Source: Paramecium tetraurelia (taxonomy: Eukaryota). From it: a stretch of 64,000 nt of DNA. The DNA lies in contig CT868046.1 of assembly GCA_000165425.1 (NCBI GenBank), positions 124,001 through 188,000 on the forward strand, written 5' to 3'. This document shows, piece after piece, positions 1 through 64,000 of this stretch. Position numbers and translations under genes: made by a program. How positions within the stretch are numbered: position 1 is the stretch's first letter; each line of letters opens with the position of its first letter. The notes under the pieces were generated by a model. That model searched no databases. It was not told the DNA's origin and worked only from the letters and a program-made list of their open reading frames with translations.

Positions 1-112
1 CAACTTGAAATGCCTGGCAATTTTTTGAAGGTCAATTTGATTCACTGTCTTTGAGTATAGATTCTTCTAATATTGCGCTTAAAATATATAATATTAAATA
101 AATTATTAATTT

Positions 113-706
113 ATGTCGAAATAGTAATGGACACTATTGACTACAGACACTTAAAAACTATAATTATTTGGTATGCAAGCCAAAGTCACAACAAATTATG
201 GTGATGTATTTCAAGGCCTCATATATTATTGCGATGAATCAATCATTATTTTAAGTATGATTGAAATAGGAATATAATAGAAAATGAAGAGGACTTCTTT
301 TTAATCAATCAACAATAAATATAAGATTTGCAAACTATTGATATTCAAGATCCTAAAGTATACGTTCCAATAAGCGTAGTAAACGTTATCAAATTTATTG
401 GCAATCGATTTGGCAGCTATGGCATAAGAGATGATAAAAAAGGAGATGAAAGAACCTCATTAACAATTATTCGATCATCTATAAAAATTGTATAGAGATG
501 TTGATTGGAAAGATTAGGAGATCATTATTCCATCTATTTCGATAAGGATTTCACCGCCTTATAAATCAGGTAATATTATTAGTGATTTTACTCATAGATA
601 ATATCTCAGGGGATAATAAATTGGGAGTTGAAAGACTAAGGAAAATTGTAAAGTATATAATAATGAACTTTTTATTTAGGTTGATAAATATGCCAAAAAT
701 TTTTGA
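113..706 (+). CDS. LSM12-like protein (Sm-like N-terminus plus anticodon-binding AD domain), 4 short introns
   Basis: Code-6 translation: MSKQQWTLL...AKVTTNYGDVFQGLIYYCD (Sm-like) ... QQLFDHLQKLYRDVDWKDQEIIIPSISIRISPPY...VERLRKIVDKYAKNF*, which resembles the LSM12 AD domain. GT..AG introns of about 22-32 nt restore the frame. TGA at 704-706. Confidence 0.65.
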
Positions 707-772
707 ATATAGTTAAACATTATATAGATAAATATAATATTTTTACATTGCAATTTTGCAATATTTAATTTT

Positions 773-1325
773 ATGAATAATCGAGAAGAGGAGAAACAGA
801 CCCAATAAGGAGACGATACGTAAATATTTAATTTAAGTAAGAGCTAATAATAACGATGAGGAATAGAGAAAATAATATTTATAGGATTTGTAAAAACGAG
901 TAAAAGAATCTAGAAAACAACCTGATTGCTTTGAATGCTGTTTTGCATATTGGTTATTTATCTTATTAGGATTTGTGTTTAGACAACTCTTCTAAAAAAA
1001 AGTAGATGAAACACCTGAGGGCTGCGATTTCATTGGATTAATTATATCAATACTTTTGATTGTGTTTTCATTGTCTGCTTTTTGCAGATTTATAGATGGC
1101 TTTTGCATTTTAATACCTTGCAAAAATACTAGTTGCTTTCATTTATCTTTAAGATTCCACGATCTCAACAACCTTATCAATTTTTAGACATGCAAATGGG
1201 GTTTAATTATATTGACCATCATATGGCTACTCAATTATAGCTGCATTGTATTTTGGCCGATGTTTATCTTCCTATTGATAACTTGGATATTGGTATTAGT
1301 ATGGAAGGCAATGGAAAATGAATGA
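773..1325 (+). CDS. Small multi-pass membrane protein of unknown function, 1 intron
   Basis: MNNREEEK... with hydrophobic stretches CFAYWLFILLGFVF, FIGLIISILLIVFSLSAF, WGLIILTIIWLL and IVFWPMFIFLLITWILVLVW. TGA at 1323-1325. Confidence 0.7.
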
Positions 1326-1393
1326 TAGATTTATTGAATAATAATTTTAAAACCAAAAAGAAGCAAAAACGATTTTTAATAATAATATAAATT

Positions 1394-1859
1394 ATGATTA
1401 AGGCAATTCTCATCTGTGTCTTATTATTATCAGTAACTGCAGGACATGTAAGAAAAAGTCACAAAGCAGTCCATAATAAAAAAGCAAGGACCTTTAATAG
1501 TGCATTCATTGAATTTGAAAATTTGGGAGATAAAGATTACCATTTGAGCGCAAAAGAAGCATGTAATTACTTAATTCTCTATATTCTTATTAGAACATTG
1601 GGCTCAAATTACATCAGACGTAGAGACTTAAACCAAAAAGCACACCTCATTCACAGAAACTCATGCTGAATATGTTCCAGGAGTTGTTGGAGAAGTACTC
1701 GATCTTTCAAACAATGCTGGAGTTATTTCCTACACAGCAACCGACATCAATGGAAATATTCTTGAATCTGAGACAGGAAGTGATTTGGCAAGTAAATTGA
1801 ATGCTGCCTATCTTGAAACGACCTCAAAAATTTAGGATTCAACCGCAGAATCTCTTTGA
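1394..1859 (+). CDS. Small secreted protein (signal peptide), 1 intron
   Basis: Signal peptide MIKAILICVLLLSVTAG. Removing the intron gtaattac...cttattag gives QHWAQITSD...YVPGVVGEVLDLSNNAGVISYTATDING...AESL*. Confidence 0.75.
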
Positions 1860-2676
1860 GATTTATTATATAAACATAAACAAATATCATAATTAAAATC
1901 TTTAGAATTTATAGCCTTTTCTTTAAAATATCGATTCGTAAGAGCTCAAATACAAATACAGTTTAATTTAATCTATAAATTTTCACTGTTATGTGTAGTA
2001 CACAAAAGCGTATTATAGCATCAGAAATTATTATACTAAAAATAAAGAAACTTGTTATTAAAGTGATAAATTAATTTTTTGATTTCAAGAATTAAATGAA
2101 CAAACAGAAATTATGTTTGCCTCATCTCTTTGTCCACTTAAAGAAGTAAGGGTATTTGTATTGTATTTTGAATAAGTAGATAAAAAGTCAAAGTTTTTTA
2201 ATCTCACTTAATTAATTTTGCGAAAATGATTGTTTTTGAAACAATAGTTTTAAAAATTAAATATTATTTAAGTATAGCAAAAAAAATAGAGTTCTTGTGT
2301 GACTATGATATGATCGAAGTTAGAGAGATTTAAAAAACGAGAGTTCTAAGGGGGCTATTTTCATTTGTTGAAATATGTTCATTTCATTTGTTTACTAGGC
2401 TTAAAAAAAATTTGAAAAATAGGAAATTCCAACGCTATTTTGAGGGAAAACTATTTTCTAATTGAATTATGGATGAGATCTGAAGACTGATTGAAATATT
2501 TAAACTTAAAAGTTCAGAAGGGATTTTGTAGCAATTGAAATAGAATGACTATTCATCATTTTAACAGAAAATTATAAATGTTTATAAATTATAATCCTAA
2601 TGATGAGTGGAAAAAACGAATTTTCTAGTTATTTTAAGGAATATGATAATACAATATTCATTATTATTTTTATTTT

Positions 2677-5600
2677 ATGAATAATAAAACGCTGCTTATA
2701 GTGTTATTACTAGCTTGCACTTTAGGAGGTATGAGTTGATCGTTAAATATAGCTTAATAATTCATTTAATTGGGTAGCAATTTAAAATTGCATAGTTTAA
2801 GTGAATTGCATCAATTGGAGACTAATTCCCTGGAATGTAGTCCGACATTGGGTGAAGTAAGCAAATCAATGGATACATGGTCTGAAATCTTAGAAAATCA
2901 AGACCAACTCAATGCAGATTCGCATAATCTTTAATAATTAAAGGTGGCATTGCAAGATTTTCGAGGAGACGGTTACGAAGATGTCGAACCAAGTAAATAA
3001 ATTAATTTAAATTTTAGTATTGTTGCAATTCAGAAATTCATTTTCAGATATCTTGAGTCAAATAAGCGCACACCATCTACAAATTACCCCTTATCAAAGA
3101 TGGAGAAAGGATAGTGCCATGGAATTACAAGGAGTAGTAAGTTTATTAGATACTGCTGAGAATGATAAAGAATTACAAATGTGCTGCGATAGAATAGAAT
3201 AATTGATTAATAGATTAATGTCAGAGAGAGAATAAGTGAGAAAGCAATGTTAAAAGGGACCCTAGGTAAGATTAATTTGAATATTATTAGATTACAATCA
3301 ACATTATAAATTCTAAAGCAGACCAAGTGAGAGAAGTTACAAAAGAATGTTCAGATGGTTAAGGAACTATTATAAGAATTAAACCGCTTGAAGATGATAA
3401 ACAAGTAGTCCCAGGAAAACCTGATGGTCAATAACAAGGAAATGAAGAAACTAAGAAACCTGTCCAACCTATCTAACCAATCTAACCAACATAACCAGTC
3501 CGACCAGGTCCAGCTGATAGAGTTCCAGAAGGAGATGATTAATAGGAATAAAGTGTTTCTGAACCAAGTAGTACAACAGATGAAGAGGATGATGAGGATT
3601 CCACAAATAAAAAGAAACCAGCTGACTTTACCAATCCAGATCCTGTGGTATAGAAGGAAAGAGAAAGTCAAGAACCATTGACTGAATATGGTTACGGATA
3701 TTGGGCTAAATTTTTATTGGCTTATCCTAAGTTCTTACCGAATGGAAAAGATGCTCCTTGGTATTTTGTCTCTAGATTGAGTGCAAATAAGAAAGATGAA
3801 AATATCAATATGGGAGATAGATTGTTGGCTGTTTGGTTGGGTAAAGGATATTATCATTTCACAACTTGTGATTAACCAAAGAATCAACCAAATGTTGCTC
3901 AAAATGTTAATTATCCTGAAGATTTTGATGGTGTTTGGACTTATATTTACTATTCATACAGTGTTGAGAAAAAGAGAGCTGTTGCTTTTATCAAATTTGG
4001 AAATGATGATCTTAAAAAGGTTACTCATGATGTTTTGAATCCATCAACAAAATGGGTTAGATTCACTATTGGAGGTAAAGATTAAAATAGATATCCTGGC
4101 TTCAATGGTTTAATCTAATAAATTTATTTCAGTACTAAACCAGGTGTCTTCCTTGATTCTGAAGATGATGTTATTGGTAAATTGTAAGCATAAAAGAAAC
4201 AACCAAAGGATTTCTTACCTGAATTAATTACTTATAAGGTGGTCTCAAATCCATAATAAAGAGATCCCGATACCAAAGAAATTCTTTCTATTGTTGGAAC
4301 AACAAAAAATCCAAAGTTTCCACATGAATATGCTTTCAGTGGTTGGTTCAAATGGGAAGCACCAAAATAACAATAAGATTGGCATAATATCTTCAGAGTT
4401 CAAATACAACAACCATCAACTGATAAATTCTTGGGAGATAGAACATTATCTGCCTGGGTAGGAAAACAAGATGGAGGTATCATTCATTTACCAACCTATA
4501 CATTTTCTAATTTGGAAGGTGGTGGTAATCCAAATGTGATTAGGAATATCCCACACTAAAATAGACACACTGAATGGTTCTTTGTTTATTTTGGATATTC
4601 AAGACCTTAGAAGAAGGCTGTTGCTACAATTCAATGGAAACAATCAACTGAAAAATAAGAATATGAAAACATCAGACACTTCCAAGTTCCTAAGTTCTAC
4701 ATTTATGTAGGAAAAGACAAATAATTCCCAGGATTCAATGGTAAAGTTGCATTAGTTGCTTTCAACGTTGGAGAAGGATCATTCAAACCTAGCAATGACT
4801 TTACAGGAAAAGGTGATCCCTTTAGTTTTGTGACTGGTAAAAAGAAATTGATTGGAGTTCAACCAGAAATAGACACTGAAGAAGATCCTGAAAAATAAAA
4901 GAAACCATATAAAGCAGTTGATGATGTAGAGACTGATGGTTTGACTAGACCAAGTTCAAGCGAAGAAAATAAACCAGTCATTGAAGAAAATTAAGAAGAT
5001 GAAAACGAATTAGTCGAATATGGTTATGGATTTTGGATGAGATTCTTAACTGCTTACCCTGATAGATTATTGAATGGAAAGAATGCTCCATGGTACTTTG
5101 TTTCTAGATTAACTTCAAATATGAATTACAAAAATATTGATATGGGTGACAGATTACTAGCCATTTGGTAAGGTTAAGGATATTACCATTTCACTACTTG
5201 TGATTAACCAAAGAACCAAGCCAATGTAATTCAAAATATCAATTATCCAAATGACATTGAAGGATTGTGGACATACGTTTACTATTCATACAGTTCAGAA
5301 GCTAAAAAAGCTATTGCCTTCATCAAATATGCAGATCAAGAACCAAGAACAATCTTACACTCAGTTCAACATCCCGCTGCCAAGAAAGTCAAATTCATTT
5401 TGGGTGGTATGGATAATAAATAATATCCTGGATTCAATGGTTTATTTAGTTAAGTCACATTTTCAGCTAGACCAGGAGTATTTTTGGATACAATTGAAGA
5501 CTTTTCAGATTAATTAAAAAGAACAATAATACCAAAGTAAGATTTGGATTAATTCTACAATCATGAATTAGTTTCTGATATCATTTCTAGAAAACCAAAT

Positions 5601-8600
5601 GACATTCCAGACTATGATGAAATTGGTGGTGGACAAGAAATGTTCCCACATGAATATGCCATTTCAGGATGGTTCAAATGGGAACAAACTTAATAATAGG
5701 TTTGGCACAATGTTTTCAGAGTTCAAATAAAGAAGCCATCCACTGACAGATTCTTGGGAGATAGAACATTATCTTGTTGGATTGGTACTGCTTAAGGAGG
5801 TATCTTACATTTCCCAACATACACATACACAAATATGAATGGAGCAGGTAATCCAAATATGGTCAGCAATATCCAACACAAGAATAGAATTTTCGATTGG
5901 TTCTTTGTTTACTTTGGATATTCAAAAAATTAATAAAAGGCATTTGTCGGAGTTAGATTTGCATCAGGACTTGAAACCTTAGAGTATAACAATGTCAATC
6001 ATTATTATGCACCTAAATTCTACACATTCGCTGGCAAAGACTTGCACTTCCCAGGATTGAATGGCAAATTGGCATATGTGAACTTTAACTTAGGAGATGG
6101 AACATTCAGAAAGACTCCAGATTTCAAACATCCAGATGACATCTTTGGATTACAAAAGGGTGAAATCAACATCCTCAAAAAGCCAGATTAAAAGAAAGTA
6201 CAACCAGAAGTTGATAAGGAAACTGGAGAAACTTAAATTCCAAATGCAGTATCTGATAATACACCCAAAGTTACTAAGGAATTCAAATCAGAATAACCTC
6301 TTGCTGAATATGGTTACGGATTTTGGATGAGATTCTTAACTGCTTATCCAGTCAAATTGCCGAATGGAAAGAATGCACCTTGGTATTTCATTTCAAGATT
6401 AGCCAACAGACCTAATTATGATAATATTGCTATGGGAGATAGAACTTTGGCTATTTGGTAAGGACAAGGATATTATCACTTCACCACATGCAATTTACCA
6501 GGACAAGTCAATGTAATTAAGAATGTCAATTACCCAGCTGATATTGAAGGATTGTGGACATATGTCTACTATTCATATAGTAGATAAGAGAAGAAGGCAG
6601 TTGCATTCATTAAATTTGGTGCAACAGATCCAATTGATGTTGTTCACTAAGTTACTCATCCAGATAATAATTATGTTAAATTCATTTTGGGAGGTAAAGA
6701 CAATAATAGATATCCTGCATTCAATGGTTAATTCTAATCAGTTGTTCACTCTGCTTCTCCTGGAGCCTATATTGGATCCCTTGATTAATTCAAGGCTTTC
6801 CTTGATAAACAACCAAATCCTTTAGGATCTAAAGTTCCTTTGACCACAACCCCACTAGTTGATAGTTAAATCACAAGAAATCCAGGAACTCCAGGAAATA
6901 CATAAACTGTTGAAGCTCCATTCCCTAAAGAATACGCGTTCTCAGGTTGGTACAAATGGGAATAACCAACACCCTAATAGGCATGGCACAATCTATTCAG
7001 AGTCCAAATCAGTTAGCCATCAACAGACAACAGTCTTGGTGATAGAACTTTAGCAGGATGGGTTGGAAGTGGAGCAGGAGGTATCATTCATTTGACAACA
7101 TACTCATACAAGAATATGAATGGAGCTGGTCCAAATAATCTACCATAAAATATCAATCATAAAAATAGACATTTTGAATGGTTCTTTGTTTACATGGGAT
7201 ATTCAAAGAATGATAAAGCAGCTTATGCATATGTCAAATGGAGAGATAGCGAAGATAATTTAGAATACAAAGACATCAATCACTACCTTGCTAAGAAATA
7301 TTTTGTTTTCGTTGGTAAAGATGTTCAATTCCCAGGATTCAATGGAAGAATTGCATCTACAGCCTTTAATCATGGAGAAGGATCATTTAGAAAAGGAAAT
7401 GATTTCAAACATCCAACTGATGCATTCAAATTTGATAAAGGAAGCTAGTTAATTCCAAAAGTTGATCCAACAAAACCTGTTGTAGATGATAAGACTGAAT
7501 ATGGAAGCAAATTCAATAATAATGCCCCCAACGTTGATAAAACTTTGGCATCCAACGATCTTTTGGTTGAATATGGTTATGGATTCTGGGCTAGATTCTT
7601 AACTGCATATCCAGCAAGATTAATTAATGGAAAGAATCAACCATGGTACTTTGTAGCAAGATTAACAACCAATGTCCAATATGATAACATTAGAATGGGA
7701 GATAGAGCCTTAGCTATTTGGTAAGGACAAGGATTCTACCATTATACAACATGCAATAAATAAGACGGAAATGTTAATGTGATTTAAAACATCAATTATC
7801 CAGCTGATATTGAAGGAGTTTGGACATACATCTACTATTCATACAGTGCAGAGAAGAAGAAAGCTGTGGGATTCATTAAGTATGGAAATGATGATGTCAA
7901 ATCAATCACTCATTCAATAACACATCCAGAAACCAGATAAGTTAGATTCATTTTAGGTGGTATGGATAACAATAGATATCCAGCCTTTAATGGTATCTTC
8001 ACTAAAGTCTCATATTCTCATGAGAAAGGAGCATTCATTGATAGTTTAGATGTTTTGAAAACAAGATTAGGAATTGTGCCAGATGTTGACACTCCAGCTG
8101 TTAACAAGAAGATTGTTGCAGGATAAATAGAAAGAGTTCCAACTGTTGCTCATATTGGTGAAACTGTTGGAGATGAATAAACTAAATTACCATAAGAATA
8201 TGCTTTAAGTGGATGGTTTAGATGGGATAAATTATAAGGATAGTAAGTATGGCATAATATCTTCAGAGTTACAATTAATTCACCATTCTCTGATAGATTT
8301 TTAGGAGATAGAACATTAGCTGTTTGGGTTGGTACCACCGCAGGAGGTATTTTACATCACACTACTTATACATACAATAATATGAATGGAGCAGGAAATC
8401 CTAATATTATTCAAAATATATAACACAAAGATAGACATTAAGAGTGGTTCTTTTTGTATTATGGATATTCAAAGAAAGATCAAAAAGCTTATGCTTATGT
8501 CAAATTCAAGGATAGTGAGGAATCATTAACTTTCTAGAAAATCAATCACTACTTAGCCCCTAAGTTCTTTGTTTATTTAGGCAAAGATCCTAACTTCTAA

Positions 8601-11600
8601 GGATTCAATGGTTAAATTGGATTTGTTAATTTCAACATTGGTAAAGGTAGTTTCAAAACAGGAAACGATTTCCCAGATGATAAAGATAAATTTGGATTTT
8701 TAGATGGATCTAAAGCTATTGCTAAACCCGTTGAACCACCTAAACCAGATGCAATTCCAGAAGCTGATAAATCAGTATTTGCAAGTGCTTCAAGTGCAGA
8801 TTCTGCAAAGGTTGACAAATAGACTGTTGCGGGTGATTAAAATTTAGTTGAATATGGTTATGGATATTGGTTGAGATTCTTAACAAAGTATCCAGAGTAA
8901 TTACCAAATGGAAAGAATTAACCATGGTACTTTATATCCAGATTAACTACAAATGTTCAATATGATAATATTAGAATGGGAGATAGAGCTTTGGCAATTT
9001 GGTAAGGATAAGGATACTATCATTTCACTACATGTGATTAAAAGAGTAACAATGCCAATGTGATTAAGAATGTCGATTATCCAAATGATATTGAAGGTAT
9101 TTGGACTTACATTTACTATTCATACAGTTCAAAAGAAAACAATGCAATTGCCTTTATTAAGTTTGGAGATAGTGATTTCTAATAAGTGACTCATTAAGTC
9201 GTTCATCCAGCTGCAAAATAAGTTAGATTCATCTTGGGAGGCACAGATGAAAAGAGATATCCTGCATTCAATGGTCTATTCACTAATGTTTATTTTAATG
9301 CTAGAGTTGGAGCATACATCAATTCATTGCCAAATCTCAACAAATTACTAGATACTTAAGGACCAAAACCAAGCATAAAACTAGTTGATTTGGCTACTAC
9401 TATTTTGATTGATAAGGAAAGTTCTAGAACTCCAAAGGATGAGCCTATCACAACTGAGGTGGAAGAAAAGAGGTTACCTCATCAATATGCATTCAGTGGT
9501 TGGTTTAGATGGGGAGCTATAGCATAGGAAGCTTGGCATAATATTTTCAGAGTATAACTCAAGACACCTTCTACAGACAATGTCTTGGGAGACAGAACCT
9601 TATCAGCTTGGTTGGGAACAGCAGAAGGAGGTATCATCCATCTACCTACATACACATACACTAATATGAATGGAGGTGGTAATTCCAATCTTTATAAGAA
9701 CCATTCCACATAAAGGAAGAAATACTGAATGGCATTTCCTATACTTTGGATATTCAAAGGATTAAAACAAAGCTCAAGCTTATATTAAATGGACTCAATC
9801 AGAAGATACTCTTGAATACCCCGACACCAGACATTACTTTGCATCTAAATTCTATATCTTCACAGGAAGAGATAAACATTACCCTGGTTTCAATGGAAAC
9901 ATTGCTTAAGCCAAATTCAATATTGGTGAAGGATCATTTGTTCCAGACAAGAACTTCAACTTACCAAAAGATCCATTCTCATTTGGAAGTGGAGTTAATA
10001 CCTACCATAAAGACTAACCAAAACCATAACCAGAAATAAAACCAGATACTAAAGTGCTTGATAATTCTGAAACACAGAAAGTACCAGTAGTGAACAAAGA
10101 GTTGAAGGATGACAAGGAATTAACAAGTTTATGGATATGGATTTTGGATGAGATATTTGACAGTTTATCCAGAAAGATAAATCAATGGTAAGAATTAACC
10201 ATGGTACTTTGTCTCAAGATTGACATGGAATGAAAAATATGATAACATTGCTATGGGAGACAGAACTCTGGCCATATGGTAAGGAGCAGGATATTATCAC
10301 TTCACCACATGCAACATTGCCAATGGAAATACTAATATGATCTAAAATATCAATTTCCCAACTGACATCGAAGGATTATGGACATATGTCTATTATTCAT
10401 ACAGCAGAGCCAGTAAATAAGCTGTTGCATTCATTCAATATGGTAACGATGCTCCATAAACAATTACTCATTCCACCTAACACAAAGATACTAAATATGT
10501 CAGATTTATTTTGGGAGGTAATGATGAGGGTAGATACCCAGGATTCAATGGTCAATTCACAAGTGTATCAATTGATTAAACTTTATATTGGTACATCTTG
10601 ATGAATTCAAGGCATTTGTTACAAAGATTGGAGTTCCATAAGTTGGATTGAGATAATTGACAACTGTAGGTTTGGTTGATTAAGTCAGCAGAAGTTCTGA
10701 AGCAGACATTACAAAAGAAGCCACTGTTGGAGGAGGTGATTAGAAATTCCCATCTGAGTATGCAATTAGTGGTTGGTTCAAATGGAAACCAACAGCCTAA
10801 GCATCATGGCATAACATCTTCAGAGTCTAAATTAAGAAACCATCAACTGATAACTTCTTGGGAGATAGAACATTAACAATGTGGGTTGGTACTCCTGAAG
10901 GAGGTATTCTCCATTTCCCAACTTACACATATGACAATATGGTAGGTGGAGGAAATACAAATCTCTACAAAAACATTCAACACAAAGGAAGACATACTGA
11001 ATGGTTCTATGTTTATTATGGTTACTCAAGAACAATCTCTAAAGCTTAAGTTTACGTGAAATGGGCATCATCAGATGATGCTCTTACTTATGATAATGTT
11101 AGACATTATTTGACTCCAGAATTCTATGTGTTTGTTGGCAGAGATAAATAATATCCAGGACTTAGTGGTAAGATGGGTTACGTGAAATTCAATCTTGGGG
11201 ATGGATCATTCTTAAAGGATCCAAATCTCGATCATCCTTAAGATGCTTTTGGATTCAAATCAGGAATTGATAATTTAGTTAAGAAACCTTCTGCTGCAAT
11301 TGAACCAGGCACACCAATTACTGAAGAATTAAGCAACGGCTTCGAACAAAAGACCCCAGTTATTGATAAGGCTGCACCAGCTTGAAAGAGAGCTTGAAGA
11401 ATATGGTTATGGATTTTGGTTCAGATTCTTACACAACTATCCAGTCAGATTACCAAGTGGAAAGAATTAACCATGGTATTTCGTTGTCAGATTGGCTAAT
11501 CAAGAGAAATATGATAACATTAGAATGGGAGATAGAATGTTGGCTGTTTGGTAAGGATAAGGATACTATCATTTCACTACATGCAACAAAGTAGACAACA

Positions 11601-14600
11601 ATCCAAATTACATTAAGAATATCAATTATCCAGAAGACATTGAAGGTCTATGGACATATCTCTACTATTCATATAGTGATGACAAGAACAGAGCAGTTGG
11701 TCATATCAAATATGGAAATGATGACATACAATCAATTAGACATGATGTCAATCATCCTGAAACTAAATATGTGAGATTCGTATTGGGAGGTAATGATGAG
11801 GGAAGATATCCAGGATTCAATGGTGTGTTCTCATAAATAACATTCAGCACCAAAGAAGGAGCATTTATTGATACTGCTGATCTCTTAAAAGGATTCATTA
11901 GTAAATTAACTAAGCCTTCTTAAGGATTCAATGATCTAGCCAATTACAAATTGATCGAAGATAGTTTGACAAGAACTTCAGATGATAAACCACTAACAAA
12001 GATTATAGGAAAAGAAACAGAAAGATTCCCAGCTGAATACTCATTCAGTGGATGGTTCAAGTGGTAACCACTAGCCTAATAACCATGGCATAACATTTTC
12101 AGAGTGTAACTCAAGACACCCTCTACAGACAGTGTCTTAGGTGATAGAACATTGTCAGCATGGGTTGGAACAGCTGAAGGAGGTATCATCCATTTACCAA
12201 CATACACTTATGTTAATATGAATGGTGCAGGTAATGCTAATGTTTGGAAGAATATTTAACACAAGAACAGAATCACTAGTTGGTTCTTCCTCTACTTCGG
12301 ATATTCAAAAGATTAATAATTAGCCTAAGCTTACATTAAATGGACAGATGGAGAAGATCAATTATCACATGAGAAGGTAAATCATTATTTAGCAACCTAA
12401 TTCTATGTGTTCACAGGAAGAGATGATCATTACCCAGGATTCAATGGGAAATTGGGCGAGGTTAATTTCAATATTGGTAAAGGTGCCTTCCGTAAACCAA
12501 CTGATTATTCACATGATAAGGATATCTTCGGATTCAAGAGTGGCACAGATAAATTCATTAAAAAACCAAGTGATGAATTCAAGCCTGCTGATGCTAATAA
12601 GAACATTCTTGAAAATGCTTCAAGTTAAGATAAACCAGTTGTAGATAAAGATGTTAATGCTGAAAAACCACTTGAATAGTATGGTTATGGATTTTGGTTG
12701 AGATACCTAACAAAATATCCAGATTAATTACCAAACGGAAAGAACTAACCATGGTACTTTGTATCCAGATTGACTAATCAATAGAATTATGATAATATCA
12801 GAATGGGAGATAGAGTATTGGCCATCTGGTAAGGACAAGGATATTATCACTTCACTACATGCAATTCAGCTACCAATAATCCAAATATGATTATTAATAA
12901 CAATTTCCCTGATGATATTGAAGGATTGTGGACATATATTTATTACTCATACAATGCTGAATAAAATAAAGCTGTTGGTTTCATCAAATATGGCAATACT
13001 GACTTCTAAAGAATCGTTCATGAAACTACTCATTCATTGACCAAATATTTGAGATTCATAGTTGGTGGTAATGATGCTAAGAGATACCCAGGATTCAATG
13101 GTCTATTCACTTCAGTTACATTCTCTACTGAATCAGCATTTGTCTCAGATGCTGATAAATTGAATGCTTACTTGCTCAAGAATCAAGCACCAAGTGTTGC
13201 AGTTCCATTGTAAACAACTGAATTGATTAAAGATCAAATCTCAAGAGATAAGGATGAAAAACCAAGTACTATTCAATCAATCGGAAGCAATAACAAATTC
13301 CCATTGGAATATGCATTGAGTGGCTGGTTCAGATGGAAGCCTACTGCATAAGCTCCATGGCATAATGTTTTCAGAGTCCAAATTAAGAAGACTCCATTCA
13401 CTGATAGTTGGTTAGGTGATAGAACTCTCACTTGTTGGGTTGGTACTGCTGAAGGAGGTATCTTGCATTTCCCTACATACACTTACACTAATATGAATGG
13501 TGGTGGTAATAACAACTTCTATAAGAACATTCAATACAAGAATAGAATTAATGAATGGTTCTTCATCTACTATGGTTATTCCAAAGTTGAAGCCACAGCT
13601 TAGATCTATGTCAAATGGTTTGATTCTGAAGATAGCATGTCCTATGATAAAATAAATCATTATTTGACACCAGAATTCTAAGTGTGGGTTGGTAGAGATG
13701 AAGCATATGTTGGATTAAATGGTAGAATAGCTTATGTTAATTTCAATGCAGGTGAAGGTGCTTATGTCAAAAACAGCAAATTCGATCATCCATAAGACAT
13801 CTTCAAATACAATGTTGGATAAGCTAAATTATTTGAAAAATAATAAGAAGTTAAACCAGGATAAGTTAATAAAGATTAATTACTAAGTGCAACAAGTCAA
13901 GATAAACCAGTTATTGATTAGAATGTTAAGTCAGATAATAACTTGGAAGAATATGGTTATGGTTTCTGGTTGAGATATTTAACTGCCTTCCCAGAAAGAA
14001 TGCTTGGTGGTAAGAACTAACCATGGTACTTTGTTGCTAGAATAGCCAATCAAGAGAACTATGATAATATTAGAATGGGAGATAGATTATTAGCCATTTG
14101 GTAAGGATAAGGATATTATCACTATACAACTTGCAATGCAGTTAATGAAAATGCAAATGTGATTAAAAATATAGATTATCCAGCTGATATTGAAGGTGTT
14201 TTGGACATACATCTACTATTCATACAGTGAAGCTAAATCAAGAGCTATAGGTTTCATCAAATATGGATCTGAAGATACAATCAAAGCCATCCGACATGAT
14301 GTTACTCATCCAGATACAAAATATGTCAGATTCATTCTAGGAGGTAATGATGCTAAGAGATACCCTGGTTTCAACGGTATTTTCACTTAAGTTACATTCG
14401 ATGCTGTTAAAGGAGTTTTCATTGACACAGCTGATTAATTAAAAGGATACATGAACAAATTGGAAAACCCAACAATTGGATAAGTTGATTTACAAACCTA
14501 TAGATTGGTTACAAATGAACAATACAGAGAGAAGACCAATGATCCACTCTTTAATGCAATTGGTAAAGACAATGAGAGATTCCCATTGGAATACTCAATC

Positions 14601-17600
14601 AGTGGTTGGTTCAAATGGTAATAAGCTCCATAAGATGCTTGGTAAAACATGTTCAGAGTTTCATTAAATGAGAAACCATCAGATCAATACTTAGGAGATA
14701 GAACAATGGCTGCTTGGGTTGGAACATCTGAAGGAGGTATCATTCATTTACCAACCTACACTTACGCAAACATGAATGGAGGTGGCAATGCAAATGTTTG
14801 GAAGAATATCTAACACAAAGATAGACACACCAAATGGTTCTTCGTTTATTTTGGATACTCAAAGGCTTAAGCTAAGGCATATTCATACATCAAATGGTAA
14901 GCAGATGATGACTTCTTGAATTACGATAATACAAACCATTATTATGCACCAAACTTCTAAGTGTTCTTCGGAAGAGATAAGTTCTATACAGGATGGAATG
15001 GTAAGATTGCATTTGCTCAATTCAATTTGGGTAAAGGTGCATTCAGAAGTGCTAAAGATTTCACTCATCCCAATGATGCTTTCGGTATTGGAGCTGGTAT
15101 TGATAAATTAAGAAAGCCAGACACTGGATTTAAACCAGCTGATTCAGATCCTGCAGTCAAAGAAAATGCATTCAATTAGGATAAACCAATACATGATAAG
15201 AATGCTAATTCAGAGAATCCATTTGATGAGTATGGTTATGGATTTTGGATGAGATTCTTGACAGCCTACTCCATAGAGATTAAATAATGGTAAGAATGAG
15301 GCTTGGTATTTCATTGCTAGATTGGCCAATTAAGAGAAATATGATAACATTAGAATGGGAGACAGAATGTTGGCCATGTGGTAAGGACAAGGATATTATC
15401 ATTTCACAGCATCCAACATATTAACTGGAAATCCAAATATGATTCAAAATGTTAATTATCCAGAAGATATTGAAGGATTGTGGACTTATGTTTACTATTC
15501 ATACAGTGTAGAGGAGAACAAAGCTCAAGGTTTCATTAAGTTCGGAGAGGAGAATTTCAAATAGATCACACACTAAACAACCTAACCATTGACCAAATAT
15601 TTGAGATTCATAGTTGGTGGTAATGATGATAAGAGATACCCAGGATTCAATGGTTTATTCACATCAATTACATTCTCATCTTAAATAGGAGCTTATGTTG
15701 ACAGCATTGATGCTTTGAATAAATATGTTAATGCTAATCCATATCCCAAGTTGGATACTACTCCATAGAATTATTTATTAATCAAGGATCCAATTACTAG
15801 AAAACCAGAAAACGATTTCTTTTTGAGGGAATTCGGAGAAGACAATTAAAGATTCCCAGTTGAATACTCAATCAGTGGATGGTATAAATGGGTTGAAGGA
15901 ACTCCAGCAAATCAATGGTAGAATTTATACAGAGTATTATTGAAGAAGGAGCCAACAGATACTGCAATATTGGGAGATAGAACATTGGCTGGTTGGATTG
16001 GATTTGGTAATGTTCATTAGAGTACTTACACTTATGTAAATATGAATGGAGCAGGAAATAATAATATTTGGAAATAGACAGAACATAAAGATAGACATCT
16101 GAGATGGTTCTTTGTCTACCATGGATATTCAAGAAATGATCGATTATCATATGCCTATGTATAATACAAAAATGGAGCTGAATCATTATCATGGGATAAA
16201 GTTAACCATTACTTCGTTCCAAGATTTTATGTTTATGTAGGAAAGGATGCTATAAATGGATTCAATGGTCAAATTGGAGCTATTAATTTCAACATTGGAG
16301 CTGGTTCATTCAGAAAGGGAGATGATTTCACTCACGATAAACATTTCTTTGGATTTGGTGCTCCATTCGTTTAGACTAAAGTGAAACCATTCGACATCAA
16401 GGAGAGAACAACTGATATTTTAGTAAGTGCAGCCCCAAGTTAAGAGAAACCATCATTCACAAAAGTATTGCCAGAAGATGAAGTAGCAAGTTGCGAGGAG
16501 TATGGTTATGGTTTCTGGGCAAGATACTTGACTTAATATCCAACTCCATAGAAATCAGGAATGCAAGGTGAATGGACATTTGTTTCAAGATTAACAAAGA
16601 ACTCGAAATTGTAGGATATCACTTTAGGAGATAGAACTTTGGCAATATTCTTGAATAGAAATAGTGCTTTCCACATTACAACTTACAATGCTGGTAATCC
16701 AAACTCAATTGTAAATGCAGCTGCAAGACCAGATTTCGAAGGAATTTGGATCTACATTCATTTCAGTCATAATTTAGAGAAGAAATCAAGTGTTGCCTTA
16801 TTGAAGTATGGTGATGAGAAACCAGTGAAATATTAACAAGCTGCAGCTCATGTAGCACCAGCATTCCTACAATTCTATTTGGGAGGTAAAGACTTCTATA
16901 ATTCATGGAATGGTCAGTTCAGTGATGTTATGGTTTCAGCCAGCGAGGGTATCTTCATTGAAGATGAGGCTGCATTGATTAAGCATTTGTCAGGATTCAA
17001 GATGCCAGCCTAATTCAACTATGACTTGAAGACTTTCGAAGTAATTCCAAAGGAGTAAACCTTTGATGGCAAGTAAGAAGTCAAGGAATAAATGTTTGAG
17101 GAAGACGTTGCTTTGAGACCAGAGTATGCTTGGTCAGGATGGTTCAGATGGGATAATCTTCCAGCAGGTGCCTTCTTCCTGTATGCTAGATTGAGTATAT
17201 TCTAAGGACCAACAGATTTGTCTTATTTGGGAGATAGAACATTATCAGCATGGGCAGGACCAGGTAATATGATGCAATTCTCCACATATACATATGCTAA
17301 TTTAGTTGGAGGAGGAAATGCTGATAGTTGGAATAGAATAAACTCTGGATAAGAGTTGGTAAGATGGCATTATGTTTACTTTGGATATTCTTTGATTGAG
17401 AGAGCAGCTTATTACAGAGTAGAATTTAAGGGAAGATTGGAAGAATTCACTTTCAAAGATCACAAACACTACTACCCAAATAAATTCTCATTGTAAGTTG
17501 CTAGGGACAAGTTCTACTAACCATTTGCTGGTACCGCATCCTATTTCAGATTAAATGTTGGTGAAGGTGCTTACAGAATAAGTGGGTATGATAAAGCCAA

Positions 17601-20600
17601 GAATGACATCTTTGCTTATAATCTAGGCAAATAAGCATATGTTAAACCATCTCCTACCTTCGATTTCAATAGAGACTAATAGAAGGGAGTTTCTGACTCA
17701 CCAGTTGATGGAAAGGATCCAGTATGGTCAAAGAAAATGATTGGATCAGATTTGGATGATGTTAATGAATATGGTTATTCAATGTGGTTGAGACATATGG
17801 CCCATTATCCAGTTCAATTGCCAATAGGATTATACGATAAGCCCTGGTCATTTGTTGTCAGATTAACTAAGAATCAATAACTATAAGATATTACAGTCGG
17901 AGACAGAGTCTTGGCTAATTGGTTATATAACGGCAATTACTATCACTTTACTACTTATCATCAAAATAATCCCAACTTGATTTAGAATATCAACAATCCA
18001 GATGATATTGATGGTGTTTGGTATTATTTACACTTTGCTCACAGTCTTGGTAGAAAATAATCAATAGGTTTCTTACATAATGGACAGAAATTGAATAAGG
18101 TCGTTTTTGCTGCTGAACACATTGCACCAACTTTCTTATAATTATATTTGGGAGGAGTCAATCTCAATTATCCAGCATATAATGGTCAATTTGCTAATGT
18201 ATTATTCTCAGTAGGTGATGGAATCTTCAAAAAGGATGAGGCTGAGTTCAATGCATTCTTTAATGACCTTAAGTAACCAGATCCATTCAACAGAAATCTT
18301 GTAACCAAGAACATTGTTGAAGCACCAAAAGAATTCGGAAAGGATACTGCTGTAGATGAAAAGGTTTTCACTGAATTTGCTTTGACAGGAGAATACTCAT
18401 GGTCAGGTTGGTTCAAATGGACTCCAACTGTATAATAACCATGGCATTTAATGGTGAGATTGTCAAGTCTTCAAAACTCTGCTGATTTGAAATTCTTAGG
18501 AGACAGAGTCTTGAGTGCATGGGTTGGATAAGGATATCTCCATTTCACTTGTTATAGTGCTGTCAATATCGTAGTTGCTGGATATCCAAATCAAAATTAG
18601 AATATCAATTATGAGACAGATTATACAAAATGGCATTATGTTTACTTCGGATATTCAAGACTATAAAGATTAGCACATGCTAAAGTAGAATTTAAAGACA
18701 GAGTTGCTGAAGTACAATTCAAAAAATACATTCCAATACTTACCAAACAAATTCTCACTTTGTGCAGCCAAGGATAAATTCTACGCAGCATACAGTGGTA
18801 ATATTGCACATTTAAGATTAAACGGAGGTGATGGAGCTTTTGATCCTAAATCTTATGGTGATAACAAATAAGATATCTTCGGATACAATATTGGAAAAGA
18901 TAACGTCAAAGAGAAAGAACCAGAAGTAGATCCACTTAGATCATAAGAAGTATTAGATTCAGCATGGAATCAAGATAAACCAGTTTATTAGACTGAATTC
19001 AAGAAGGAAGATCTAGTTGGTATTTAGGAATATGGTTATGGATTCTATTATAGACATTTGGAATAATATCCAGCACAAATGAGAGAGGGTAGATTGGAAC
19101 CATGGTACATGATGTCAAGATTGTCATGGAATAAGGATGAAGGAAATATTAGAATGGGAGATCGATTATTGGCTACTTGGTAAGAATAAGCAGCTATTTT
19201 GTTTGTTACCAACAATTTACCAGGAGATCCAAATATGTTAGGTAGAATTAGTGTTGCTGAAAGAGAAGGATTATGGACATTCTTATACTTCAGTTATTCA
19301 TTGGGAAGATTAATTGGCAGTAGGTATTTTGAAATTCGATAACAATGATGAAGTATTCCATATTCCAATGAAATGCAATCACGGTAAAGTTGATTATTTG
19401 AAATTCACTTTGGGATCTGCACCTCCTCATTTCTACCCAAGATTCAATGGTTAATTTGCTAACTATGCAGTCAAACTAGGACCAGGTGCATTTGTTAAAA
19501 ATTATGATGCTAAGAAGAAGTATTTACTCAATAGAATCCCACATCCTGCTGGTGATGATAATAAATTCAGATAATTCAAAGTAGTGGAAGGTTAGAAACA
19601 ATTCAAGGGAGACAGTTAAGATGAAGTTATAGTTGAAATACCAAGTGATTTCAGCAAATTTGCAACAGAATACTCAATTTCAGGATGGCTCAGGTGGGAT
19701 ACTCCAGCTCTAGGTGCTCCATGGTTCAATGTATTCAGATTAAGTTTGTATAACGCAGATTTGAATGCTGAAAACAGATTTGGTGATAGAGATTTGGCAT
19801 TGTACAAACATAATACTTACTATCAATATCACACTTATAACTATAACCCAGGACAACCGTGGACATTTGAACATGTGATTCCTCATGCCGATTAACATTT
19901 GGCATGGCACTTCTTCTATTCTGGATATTCAAGAGACAAAGCAATTCAATACCATTTTATTTCCTTCTAAGAATCTGATGTCGAGAAAATATTTGATAAA
20001 TAGAAGCATCTTATAGTCAATAAACACTATTTGTCATTTGGTAAAGATTTCAAGAAATTCTACCCATCACACAGGGGTTTCACTGGTACTGCTAGTATGG
20101 TTAATTTGAATTATGGAGATGGTGCATTCACCATGAAACCATTCACCAAGAAGAATGACTTATTCTAATTTGCTGATGGAGAGAAGAAATACAGAAAACC
20201 ATTCTCATTAGTAGAAATCTGGAGTGATAAGAATAAATAAATACCCTCAATTTCTGATAGTAATGATATAGTCTATAATGTTGAATTGACAGATGCTAAG
20301 GACAATATCAGAGGATTAGATGAATATGGTTGGGTCGCATGGGTTAGATCATCCAGAACTGAACCAAAGAACTTACCATTTAGACCCCATACTCACTCTA
20401 TTGCTAGACTTTCAACTTAAAGAGTCAACAGAAATACTCAATAACCAGGAGACAGAGTACTAGTAGCATGGTAGTATTTCCCAACTTATTATTTCGCTAC
20501 TTACACTACAGGAAATTATGATGTAGGCTAACAAACTCCATTTAAGATTGTTGATGGTTACTGGAGATTCATCTCTATGTCTTATAAGAAGGGAGAAGTA

Positions 20601-23600
20601 AAGGCCTATGTTTACTTTGATGATAAAGATATTGCTGAATTAAAATTCGATGTTAAACATGAATTAGTTAATGAGTATTTGAGATTAACATGTGGTGGAG
20701 AGACTGAAATATTCAAATATAATAACTTCAATGGTCATTTATTAAATATTGGATTAAGATTAGGTTAGGGATCCCATATACCAACTAAAGATGACCTATT
20801 GAGATTTTTGTAAGGACCATGGAAATTACCAGATTAAGTTTAAATTGACTAATCAAGAGCGAGTTTGGGCATTTTGAAGGAAAAGAGGGAGTTTAAGGCT
20901 GATGCTGAACCATTTTGGGTAACTGTCAAACCAGAAGTAGCCAGAGGAAAAGATGAATATGCAATTTCAGGATGGGCAAGATGGGTAGATCCAGCTTCAA
21001 TTTAAGCATGGCATTTACTTTATAGAGTATAGATTTTCAATAAAGATACTGAGGGATTAAGGAATGCTGATAGACCAGGAGATAGAACATTATCCTGCTG
21101 GAAGGGTCAAGGATTTTTCTATTTTGCTACATATACAGTCGATTAAGGTCATGGTGGAGCATGGAACATTGAGAGAACAAATCCATATGATGAAGTTATG
21201 CACAAGAATTGGGTTTACTTCTATTAAGGATATTCAAGATCAAAGTAGAATGTTCACATTTACCTTAAATATCCCTCCAGAGATGTTCACTTTGATGTAC
21301 CAGTCAATCACTTTGTCCCAACTCAATTTTATGTTCAATTTGGTAAAGATCAATGGAGTGGTGGATGGAATGGTTACCTTGAATCTTGGTATTTCAATAC
21401 TGGTAATGGAGCATACAAGACTGCAGATTATGATAAAGATGAATCAGATTTATTATCATTTGGATTTGGTGGAAGAACCATTCCAAAGCCAAAGAATTGG
21501 GATTCTAAAGATATGTTCTAAAACAATTGGGGACCCTCTGACCAATCACTAGGAAAGGATGTCGAAATAACAGATGATTACATTAATGGATTGACTGAAT
21601 ATGGATATGGAATGTGGACTAGATTTATTTGGAATGGAGAAAGAAAACTAGTAGACAAACCAGCTTGGATGGCATTATCTAGATTGACATACAGACAAAA
21701 CTATTAAGGAGATGCAGCTTAAATTGGAGATAGATTATTGGCTATTTGGGTAGGATCTGGTTTCTATCATTTCACTACTTCTCAACCAGGAAATGCTAAT
21801 GTGGTAAACAATATAAACTACAATAATTTATTGGATGGATCTTGGAATTACATTTACTATGGATATAAGAAATTTGATAAGGGAGGAAATGTAGTAGGAC
21901 ATGTACTCTTTGGAGGCTCAGCCGTTAGATCAACCACTTTCCCTGAAATAGTAAATCATACTCCATTATCTGACTACTTATACTTCTGTGTTGGTAGTTC
22001 AGGTGCCAAATTGAGAACAAATTATCATTCATTTAATGGACATATCTCAAATGTTGAGTTGATGTTGGGAAATGGCGCTTTCTTCTCGAACCCAGATGAT
22101 CTAAGGAAAAGATTGCCAGAAATGCCTAAATTCCCATAATTAGCACCAATCAAAGAGGTCATCTTTTAGGATTAAAGAGATATGAAGAGAGAAGTGGGTC
22201 AAGTGGCACCTGTTGAATTTACTGATAAGTTTGCTGGATAAACTGAGTATTCAGTGTCAATTTGGTTCAAATGGTCTTCGATTTCAAGAGCAACTTGGGA
22301 AAATGTTTATACTCTCTCCTACAATGAACAAAATATCAGAGGAAATCACGTAAGACCAGGAGACAGAGTGTTATCATTATTCTAATATGCTGATCACAGA
22401 CAATTCTTCAGTACTTACACTACTCCAGATGTTGATGATGCTTTCTAATAAATCTTCACAGAATGCCCAACTCCAGCTCTTGATCAAATTGCTTGGGTTT
22501 ATGCTTATTATGCATACAGTAGAAAGCTTAACACTGTTTACAGTTTCTACAAGACTAGAACCACTGAATGTGACAAGAAATTGATAGCTTTCCATAGAGT
22601 GCCAAGATATTTAGGATTATATGTTGGAAAGGATGGAATTCACACTCCTTACAATGGCAAATACCAATAAATGTATTTGATGGCTGGAAATGGTGCCTAT
22701 AGAGACAAGGATATCTTGAGTTTTGATCCATATATTGCAGGTGCATTAGGAGTCTAATCTAAACCATATAAATGGGCAGAGAAGAAGGATGATTTCGATT
22801 TGTCATTTGATGGATACCTTGTAAAAGAATTTGATCCAGAAGCAGTAGATGGACATTCAGCCTATGCAATTGGATTCTGGAGTAGATACTTAACTGCAAT
22901 TCCAAAGAGAGTCTTAGACAAACCAGCATGGGTATCTATGGCTAGATTCACAGTCAATAGAGACTATTAAGATTAATCTAAGGTTGGAGACAGAACCCTT
23001 GCATTATGGTTAGGAAAAGGATTTTATGGATTTAGAACATATAATTTGGCTACCAATACTCCAACTATTGCTTAAGATATCAAGTATGATGACAAATTAG
23101 AAGGAGAATGGAATTTCATTTATTTCTGTTTCGCCAGTTCAAAACAATAAGCTATAGGTTATGTCAAGTTCGGCAGCTCAGGAGATATCAGCAGAGTTAA
23201 CTTCCCAGAAATCACACATAAACCAATTGAAGGTTTTGGTAAATTAATTATTGGAAAAGAATTCAATTATCAAGGATTCAACGGTAAGATTTCACAATTC
23301 TAAATGCTCTTTGGTGGACAAGGTTATGCTCCTGATGTAGAGACATTAGAAACCTTAATCAAGACTACTTTCCCATAACCAGATCTCAATATTCCTGATC
23401 CTTAGGTTCTAAAAATATAAGAAGATGAAGTCTAAAAGAGAGTTGGCGATTAATCCTCAAGTCTATGAATGGCCATATCAATATCAAGAGTCTCTTGAAT
23501 ACTCTATCTTCGGATGGTTCAGATATTCTTAACCTAAATTGTAGAGAGAAAATAATGTCTTTTTGAGATTGACAAACAATGAACCAGGTTATAGAAAAGA

Positions 23601-25515
23601 AGCAGCAATCGTAGGAGATAGAACACTCTTGATCATGTACTAGATAAATGAAGTAGTCTTCTCGACATACACTCTTGGCACTATTGATGATGGTTAAGTG
23701 GCTAACATTAGAAAACCAGCTCCACTTGGAAACAACTTTGGAGTTTGGACTTACGTTTGGTTCGGATATAGTTGGTCAAAGAGGCTTGCCTCGGGTATTG
23801 TGAAATTCCCACAAGACAAGGTTATTGTTCCATATGAGAATGTCTTACACATGGTACCTAAATATTTGGCCTTTTTCGCAGGATCAGATGGATTCTTAGG
23901 TGGATGGGAAGGACCAATGAGAAAAGTAGGAGCAATCTTTGGAAAAGGTGCTTACATTGATCCAAATAAAGGAAATTATGAGAATATGTTACCTAACTTG
24001 TTGGGATTGTAACCAAAGAAAGCAGATTGGAAACCCTCCAGAGAAGAAATTATTTTTGTTCCAATCAGAGATAGACCAGGATATGATTTGACATTCAGAG
24101 ATGAAGTAGGTGGTGTTACTGAATACGGTTATGGATTATGGACAAGATGGTTGATGACAACTCCAGAAAGAATTGTTGAGAAATCTTCATTCCATCAGTT
24201 AATCAGATTGACCAACACTGAGAGATATGAAGACAATGTTGCTCTTGGAAATAGAGTGTTGGCTATTTGGGCTGGTAAAGGATATTATCATTTCACTACT
24301 TATGACAAGAAGACTAACAAGGCATCCATATCTGCCAATACAAATTACGATGACTACTTTGAAGGACATTGGAACTACATCTATTATTCATTCACTGCAT
24401 AAGACACACCTAGGGCAGTTGGATTTGTTCACTTTGGAGATGTACCAGGATAAACAGTTTCTAGAATCGAATTAATTGATATTGCTCATAATCCATTAAA
24501 TGGATATGCTCGAGTGGTGGTTGCCAATAATGAATTCGGATACCCAGGATTTAATGGTATGATTACTGGCTTAAGAATCTTCTTTGCTTAAGGATTTGTT
24601 GGTTCCAAAGAATAATTCTTGAAAGATGTCTTAGCAGTCTAACCAAAACCATAATTGACAGTTCCTGCTAGAACAGACATCAATGTTTTGAAATAAGAGA
24701 GAGTAGTCAATAAAGGTGATTCTGGTATCCCCATTAAGACCTCTTATACTCAATTTTAGGGAGTACTTGAATATGCAGTTTCCGGTTGGGTACAAACTAG
24801 AAGAGGATAAATTGATGAATTGTCAAGAATGATCTTCAGGTTGACTATCAATGATCCAGCTATTCAAAAAGATAAATCATTGCCAGGTGATAGAACACTT
24901 ACATGTTTCTTATTCAAGGATGCATTAACATTCTCTACTTATGATTACGGAGAATTAGATAACAATGAGGATGACGAAAATGATATCTAATGGCCATCCA
25001 AGATAGGAGCCAATGGAGGAGAGTGGGTCTTCTTGTACTTCGGTTACAATTCCAAAATCAGAAAAGCCTTTGCTTACACACTCTTCTTGAACAGAGAATT
25101 AGGAAATCAATATAATGATTTGAAACACTTTGTTCCTAATAAGTTCTGGTTCTACTTGGGAGGAGATGGATTCAATCAATAATTTGAAGGTACAATGTTC
25201 AATTGGAATCTCAATTTCGGTGATGGTTCCTTCACAAACAAAGGTAAATCAGCTATTACTTCATGGCCCTATGAACCTTAACAATAAGCAGCTGATCAAC
25301 TTCTCTCAGTCTTACTTGGTAATCAAGGATTGAGTTCTATCAAATTGGAAAGATCAGCCGGACCAGCATCAGGATAATTGGATGTTAAAGGAGCTAACTC
25401 AGGAGTTGTAGAAAGAACAGCTGGAGCTAAGTCAGGAGTTACAGAACAATCAGAAGGAGCAAAATCTGGTAAATCAGAGACCGCCCCTGGACCTAAATCA
25501 GGATCTTCATAATGA
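2677..25515 (+). CDS. Giant secreted tandem-repeat protein (~7,584 aa after correction) with 17 units of two LamG/ConA-like beta-sandwich domains; 3 introns; ten apparent +1 frameshifts in this sequence
   Basis: Signal peptide MNNKTLLIVLLLACTLG. Introns at 2729-2752, 2993-3017 and 3266-3290. Recurrent motifs EYGYGFW..MGDR.LA.W.G.GYYHF..EG.WTYIYYSYS..YPGFNG and EY..SGWF.W..LGDRTL..W..TYTY..WFF.Y.GYS..FNG.I. Length minus introns minus 10 extra bases is 22,755 nt = 7,585 codons. TGA at 25513-25515. Confidence 0.85.
3684..25260 (+). repeat. 17 tandem ~1.28-kb coding repeat units
   Basis: EYGYG-type motifs start near 3684, 5017, 6307, 7568, 8850, 10129, 11399, 12677, 13949, 15228, 16498, 17767, 19028, 20321, 21597, 22860 and 24121. 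A second motif (EYAFSGW-type) lies about 640 nt after each. Confidence 0.9.
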
Positions 25516-25893
25516 ATGATTTGATTATTCATATTAAATAAACATAATAAATACCATTTCTAAATTACTTAAATCCGTTGTGTTTTTATACAAAACCAAA
25601 AGATTAATTGATAATCATCTATTAACTCTAAAACCAGATTTATGTTGACCAGTTATTTTTAATTTAAATTATGTATACTTTTTTAATAATGCTTTTTTAT
25701 ATATTTAACAAAATAAAATCTTTTTTTTTTTATAAATATTTTAATATTCTGGCTTTTTCTCTTTCTAATCATCTCTGTACATAAGTAGTTTGATTTTATG
25801 AATTTTTTGATGAATATGCGAGCATATATAAGCGAATAATGGCATTTAAAGAAATTCTAATTTTTTATTTAAATTACGTTTTATATCGATTAT

Positions 25894-27278
25894 ATGAGTC
25901 ATTCACCTAAGGCTTTTACTTGGACTTAAACTTCCTGTACTGTGAAAATGAAAAGCAATTACTAAAACCTCGTTTAAACAGTTACTCCAAATCAAGGACC
26001 TGTTGGTTTGAAGATCGATACAGAGAGAGAATTTCAACACTCTTGTGATTTAGGATGGAATTGGCACAAAAGTTGGAATATCCCAAATATTTCTGTTAAA
26101 TTGAGCCTAAAAAACGATGAATGTGCTTAATGGATAAATTGTTAGGTAAAATAAAAAGAAATCTATTTTTAGGTTGAACTCAAGGCAGTCAAAGAACTGT
26201 AAGCAGATCTATTTGAAGAAGTTGGATTAGAAGGAACAACTAATTATGAATTAGTAGATGGAAGAGCATTTTTCACAGTAATTTCCTTAAACGATTTTAG
26301 GGTGTAAAATTTAATAGTACCACTTACAATCACCAAGGCCATAAATTTTAATTGCTTTTAATTATTAAAGAAAGAGAGAACATAATTATTTCATTACAGT
26401 CACCACCTATTTTTGTTGACAGTAGAAAAAGTGCTCGTGATGAACATCGATAAATACAATCTATCTCGCCTTTTGAACCTAAATACTTAGAAAGAAGCTT
26501 CTGTAAGAAGGAGAAGTATTAGAATGACATTGTTGATGCCCCAATTGAAAATAATGAAAATGGATTATATAATTATTTAACAGCTCCAAATATCAGAAAC
26601 AAAGTAAAAATATTTATTCATAAAGATTAAACATCCACTATTTCTGGCCTTAAAGTTTTCAAGATGTTTCAACGTTTACTATATGCCCGATGCTGAAGTC
26701 GAAAATCATCTTGTTGAACTATAGAAACAACTCTTGTCCAAATCACAAATTTCCCAATATCTTTTGGTGTTTTAATCAAATAATAACAGAATTAAGAGAA
26801 AGGTATACTTTGTATATATCAATTTAGATTGAGGATTCTTTGAATTAGCTATTTGGGTAGAGTAAAATCTAAGTTGTGGAAAAGAAGCATCTTAATGAAT
26901 TCACCCACCGTAAATTAGAATTCACTGCAGAGGATTATTAAGGATCTTATAATTAATTGACCCTTTTAATGAATCAGTTTACTCTTAATTAATAATAACC
27001 TTCAGAATTTTAATCATAGATTCCAAATCAAACACAATAGTAGGCTATTGAAATTGAACCTTAATCTTAATAATAAATTAAATTGCCCTTAAATCATCTA
27101 GAAAGAAAATCCGCTTTTAAAAAATACAAAGACTTTGATAAATTGCCAACCAAAAATTTCGAAGAAGAAAAGGCAGAACAATAATAAAGAGTAGAGAAGT
27201 TAAATAATATTCGAGAAATGGAAAAATATGAAAAAATTCAAAAAATAATTAAGATAGAGGAGAATAACAAAGATTAAT

Positions 27279-27326
<48 letters not shown>

Positions 27327-27512
27327 CATATTAGTAATTGTAAATTGCATCTAATTATTATACCAACTAATATAATTGCTTTAATCCTAATGTATATAAA
27401 TTTAATTATTTAGGTTTCAATGCTCTTTTAATAAAAATTGTAAGAACAACTATTATAATTTTATATGATTTAGTAATAGTTATTGCTCCTATAAATGCCT
27501 TCTTCTGTGTGA
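25894..27512 (+). CDS. Putative Ig-fold (NDT80/CudA/p53-like) DNA-binding protein with Gln-rich C-terminus; several short introns
   Basis: ...VELKAV...LEGTTNYELVDGRAFFT|GVKFNSTTYNHQGHKFQLLLII...IIISLQSPPIFVDSRK; Q15 tract; ends ...QMPSSV*. The gene itself is well supported, while the fold call is motif-based. Confidence 0.6.
27281..27325 (+). repeat. (TAA)15 microsatellite encoding polyglutamine
   Basis: 15 consecutive in-frame TAA codons inside a CDS. Confidence 0.9.
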
Positions 27513-27580
27513 TATTAAATTTATTATTAAACAAATTGATATTATCGAAATTAAAAATAAATAAAATTTAATTTTATCAG

Positions 27581-28811
27581 ATGTCAGAGAGTGTTCAACA
27601 GGAACCCTAATAATAATCCTCATCATCTAAATAACCAGAAGAGTCTAATTCGGATGAAAAGATTACTAGTGCATGGGAGAAATCATAAAAGGAATTAATA
27701 AATTCACATTAAAATAAATTTGATGCATTTAAGGCTATGGCAGATTAGAGTGGAACAATAGATGAAAGTCACTTTACAATAGGAGGGGAATAGAAATCAG
27801 AAATATTTAAAAGATTTGATGCTGATCATGATGGAAAAATTAATTAACAAGAATGGAATTAGGGTTGGAATAATCTTGATGTATAAGTGTTAGAAACGTA
27901 ACATAAAGTTGCAATTGCATAACAAAAAATGTAAATTTTAGATGCTTTAGAAGCAAAAGTAGAACCTGGTTTAAACTTAAGTTAAAAAAGTTCAATTATG
28001 ATAGATAGATTTAAAAACTCATCAAATTTGGGTGATTTAAATGATTTATTCAATAAGAAATCTCCATTTTAAGACCACTAGGAATATTCAGAGAGTAGTA
28101 ATTATGACATTAGGTAAAAAGGTAGTAACAGACCTTTGGATCAATTATTATAACAATTTAAAACACCGAATAAAACGGATATTTTATTTGATTCAGGTAG
28201 TGGATAAGGATCAGGTCAATATTTAGGTAGTAATAAGCAAACCTAAAAATTTGGATTTGTTTAAGGAAGTGCTTCTCCAGCATTTAATCCCACAACATTA
28301 AAGAATGAAAATTAATACAACTCGAAAGTTCATTAACAAATGAATATTAATATTGATATTAAGGAAAAAAATAAATCTAATAAAAGAAGAGAAGAATTAG
28401 CTAGCTACATGGGTAAATTGGGTTTGGGAGGAAATGACTCAATTTCAAGACCTTCCATAAGTTCTGAGCAACCAAATTCAAGTAAAAATGAATAATTATC
28501 ATTTAGATGTTTTCGAGAGAATGAAAGTTTATGTAAGTAACATTGGATAGTAAAATTTCAAGAATTAACCATAATCTGGACTAAATGAACTTACTAATGA
28601 TAACTAATTCATTACTAGCACATTCAAATAGCAATTAAAATAATATAGAAGAGAGAGAGGTGTAGAATAAGTAGACAATCAAGCTGGCAAATTCTCAAAG
28701 CATTCCAGCTTCTTGGAGAATCCATTATTGCAGGATTAATCTTTAAAAAGTTTTCATTTAAAACTTATGCACTCTTAAGGCGCATTGAACTATAAGAATA
28801 CTAGAATTTGA
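27581..28811 (+). CDS. EF-hand-containing protein, 1 intron
   Basis: IFKRFDADHDGKINQQEW is a canonical EF-hand loop. The 25-nt intron gtaaaaatgaataattatcatttag restores the frame. TGA at 28809-28811. Confidence 0.75.
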
Positions 28812-29148
28812 TAAATTGAGATATTTATATAGTAATAGAATTAAATAATATAATCATCTGTTAAATTGAATACTAAATTCTCATAATGCAACTATTTTTA
28901 TGAGTTAATTAATACTGCAATTGATATCTTTTCTTTAAGTTTAACACACTTGTAAAAAAATTTGAATATTAAAGTTCCTAATTTTACAACTAATGCAAAT
29001 TCAAACTCATTTTTAATAAAATATTGATGAATTTCAAGTGGGAATACTTTTTTTTAAAATGGGAAACCTAAATAGATGTTGAGAATTGGGGAGTATAATA
29101 ATAAAAAAAAATTTAATAAATATTTTGATTATGATATGAATTTGATAA

Positions 29149-30798
29149 TCAATACTTTTTTTTCTTATGATCTCTTGATCTGCTTCTACTTCGACTTCTC
29201 TTTTTAAGCTTTGATTTTTTATCTTTTCGTTCCTTACTTTTTTTCCCTATTATAATTTGAATTATGATACTTGATATTCTTTTTTCATCAGAGGAACTTC
29301 GATCTCTATCCTTCTTCTTTTTATGCTTTTTAGAACGACTTGATGATTTCTTTTCTTTGTCTTATTTTTCAGTTCCTTTTTAAACCATTTATAATAAGGC
29401 TTCCGCCATTTTGGTCTGCTTTTAACTATATTTCTATAGAAATGGATGTGGATACTACACCTTTCCTGTCAATCCAGGTATTTTACCCACATTCATCTTA
29501 TTCCAATTCATTTCCATTTATTATTATTATACCAATGATGCTATGGTTTCATTTAATAAGGCATGTTATGCCTAATTTAGTTGAATCTTTTGGGAAGGGA
29601 TGTTCTGGTTGCTAGGGGAACGACTGGGTGATTTTTTTGGTTGTTCTTTGATTGGACTTGCATTGACAGGAGCTTTAATTAATTGTAATTAATTGAATAT
29701 ACAAATTATTTGATTGTAATCCCATTCTATCTCTTCGTTCTTTGGAGTAGGTTCTTATTAAGGTTGGGGCACCGGTTCTTATTCTTCGTCGTTTTATTTG
29801 ATTTATTCAAACAATAGACATATACGTTGACCAATATCCTGATAAATAAAATTAATAATAGGATCATTACAGCTGGAACTTCTTAACAATCTTTACTCCT
29901 GATTACTAGATCGCCAGTTTTTGGATTAATGGTGTCTTACAATTTGGCAAAATCTACAGTACCCTTCCTTAACCATTCAATTGAAAAATTATCAGCCAAT
30001 TGAATAGTGGATGTACCACACCATTACCATTTGGGATCTCGAGGCACTTGTATATTCTTCATCTTAGCACAACCTAAAAACTTTTCAACACGATTAGCAA
30101 TAAAAATCAAAATGACTTTTTTGTTATTAAATTAATCCATAAGAGTCCCAAAGTTACGACGAGTAGTAGCCCAAACATCGTGAGTTTTGGCCAAAATCAC
30201 ATTCTGCTCGGTGTTACTCTTAACAATAAAGAAAACAGCATTTTTAATTTATTATTCCAACTCTGTGTTGGAAATCTCAGTTTATTACTTGATAGTCTAA
30301 ACTTGATAATTGACATATTTAAATGGACATTATTGTAGCTCATTAAAGAAACACTTCGTAACTTTGATAAATTGTTCTTCACATCCTTGGCATATCCTCC
30401 TCTAACAACAAGGGGTCTAAGATGCACTTCTCGCAGATAGGCATGACTCACACAACGATTGGCCCTACTGGTATGGTTGTCTCACCACTATCACGGTTTA
30501 TTTATTTCTCACCTAAACAACCATTACTTTAATTATTCTACTTTATCAGCTAATCCTAATGGTTTTTCTTATCCACCATTCTATTCCAATTCTCCATAGA
30601 TAACTAACTCTTCAAAATTTTAGTTGGACTATCCTTTCTAAGGCTAAGGCATTTCTAGATTTGATTTTTAAATTGATTACTTAGAAAATCCTTTATTTTT
30701 TGTCGTAAATCTTTTAATTGCACATTCACTCCTTATATTGGAATTTTATATGTTTGTGCCTCGTGTTTCATTTTAAAATACACGATGTTCTCAGCCAT
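29149..30798 (-). CDS. DWNN (ubiquitin-like) + RING-like + YTH domain protein with Pro-rich and RS-rich tail (RBBP6/Mpe1-like fused to a YTHDC-type domain)
   Basis: DWNN-like: MAENIVYFKMKHEAQTYKIPIQGVNVQLKDLRQKI...TVIVVRQP. RBBP6-type RING: LCESC...TPCCQRRICQGC...C. YTH: VFFIVKSNTEQNVILAKTHDVWATT...VILIF...KFLGCAKM...KWQW...FSIEW...INP...RSKDCQEVPADIGQRICLLF. C-terminus ...SRSRSRDHKKKKY*. Confidence 0.85.
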
Positions 30799-30939
30799 TA
30801 AGATTTTTTAATTATTTAAAATAATTATTCTTTTAATATAAGACAAATTTTACATACATACAATTTTATATTATATAGATTGAGTGATTTTCTATTTTAA
30901 TACTCAAGAGACTCTTGAATTCAGAGAATATATATTATT

Positions 30940-31752
30940 TCAAAATTTTGTCAATAAAAATTAAGCAATCAGAATTTAGATTTCAAACATCATCTCAGAA
31001 AATGGTTTCTCTTCTTTAATTGATTTTGGTACTTATTTCTCAAGATTATCAAAACCTTAACTTGAGAACTATTAGAAACAATTTATTTGACGTATTTCTT
31101 ATTCATTCATATTTCCTAGTACATTAATCAAATCAAACATTGAGTCCTTTATCTAAAAATTAATATTAAGTAGTTACAGGCTTTTTATATCTATTTTTGA
31201 TCCTGTCTTTTAACCATGTCAAGTTCGAGATGGCTTTATCTTCATTCAGTGCATATCTAATGTTGGGAGGGCAAAATAACTTAGATTTTATGTATTAAAT
31301 ACTTATGTTTTAATATCAAAATATCTTTAAATAAGTACTATTTCGATATCACAGAGTGTTTATGTTCCAATGATAATTCTGTTCTACTTGTATTCTTGTT
31401 TTAGTTTTTGAGTAGATTGATCATGGAAATAGGAAGCCAACGAATTTGCAACTGGTGGTATGTATACTTTTTATTCATTCACACAAAACTGATTAGAATT
31501 GTTAAATTAGAAGCTTGGCATAGACAATCCTTACAGAAATGAAGGAATTTATATGTTATCTTTATAAACAGAATCAGCTAATTAATATTTGGTAAGTTTA
31601 CTTGAATTCCTCATCTGGAGTTGTGGAATTGAAGTATTTGGAAACTCCATTAAAGGGGCAGGTGGGAAATTATATACGAAATAAGGATAGTTGGATGCTT
31701 AATTTTGCTGTTCCTTTGATTACGTCGATATATCAATACAATCACTCAACAT
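30940..31752 (-). CDS. Hypothetical protein, about 3 short introns
   Basis: MLSDCIDISTQSKEQQ...YNFPPAPLMEFP... stays open in code 6 after removing GT..AG introns of 23-25 nt; ends ...IAQFLLTKF*. Confidence 0.6.
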
Positions 31753-32767
31753 AATTTATAATTATAATTATTAAATAGTGTACAACGCAGAATCTCAGTT
31801 TAAATATGCACATTAATTCTATATACATATCATATAGATGCATTTTTTTATCCACAAAACATCCCCAAAATCATCACCCTTTTTTCACAGTTCAAAATAT
31901 CAATCATTTAATTCAATATCTTGATCTCAGCAATATTAACATTAAAAATGCTTCATTTAATGTTTTTGTGAAATTTCGAAGAGATCTCTCTAAATAGTAC
32001 ACAATTAGGTAGGTGAATTGATGAATCACTTTTATAGATTTATTGTTTAACATTATTCCACATTTTATTGATCAAGTTATTACAAATACTATGTCTTAAT
32101 AAAATTATGAATTTGTTTAATTCATCCTCATTTTGTGTATCGTTATTTTAATATGATGATTACTTTTCTTTTTACTATGAATAAATACATTATTTATGTT
32201 AACAACACAATTTAATTATCATGCTATTATAATTTAAGATATATCGAACATTTATCAAATAAAAGTTATCTACCTGAAAATCAATGTTGTTTAACAGATG
32301 CAATAAAACATATATTTATTAAATCTATAATTAATAATATTTCATATTGTAAATAGCAATATATAGAATTAATCAACACAGTTTATTCATTTTATGTTTT
32401 TTAATCCTATTTTGGCAAAAATAAGTTTCATTTAGCCTTCATTTCTAATTAATTTTGATCTATAGAATTGGCATTGAATTAAATAGATAGTTCATTATTT
32501 ATATTATATTATTAATACAACATGTTTTAGTCCTATATATTATCTTTTTATTAGCTGTTTTCACAAGTTCTCTGAATTTTAATGAATATTTATGTAAATA
32601 ATCAACATGAATTTGGAACTATAATTGTAAAGAATTTTGTATAGGAATAATAAATTTACAATTTGAACAATATTTAATTTATCAATCATTCTATAATTGA
32701 ATTATTTGACAAAAAAAGAAGATGCCAATTGATGAAAGATTTTTAATATTATATAAAATTAATAATA

Positions 32768-35700
32768 ATGTTTGAAAAATAACTCGAAAAAATATTGAAT
32801 TGGGTTTTGGGAAAATTTATCGATGGATTTGACGCATAAAACCTTCATATTGGAATATGGAGTGGAGAAGTTACCATATAAAATGTTGCATTGAAACCTG
32901 ATATCATTAAAATGCTTGAATTACCTATCAAACTGTGTTTTAGCCATGTAGGAAAATTGAAGCTAAATGTAATGTATAATTTAATTTCCTTTAGGTACCA
33001 TGGAAATCTTTAACTAGTTCGCCAGTTGAAGTTGTTTTATCTGATTTATATCTGATAATTTCTTTAGATCATCCAGATCACTGGTAATTTATGGATTACT
33101 CAGGTTTCATAAAGAAAATGGAGATTCTTGAAAAATTTAAGGAATAAATAGTTAAAAGCATTTCAGAAAATTCAAAGTAGTAAAATGATAAGGATGATGG
33201 GTATTTCATGAAGGTAGTGTTTAAAATAATTGATAATATATAATTAAGCGTAACGAATATACATATAAGATTTGAGGATACAATAAGGAATGAATTTGCA
33301 TGGGGAATATCACTAAAATCAGTAGAGACCTTCACCTGCAATTCAGAATGGAAAAAACAATACTTCGATAGAACAAAAGAAGAGAATGTATATTAAAAGA
33401 ATTAATTATATAGAAAAAAGTGCCTCTATAAAAATTGTTAACATTAATTAATATTGGAGTATACTGGAATTAATAAGAAAAAGAGTTATTCAATTCCTTA
33501 GAGAAGGATGAAATATTAAAAAAGATGGCAGAATTAGTAATATCTCAATAAGATCCAAAAGATCATCCAAAGTTTGCTTAATTTATGTTATTACTTAATG
33601 CTTCAGGTAGATATTATTAGAATACATCTGGCAAATTTGATTCTCCTGAATACTCATTTACCCTTGAATTGAATACAATTGATTTGGCAATAGAAAATTC
33701 ATAACTCTAATAGTTGATAAAAATGGCAGAACTATTCTCATTATATTAAAATAGATTAAATAAATAGAAGAAATAGAAGTTATTGTTGACAAAGCAATAA
33801 ATTGAAGATTAAATATTAATCTTTTAAAATTTATATGAAAAAATATTAAGAAGTTCTGAGCAAACAAATAAGGCCTTGACAAAGAATGAAAATGATCTTT
33901 TTGAACAATCTGTTAGTAATTTAAGTATTGATATTCTGTGTGAATCTGCAAGAGAGATAATAAAAGTAGTTGAAAAAGAAAGAGCAATAAAGGAAGCTGA
34001 GGATAAAAAGAAAAAGAAAGGAGGTTGGTTTAGTTGGGGTTCAAAAAAGGATAATACCTTAATAGATGAATAAGAAAAGGATGAACTATTTAAGTTTATT
34101 GATAAATTAGCTGATTTCCCAGACGTAAAGGATTTGAAAAGACCACCAGAGTATGTTAAATTTGCAGCTAAATTCTCTTTAAAGTCTGGAACAATTCATG
34201 TGTTGAAATAGTTTGAAGCAAAAAGAGAAGGAGTACAATTAAAATATTTTGGATTTGAAGGTTAGTTAGAAATTAAAGAAAGTGGAATGATTCTAAATTT
34301 AGGATTAAATAATATTGGAATTGATCTTGTAACTGAGCCGATTATAAATAATGTAGTGATGTACTCTCAACAAACTAGAAAAGTATTCGTCGAGTAAGTG
34401 AACAAATAGAAATTTATAGATTTTACTTTTGAAACCAATCCAGTACATCATAAAGGAGTAGATAAATATATCAAATTAGAAACAGGATCTCTTAAATTGG
34501 TATTTAATCCAATCATTTTGGTTCGAATTCAATAATTTATTGATTTTTAAATAAAGGATGAAACATTGAAAAATGCAGCTTGGGATTAAGTAGAGTATGC
34601 TTAAGATTTAGCAGTCAATTAAATGGCTAAAACACAATTATCATCATCTATTTTATTTGTGGATGTGAAGGTAAAATCCACGATAGTTTTGGTTCCAATC
34701 CCTGATACAAATGAAAATTGGTTATTGAATTTAGGAGATATTTCGATTGTTACTCCAAATATGAATGAAATTAATTATGATAAGTTTGAGATTACATTAC
34801 AAGATTTCACATTTAAGCATTATAAATCATTTTAAGAGTGCTAGAAATCTATCACTAATGGAGCATACTTAAATAATATTGATGATTCTTTTAGTGTAAT
34901 TTAAAATATCAAAGTGTCTATTATTGCCAAACTTTTGAGAGGCAGTTCAAAACCTCCCAAGGAATTGGCATAAATTTCAGTGGATGGTGTGCTTCCTTAA
35001 TTGAATGTCTTTGTCAATCCATTAATATATAATCGAATCATCAAGGTGGGTGATTGTTTTATTGCACCAATTACAGAACCTGAAGAGGCAATGCTTAGAT
35101 AATCTAGATTGACTATTGAGAAGGCCTAAACTGAAAGAACTGCTTTGGTTGAGACAGCTACTAAAGTTGGTAAGATTTGGAAAAGGGGGTAATAGTTGAA
35201 ATGGTCTTAATATACTGGAGTATTAAGTGGGGGTTACATCTATCTATTTGCTAAGCCTAAGGACGAATAGGCAGAATCCTTCTTTTGGGTTAGGAATAGT
35301 GATTTCGAAGATGTGCCCTAAGAGGAAGCAGGGATGAGTAATGCATTCTATATAAAGAATAAATATGGAGACACATTAGTAGCATTTGATAAACAAAAGA
35401 TGGCCAATGATTGGAAGGAGGCCATTGAAGAAATGAGAACATAATTGAAGGCTGAGAAAAATATTGAACATGTACATACACATAGTAATACAAGTATGAG
35501 TAAAGAGAGTCGACCATTAAATTTGAAATTTGAATTATCTGGATTCTGTTTACATTTACAAGACGAAAAATTAAGTGATTGGTTATAAGTAGTAATTAGT
35601 GGTTTGAGTGCTGGTACATCAATACTAGATGGATCGATCGATTTGGATTTGAAATTAAGAGATCTTTACGTAATAGATAGTGTGTAAAATTATTTGAATC

Positions 35701-38700
35701 CATTATTTAAGTATATTGTGAAATCGGATCCAGATCCAGAATCAAACGAATTAATAAACATTAATGTTCAATAGATTAATAAAAAGGATAAGAGATACAA
35801 TAAAAAGAATCTGATCGTCTAAGTTACTTTTGGTACTTTATGTTTAATTGCCAAACCTTTAGTAATTGCGAGACTACTCTTATTTGTTACTCCAGCAGAT
35901 TAATAGAATTAGATGAAAGGTTATGAAGAAATGGATCAAGCAAAGAGGAAGATAGAGTAGACCAAAAAGGAATTAGAAGGTGCAGCATAGACTGTGAAAT
36001 TAGATAAAATGTAAGACGTAATTTTGATGGATGTCAATGTTAAAATAAGAAGTATAAATGCTATTTTAGTACACAGATTCACTATTTTACCATTGGCTGA
36101 AATCAAGATAGAGAACACTGAAATAGGACTCATTAAATATGTTGATGAATTACAATTGAATGGCACATTGGGGAATCTACAACTTTTTGATCTAACCAAT
36201 TATCCAAACACTCTTAGTTAGGAATCTGAATATGATCAAATCTAACCTAAATAAATGGTTGGAGTCAAACTACAATAATAGTCATTATTAAAAATGAATT
36301 TAACCTTGTTCTCAGATGGCTCATCCAAGATATTTAATAATGTTAATATCATCATCGATGTAGAAATGAGTTAATTAATTATACATGTAATGATGTAACC
36401 AGTCTTGAGATTATTAGATTACACTCTCTAATAATTGCTTTACGCTCTACAAAATCCAAAGTAAACCATATCTCCCAATTCAAATTTAATCTAATTAGAA
36501 GAAGAATCTATCGAATAATATTAATATTAAAGAACCCAATATGCTAGATAAACTATCAAATTGTCAGAGGAAGAAGCATCTGTCCTATAAAAATTATTAA
36601 AAAATCCACCAGGAATGAAATTAAATGTTAAAATTCACAATCCTTAAGTGATACTTAAACCAAACTAAAATTCAAATTCCGCTATGATCATTGATTTGGG
36701 AACCATATTTGTATCAAATAAAAGAATCTAAGAAACAAACAGAGTAATTGGTTAAGGATCCGAACCTGTTTGGGTAGAATAATTTATATTAAATATGAAG
36801 GATATCTAAATTTATTAATAAAACGAATAAACTAAAAGGGAATTCAGTTTACCATTTGATTTTAATATAAACGTTGAAATATTTACACTTGCTGAGAAAT
36901 ATGCTTTGAATTATCCTAAATTGAAATTTGATGAATAATTAAAGATCAATTGTTTTGTTGCTCCAATGATTTTGTAAATGACCCATTCTGACTACATGTT
37001 CTTAATGAAATGTCTATTTCACAATATTGCATATGATGATGGATTTGATAACATGATAAGAATTAACAATCCGGAATATTTTAAAGCCTTCTTTGCATAA
37101 TAGGATTTGTAATAGATTAAATTAAAAGAAATGCTTAGATAGTAAAATGAGAATCCATAAATCAATTTCTAATTAGATATCGAGAACTTTACTATATTTT
37201 TACTAAAAGATATTTAACCAAAACCAACTCCCTTTTAAAGAATGACTTTGATTTTAATGAGAATAACATTTTAAAAGTGTAATAATGGATCAATGAAAGT
37301 CAATCTATTGATAAGAGATATGGAGGGCAGCATGTTTTAAGGGGATTAATCCTTACAAGAATTTCATGAATTGCCTTTTATTGGTAATATGAATTTTCAT
37401 TAAAAATATACTTATGAACAAGTAACCAATTTAAATGGTTTAGTAAGAGGAAAACAAGGAGCATAAAGTAATGCAGATCAATCAATGATTTTGGCAAGTA
37501 CTGGTTAACTTAGTTAAAGGACGAAGAGAGATTAAATTTTTAGGTTTGAGGATGCCTTTGAATAATAGAATGATGGCAATATTCAATACAAATTGATGTT
37601 TTCATTAATAATGAATCTTAACGGAGATAAATTAATTAATGTTGAATTGTCTGATTTTAAGTTGTAATTACATGCTGGCCCTCTATTTGAAGTACTTTAA
37701 TTAATAGCTATGGATGATCCAGACTTAAATGCAAAACCAGGAAAATTTGTTAATATTTAATTATAATAATAACTATAATAGTAATAATAATAGTATGGGG
37801 TATTGTAAATAAAAGTAAACTTAAGGAATGTAATCACTTGTGTCCCATCGTAAGTTGAATCTAATGTCTTAGCTATTCGTGGGATATTTGAGATTACTTT
37901 GAAAATGTATCCATAAAGAACTTAGAAATAAGTTTAAGCAGAAATTATGGAAAAGAATATCCCAGAAAAAGATTGGAACAAATTGAATATTGTTATGTCA
38001 ATAAATGCTAAATTATAAAGGATAGAAATCTTCCTATGTAAAAGCTATGATTTAGGAAAGAAGGATGATTTTAAGTAAGTTAAAAAAAGAGAAATTTTGT
38101 AACCTGCTGACATTGAAGTAACGATAATCAAGGCCGCTGTGTACTATGCAAATTCAACAGAGTTTGGAGATGATATTGATATTGTTTGTAGAATCACTCC
38201 AATCAATTTAAAAGTTTCCTTTAAAGACTTACTCACTATCCAAACTGGTTTAACATATTAACTGAGCTAGATGCCAAAATAAATCCCTGCCGCTAATAAT
38301 GAGCAAATGAAAAATAATGAATTGTCTAAATTGGACACTTCTCATCTTGATAAAATATCAATGAATTCAATGAGAATAGATTTGGAAATTGAAAAAACAA
38401 AAGTAGTAGTATTAAATGATATGGGCAACACCTTTGCTCCATTATTCGATTTATAAGTAGATCTAATCAAAATTCTATTACAAAAGAAACCTATTCTTAC
38501 TGAAATTAGTATTTTAATCCCCTTTGAGTTTAAGAATTTTAATCCTCTTACCTCTAAATGGGAACCAATCATTGAGAAAATAGAATTTCAAATAATTTAC
38601 TTATCTAGTTTGTTGGGTGAAACTAAAAACCTAATCACAATAGAACAATTAAAGGAGGATGCATCTTTTAATCTTAATATATCTTCAATCTGTATTTAGA

Positions 38701-41700
38701 CTGTTCTCAAGGTGCTGAAAATTATGAATAAGATCTTTAAGAAGTCAAATGCTAGAGAATAGAGAAGCATGTCAAAATCATCGTTAACGTCTGAGAATGA
38801 GGCGAGTGAAGTACTCATTTAAGAATCACCATATGCAATAAGAAATTTAACAGGGAGAGCTCTTCAAGTTGAGTATATTGATAAAAATAATTAATCACCT
38901 TTGAATGTACCTGTAAATCAATAATTAAATTTGGTGTATGACGAAGAAATGGAATAGATGAATAGTAATAAAATAAGAAGAGTAAATGTAAACATTAAAT
39001 TGGATAAGACGACATTTCCATTGAAATATATTGATTTAGACAAGACTAGAGGAAAGCTTTACGAGCATCAAAATCTACAAGTCTATGGTATAGTCAAATT
39101 AGACTAAGTAACAAGTTAGAAGATACTAATAGTTTCATCTCCAATTATAATTGTAAATAAAACAAGCAAATCTATAGTCATACAAATTAGTGATGATAAA
39201 AACTAATAAATATTTAAATTATAGCCATTGATCAATGAATTAGATTTAACAAATGTTGTACCTGTGCCAGTTGGATTTGATAATTCTAAATTTTGTTTAA
39301 AGGTTGATAATTGTCCACAATTTTCAGAAGAAATAAAAATTGATGCTTTAATTAGAAATTCAGCTGTAGGATAGCCATAAGCAATACATACAAGAGATGG
39401 AATTTATATTCAACTGAAAGTATATTTAGATAAGGAATACAAAGATAAAGTTAAAATAGAATTTCAAGCACCTTATAGAATAACAAACTCATTGCCAAAA
39501 GAAATTTACGTTCAAATGTTAAATCAAAGAAAAGAAACAACATATATCAAGAAAATATAACCAAAGGAAACCATGGAAGATTATATGCATAGTCTATCTA
39601 GTATTGAAAACAAAAACAACACTTACATTAGAGTATTATTGTAAGGCTTTTATTGGTCAAGTGAGTATCAACTATCATCACCATTAATTGAGGAAGGATA
39701 AAAGAACAAAAATGATTATTTGGGAAAATTATAATTAGTTGATGGAATAGATAATCAATTATCATTATTAATCTTTGAGCCTTGGCGATAATCAGACTAT
39801 AATAAAGCAACAAGAGAGTTTGTAATTCATAGTACTGGCTATATAATAAATAAAAGTGGAATGGATTTGTAATATTATACATCTGAAAAAAAGAAGAACT
39901 TAGCACCAATTGCAGGATAGAATCCAATCAATTCAGGAGATTCAATAGATAGAAATATAATCTTCATTGGATAAGAGTGTGGAAACATATTGCAGTTGTC
40001 TCATTCATCTGCTCCTCAAAAAATATCATAATTCCCAATTTAAATATCATCTAGTATTGGTGAACCATTCATTGATGTCATTAGGGTAGATGAAGAGGAT
40101 TCTAGTAGATTTCTTTAAACATATCTAGGAGCTAAACTGGATTTGAAGGTTTGTAATAACAAATACACTCTTTTTTCAAAGGTGATAACAATAGAGCCTA
40201 GATTTATATTGGTAAATAACACTGATAAAGAATTGATAATACACGATCTCGATGGAACTTATCATTAAATTATTTAACCTAATCAAAGAGCCATTTCCTA
40301 AGTTAAATATAATGTCAAGCAGAAAGATCCATTTGATTTCCAATATATAACAATGAATCTAAATGAATATACCTATCATCCAAGTGGCAGAATCAATATA
40401 TGCTGCGTTGGTATAGTAAATTTTCAATTGAGAAAAACTCAAAACTCTTAAGAGAAATTATATTTTAGTTGTGACATTAGAAAAGAAGGATGCAGTTTAT
40501 ATGTCATCTTTAGTTAACTCTCTCTCGATTAAGCACCATATAAAATAGAACTTGAAGCTGAAGCATTAGAATTAGTAATTTAAGAGTTGAAAGTCACTCT
40601 CAGATAAGATAATTAAGTTGCCTACTTTGCTTCTGATGATCCTTAATAAACCAGTAGGATTTTGAATGTAGAATTGAGAGTTGCAGATGATCCTTATAAT
40701 GATTTTACCCCCTTTAAATATAAACTTAATCCAGATATCATTGGTGTATTTAAGATCTACACTTTTAAACCTAAAAAAGGATCTATGGCTAATCCTATTT
40801 CTGTTGCTTTGACTATCATGCCTTAAGGTAATCAGAAACATGTTAAAGTGGCCATAGCCACATAGGAATAAATAACACTCTATCAATCAAAACCAAAATA
40901 GGACTTCTTAAAGTAAGTCAAAGAGAAGGAAAATCTTGGAATAGAAATGAATGAAGACTCCATAAGATAATCGTATTCGCTATAGTAATCACGTCAATCT
41001 CAATAATAAGATGGTGATAAAATCTTGACGAGAATAAATCTTAAGATTAATGCATTTTCATTATCTGTTATTCATAATTCTCAAATGAAAAAGAGACCAG
41101 CAGAATACTTTCACTTTTTATGTAAAAATATAGAATTTGTTGTTATCTCAACAGATATTAGTTAAGTTGTTTAATTGAGAGTACAATATATAAATTTTGA
41201 TCATAACGCATAATTTTTTGTTCAATTTCCTGTTATTTTAACACCTTAAAAATATTCAATATATTAACCAACTTAAATCTAATAATAATAATAACAATAA
41301 TAATAATAGTAATAGTAATAATAGGAAGCTGTCAAATAATTTTAATAGAGCGAAAAATACTTTTTCAACTTCTTGATCATGAAGGATAATAGAGTTACAT
41401 CAATCAACTTATTTTAAAATGTCACTTTGGAAATAGATCCATTTGAAGTTAAAATAGAATAGCTATTCATTAATAATTGCTTAGATTTTATTTGGGCTAT
41501 AACATCGTATTAAGGATTAATAAATGATTATAATAAAACCTAATCAGAAATTTTAATGAAATAAAAATAATCAGATACTCAATCATTATAAGAAAAGTAA
41601 TAGAGTAGCAATAGTCAAGCATAAATTGAATCAGTTTACTTAGTGAATGAAGAGTGGAAAACTAAGTAATTACCAAAAGCATAATTACCAACTTATATCA

Positions 41701-42957
41701 GTGAAATCATCATATCCCCAATAGCCATAAATGTCACTTTCTAAATGACAGGCAAAGGAGATCTAAAACTAAAATAGTCTGCCTTATTTTCATCCATAGC
41801 CTAAGCTTTGGGAGTTGCATTAACAGATGTAAGTGATGCACCAATTGTTATTTCAGGATGGCAACTCGAGAATTGTTTCGATACAATTCCAGGAATACTT
41901 AAGAAAATGTAGGAATTTTATCTTGCTGCAGGTTTGAAGTAACTAGGCAAATTAATTGGAAGCTTATCAATTATAGGTAATCCAATTAGTTTATTTAATA
42001 ATGTATCGACAGGCTTTAAAGATTTCATTGATAAGCCAGCTGCAGGATTAACTTAAGGTCCTTTAGAAGCTGGTTTGGGATTAGCCTAAGGAGCTGGATC
42101 ATTAGTATCTCATACTATATTAGGAGCAATAAACTCAGTTAACAAAATAGCTGGGAGTGTAAGTGGAGGTTTGGCAAATTTGGCTATGGATGAAAATTAT
42201 TTAAGAAAGAGAGAAAAGATGAAGATGTAGAAACCAAAGCATATTGGCGAAGGTCTAGGATAAGGAGCCCAATCAATAATGACAGGAATAACAGATGGAA
42301 TTGCTGGAGTATTCTTGAAACCCATATAAGAAACCAAAGAAAAGGGTTTGAAAGGAGTCTTTACTGGAACAGCTAAAGGATTTGCTGGACTCATCATAAA
42401 ACCAATAACTGGGGTTTTAGATGGATTCTCGTAAACAGCAGCTGGAATTCAAAATACAGTTCAATATTTTGAAGATAAACCTAATAATAATAGATCTAGA
42501 AATATCAGACCTGTTTATGGATATGAGGGATATATTACTGATTTCGTTTCACTTGATGCCGAAGCCTATGCTACTCTTTAGTTCATACGTAGGGGCTAAT
42601 TAATAAACAATAGATTTGTAGCATCCTACTTTTTGAATTCCGAACAGGATGGTTATTGCATGCTAGTCTTGACTATTGAGCATTTTATATACATGTCAGT
42701 AAAGACTAAGAAGAAAGTATAATTCCTATTTAAGTTTAGGTTTGGATATTGGCCTCAAATGAAATTACTCATTTAGAGATCGTTCCTTCAGGACTCAAGA
42801 TTTAAGTGAACAAACCTTAAAAACAATTGAAAGTATAGAATAATTAATTATTTAGAACAAATACATTACTTAATTAGTCTTAGGAGAAGACTTGAAATAT
42901 GATATCTTTTAGACTATGTAGAGCATATGGGATTCGGTAAAGGTAAATAAAAATTGA
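32768..42957 (+). CDS. VPS13: VPS13 family lipid transfer protein (~3,360 aa) with internal PH domain; 4 short introns
   Basis: Chorein-N start MFEKQLEKILNWVLGKFIDGFDAQNLHIGIWSGEV..NVALKP..LPI...VGKL.L.VPWKSL; later WEPIIE and SPY.IRN.TG motifs. C-terminal LIGSLSIIGNPISLF and GVFTGTAKGFAGLIIKPITGVLD (ATG2_C-like). No net frame change at the points checked between 33414 and 42715. Confidence 0.95.
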
Positions 42958-43003
42958 GTGGTTATTTAATTAAATAATAATTTATATTATCATATTCAAA
43001 CTT

Positions 43004-46000
43004 TCAATTCTCATCTAACTTAATTAATATTCTTTTTCCATATTTTAATATTTATTAATCCTTTGTTTATGCCTTATAATTAATGTTAAATTTACCAAGT
43101 TCATTTCGATTATCTATCTAATTTACAATTCTTCAAATTTTTTTCGACATTCAGGATAGGCACAAAGATTCCCTATAGAAAATAAGGATATTCTTGTTGG
43201 TTGAGACCCTTTGTCTGTTTTCACCAATTCTAACAATTAATGTAAAGCTCCATGTTTTATTAAATCCTTTGTTAAGGCATTAGAATTCCTTACAAAATTT
43301 CCTAATGCTCCAGCTGCATTTGCTCTAGTTTTTTCCTTATTATTTTAGATTATAAATATACTTCCTAATCTCTTAATAATTCAACTAACATTGGTACAAC
43401 TGGTCTTAACTATTCATACAATCTATCACTATGAAATCCTGCATTTCCAACTGCAAAACAAGCAAATTTACGTGTATGCTTATCTGGATCTTGGCAACAT
43501 TTGATGCAAAGATTAATTAAATCGAATTTGAGTAAGTGCTCATAAAAGAAGGAAGAATGTCGACACAAATTACCAATCAAATTGCAAACCTTTGCTCTAA
43601 CATTAGAATCAGGAGATTAGATTTACTATTTCAAGTCAGTATACAAATTAATCGAATGAATATTTGGATAAAAATCTTTACTAATCCTGGCTAGTTATGA
43701 CAAGATATTAATAGAATCAACACTCATTATTTAATATTTCTACAAAATAGCCAATCCATTGTTTTATACAAAACTTTATGCAAATTGTTTGTCTTCCTCA
43801 TTATTTCCAACTAATCTTGAAATGAATGAAATAACTAATGATATGTGATCTTTTTATAGATATTTTATCAAATTTAAAGTTAAAGCTACTATCTCTTGAT
43901 TACTCAATTCTTTAAAGACATTATCACAATTTTATTCTTAAAATGCCAAAATGAAAATTCGAATGATTTAAATGCTCATTACATTTACGCAAGCCAAACC
44001 TCCTCCACTTGAAGAAGGCCATTCTTGAATACTTTGTAATTAAGCTTCTTTTAAAAAGGAACATAAAATTCTGATAGAGTTTTCTTAAAAGATTAATTAT
44101 CCTAAGGCTTTGAAATTTGAGTATATTGAATCATGGATTAGAATTAATAAAGATACGAATCCTTTTGGAGATACATCATTCCTACTAGTAACATTTAATA
44201 AAATCTAAAACAATAATTGGTGTATTTCATATTTTTCCAATAATTAAAACAGATCTGTCAATTTCTTTTACTCCTTATTATATCTAAATAGTAATTTTTA
44301 TAACAATGTAATAACTCCATCAACGAATCCATAACTAGGACATCCAAAACTACTACCCTCTAGTTTTCTAATTTCCTCTGTTCTATTTTGTTTCTTATTC
44401 GGATTGACTAGTTCGCTTAATAGTTTGTAAGGTAGTTATTAACTAAAATAATTAAGTAATTGATTTGTAAAATTGGTTTCTTATTAAAGTAATTCTGCAA
44501 TCAACTGAATTGCTGATAAAGAAACAATAGGATTTAACTAAATATTATTCTCAAAAATTTCAATCACCTATTATAAATTAACTTAATATTCCTAATTTTT
44601 ATTCTTATATTATTAAACTAAGATCAACAAGGCAGTTCCTTAAAATAATGCTTCATCAGAATTAAGTGCTTGACTAATCAATTCCTTTGAAACATGGACA
44701 TCTTTACTAACTCTAATCATTTATAATAAAATTCTCAATACAGAGATTCTTGTTAAATTTTACTAGTCATCTTGTTCATTATAAATTTTCATATGATCAA
44801 TATCAGCATAAGCAGCAACTATCTGATTTTTCATTGATTCAAACAGAGGTAATGCCTCATTAAAATTTAAAATTTAAATTGAATATCCTTTTTTCCAAGG
44901 AAAACTAAATATTTCTCCATGAATAGGATGTATCAATACTCCAATTACTTAGGTAGCAAATTTGTGAAGGGTAATGTTATTTTTTGTCAATTTAGCAGTT
45001 TCTTAAGCTAAGTTATGTTCAACTAATTCTTTATAAAATAATACAGATCTTACTGGATTAAGACTAGCTTAATTAGCAAATATCCCAATAGTTTTGATTG
45101 TGTTAATTAATTCATTATTTTATCCAATCTTCAGAATTTGGGCAGTCATACCTATGAATTTAATAAATATATTGTCAATTCCAATATTTTTATCAAAGGT
45201 GGCTTTGGCCAAAAGTCCAATAGTTTTAATTAATTCAGATAGCAATTCAGAACTGCCTTATTTTAGAATACTCTTAACATGAGTAACCAATTAAATCGGA
45301 ATTTATTAATTTTTCACAACATCCAAGCCTTCTTATAAATTCCCTTTAGTTATGACTTATCCAAAGACTTTCAAAGCACAATGCAAAGATGGTTTCTTTG
45401 GAGGAGCTAATACTTGAAGCAATTTATCTAGAAATCCAGGATCGCACCTTAATTATGTAGCACCTTGAACATCATTGGCAATTTATTCACTTTTCACCCA
45501 ATATTCATCATTACAAGGCATTCTTCTAGGAGAGATATCTCTTGTATCTTTACCCTGATCGTAAGTTATGATATCTCTTGTAGGCGTTAAAGATCTTTTA
45601 CGTTTATCAATTACTTCATTTTCAACTCCAGCCCATTAGCTATATTATTCTAATCTTTTCTTCCTATCATATTTTTCTTAGTCAGACTCTTATATGAATG
45701 GATGGTTTAGTAGATCAGGCCATCCTAACCTATCAGAAGGTGTTTTATTGAGTAGCCCTTTTAAGAAACTTTTGAATTCAAGACTCATATTATCTGGATA
45801 TTTTACAGGATCCTTTATGATAAGTTGAATTAAAGAGTAAATTTGATTTGTATAGAATGGAGGTTAGCCAACGAAAAGTTCGTATAAAATCACACCCAAT
45901 GACCATAAATCAACTGTGTGATTATAAGGTTATTCTTAAACTAACTCTGGAGCCATGTATAGAGGAGTACCTTTGATTGAATGCAACACCTGAGTATTTG

Positions 46001-46480
46001 TTGACATCGCTCTTGCAAAACCAAAATCACACAATTTAACAATCCCATTCGCAGATAGTAAAATATTTTAGGGTTTCATATCCCTATGAATAATTCTGTT
46101 TGAATGCAGATAATGAAGTGCTCTAACCAATTATTATGCTATTTTTCTGACTTCACTTTCAGGAAGATTACGATCATCCTCCAAAATTTCATACAATTCT
46201 CCTTGTGCGAACTAATAAATAAAACAATATAAATTACTTCAGTTACTAAGCAAAATTCGCCTTGTGTCTCAAATGCATCTAATAATAAGATTATATTTTC
46301 ATGCTTCAATCTTCTCAATATTTCAATTTCCTATCTCAAATTTGCTAAGTCTTTTTCTGTTTTTCCCCTTTTACTTATGAACTTCAAAGCTGCCATTTAA
46401 TTGCTTTTCTTCTATCTTCCCTTAAATACCTTTCCAAATTAGCCTTCCCCGATTAAATGCAATACATGATAATTTTCCAT
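43004..46480 (-). CDS. STK36: Fused/STK36 (TIO-like) Ser/Thr kinase with C-terminal ARM/HEAT repeats
   Basis: [22 protein letters not shown]...[34 protein letters not shown]...[13 protein letters not shown]...HRDMKPQNIL...[25 protein letters not shown]-terminal [14 protein letters not shown] and [10 protein letters not shown] match Fused-family ARM repeats. Confidence 0.93.
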
Positions 46481-46572
46481 TTGATTTTAATTTATAATGT
46501 ATATGTTAATTTTAAATAACTTCTTATTTACTATAGAATATTTGATCAAAATAATATTCGTTTTTATAAGTA

Positions 46573-47352
46573 ATGAAAATTCAATTCCTTTTGGCATGCA
46601 TTGTTCTAGCGTCCACTCAATCTTCATTCCTTGAAGAATCCTTAATAAACAGATCGTTTGCCCCCATGATGAATATACTCATAGAGAAATCAACTGATCC
46701 AACTTAATAATAATAATTAGAAACAGCCACTCCTCCTGATACACTTCTCACAGCCACCCTTGATAGTTACATTGATGCTTCAAAATAATAATAAATTCTT
46801 ATTGCACAGCAATATGAGTAAAATTTACCAGCCAACGGTGATTGTATTATTCTTTATGGAGAATGTGAATATAAGGGACCATCTTTCAAATATTGTGATT
46901 AACCAGGAGAATACATCAAATTTGATATCCCTGTACATTCAGTTTACATCCCTATTGGGTATTTCATACATATATTTTAGAATGTCACTCAAAATTAAAG
47001 ATGCCCTCTAAGGAAATAAGCTTAATTTAATTTATAGTCATGAATGCATATCTGAAGGTATTCACATTCCAGAACCCAAAATTTATGAGGATCATCCAAA
47101 TGAATGGTTTGGTGAAATTAAAGAATCTGAAAAAGCTGTTCTAGATGCTGGAGAACTTGCAACTCCATAAATTAAATATTATGACAATGATGGAAAGGTC
47201 ATTTGTATATTAATAATATTATTTCATTAGCTAAAGAAGAATACTAAAAATTAGTCGAAGCTGATATATAGAGATCCCATAATTTCTATCTTGGAATTGT
47301 AGAATAGCCAGATTATTCTTAACCATAATAATAAACAGAATCTAATGAATGA
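46573..47352 (+). CDS. Secreted protein with beta/gamma-crystallin-like domain (candidate trichocyst/dense-core-granule cargo), 2 introns
   Basis: Signal peptide MKIQFLLACIVLAST. CIILYGECEYKGPSFKYC...VHSVYIPIG resembles the crystallin Greek-key motif of ciliate granule proteins. Confidence 0.65.
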
Positions 47353-47876
47353 AATATTCACATAGTAAACATAAATTAATATAATTTCCCTTCTTTGAAT
47401 TTATATAAGATTTGTTAGTAAATGCAGTATATTACCAGAATTATTTGTATTTTGAAAGGTTGAGCTAAATTTAATAATACAGTGTTTGATATATTCTAAG
47501 TTTGTTATTATCAAGGTTAAAACAATCAAAAATATTTTTGTATCGAAATCATATCTAGATTTCTTAATTAATGAAGGAATCCTGTATTTCGACGATATTG
47601 GATTAAAATAACCTTTATTTATGTTTTATAATTAATAGCCTTTGTTTTTATAAATTTTCTTATCTCCATATACTTCCAGAATAAAAAACCTATAAAAAAA
47701 TAACATTAAGCAAATTGAAATTTTAATGTACATATTTATTTTGAAAAAACGATTGTTTTCTTTATAAAAGCTGCAAAATTCTTTTGAAATATCATTTAAT
47801 AGTTTATTATGTAAATTCCTTCGATTAATTTCTGAATTTAGATGTAATAAGTAAGACATCTTTAAGATAACAATAA

Positions 47877-49400
47877 ATGCGCGAAAAATTTAGATGAGGT
47901 TATGTTTATTAGCAGATCATTAGTTAATAACAGGAGTAGAAAATTATTTCTGAAATACATAATAAAGTCTTATGATTATTGAAGAATTTGAAAAAGGATT
48001 AATCAAATTTTAGGCAATAAATAGAAGAAAAAAGTGGTAGAAAATGTGGATATTTTAAAGAATTTTATAGGTAATATTGTTTAGCTAGAGAAAACTGTTA
48101 CTACAAAATTAAAGATACTCATTTAGTGTATTGATAATTTTATCGAAAAAAATTTACCTACAAAGATAGAAACCCTGTAAAAAGTAAATTTCAGTAATTT
48201 AGATAATATAGAATAATTTAATTGTTCAAATATATTTGACAAAATAAAACAATCTAATGAATTAGATATACGGGCTTTCAAATTTTGAATTTTTAGAGTA
48301 GAACAAAAATTAGTAGAATTAATTGATTCATAGGATAATAACTATTAATAATTTCTAGACCAAGAAGATATTTAAGATTTTTAATTAAATCAGCTAACAA
48401 AAATTAAGAAATGATTGGGTTTTTGAAAAGGATTAAGGTCAATTAAAGATTATAGATCTGAAAGAAGAAGAAGTTCAAAAAGGGATATAATTCTGGTGGC
48501 AAATATTTTTAGTTAACAACATAAAAATTACCAACTAAGTTAAAAATATGAAGATTAAGTTTTTAACAAATTATAAAAATTAAATAAAATTTTCTAAGAT
48601 TCTATAACAAATATTAGGAGATTTAAGACCAGTTTACATTTCAATTAATGATATTCTAAAATCAGAGTCTTAAACATATAAATACTTTAAGAGGAACAGA
48701 GCATACTAATAATAATGACAGATTTCCATAATACTTCATAAAAATAAGAATATAAGCGAATTTAATACGAGCAAATGAAGGATTATTTAATTTATGAGTC
48801 AAACTTAATTCTATGATATTCTGTTTTGATTCCTCAAAATTTATTATAGGATATACAGATGGAAAAATTAAGGTATTTGAATTTATATTTGAAAAATTAT
48901 GTTAAAGGTAAGAGTTGCATGAATCTAGGTGAGGTTGATTGTTTAGAATCAAAAAAAAGATTCTTTGGATTTATAACTGGAACCAAGGACAAAATCATTA
49001 TTGTATGGAAAGAAATTGTAATGGAAAAGTCTTTGCTATAGATAAAAGCTCACCCAAAACCCTGGCATAATTCATTTTTTAACAATCAACATAGATGAAA
49101 ATCTCATAATTTTAGGTTGTGATAAGGTAATCCTTATATGGATTAAGGAGAAGGATAAGGATTGGATGCTTTCATATTTGATAACAGAAAATATAGGTTA
49201 AGTCCCAAGTATAAGTTTGAATAATTCACAAGATTTATTCATTGCTTCAATTAAAATTTTCAAATCAATTTTCATATTTAAAAAGCTATAAAAGATTTAT
49301 GGTCAGTATAATAAACGATCAAAACAGATGATTGGGCATATAATCTATTATTTATAGACAATTCTTTATTTACATTTCAAGTATTTTAGTAAGCTATTTA
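47877..49400 (+). pseudogene. Degenerate WD40-repeat gene (coiled-coil N-terminal region)
   Basis: WD-like fragments FIIGYTDGKIKVFEF, FITGTKDKIIIVWKE and LIILGCDKVILIWIKE are not all in one frame, and in-frame TGAs occur without obvious introns to remove them. Boundaries are approximate. Confidence 0.5.
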
Positions 49401-49484
49401 TAAAGTAGGAAATTATATATTTAATTTTAATAATCAAGGTTAGATATATAAATAATAACAATTTATATATACATATAAACAATT

Positions 49485-52400
49485 TCATATTTTTCTAATT
49501 TCCAGAGGTATTGTTTCAAATATTGTTATTTTTTTATTTGGCTATTTTTATGTGCATGCTTTTATGAGTTTATCCTTAATGACTCTTAATTACTATGCCA
49601 AATCAAAGACTACAGAAAATATTAAGATAAAAGTAAATATTGCAATATGGAACCATCCTACGATATATTTTTAGTCTAAAGTTAGATTAGGCATTGAATA
49701 CAAAATGAAGAAACTAGTGGCCAAAGTGATTTTGGATTCCACAAATATCATTTTGTAGTACTCGTAACAATTTGTCATAGGTCTCTTAGATACAAGGTAT
49801 AAAGCAAATGAAATATGAGTAATCGAAATAAGGGTTGTTTGTAATTATCCAGATTATTGCATAAAAATGAGTAAAAGCATAAATACTAATTTTTTAATTA
49901 ATAGTAGCGAATTGAATTATCTAGCCCACAATCCATGATTTTCTGTGACTCCTTCAGATAAAACAGTGAATTAATCAGAAATACCATTTGATTACTAGTT
50001 TTGTTTTGATAACATCAAGAATATGATGGTTAATACTAGGCAGAATGACATTCCAGCAATTAAGACACTAACTGATGTAATAAAGAGGTGAAATTCAGGG
50101 TAATATAACTAAAGCAAGACAGTAAAAAGAATTTCATATGTATTGGTAAGAAAAATTCTAATTATTCCAGAATAGAAAAAGTAAATTTAGAATCTTACTA
50201 ATAATCGATATAATTAAGTCAATTTTAAAAAGTATTTATGGTTGTATAAATAGTGGATATATTTGTTTATAGCATGAATGAGTAATAAGCTAGCATAAAA
50301 GGATGCAAAGGTAGTACAGAAAATCATCATGGAGATTCCAAAATTATAAAAGTAAAATGCATTAATACTGTCTTCTTTAAACTTGTTAGTGGTTTCAATG
50401 AATATAGTTTCACCGAAACTAAATAGATTGACGATTGTTTAAAAGTGGATGAAATCTAAAAATGGTTGTAAAGTTATTACTCTAAATAAATCAAAGAATG
50501 AATTCAAGTTAGTGGGAAATTGTATATTGATATACTTAATATATGATAAATACTGAACCATGTCTAATAGATTCCAAAATATATCTAAGTTTCTAGTGAG
50601 AACAGAAATTAAAGCTATGGCTAAAAGTATGTAGAGCAATATTGAATTAACAATAGTGGAAGTTGATGATATCGTTTTATCTAAGGCTGATTCATAATAG
50701 CATGTAAATAAACGAATATTTTACTTGGTTTTGACAGGATGCTAATTATTTTCATCAATAAATTCTGAAGGTTTAAAAGAGACCAATAGCGATGGACTCT
50801 CCACACTTACAAAGAACTCAACATTGATTACATACAGTACAGGATCAAAGGTAGTGGTTGAGTAAGTGTTGTTATTTACTATATCTATTTTATATAGATT
50901 TGGATTCAAATTTAGGATGTTAGCTTCAATGAGATTGTAATTAGATTTATTATTTACACCCAGATACTTAAGATTGGATGTAAATGATAACTAAGTGGAC
51001 TGTTTCAAATTTGGAGCAATAGTTAATAGTGTTAAGACCATGGAAGGCTATTGAGTAAACTCGCAAACAGATGGTAAATTTACGTTATTGACACAATTCC
51101 AACTTTCCTCGATCATGCAACCAGATGAGCATCCATCAAAGGAATCGATATTAGCATCATCGCATTATTCATACTATATATCAGTTGTAGCTACAACTAT
51201 GCCATCTCCACAAATAACTTCACATTGTCCTTATATTGATATTGTCCATCCAAATTAACACTCTAAACAGAGTCCTTGGGAACATAAATTGCAGGCGTAA
51301 TGACACTGATATTAGCAATTGTAACATCCATCATACTTATCAAAGTTCCCATCATCACATTGTTCTTTCCCTTAAACAATTTCATCACCACATTTTGTAG
51401 TACAATTATCATTATTATCTAAGTAATATCCTTACTCATAGTCACATTCTACACAAATACCTTCTTAACATATTAAACACCCAATCACACAACTATATTA
51501 ACAATTATAACATCCATCATTTGCTCTAAGATTACCATCATCACATTACTCAACATCTAAGTTAACAATCCCATCCCCACAACTATTTTGACACCGTGTT
51601 TCGTAACACTTCCCTTAATACCAGATGCATGTTAAGCCATATTTATCAAGAGAGCATGATTCTTGATTATCGTAATCCGAACAATCATCAATCATAACAC
51701 ATTTATTCTAAACAGTACTAAATGTGCAAGTAGCCATAAAATTCTGACATTAAGGATGGTTATGATAATATTGAACATCAGCTAATTCACACTTTCGATT
51801 AACACATTAGTTATTGTACCACAAACATTAAAACCCTTATCTTGAGATTGTACATTGATAATCAAATCGGAAATCGCTGCAACTATATGAGGTAATACAT
51901 TAAACACCATTGGTGATGCATGCACCATCGAGGATCGCTTTGCAATATTTATCACTTTAATAGAAAAAGTCTTCACATACAGTCATTTGACATCCTTGGA
52001 CACAATTTCTTTAGGTATTATCTCTAATATTGAGAAATTTGCAAGTGTTGTTGTTGTAGCTATTGCAAGTTGCTTTGTCTTAGCAACCGGATCCAGAATT
52101 CGCTAAGGTGCATTGATTTAGTAATGATTCACAACCAAGTGCAGTTGTGACAGTACTATCAATATTGGAACATGTAAGTTATTTACATACTCCATATTAT
52201 TTGCTCCAGTAACATTTATTCCTACTTGCATCTATTACGCATTGAGTTCTAAATGCTAAATTACAAGTCACTGGTATATTTGTACATCCCCCTTGAACTT
52301 AGGAGATGGTACAGACTTGATTGGTTGGAGATATGAATTATTCACATTTAGTGATTGTATCAATCTCTTGGGGTGCTGTTGTGCAATCCACAATATTAAT

Positions 52401-55400
52401 ACATTATGTCTCTTGATAGTTGACTGTGCAAGTGGTTAACCATTATGAGCAACTCGTGTGATTAAAAACATTAAAAGGATAATTAGAACAAGTCTTACTT
52501 ACACAAGCATTACTGATCCAAGCACAATTGTTTAGGGATAAATCTGTTGTTGCATTACACAAAGTTTCACTTAAATAAGAATTGCAAGTTGCTAATTTAC
52601 TTTAACAAGTGCCTCCGATTAGATTGCATTTACTGAATTGCTCACATGATAATGGAGGTGACACTAATGAACTATATTAAGAGCATTAGGCATCTATACA
52701 AGAAGCTCCATTCCAGTGACAATAATTATTGGCTGTGATGAGTGCATAATCACATAATTATTAAGTCGTATAAAGATTACAAGTGGCTAATATAGTTCTA
52801 CAACCATTTAATGTTGTATTTAACACGCATAGCTTATTAAATTATTGGCAGATCTGATTGCTATAAACTCCATTTAAAGTTACATAAGTTGAACATTGAT
52901 TGTAAATACAAGTAGATGTACTCAAGTCCCAATAACACAAATTTCCATAAATATCTTTTGTACATTAATAAATCGATGTATATTAAGAACAACTCCCTTT
53001 TTTAGTTTGACAGTAACTATTTTTATCACTAAAGGTATATTTAATTACACATCCATTGTTTTAATTATTACAATCCTCAAATGTCAAAGGATTCTTAATT
53101 CCAGAACATTAGTACTGTTCGCTACAGACACTATCTGCCCATAAACACTTATTTCCACTCTTTAAAATAACTTATGAACATAGTAATTGTGTTGTTGCAG
53201 TACTACAGACATTTTATTTGCATAGGGTTGTGTCCCAATAACAATAAGTTAAACTTTAACAGCTTGTTAGATTTAGTTAGAATTTACATTCCGATTTATT
53301 TTGGCATACACTATTACTCCATGTACATTAGTTGAGTTTGTTACAATATTCCATTTGGGTATACTCATCACACGATTTGAATTCACATCCAACAGTGGTC
53401 TTGGATAATCTACATAAGTCATATTTTATGCATTGATATTCGTTGTATGTATTAGTGAAAGCATTAGTACAATCAAAATAGTCAACACAAGAGGAATTCA
53501 ACCATAAGCATTTAAGGTTGGAACTATTATAAGCTAATTGGCAATAAATCTCATTAGTAATCTGATTGCAATTAGTGATATCTACACAATTGGAGGTTCC
53601 TTCAATACATTTATTATTATACAGCAAACAGCTGTTGGCACCACTGATCTGCGAACATTAGATTGTTTAACAAGAAGTCCCATTCCATGAACAATATGAT
53701 CCACCTGATACTTTGCCTGATACGCATACTGTTGAACCAGATGATGTTAAATCATTGCAGTTCAATAGAGTTGCACATTTAGTTCCATTGTAATAGCAAA
53801 AACTTTAAAAAGATTAGCAATTTGCCATGTTGGCTGTACCAACAAAATCAGTACATAACTTTTCAACACATGTTCCTGCGGTCCCAATTTTACATTAAAC
53901 ATTTTAAACTGTAATGGCATTGCAGTTTATATGAGATCCGTTGCATTTATTTTGAGAATAACATTTACCATTATATGAAACACATTTATCACCTGTGGGC
54001 AATTTAACTGTACCATTAATAGATGCACAGAGAGTTTAATCCTTGATGAACTCACAATTATTAGAATTCATGCAACCTATACCTGTAACAATATTGAGAA
54101 TGCAATCAGGATTATGCTTTTGGCAATCGTAATTACTTGTAGCATCAGTAATCCATTCACATAGATTTGCTAATATTTGAGCACAACATCCATTACCATA
54201 ATAGCAGTACGTAGTTTAACATCTTGGAATGGTTTCATTACATACAATGGCATTTAAGATTGAATCACATTTTTATGGTCTGCTTATGCAACCTACATTG
54301 TCTAAATAGCATTGTTGATAATTAAGATAGTAAGTACATTCTCTTTCAGTGGTAGCAGTAGTATTATCTTCACAAACAACATCTTCGCATTTTTCATTAA
54401 CTGAGTTCCATTTACATGGTTAATCACTATTATTAATCTTACAGTCCAATTTATTTTTGTATGCTGAACAATAGGTCTTAAAAATACAAACTGCAATTAA
54501 ATTATTAAGTTGACAGGTTGAATCAACCGTCTAACACTCATTTATATCCACAGTCTCATTAGAATATCCATTGCATTTCTTAACACATTATATTCCATCC
54601 CAAAAACATAATTAATTATCAATACCTACCACACATTGATGTTAAAGGAAATAGCTTTCGCAATTAAGTCTGGGTTCACATCCATAAACCTTTTAAATTA
54701 CTGTGCATAAACCATTGAATCTATTGCATTTTTCATGTCCATCATATTGACTTGTATTGCTAGCAACATTGCATAAAGTATTGTTCTGCTGAGGTTAACA
54801 TAAAGAACCTGTCCATTCACAATAGACTCCTGATTATAATCCAATATAACATTATTATTCGCTTATTAGTTCTAAACAATTATTTGGCCAATCTTGACAA
54901 GAAGTTCCAAATTCATTTATTATGCAATCACTTTTCCAAACTTAGCAATCTTAATGAGTTGTAAAATTTCCCATTCCACAAGTTTTGTCTTGACACTTAT
55001 CATCTAAGAAAATACATTATATTCTATCTAATGTGCTTTTACATTAAGAAGCATTATTATAATCTGAACAATTTTAGTTCTTATAAACACAACCAGTTCC
55101 AGTATTCGAATCTTTCAATTCAACAGTACAATCAATATTCCATTGCTCACATTGAGTATGATTATTGTAATTTTTAGGAGCCTTTGAACAATATGCAATT
55201 GTACATGAATAAAATTGACATATATCACCAGATTTTTATTTATAACAATAAGTCATGTCTGTTACTGATTAACAATATTATGGCAAATCAATACAATATC
55301 CATTTAAATCACCAACACATGAAAGGTCATCTTTCCATAAAGCACAAGCAGTATATTATGGTGCAATTTGACAAGTCTTCAACACACATTAATTACTTGT

Positions 55401-56384
55401 CCACAAACATTATTATTATGCAGAATCAAGCTAACAAGAATCTTCAGTTTCGAATTAAATGCAATTTTAAGGTCTAGATTTACAATTCCCTGATTAAGTT
55501 GGCACACAATCCAATTCCTAAAAATAGCTATAACAATCATTTCCGATTGGAATTTATTAACAAACTTTTTTTATGCAAATTATTCCCGTCCAAAAACATT
55601 CATTACCATCAACATCTATTACGCAACCATTGATGTGTGTAATGTCTTGACACTATTGTCTCAGAACACAATTAAAACCATTTGTAGTGCAAGATGATAA
55701 AAATTATTTACATTATTTGTCTGTAGAAAATTATGCATTCAAACAGATTTTTTCCATACATTTACCTTTCATTTAGTTCCAAAAGCATTCCTTTCCATCA
55801 ATTGTATTGAAACATTGGAATATCTTATATTCAATACATTAAGAGGCTTTAGCTGTACAGAAACCTTTCTAATCTATTGTACATTAACTTATTGCATTTT
55901 CACATTAAATATGCGATTTCAATATTGGTAAATCAGAACATTCAAATATCTTAAAACAATTTGGAGTTTATTTTGTATTCCATTAGCAATATCCTTAATG
56001 TAAATCTTGATTTTTGCATGCTTCTTATGTTAAATAATTTTGGCATTCACTTTTTTATATACAAGTGCTCCCATCTGATATGCAATTTATTGATGACGCA
56101 CATTTATCAATTGCGAATATTTCACAGCCTTTGAAATCCATACATGAACCATCCTTAAATGCACAATCTTCCTATTAAACGCATTCTTCCGATAAAAACT
56201 AGTCACATTTGTTTTCAATTTTACTGATATAAGATGGATTGTTATCACACATTTTGTTTAACCATTGACATCTTTTAGAGATCTCACAAGTGAATTAATC
56301 AGGAATTTGAAAGCATTGACATTATTGAAGTTAGGTATTAATAGTTCTGAATAACAATAAATAAGGTAAGATGTATTATATCAT
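49485..56384 (-). CDS. Large Cys-rich surface protein (2,299 aa): surface-antigen-like C.W repeats, CGDG..CDDGN (Myxococcus-type/DUF4215-like) repeats and a multi-pass C-terminal membrane domain
   Basis: Apparently a single exon: start, stop and the track ORFs at 50439 and 53328 share one frame. N-terminal hydrophobic leader and many CxW.G..C units. Three CGD..V...CDD.N...DGC units at about 51100-51600. TM region includes FWNLLDMVQYLSYIKYINIQFPTNL. Confidence 0.85.
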
Positions 56385-57061
56385 TTATTTTAATTATTCA
56401 AATCAGCCATGTTCAATTTATAATTAAATAATATTGGATAACATAATCAACAAGAAATTAATATATTAATAATTCTATATTATTATAAATTATAATACAT
56501 AATTGAAACACCCTAGTATTTTTAGAAAAATCCTAATCATCGAAATAATTTGGATTTGTAATTCAAGAATATAATTTATTTAATGTGAATTCAAAACATT
56601 ACTTACATAATATTAATTAATTAATTGGAAAAAATGGGTACGTTGCTCAAAAAAATGAATGAATTATTTGGGGATATAAAAGAATATAATAAATATGAAA
56701 CATAATATTGTACTTTTTACATATTTTTCCCTATTATGCAATCGTATCAAGTATTAAGAATTGAGTGAATATTGATAAATCTTCAATTAGTATTTATTAT
56801 AATAATTTACTTTTTATAGTTGTTTTTTATCTTATGCTAATCATTTTATGTGGTTTCTACTTTTTTGAGACTCAATTTATCAGTAGTTCGAGATATTTTA
56901 TATTGATATTTATCATTTGAATAAATAGGAAAATAAAATAATATAATATATCTTAAATTTTAAAATATTTAAATTCATTATAAAATAATCATGCAATCCA
57001 AATTAAAATCAACCAATTTTTATATCATACTTAATTTCAAAAAAATAATAGGTTTTTAGCA

Positions 57062-58084
57062 ATGAATAAATTAAAACAAGAATATTAAACTAAAGAAGAT
57101 TCCAAGAATAATAAGACAACTAATAATCAAATCAATCTAAGCGTTGAGAAATAACTATCCAAAATTTACAAATAAAAAGATAATTGCATGTTGTGTATTT
57201 CATGTTAATAAGATATTATGAGACAGAACATATACAATCATATATTTGAACCATTACATATACTCAAACTCTAAGAATACTTTATCTAACAAAGTAGTAA
57301 TGCTTAAAATAAAAGAGAAAAGATTTAGAAAAAAGTTGATCGTAAAACTCAGTCTTTTCAGACTTAATATATCAAAAACGAATAAATAGGGAAGGAAGAT
57401 AAAAAACACTAAACAATTGAGATTCCATAAATAGATCAAGAACTTAATTAGAATATTAATAGAAATCAGATTGAAAGGTTTGTAGAAATCTTATAATATG
57501 ATTTGAAATGTATTGGTAAAATATAATTATCACTTATTGTGTCAATATTGGTTAAAACTTATTGCACAATAAACGAAATAATAGAAATGAAGTTCTCCCA
57601 AATTTTAGATAAATGTACTTTTTATTATATCAATATTAATAATTCTTGGGAAAAGAGTTACTTAATTCTAAAATAGAGGTTTCCAGAGTATTTATAAGAC
57701 TTTATGAGTAGGAATTTAGGATCCAATAAACATTTAATTAAATTATTAGGATAAAATAAGAGATAGACTTTAAGTAAAGAATTATGGCTCAGCTGTAATA
57801 AAATATAGTCCCAAACTACTGATGCAGAATATATTAGTTTTTTGTAGGGTTTAACTTTAAAAAAACTGAAAAAGATTTCCCTTGAGAAGATGGCAAAAAA
57901 GAATAAGATTCAAGTTTAAGATGAATAGATTACAAAGGAGATAACCCAAAAGAATTAAGCTTAATCAAAAAATCAAGATTTTTAGAAGATAGAATAGATA
58001 AAAAACCCAGAAAAAAAGTAGGCAATAAAAATAATAATTAAATAAAGATCCATTGAAAATTAGAAATAAGAATTGGTAGATTGA
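57062..58084 (+). CDS. 340-aa protein with C2H2 (U1/matrin-like) finger and possible degenerate tyrosine-recombinase-like domain
   Basis: Single open frame in code 6. Contains CISC-x11-H-x5-H, ILVKTYCTINEIIEMKFSQI and LQGLTLKKLKKISL. Confidence 0.6.
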
Positions 58085-58161
58085 CATAATGATATATTTA
58101 TTTCTATTTCAGAAATATTAAATTAATGAGGTACATTATATTATATGAAATATCTCTAATA

Positions 58162-61100
58162 TCAAACTCTATAGTGATACTTTATTAGTGGAAAATCGAC
58201 ACTTACTTCCTATCCATTTATCATTTAATAGGAATCCAAAATTACATCAAAACTGATTTCATCTTCTGGCAACTTTTCTTTCGATACTTTTGCATATAAA
58301 TCAGCACAGTCTTTCGTTAGTCTACAAGAATTACAAATATCTATACAATTCTTAAGACGATTTTTTAAATTTTGAATATATCAAATGCTGATTGAATCCT
58401 ATAATTTACACATTTACATTATATTTCTGTTCAAAATATTCTATAAGTCCCCCTACAGTCATTTTCTTATTAATCCTGATTCTATCCCAGGATGTCCAAT
58501 CTAAGGATTAATTAAATAATACTTTTAGGGACTGCAATAGTTCGATCAAGAAATTATTAATTAAATTCTTGATCCACATTTTAATATGGAGGCTTTGGTT
58601 AAGCAAAAATAAAAGTGGGTATGGCAAGATTAATATATGTATTTCTAATATATTTAATATTCTTTTATAGAATATTTTTGAGTATTTCAATTCCCACTAT
58701 TCCAGTTATAGCGGATTTGGTTGTTATCAATTAAGGAATGATACATTCAACTCTTTCTCTCACTTATTATCTAGATGCTGGTGGAATATTATAATTGATT
58801 CCTCTTAGATTAGCAGCAGATGTTATAAATTCCAATTCTACACAGCTTAGTTTATCCTTTTAGTAAGAAAATGGTCTAATTTATTGCATATTTAATATAT
58901 TCTCTTAAACTAGCTTCTCTAATTTAATCATACGCATATCATTCTCTTATTTAATTTCATTTTCATTAAATTACAAATTTTCAAATAATTCCTTGTTCTT
59001 ATTTATATCAATCGAACCAACAAGAAACGATATCTATTCTGAATCAAACTGTAATTGTTATCCAAGTATTTTTATAACTATTTTTACCACACTATGAATA
59101 AATTAACAATGAAGTGGATCAGTTGAATTAAATTCTATTGACATAGGTAATCTTCTAGGGTTTGTCCAAAATAATAATCCATTTTATTATAAAAAATCAG
59201 CTGGATATCTACTTAACAGATACTTTATCTTAACATCGAATAAGGAAGAAAACAATTCTTTTGCATATCTAACTAGGTTTTCTAAAGTAGGATTAATAAC
59301 TAATAATACGTATTTTTCAATCAATTCAAGTTGATCTTTTAAATAATCAATATAACGTTAATTTTAATTATAAACAGTGTTAAGAAATGTCTATGGGTTT
59401 TGTGATAATTAATATAAATCCTTTGAAGCTTTTTCGAATAGATTGTTGAAATATTCCAAAGCCCATTCAATATTATGATCTTTTGTATATGGAAAATTCA
59501 TGAATGTACTTTTAGGACTACTCATTTCTGGGCGATCCTTAAATTCGCTGAATGATTCTGTTTAATATGGAAGAATAACTTGAGAATGGCATTAAGTACC
59601 TTCAGATCCGCTTTCAAAATTAGGCTTACTATAATAACAGCATTAAGAATCCATGTAATGTCTTGCCCTAATATTATCAACAGCATTAACTGTAAAATCT
59701 ACTTAATTCCAGAATGATTAATTAAAAATTTGTTCACTTTCTTTTGACATCGCATATGGATATGCTTTGCATTAAATTGATTGATTAATCTAATTAATCA
59801 CAGCACAAGCAACATTAGCCTTATTTGAACCAATATGATGTTTACTAAATAAAAATTGCCTATTCAGATTTGACACTTCTATTTAATCATTATCAACAGT
59901 AATCAATGATCCTTTTTGTCCACTTCCAATCCCCATTAAAGAAAATATCTTAAGATATTCATTTCCTAAACCTCCAATACCCATCAATAAAACATTTTAA
60001 TTTTATAGCTTTTCCATTGTTTCTTATCCAAATATGGCATAATAATCATCATATTAACAATTCTTTGACTTTTTATTTACTTCTATTTCAGGAAGCGCCT
60101 CATAAAATTCTAAATGAAGCCATTATTTGATGGGTGTAAATTTCCCTGTAAATTTAATTACTTCAAATGCAACAAGTCCACCCCAAAATGATGTTAAAGG
60201 TGCAATTTGAGCTTATAAATGCTATGCAATATTTCTGATTAATTGAATATCTAACTAATATTGCTCTTTTGTTATTTTTAAAGCTAACTTCAATACTAAA
60301 TCTGCATCATCATGATTCAATAGATTTGGGAGCCTTCCATTTTGATTCATAAAAGTTAAGATCGAATTATATGAAATTTATAATTGTAGTGACCTGTCTA
60401 AATTATTTTTATTTTCAAAAGATAACATATTTTTAAATGATTTATATGACGTATTTTGGGGGAACTTTATTTATATTGCTTTTCCATTTCTTTAATATGC
60501 TTAAAACTTGGTTGTATCACCAATACTAAATCTATTAGGAGATAATGTCTAGATTTGAATATCGATTAATTACAATAATCTTAAAGACTGAATCATTTAC
60601 TTCAGTCATCCCTAACACTTCTTTGAATTATACATAATCTCCATCTTAAAGACCTTATATTGTATCAATTGTATGAACTACTCCATTCTGATTTTTTGTT
60701 ATTTCTTCTATTAAGTATTCTTTACATGTCTATCCATTATTATTTTCAATTACAAAATTCTAATAATACTCTTAATTTATGCTTACATCTGAAAAATCTA
60801 CAAATATTGATCCAAACAACCCAGAAGAATGAGCTAATATAAATCCATTTCCCTTTTTCCTTGTAGCTTCATTAATTTCAGAAATTAATTCTTAATCCCA
60901 CATGTCTGTCATTACAACAACCGAAAACTCACTTAAGTTTTACCCATTTATAATTCCATCATAGAGATCGACAATCACATTATCATTTAAAGCTTTTAAA
61001 GATTAAATAACAGCCTTCTCTCTTGTAACTTTATCAACTTAATTAGCATTAGCATAAAAATTTGTGCCCAGATCGGAAATAGATAGAATTGTTTTATCAT

Positions 61101-61300
61101 AAATCACAATTCTTTTCAAACCCATCAATATTAAATTTTTAGCGATCTCTAATCCTAACTACCTTATACTAATTTTATACTCCTCTTAATCCATAAATAA
61201 AGCAATCTAATTATTCTAATTTATCTTATGTATCCCATCCCAAAGCAGCTGCTTATCGTGAATAATATATTTCTTTTTCATATAAACTTTATTAGAACAT
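58162..61300 (-). CDS. Ubiquitin-activating enzyme E1 (UBA1-like) paralogue with Ser at the catalytic Cys position
   Basis: YYSRQ..LG...GLRG|LGLEIAKNLILMG; second adenylation domain LMGIGGLGNE..K..DND.IEVSNLNRQFLF..K; NAVDNIRAR.YMD..C...FESG; then DRPEMSSPKSTFMNFP...HNIEWA. Confidence 0.9.
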
Positions 61301-62202
61301 AAATATTATTTATATATATTATGTTATAATTTAATGATATTAATTATTAATTAAATTCCGTTATATGTTTATGATGATTCGAATATAAATCAATTAAATT
61401 TATATATTCACTCAACTTAGAAAACTTACATTATAAAATCAAAAAAAGTAAAATATAAGGCCTTTTAAGATTTTTAACATTGATTGCAAATTCTCAGCGA
61501 TACGTTAGGGTTCTCTATTATTTCTGTGAATTTAAACAATTATCACTGAAATTCATCAGTTTCAAGTAATTCAATAAAAAATCAAGGTTTAATAATATAA
61601 AATAATTATAAAGTTTTATTATTATTTATTATATATTATAACTAGAGAAAATAATTTCAGCATAGCCAATTTGTTAAAGCAAATTTTACTTGTTATTTAC
61701 TGAATCATAAAAATTTGTTTTAAAGTTGTATTTCTAAATGTTCACCATTAATGAGATTCTCTAGAGTCATTCCAAACAAGTTCGTTGTTTAAAATTAATA
61801 TTTTTAAATAAAATTAAAATTAACTCTTGAAATAGAAAAGATAAAAACTCTCAGCATCAATAAGGATAACCTATTCATAAATTGAAAACAAAGATATCAC
61901 CATTACACAGTTCTTTTTTCTTGAAATACATCCAAAAATATGAACAAACAATCCAAATTTCTAAAATTTTTGAAATATATATCATTTAAGGAGTTTTTAT
62001 ACTGATGAAAATCACATTATAATATAAAACACTATATAAAGTATCAAAAATTAACGCAGAGTCGATAATTATAAAAGAATAAGAAAAGCTGAATATCGAT
62101 TAGGGCAAATAAGAGGGTTGTATATGACAATTTTTTTAATTAAAACGAATTCAGGATTGCTAAATCTAAGTTTATGGAAGGAATTATTAATAATTATAAT
62201 AT

Positions 62203-63500
62203 ATGATATATTTAACTTCTCTCTATCTTTTAAATTCAGTATTGGGACAACTAACTTATGATTCTGGATTATTTTCTGGATTTAGTTCATCTTGTGCTAA
62301 TGGACGAATAGAAACTAAGACTATTTCATTTCATGGAATATTTGATAATATTCCTTAAGTTATATTGGGGCTTGAACATCTTGATATGTATTTTGGAGCA
62401 GATTTTAGAATTCAGACTCAAAACATTAAAAAGAATAGTAAAAAATTTGATTTATTTTAGGTTTTGACTTGCAAATTGAATGTTTAACAAGTACTACCTT
62501 ATGGACAATAAAGTATTATTGGTATGCAATCGATGATAGCAGAATCTAAGTCATAAATAACTTTAATATGGTGAATGTAAATGATAAAACATTCGATCAC
62601 TTGAATCCAAATGCTAATTATGGGATATTGTCTTTCATCAGCATGGGAGTGACAGGGAACGTTGATTTTAAGTTGTCAGTAAAAATGATGTAATTATTTA
62701 GATAACTTCAATTACTCCATCTTAGGTTTCAGTGGGCATCACTAAAGTCGCTGGAAAATTTACAAACTTAAACCAAATTGGATATTAAATTATATTGGGG
62801 ATTCAAGAAGCATTCTATGACACAAAAATACTAAAACATACAAGTGATTATGATAGTGGAACTGTTACTTAGCAATAAGATAGATGGCTATTTTTGGCTT
62901 ATAATGGACTACAATTAAGTTCAAGTTTCAGACAAAAATCTATTCGTACATAAGTTTCCAAATCCTACACAGTTGAGACATGTATACATTTTCAAATATT
63001 TAGGGTACGGTACCTACGTTGTGAATTATCACTTGAGTAGTTGGGTAGCCTATCAATATACAACCGAATTTAAGGCCTTTTTGTGTTTCACTTTAAGAAT
63101 ATCTTAATCTCTTGACATGGAAGTATCCTAAAAACCTTCTATATTTGTTGAAATCAGTGAATTAAATTAATCATTCTAATCATCATCATACTTATTACTT
63201 GAGAAAACAGTAAGCCTTTTAAGTTTCAAAATATATATGAAATGCGTTAAAACAAAGACAATTGTTAGTCAATTTCTTAAATGTTAGAATTGCTCAACCA
63301 GTAACAAATTTTACTTATTCTCGCATTATTGCCATGGTTAAATTGATGCAGTTACATATTTTCCAAAATTTTAATTGATTGAGTCTTCATATAAAGAATT
63401 AAACATTAATTTTTTAGTTGACAGGCTAACAATTACTTAAACCTTATTTAATTAAATTCAATCTATAGAAACACTTGTGGAAATAAAATTTAAAGTTTGA
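62203..63500 (+). CDS. Secreted protein with N-terminal H-type-lectin-like domain, several short introns
   Basis: Signal-like MIYLTSLYLLNSVLG. TISFHGIFDNIPQVILGLEHLDM..DFRI...GFDL...W.A matches the H-type lectin pattern. Ends ...IETLVEIKFKV*. Confidence 0.65.
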
Positions 63501-64000
63501 TATATATTCGAAATATTAATTTAATCATTATTGCTTTTCTATTAAAATAATTATTGCTTATGAATAAAAATATTTAGTAATTAAATATATTTACAATAAT
63601 TATTAAATACAAGGGTTGTTATAAATTTCAAAAATAAAATATATTATAATTTATAAGTAATTTGAACTTTTTATATATCTTTAACCAAAGTATAATTTAT
63701 TGATCAGAATCCAATATTCTCATCAATTTTACAAAGTTATCATAGAATGTATTTAAACTATCAAGTTGAAATTGGATATTAATTAATTAAATTATACCTC
63801 CAATGATAAAATAAGAACAAACTTTTCTTAAACTCCTTAGTTTGTTATTGTTTTAAGAATCATAAAATCAAACAAAGAATTTGATTTTATAATTATTCTA
63901 AATTTGTCATTAGATTCTTCCCTTTTGAATCATGCTTAATTCCTTTCTCTTCAATATCTTTTTGATTATCTAAGATTTGCTACTTATATTTATCAATCAA

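What the first reader, a model, noticed from the sequence alone, without database searches (positions are those of the whole stretch)
29149..30798. RBBP6/Mpe1-like 3'-end factor fused to a YTHDC-type m6A reader (DWNN-RING-YTH-RS)
Seen in the sequence: one minus-strand gene encodes a DWNN-like domain (~30470-30798), a PCC..C..C RING-like domain (~30330-30455), a full YTH domain (~29800-30245) and a Pro/RS tail. The YTH keeps residues matching the YTHDC1 m6A pocket: N in EQNV, cage W in DVWAT, second W in PKWQW, and L in IQL. Established: DWNN plus RING defines RBBP6/Mpe1, which activates pre-mRNA 3'-end cleavage and normally has a zinc knuckle rather than YTH. Plants (CPSF30-L) and apicomplexans (CPSF4) attach YTH to a different CPSF subunit to couple m6A with polyadenylation. 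Inference: ciliates may have independently wired m6A reading into 3'-end processing, or m6A-directed ubiquitination, through RBBP6. No zinc knuckle is visible here. This could matter in a genome where neighbouring genes end within about 50 nt of each other. I do not know of this architecture being described but could not search.
Basis: partly seen in the sequence, partly recalled or inferred. Interest (0 to 1): 0.85.

Follow-up and report, generated by a model that had tools for sequence, protein, structure and literature searches.

The report
Ciliate RBBP6-like protein fused to YTH reader
One expressed Paramecium gene joins the ubiquitin-like docking domain typical of the mRNA 3'-end factor RBBP6/Mpe1 and a cysteine-rich zinc module to an m6A-reading YTH domain, an arrangement also found in rumen ciliates and apparently not described before.

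Summary
Window 29149-30798 (minus strand, ciliate code) is one six-exon gene. Its 502-aa product is identical to Paramecium tetraurelia GSPATT00035788001, annotated only as "YTH domain-containing protein". The YTH domain is certain (Pfam E 1e-28) and keeps the cage residues N181, W191, W241 and L249. Its best solved relatives are the YTH domains of plant CPSF30 and Toxoplasma CPSF4. The N-terminal 90 residues score below the Pfam DWNN threshold (E 0.005). However, a confident AlphaFold model has Mpe1-UBL and RBBP6-DWNN as its two best matches in the PDB (Z 11.3 and 10.3; next best 8.4). The "RING" is eight invariant cysteines with RBBP6-like spacing for the first six. It could not be confirmed by profile or by fold. 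There is no zinc knuckle and no room for a PSR. Stranded RNA-seq covers the whole gene continuously. The same DWNN-RING-YTH-RS order occurs in 36 of 39 protein clusters from rumen-type ciliates, where DWNN scores E 1e-13. These lie on single-gene chromosomes. My best reading is an m6A reader tethered to the CPSF73 endonuclease through an RBBP6-type UBL (confidence about 0.55). Function is inferred, not shown. It is a new variant of a known kind (YTH fused to a CPSF subunit). I found no prior report.

The parts
29149..30798 (-). Whole coding region of the gene (ATG 30798-30796, TGA 29151-29149). It has six exons and encodes 502 aa, identical to P. tetraurelia GSPATT00035788001.
   Evidence: 100% identity, 502/502 residues, to P0011. 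RNA-seq depth is confined to about 29157-30812.
30474..30798 (-). DWNN-type ubiquitin-like domain, residues 1-90. It is split by introns 1 (30680-30655) and 2 (30541-30513) and ends in R88-Q89-P90.
   Evidence: Pfam DWNN E 0.0049, profile 1-74/74, below the cut-off. The AF2 model has block-mean pLDDT of 79-88 for residues 1-40 and 71-90, falling to 40-66 for residues 41-70. Foldseek top two hits are 6i1d_B Mpe1 UBL and 2c7h RBBP6 DWNN. VIA-align gives Z 11.3 and 10.3, against 8.4 for the next chain.
30327..30452 (-). Cys-rich RING-like module with spacing C98-x2-C101-x10-C112-C113-x4-C118-x2-C121-x9-C131-x7-C139.
   Evidence: All 8 Cys are invariant in 10/10 sequences. Only weak RING-type PDB hits were found, best E 0.031, using a profile that also contains rumen-ciliate sequences. 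There is no Pfam hit. AF2 gave no confident fold.
29806..30236 (-). YTH domain, residues 170-302, interrupted by intron 3 (29870-29839). Pocket residues are N181, W191, W241 and L249.
   Evidence: Pfam YTH E 1e-28. PDB sequence matches are 5zuu CPSF30 at 5.8e-19, 7ng2 TgCPSF4 at 7.8e-17 and YTHDC1 at about 1e-14. The intron 3 joint is seen in RNA reads.
29440..29487 (-). Conserved C-terminal motif GKIPGLTGKVQYPHPF (residues 399-414). It is shared with the divergent Paramecium paralogue subfamily. Its function is unknown.
   Evidence: Alignment (P0048/P0050 carry GKIPGIKGDTKYTHP). Coordinates checked. No PDB sequence match was found.
29149..29361 (-). Lys/Arg/Ser-rich tail with an RS run (residues 441-502), containing intron 5 (29270-29247) and the stop codon.
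   Evidence: Composition. The tail aligns with the RS tail of the rumen-ciliate family.

Best explanation
The gene encodes a nuclear m6A-RNA reader built on the N-terminal chassis of RBBP6/Mpe1. The DWNN-type ubiquitin-like domain is the module that docks RBBP6/Mpe1 onto the CPSF73/Ysh1 endonuclease. It is followed directly by a RING-like eight-cysteine module, then by a CPSF30/YTHDC-type YTH domain with an intact methyl-adenine cage, and finally by a basic RS-like tail. The proposed mechanism is as follows. The YTH domain binds m6A laid down on nascent transcripts by the ciliate METTL3/METTL14 orthologues. The DWNN domain tethers that site to CPSF73. Cleavage, polyadenylation and termination are thereby promoted at methylated 3' regions. 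In this scheme the YTH domain functionally replaces the zinc knuckle and the PAS-sensing PSR of canonical RBBP6/Mpe1. What is shown: one gene and one continuous transcript, the YTH identity and cage, the DWNN-specific fold, the invariant cysteines, and conservation of the whole architecture in a second ciliate class. What is inferred: m6A binding, CPSF73 docking, any E3 activity, and the effect on 3'-end formation.
For: 1. The gene is single and expressed. It is identical to the annotated spliced protein. Three stranded oligo-dT RNA-seq runs laid 432, 518 and 447 reads. They show depth in 25, 25 and 24 of 30 bins, all on one strand, and none outside about 29088-30881. An intron-3 joint and loose ends at the other intron borders are present.
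2. YTH domain. Pfam E 1e-28. The best solved relatives are Arabidopsis CPSF30 YTH (5.8e-19) and Toxoplasma CPSF4 YTH (7.8e-17), ahead of YTHDC1 (about 1e-14), YTHDC2 (1e-9) and YTHDF (about 5e-5 or weaker). The cage N/W/W/L is present and is kept in 24/24 rumen-ciliate homologues.
3. DWNN domain. Of 350,542 PDB chains, only two reach Foldseek E<=1e-3: Mpe1 UBL in the Ysh1 complex and RBBP6 DWNN. Of 48,161 chains aligned without Foldseek, the same two rank first, at Z 11.3 (rmsd 2.1 A over 79 residues) and Z 10.3; the next is 8.4. A profile of the N-terminal alignment A4, which also contains two rumen-ciliate sequences, hits 2c7h at E 0.0043 and Mpe1 at E 0.01 as its top PDB sequences. R88 and P90 are invariant. 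I equate them with the Mpe1 R76/P78 interface residues named in PMC9380774 (passages) by their position at the end of the last strand. This is an inference, not an aligned result.
4. Family. 36 of 39 clusters found with the rumen-ciliate homologue carry both Pfam DWNN and YTH. Their DWNN scores E 1.5e-13. Their RING has the CxxC...CC-x4-C-x2-C...CPxC pattern. They align collinearly with the Paramecium profile over 298 columns at 98.8% probability. For the N-terminus alone the P-value is about 1e-5 to 1e-4.
5. Writers exist. P. bursaria has METTL3 and METTL14 orthologues (PMC10173741, passages).
6. A related alveolate links the two parts as separate proteins. Toxoplasma YTH2 pull-downs recovered an RBBP6 homologue and CFIm25 (PMC8354455, passages).
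Against: 1. No zinc knuckle and no PSR lie between the UBL and the RING. Only 7 residues separate them. In yeast both are needed: removing the zinc knuckle abolished association with the polymerase module, and PSR mutants cripple cleavage (PMC9380774 passages).
2. The Paramecium DWNN is below Pfam's gathering score (17.5 bits against 26). phmmer of the N-terminus against 1.84 billion representatives found 6 proteins, none a canonical RBBP6.
3. The Mpe1 interface residue F9 corresponds to M10 in the HMMER alignment, and the D45 equivalent is uncertain.
4. The RING is unconfirmed. There is no Pfam hit. hhalign of the RING region alone is not significant (P 0.01 to 0.32). AF2 gave pLDDT 33-45 and 40. 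The last Cys pair has x7 spacing instead of x2.
5. I could not test whether Paramecium also has a canonical RBBP6 that does the core job.
6. No binding or functional data of any kind exist.
Confidence: 0.55

Rival explanations
1. An m6A-guided ubiquitin-system or RNA-surveillance factor that does not work through CPSF. The YTH domain selects methylated RNPs. The RING-like module, with the UBL as a proteasome or partner handle, then modifies or recruits proteins on them, for example for decay, splicing or export control.
For: UBL-plus-RING proteins of the ubiquitin system are among the nearest language-model clusters for residues 1-150: ubiquitin+zf-C3HC4, ubiquitin+RING_UBOX and ubiquitin+zf-RING_2 rows, scores 0.79-0.84 (leads only). 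The parts of Mpe1 that contact the polymerase module, the zinc knuckle and the PSR, are missing. The eight invariant cysteines indicate a constrained zinc module.
Against: The UBL fold matches DWNN/Mpe1-UBL by 2-3 Z units more than it matches ubiquitin, Rad23, parkin or other UBLs. RBBP6/Mpe1 clusters fill ranks 2, 7, 9, 10 and 12 for Paramecium, and the first nine listed rows (ranks 1-10) for the rumen-ciliate N-terminus. The YTH domain is nearest to the two YTH domains known to sit in CPSF. E3 activity of the module is itself unshown.
Confidence: 0.2
2. A YTHDC1-like nuclear reader whose N-terminus only resembles RBBP6. The UBL and the cysteine module are lineage-specific, or derive from RBBP6 but have been repurposed. 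The protein acts through its RS tail on splicing or export.
For: Sequence evidence for DWNN in Paramecium is weak (E 0.005 to 0.001). No canonical RBBP6 was found by phmmer. The RS/K-rich tail resembles those of splicing regulators: weak PRP38_assoc and SRSF1 hits in the rumen family, neither significant.
Against: Fold specificity. A bona fide DWNN, E 1e-13, sits in the collinear rumen-ciliate homologues. The UBL-RING order matches RBBP6.
Confidence: 0.13
3. A reader of N6-methyladenine in DNA rather than RNA. Ciliate macronuclei carry abundant 6mA, and the YTH domain could bind methylated single-stranded DNA in transcription bubbles or R-loops.
For: Ciliates have 0.8-2.5% methylated adenines and several MT-A70 subclades (PMC4738411 passages). 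That YTHDC1 can bind 6mA in single-stranded DNA is recalled from the literature and comes from no call.
Against: Ciliate 6mA is a duplex ApT mark near gene starts (recalled). Paramecium has METTL3/METTL14 orthologues for RNA m6A. The nearest YTH relatives are RNA readers inside CPSF. The RS tail and the DWNN domain point to RNA processing.
Confidence: 0.07

Closest known systems
RBBP6 (human) / Mpe1 (yeast), activator subunit of the CPSF/CPF 3' endonuclease
   Same: It has an N-terminal DWNN ubiquitin-like domain. The best structural matches are 6i1d_B and 2c7h. The R-x-P end of the domain is kept. A cysteine-rich RING-type module follows, and its first six cysteines are spaced C-x2-C...CC-x4-C-x2-C. 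That this spacing matches RBBP6 is recalled from memory.
   Different: There is no CCHC zinc knuckle and no PSR between the UBL and the RING. The last cysteine pair is x7 instead of CPxC. A YTH domain and an RS tail follow, which RBBP6/Mpe1 do not have. DWNN sequence similarity is below the Pfam threshold in Paramecium.
Arabidopsis CPSF30-L and Toxoplasma/Plasmodium CPSF4 (YTH fused to the CCCH zinc-finger CPSF30 subunit)
   Same: These carry the YTH domains closest in sequence to this one (5zuu 5.8e-19, 7ng2 7.8e-17). All three share the WAT motif after the first cage Trp (alignments). The logic is the same: an m6A reader covalently joined to a cleavage/polyadenylation component.
   Different: The carrier here is an RBBP6-like DWNN+RING module, not CPSF30. 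No CCCH zinc-finger family was detected at E<=1. The link to CPSF is inferred here, whereas the papers report it experimentally for plants and Toxoplasma (PMC8313237 and PMC8354455, passages only).
Toxoplasma YTH2 with its co-purifying RBBP6 homologue TGGT1_268900
   Same: In another alveolate, a YTH protein and an RBBP6 N-terminal homologue are found together, along with CFIm25 (PMC8354455). The ciliate protein looks like the fused form of such a pair.
   Different: They are separate polypeptides in Toxoplasma. I did not compare their sequences with the ciliate protein.
YTHDC1 (metazoan nuclear m6A reader)
   Same: It has a DC-type YTH domain (about 1e-14) with the same cage residues, and a charged, low-complexity C-terminal region.
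   Different: YTHDC1 has no UBL or RING. The ciliate YTH has Ala where I recall YTHDC1 has Ser378.

Membership tests
RBBP6/Mpe1 | N-terminal DWNN ubiquitin-like domain | tested here: met
   Fold: rank 1 and 2 of 48,161 chains are Mpe1 UBL (Z 11.3) and RBBP6 DWNN (Z 10.3), with the next at 8.4. These are the only two Foldseek hits at E<=1e-3. Sequence evidence is only sub-threshold: PF08783 E 0.0049, 17.5 bits against a cut-off of 26, but full profile coverage.
RBBP6/Mpe1 | CCHC zinc knuckle after the DWNN domain | tested here: not met
   Seven residues (YQQGQSL) separate P90 from C98. No zf-CCHC or zf-CCHC_2 hit appears at E<=1 in P0011, P0012 or the rumen-ciliate proteins.
RBBP6/Mpe1 | Pre-mRNA-sensing region (PSR) between the zinc knuckle and the RING | tested here: not met
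   There is no room at the canonical position. Profile searches matched Mpe1 chains only over the UBL. The conserved C-terminal motif gave no PDB match. A very divergent or relocated PSR cannot be excluded.
RBBP6/Mpe1 | RING / U-box-like C4C4 zinc domain | tested here: inconclusive
   Eight invariant Cys are present. By their molecule names, 53 of 59 weak PDB hits of the mixed N-terminal profile are RING-type proteins, but the best E is 0.031 and the RBBP6 RING chains score E 0.77 and 7.1. There is no Pfam hit. hhalign of the RING region alone is not significant. AF2 pLDDT is 33-45 and 40.
RBBP6/Mpe1 | Conserved UBL residues at the CPSF73/Ysh1 interface (Mpe1 F9, D45, R76, P78) | tested here: inconclusive
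   R88 and P90 are invariant and are equated with R76/P78 by their position at the end of the last strand. F9 aligns with M10. The D45 equivalent is ambiguous (F53/E54/E55). The residue list comes from PMC9380774.
RBBP6/Mpe1 | Physical association with CPSF73 and activation of cleavage | not testable with these tools
   No Paramecium CPSF73 sequence could be obtained.
YTH domain, DC type | YTH profile match over the whole domain | tested here: met
   PF04146 E 1e-28, profile positions 2-135 of 135. 39 of 42 PDB sequences matched at E<=10 are YTH chains.
YTH domain, DC type | Methyl-adenine pocket: two Trp plus Leu cage and the Asn contact | tested here: met
   N181, W191, W241 and L249 align with the N, W, W and L positions in YTHDC1 chains (alignment). 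The YTHDC1 numbering (N367, W377, W428, L439) is recalled.
YTH domain, DC type | Selective binding of m6A RNA | not testable with these tools
   This needs a binding assay.
CPSF30-YTH (CPSF30-L / CPSF4) | CCCH zinc fingers of CPSF30 upstream of the YTH domain | tested here: not met
   No zf-CCCH family appears at E<=1. The upstream cysteines are all Cys, with no His, in a RING-like spacing.

The most novel reading that the evidence does not exclude
In ciliates the RBBP6/Mpe1 activator of the 3' endonuclease may have exchanged its PAS-sensing parts (zinc knuckle and PSR) for a YTH domain. On this reading m6A itself, rather than or in addition to an A-rich hexamer, licenses CPSF73 cleavage. This would matter in genomes of about 30% G+C where AAUAAA-like words carry little information and genes are tightly packed. 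The fusion would be ancient, because it is shared by Paramecium and rumen-type ciliates, and this protein would be the lineage's only RBBP6.
Probability: 0.12. Interest if true: 0.9.

Novelty: new variant of a known kind. Interest (0 to 1): 0.62.

Why it matters
Coupling m6A reading to polyadenylation is so far known through one route only: a YTH domain on CPSF30, in plants and apicomplexans. If the inference holds, a second and structurally different route would exist, with YTH on the RBBP6/Mpe1-type module that docks on the endonuclease itself. That would show the coupling has been selected more than once. It would also give a natural "Rosetta stone" for the YTH2-RBBP6 co-purification seen in Toxoplasma. 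It would offer a tractable model, since Paramecium supports RNAi by feeding and writer orthologues are present. That model could test whether m6A directly licenses CPSF73 cleavage and prevents read-through in very compact genomes. The protein is also a natural variant that keeps the UBL but lacks the zinc knuckle and PSR, which bears on which parts of RBBP6 are indispensable.

Tried and rejected
1. Own-genome search: no genome is held for this window. I therefore could not ask whether P. tetraurelia has a canonical RBBP6, a CPSF30 with or without YTH, or a CPSF73 sequence.
2. phmmer of the N-terminal 164 residues against 1.84 billion representatives gave 6 hits: the protein itself, four fragments of relatives, and one repeat protein (P0006) that I take as spurious. 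No canonical RBBP6 appeared.
3. PDB sequence searches with the single protein and with the Paramecium-led profile gave no DWNN or RING hit apart from a TRAF3 RING at E 4.1.
4. AF2 of the RING region, both within the N-terminal model and alone, gave pLDDT 33-45 and mean 40. No fold search was made with the second model.
5. hhalign of the RING region alone against the rumen-ciliate family gave P 0.01 (misregistered) and 0.32.
6. The conserved C-terminal motif gave 0 hits against the PDB.
7. The look-up of sequencing runs listed no holder on record as RNA among the indexed runs. Raw RNA runs of the same species label were laid instead.
8. Complex prediction was not used, because the only informative partner (CPSF73) was unavailable.
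9. A YTH phylogeny was not built, because no stored sequences of the reference YTH families were available. The "closest to CPSF30-YTH" statement rests on E-values only.
10. A first guess at intron 3 was off by 5 nt and was corrected.
11. The earlier-findings look-up in this genome returned nothing.
Full report
**Observation**

The minus strand of window 29149-30798, read with the ciliate code, holds one gene of six exons: 30798-30681, 30654-30542, 30512-29871, 29838-29703, 29672-29271 and 29246-29149. The five GT..AG introns are 26, 29, 32, 30 and 24 nt long. The frame reads 27 TAA and 11 TAG codons as sense and ends in TGA. The spliced product is 502 aa. It is 100% identical over 502/502 residues to stored protein P0011, which the collection names Paramecium tetraurelia GSPATT00035788001 / A0C791, "YTH domain-containing protein". 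So the window is P. tetraurelia macronuclear DNA, and the gene model is the annotated one. An ohnologue (P0012, GSPATT00004230001, 91% identical) exists, as do orthologues in four other aurelia species. The last DWNN strand, the cysteine module and most of the YTH domain lie in the single exon 30512-29871, so the fusion does not depend on splicing.

**Expression**

Three stranded oligo-dT RNA-seq runs with the same species label were laid on 28950-31000. They placed 432, 518 and 447 reads of 58 nt. Depth is present in 25, 25 and 24 of 30 bins, almost all with the first mate on the + strand. Depth is zero in the bins outside about 29088-30881. The 32-nt intron 3 appears as a joint (4, 3 and 6 reads, plus one contig of a fourth run). 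Loose ends sit at 29703, 29838, 29870, 30512, 30540 and 30681, which are the other intron borders. At 25 places a second letter is read in up to about half of the reads or more. The loose-end consensus at 30512 also differs from the window. I read this as cross-laid reads of the ohnologue, which is an inference. Short reads cannot prove single molecules, but there is no gap and no second start.

**YTH domain**

Pfam PF04146 matches residues 170-302 at E 1e-28, covering profile positions 2-135 of 135. Against the PDB sequences, 39 of 42 matches at E<=10 are YTH chains. The order is Arabidopsis CPSF30 YTH (5zuu, 5.8e-19), Toxoplasma CPSF4 YTH (7ng2, 7.8e-17), YTHDC1 (about 1e-14), YTHDC2 (about 1e-9), then YTHDF and Mmi1 (6e-6 to 7e-4). 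In the printed alignments, N181 (EQNV), W191 (DVWAT), W241 (the second W of PKWQW) and L249 (IQL) fall on the N, W, W and L pocket positions of YTHDC1. The YTHDC1 numbers N367, W377, W428 and L439 are recalled, not from a call. The W-A-T motif is shared with the two CPSF30-type domains.

**N-terminal domain**

Pfam DWNN matches residues 6-90 over the whole profile (1-74 of 74), but only at E 0.0049 and 17.5 bits, against a cut-off of 26. The ohnologue scores E 0.0011, and the divergent paralogues P0048 and P0050 score 0.011 and 0.006. An AlphaFold2 model of residues 1-164 was built from a nine-row alignment. It is confident over the beta-grasp elements (block pLDDT 79-88) and poor for residues 42-53 and after residue 90. 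With this model, Foldseek finds only two PDB chains at E<=1e-3 among 350,542: 6i1d_B (Mpe1 UBL bound to Ysh1, E 1e-4, TM-target 0.72) and 2c7h (RBBP6 DWNN, E 2.4e-4, TM-target 0.70). VIA-align run against 48,161 representatives, independent of Foldseek, ranks the same two first. Their scores are Z 11.3 (rmsd 2.1 A over 79 residues, 23% identity) and Z 10.3. The next is Par3-NTD at 8.4, and ubiquitin and other UBLs are at 8.3 or below. A profile of the N-terminal alignment, which also holds two rumen-ciliate sequences, has 2c7h (E 0.0043) and Mpe1 (E 0.01 and 0.032) as its top PDB sequence hits. I therefore accept a DWNN-type UBL. Four Mpe1 residues at the Ysh1 interface are F9, D45, R76 and P78 (PMC9380774, passages). 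R88 and P90 are invariant in Paramecium, and R80 and P82 are invariant in the rumen family. I equate these with R76 and P78 by their position at the end of the last strand. F9 aligns with M10, and the D45 equivalent is uncertain.

**Cysteine module**

C98, C101, C112, C113, C118, C121, C131 and C139 are invariant in 10 of 10 sequences, spanning three Paramecium-lineage subfamilies that are otherwise 36-55% identical in this region. The spacing C-x2-C-x10-(P)CC-x4-C-x2-C resembles what I recall of the RBBP6 RING. The last pair is C-x7-C-P rather than C-P-x-C. No Pfam RING or U-box family is hit at E<=1. In one search, 53 of 59 weak hits are RING-type proteins by name. However, none is significant (best E 0.031; RBBP6 RING 2yur 0.77 and 3ztg 7.1), and the profile included rumen-ciliate RINGs. 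AF2 failed on this region twice. Verdict: a zinc-binding, RING-like module is likely, but RING membership is unproven. There is no zinc knuckle and no space for a PSR, because P90 to C98 is only 7 residues.

**Relatives**

A profile search found 9 proteins among 8000 scored candidates, and 3 of them carry both Pfam DWNN and YTH. Searching with one of these (P0017, residues 1-410) gave 39 clusters, of which 36 carry both families. In them DWNN scores E 1.5e-13 (51 bits), and YTH scores 5e-28 to 2e-31. The alignment of 24 members shows this order: DWNN, a conserved 50-residue linker, a C-x2-C...CC-x4-C-x2-C...C-P-x-C RING, YTH, and a long RS tail. There is no zinc knuckle. The cage N/W/W/L is kept in 24/24. 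Three encoding contigs of about 2.2 kb (L001-L003) are AT-rich (23-29% G+C) and hold this one gene. Two are capped at both ends by (CCCCAAT)n/(GGGGATT)n, and the third (L001) at its 5' end only. This repeat is the telomere reported for Entodinium caudatum and for all sampled rumen ciliates (PMC6211341 and bioRxiv 10.1101/2022.01.05.474053, passages). So the architecture sits on single-gene chromosomes of rumen-type ciliates. Profile-profile comparison with the Paramecium family is collinear through all three domains (298 columns, 98.8% probability). With the N-termini alone the P-value is about 1e-5 to 1e-4. For DWNN alone it is 6.6e-5 over 78 columns, and for the RING alone it is not significant. 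Language-model neighbours, which are leads only, point to MPE1/RBBP6 clusters for both N-termini. The arrangement is therefore old within ciliates. I found no named Tetrahymena or spirotrich member, but the word-seeded searches are not evidence of absence.

**Mechanism**

The DWNN/UBL is the part of Mpe1 that binds the nuclease domain of Ysh1 and is required for incorporation into CPF (PMC9380774). The YTH domain is of the kind that sits in CPSF in plants and Toxoplasma. Paramecium has METTL3 and METTL14 orthologues (PMC10173741). In Toxoplasma, YTH2 co-purifies with an RBBP6 homologue and CFIm25 (PMC8354455). The simplest synthesis is an m6A reader tethered to the endonuclease. In that scheme the YTH domain takes the RNA-sensing place of the missing zinc knuckle and PSR, and the RS tail adds RNA/RNP affinity. 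Every functional step is inferred. [quoted passage not shown] It leaves room for a CPSF-independent E3 or surveillance role, a YTHDC1-like role, or 6mA-DNA reading.

**Novelty**

The gene is in public databases, but only as an uncharacterised YTH protein. Five full-text searches found no description of a DWNN/RBBP6-YTH fusion or of ciliate YTH proteins:
- YTH+DWNN returned 4 papers. The two I opened by passages use "Yth" for yeast Yth1. The other two I saw only as listings.
- "YTH domain"+Paramecium returned 6 papers, unrelated by title and abstract.
- YTH/ciliates/RBBP6 returned 97 papers, of which 20 were seen.
- YTH+Tetrahymena+m6A returned 72 papers, of which 25 were seen.
- YTH domain+ubiquitin-like+RING+ciliate returned 0 papers.

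RBBP6+Tetrahymena gave 3 papers. I opened only the beta-grasp survey (PMC1949818), and it does not mention YTH. Subscription journals and supplements were not searched. I class the finding as a new variant of a known kind: an m6A reader fused to a cleavage/polyadenylation component.

Noticed in passing
window 3240-25512 (+): A run of very long open frames (2162, 1014, 1189, 1451 and 931 aa, stop to stop). They are built from repeated modules that share motifs such as EYGYGFW..FLT.YP and GDR.LA.WQGQGYYHFTT. None has a meaningful Pfam family at E<=1e-5.
   Followed up: partly
proteins P0048/P0050 (P. pentaurelia, P. primaurelia; 493 aa), not in the window: A second, divergent Paramecium subfamily has the same order: a DWNN-like domain (E 0.006-0.011), the same eight cysteines, a YTH domain and a tail. 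Its YTH is degenerate (E 6.4e-7, only profile positions 2-93 matched), and the second cage Trp appears to be lost.
   Followed up: partly
window 29440-29487 (-): The motif GKIPGLTGKVQYPHPF is conserved between the two Paramecium subfamilies in an otherwise low-complexity tail. It has no PDB sequence match, and whether it is a docking peptide is unknown.
   Followed up: partly
window 29700-30800, RNA reads: At 25 positions a second letter is read in roughly a third to two thirds of RNA reads. This is consistent with reads of the ohnologue GSPATT00004230001 being laid at >=95% identity. If so, both copies are expressed.
   Followed up: no
L001-L003 (about 2.2-kb contigs): The rumen-type ciliate homologues sit alone on gene-sized chromosomes carrying CCCCAAT telomere repeats. 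They have a strongly conserved linker of about 50 residues (..RRGELQQI.RY.EPLEKI..) between the DWNN and the RING. Paramecium lacks this linker, and its role is unknown.
   Followed up: partly
window 33294-42806 (+), 43224-46238 (-), 49488-56402 (-), 58434-60605 (-): The neighbouring genes are a VPS13-like protein (3171-aa open frame), a protein kinase with HEAT repeats, a Paramecium surface-antigen-domain protein, and a ubiquitin-activating E1. None has an evident link to the finding.
   Followed up: no
window 29088-29156 and 30798-30812: RNA depth ends within about 60 nt after the stop codon and begins within about 15 nt before the ATG, so the untranslated regions are very short.
   Followed up: no
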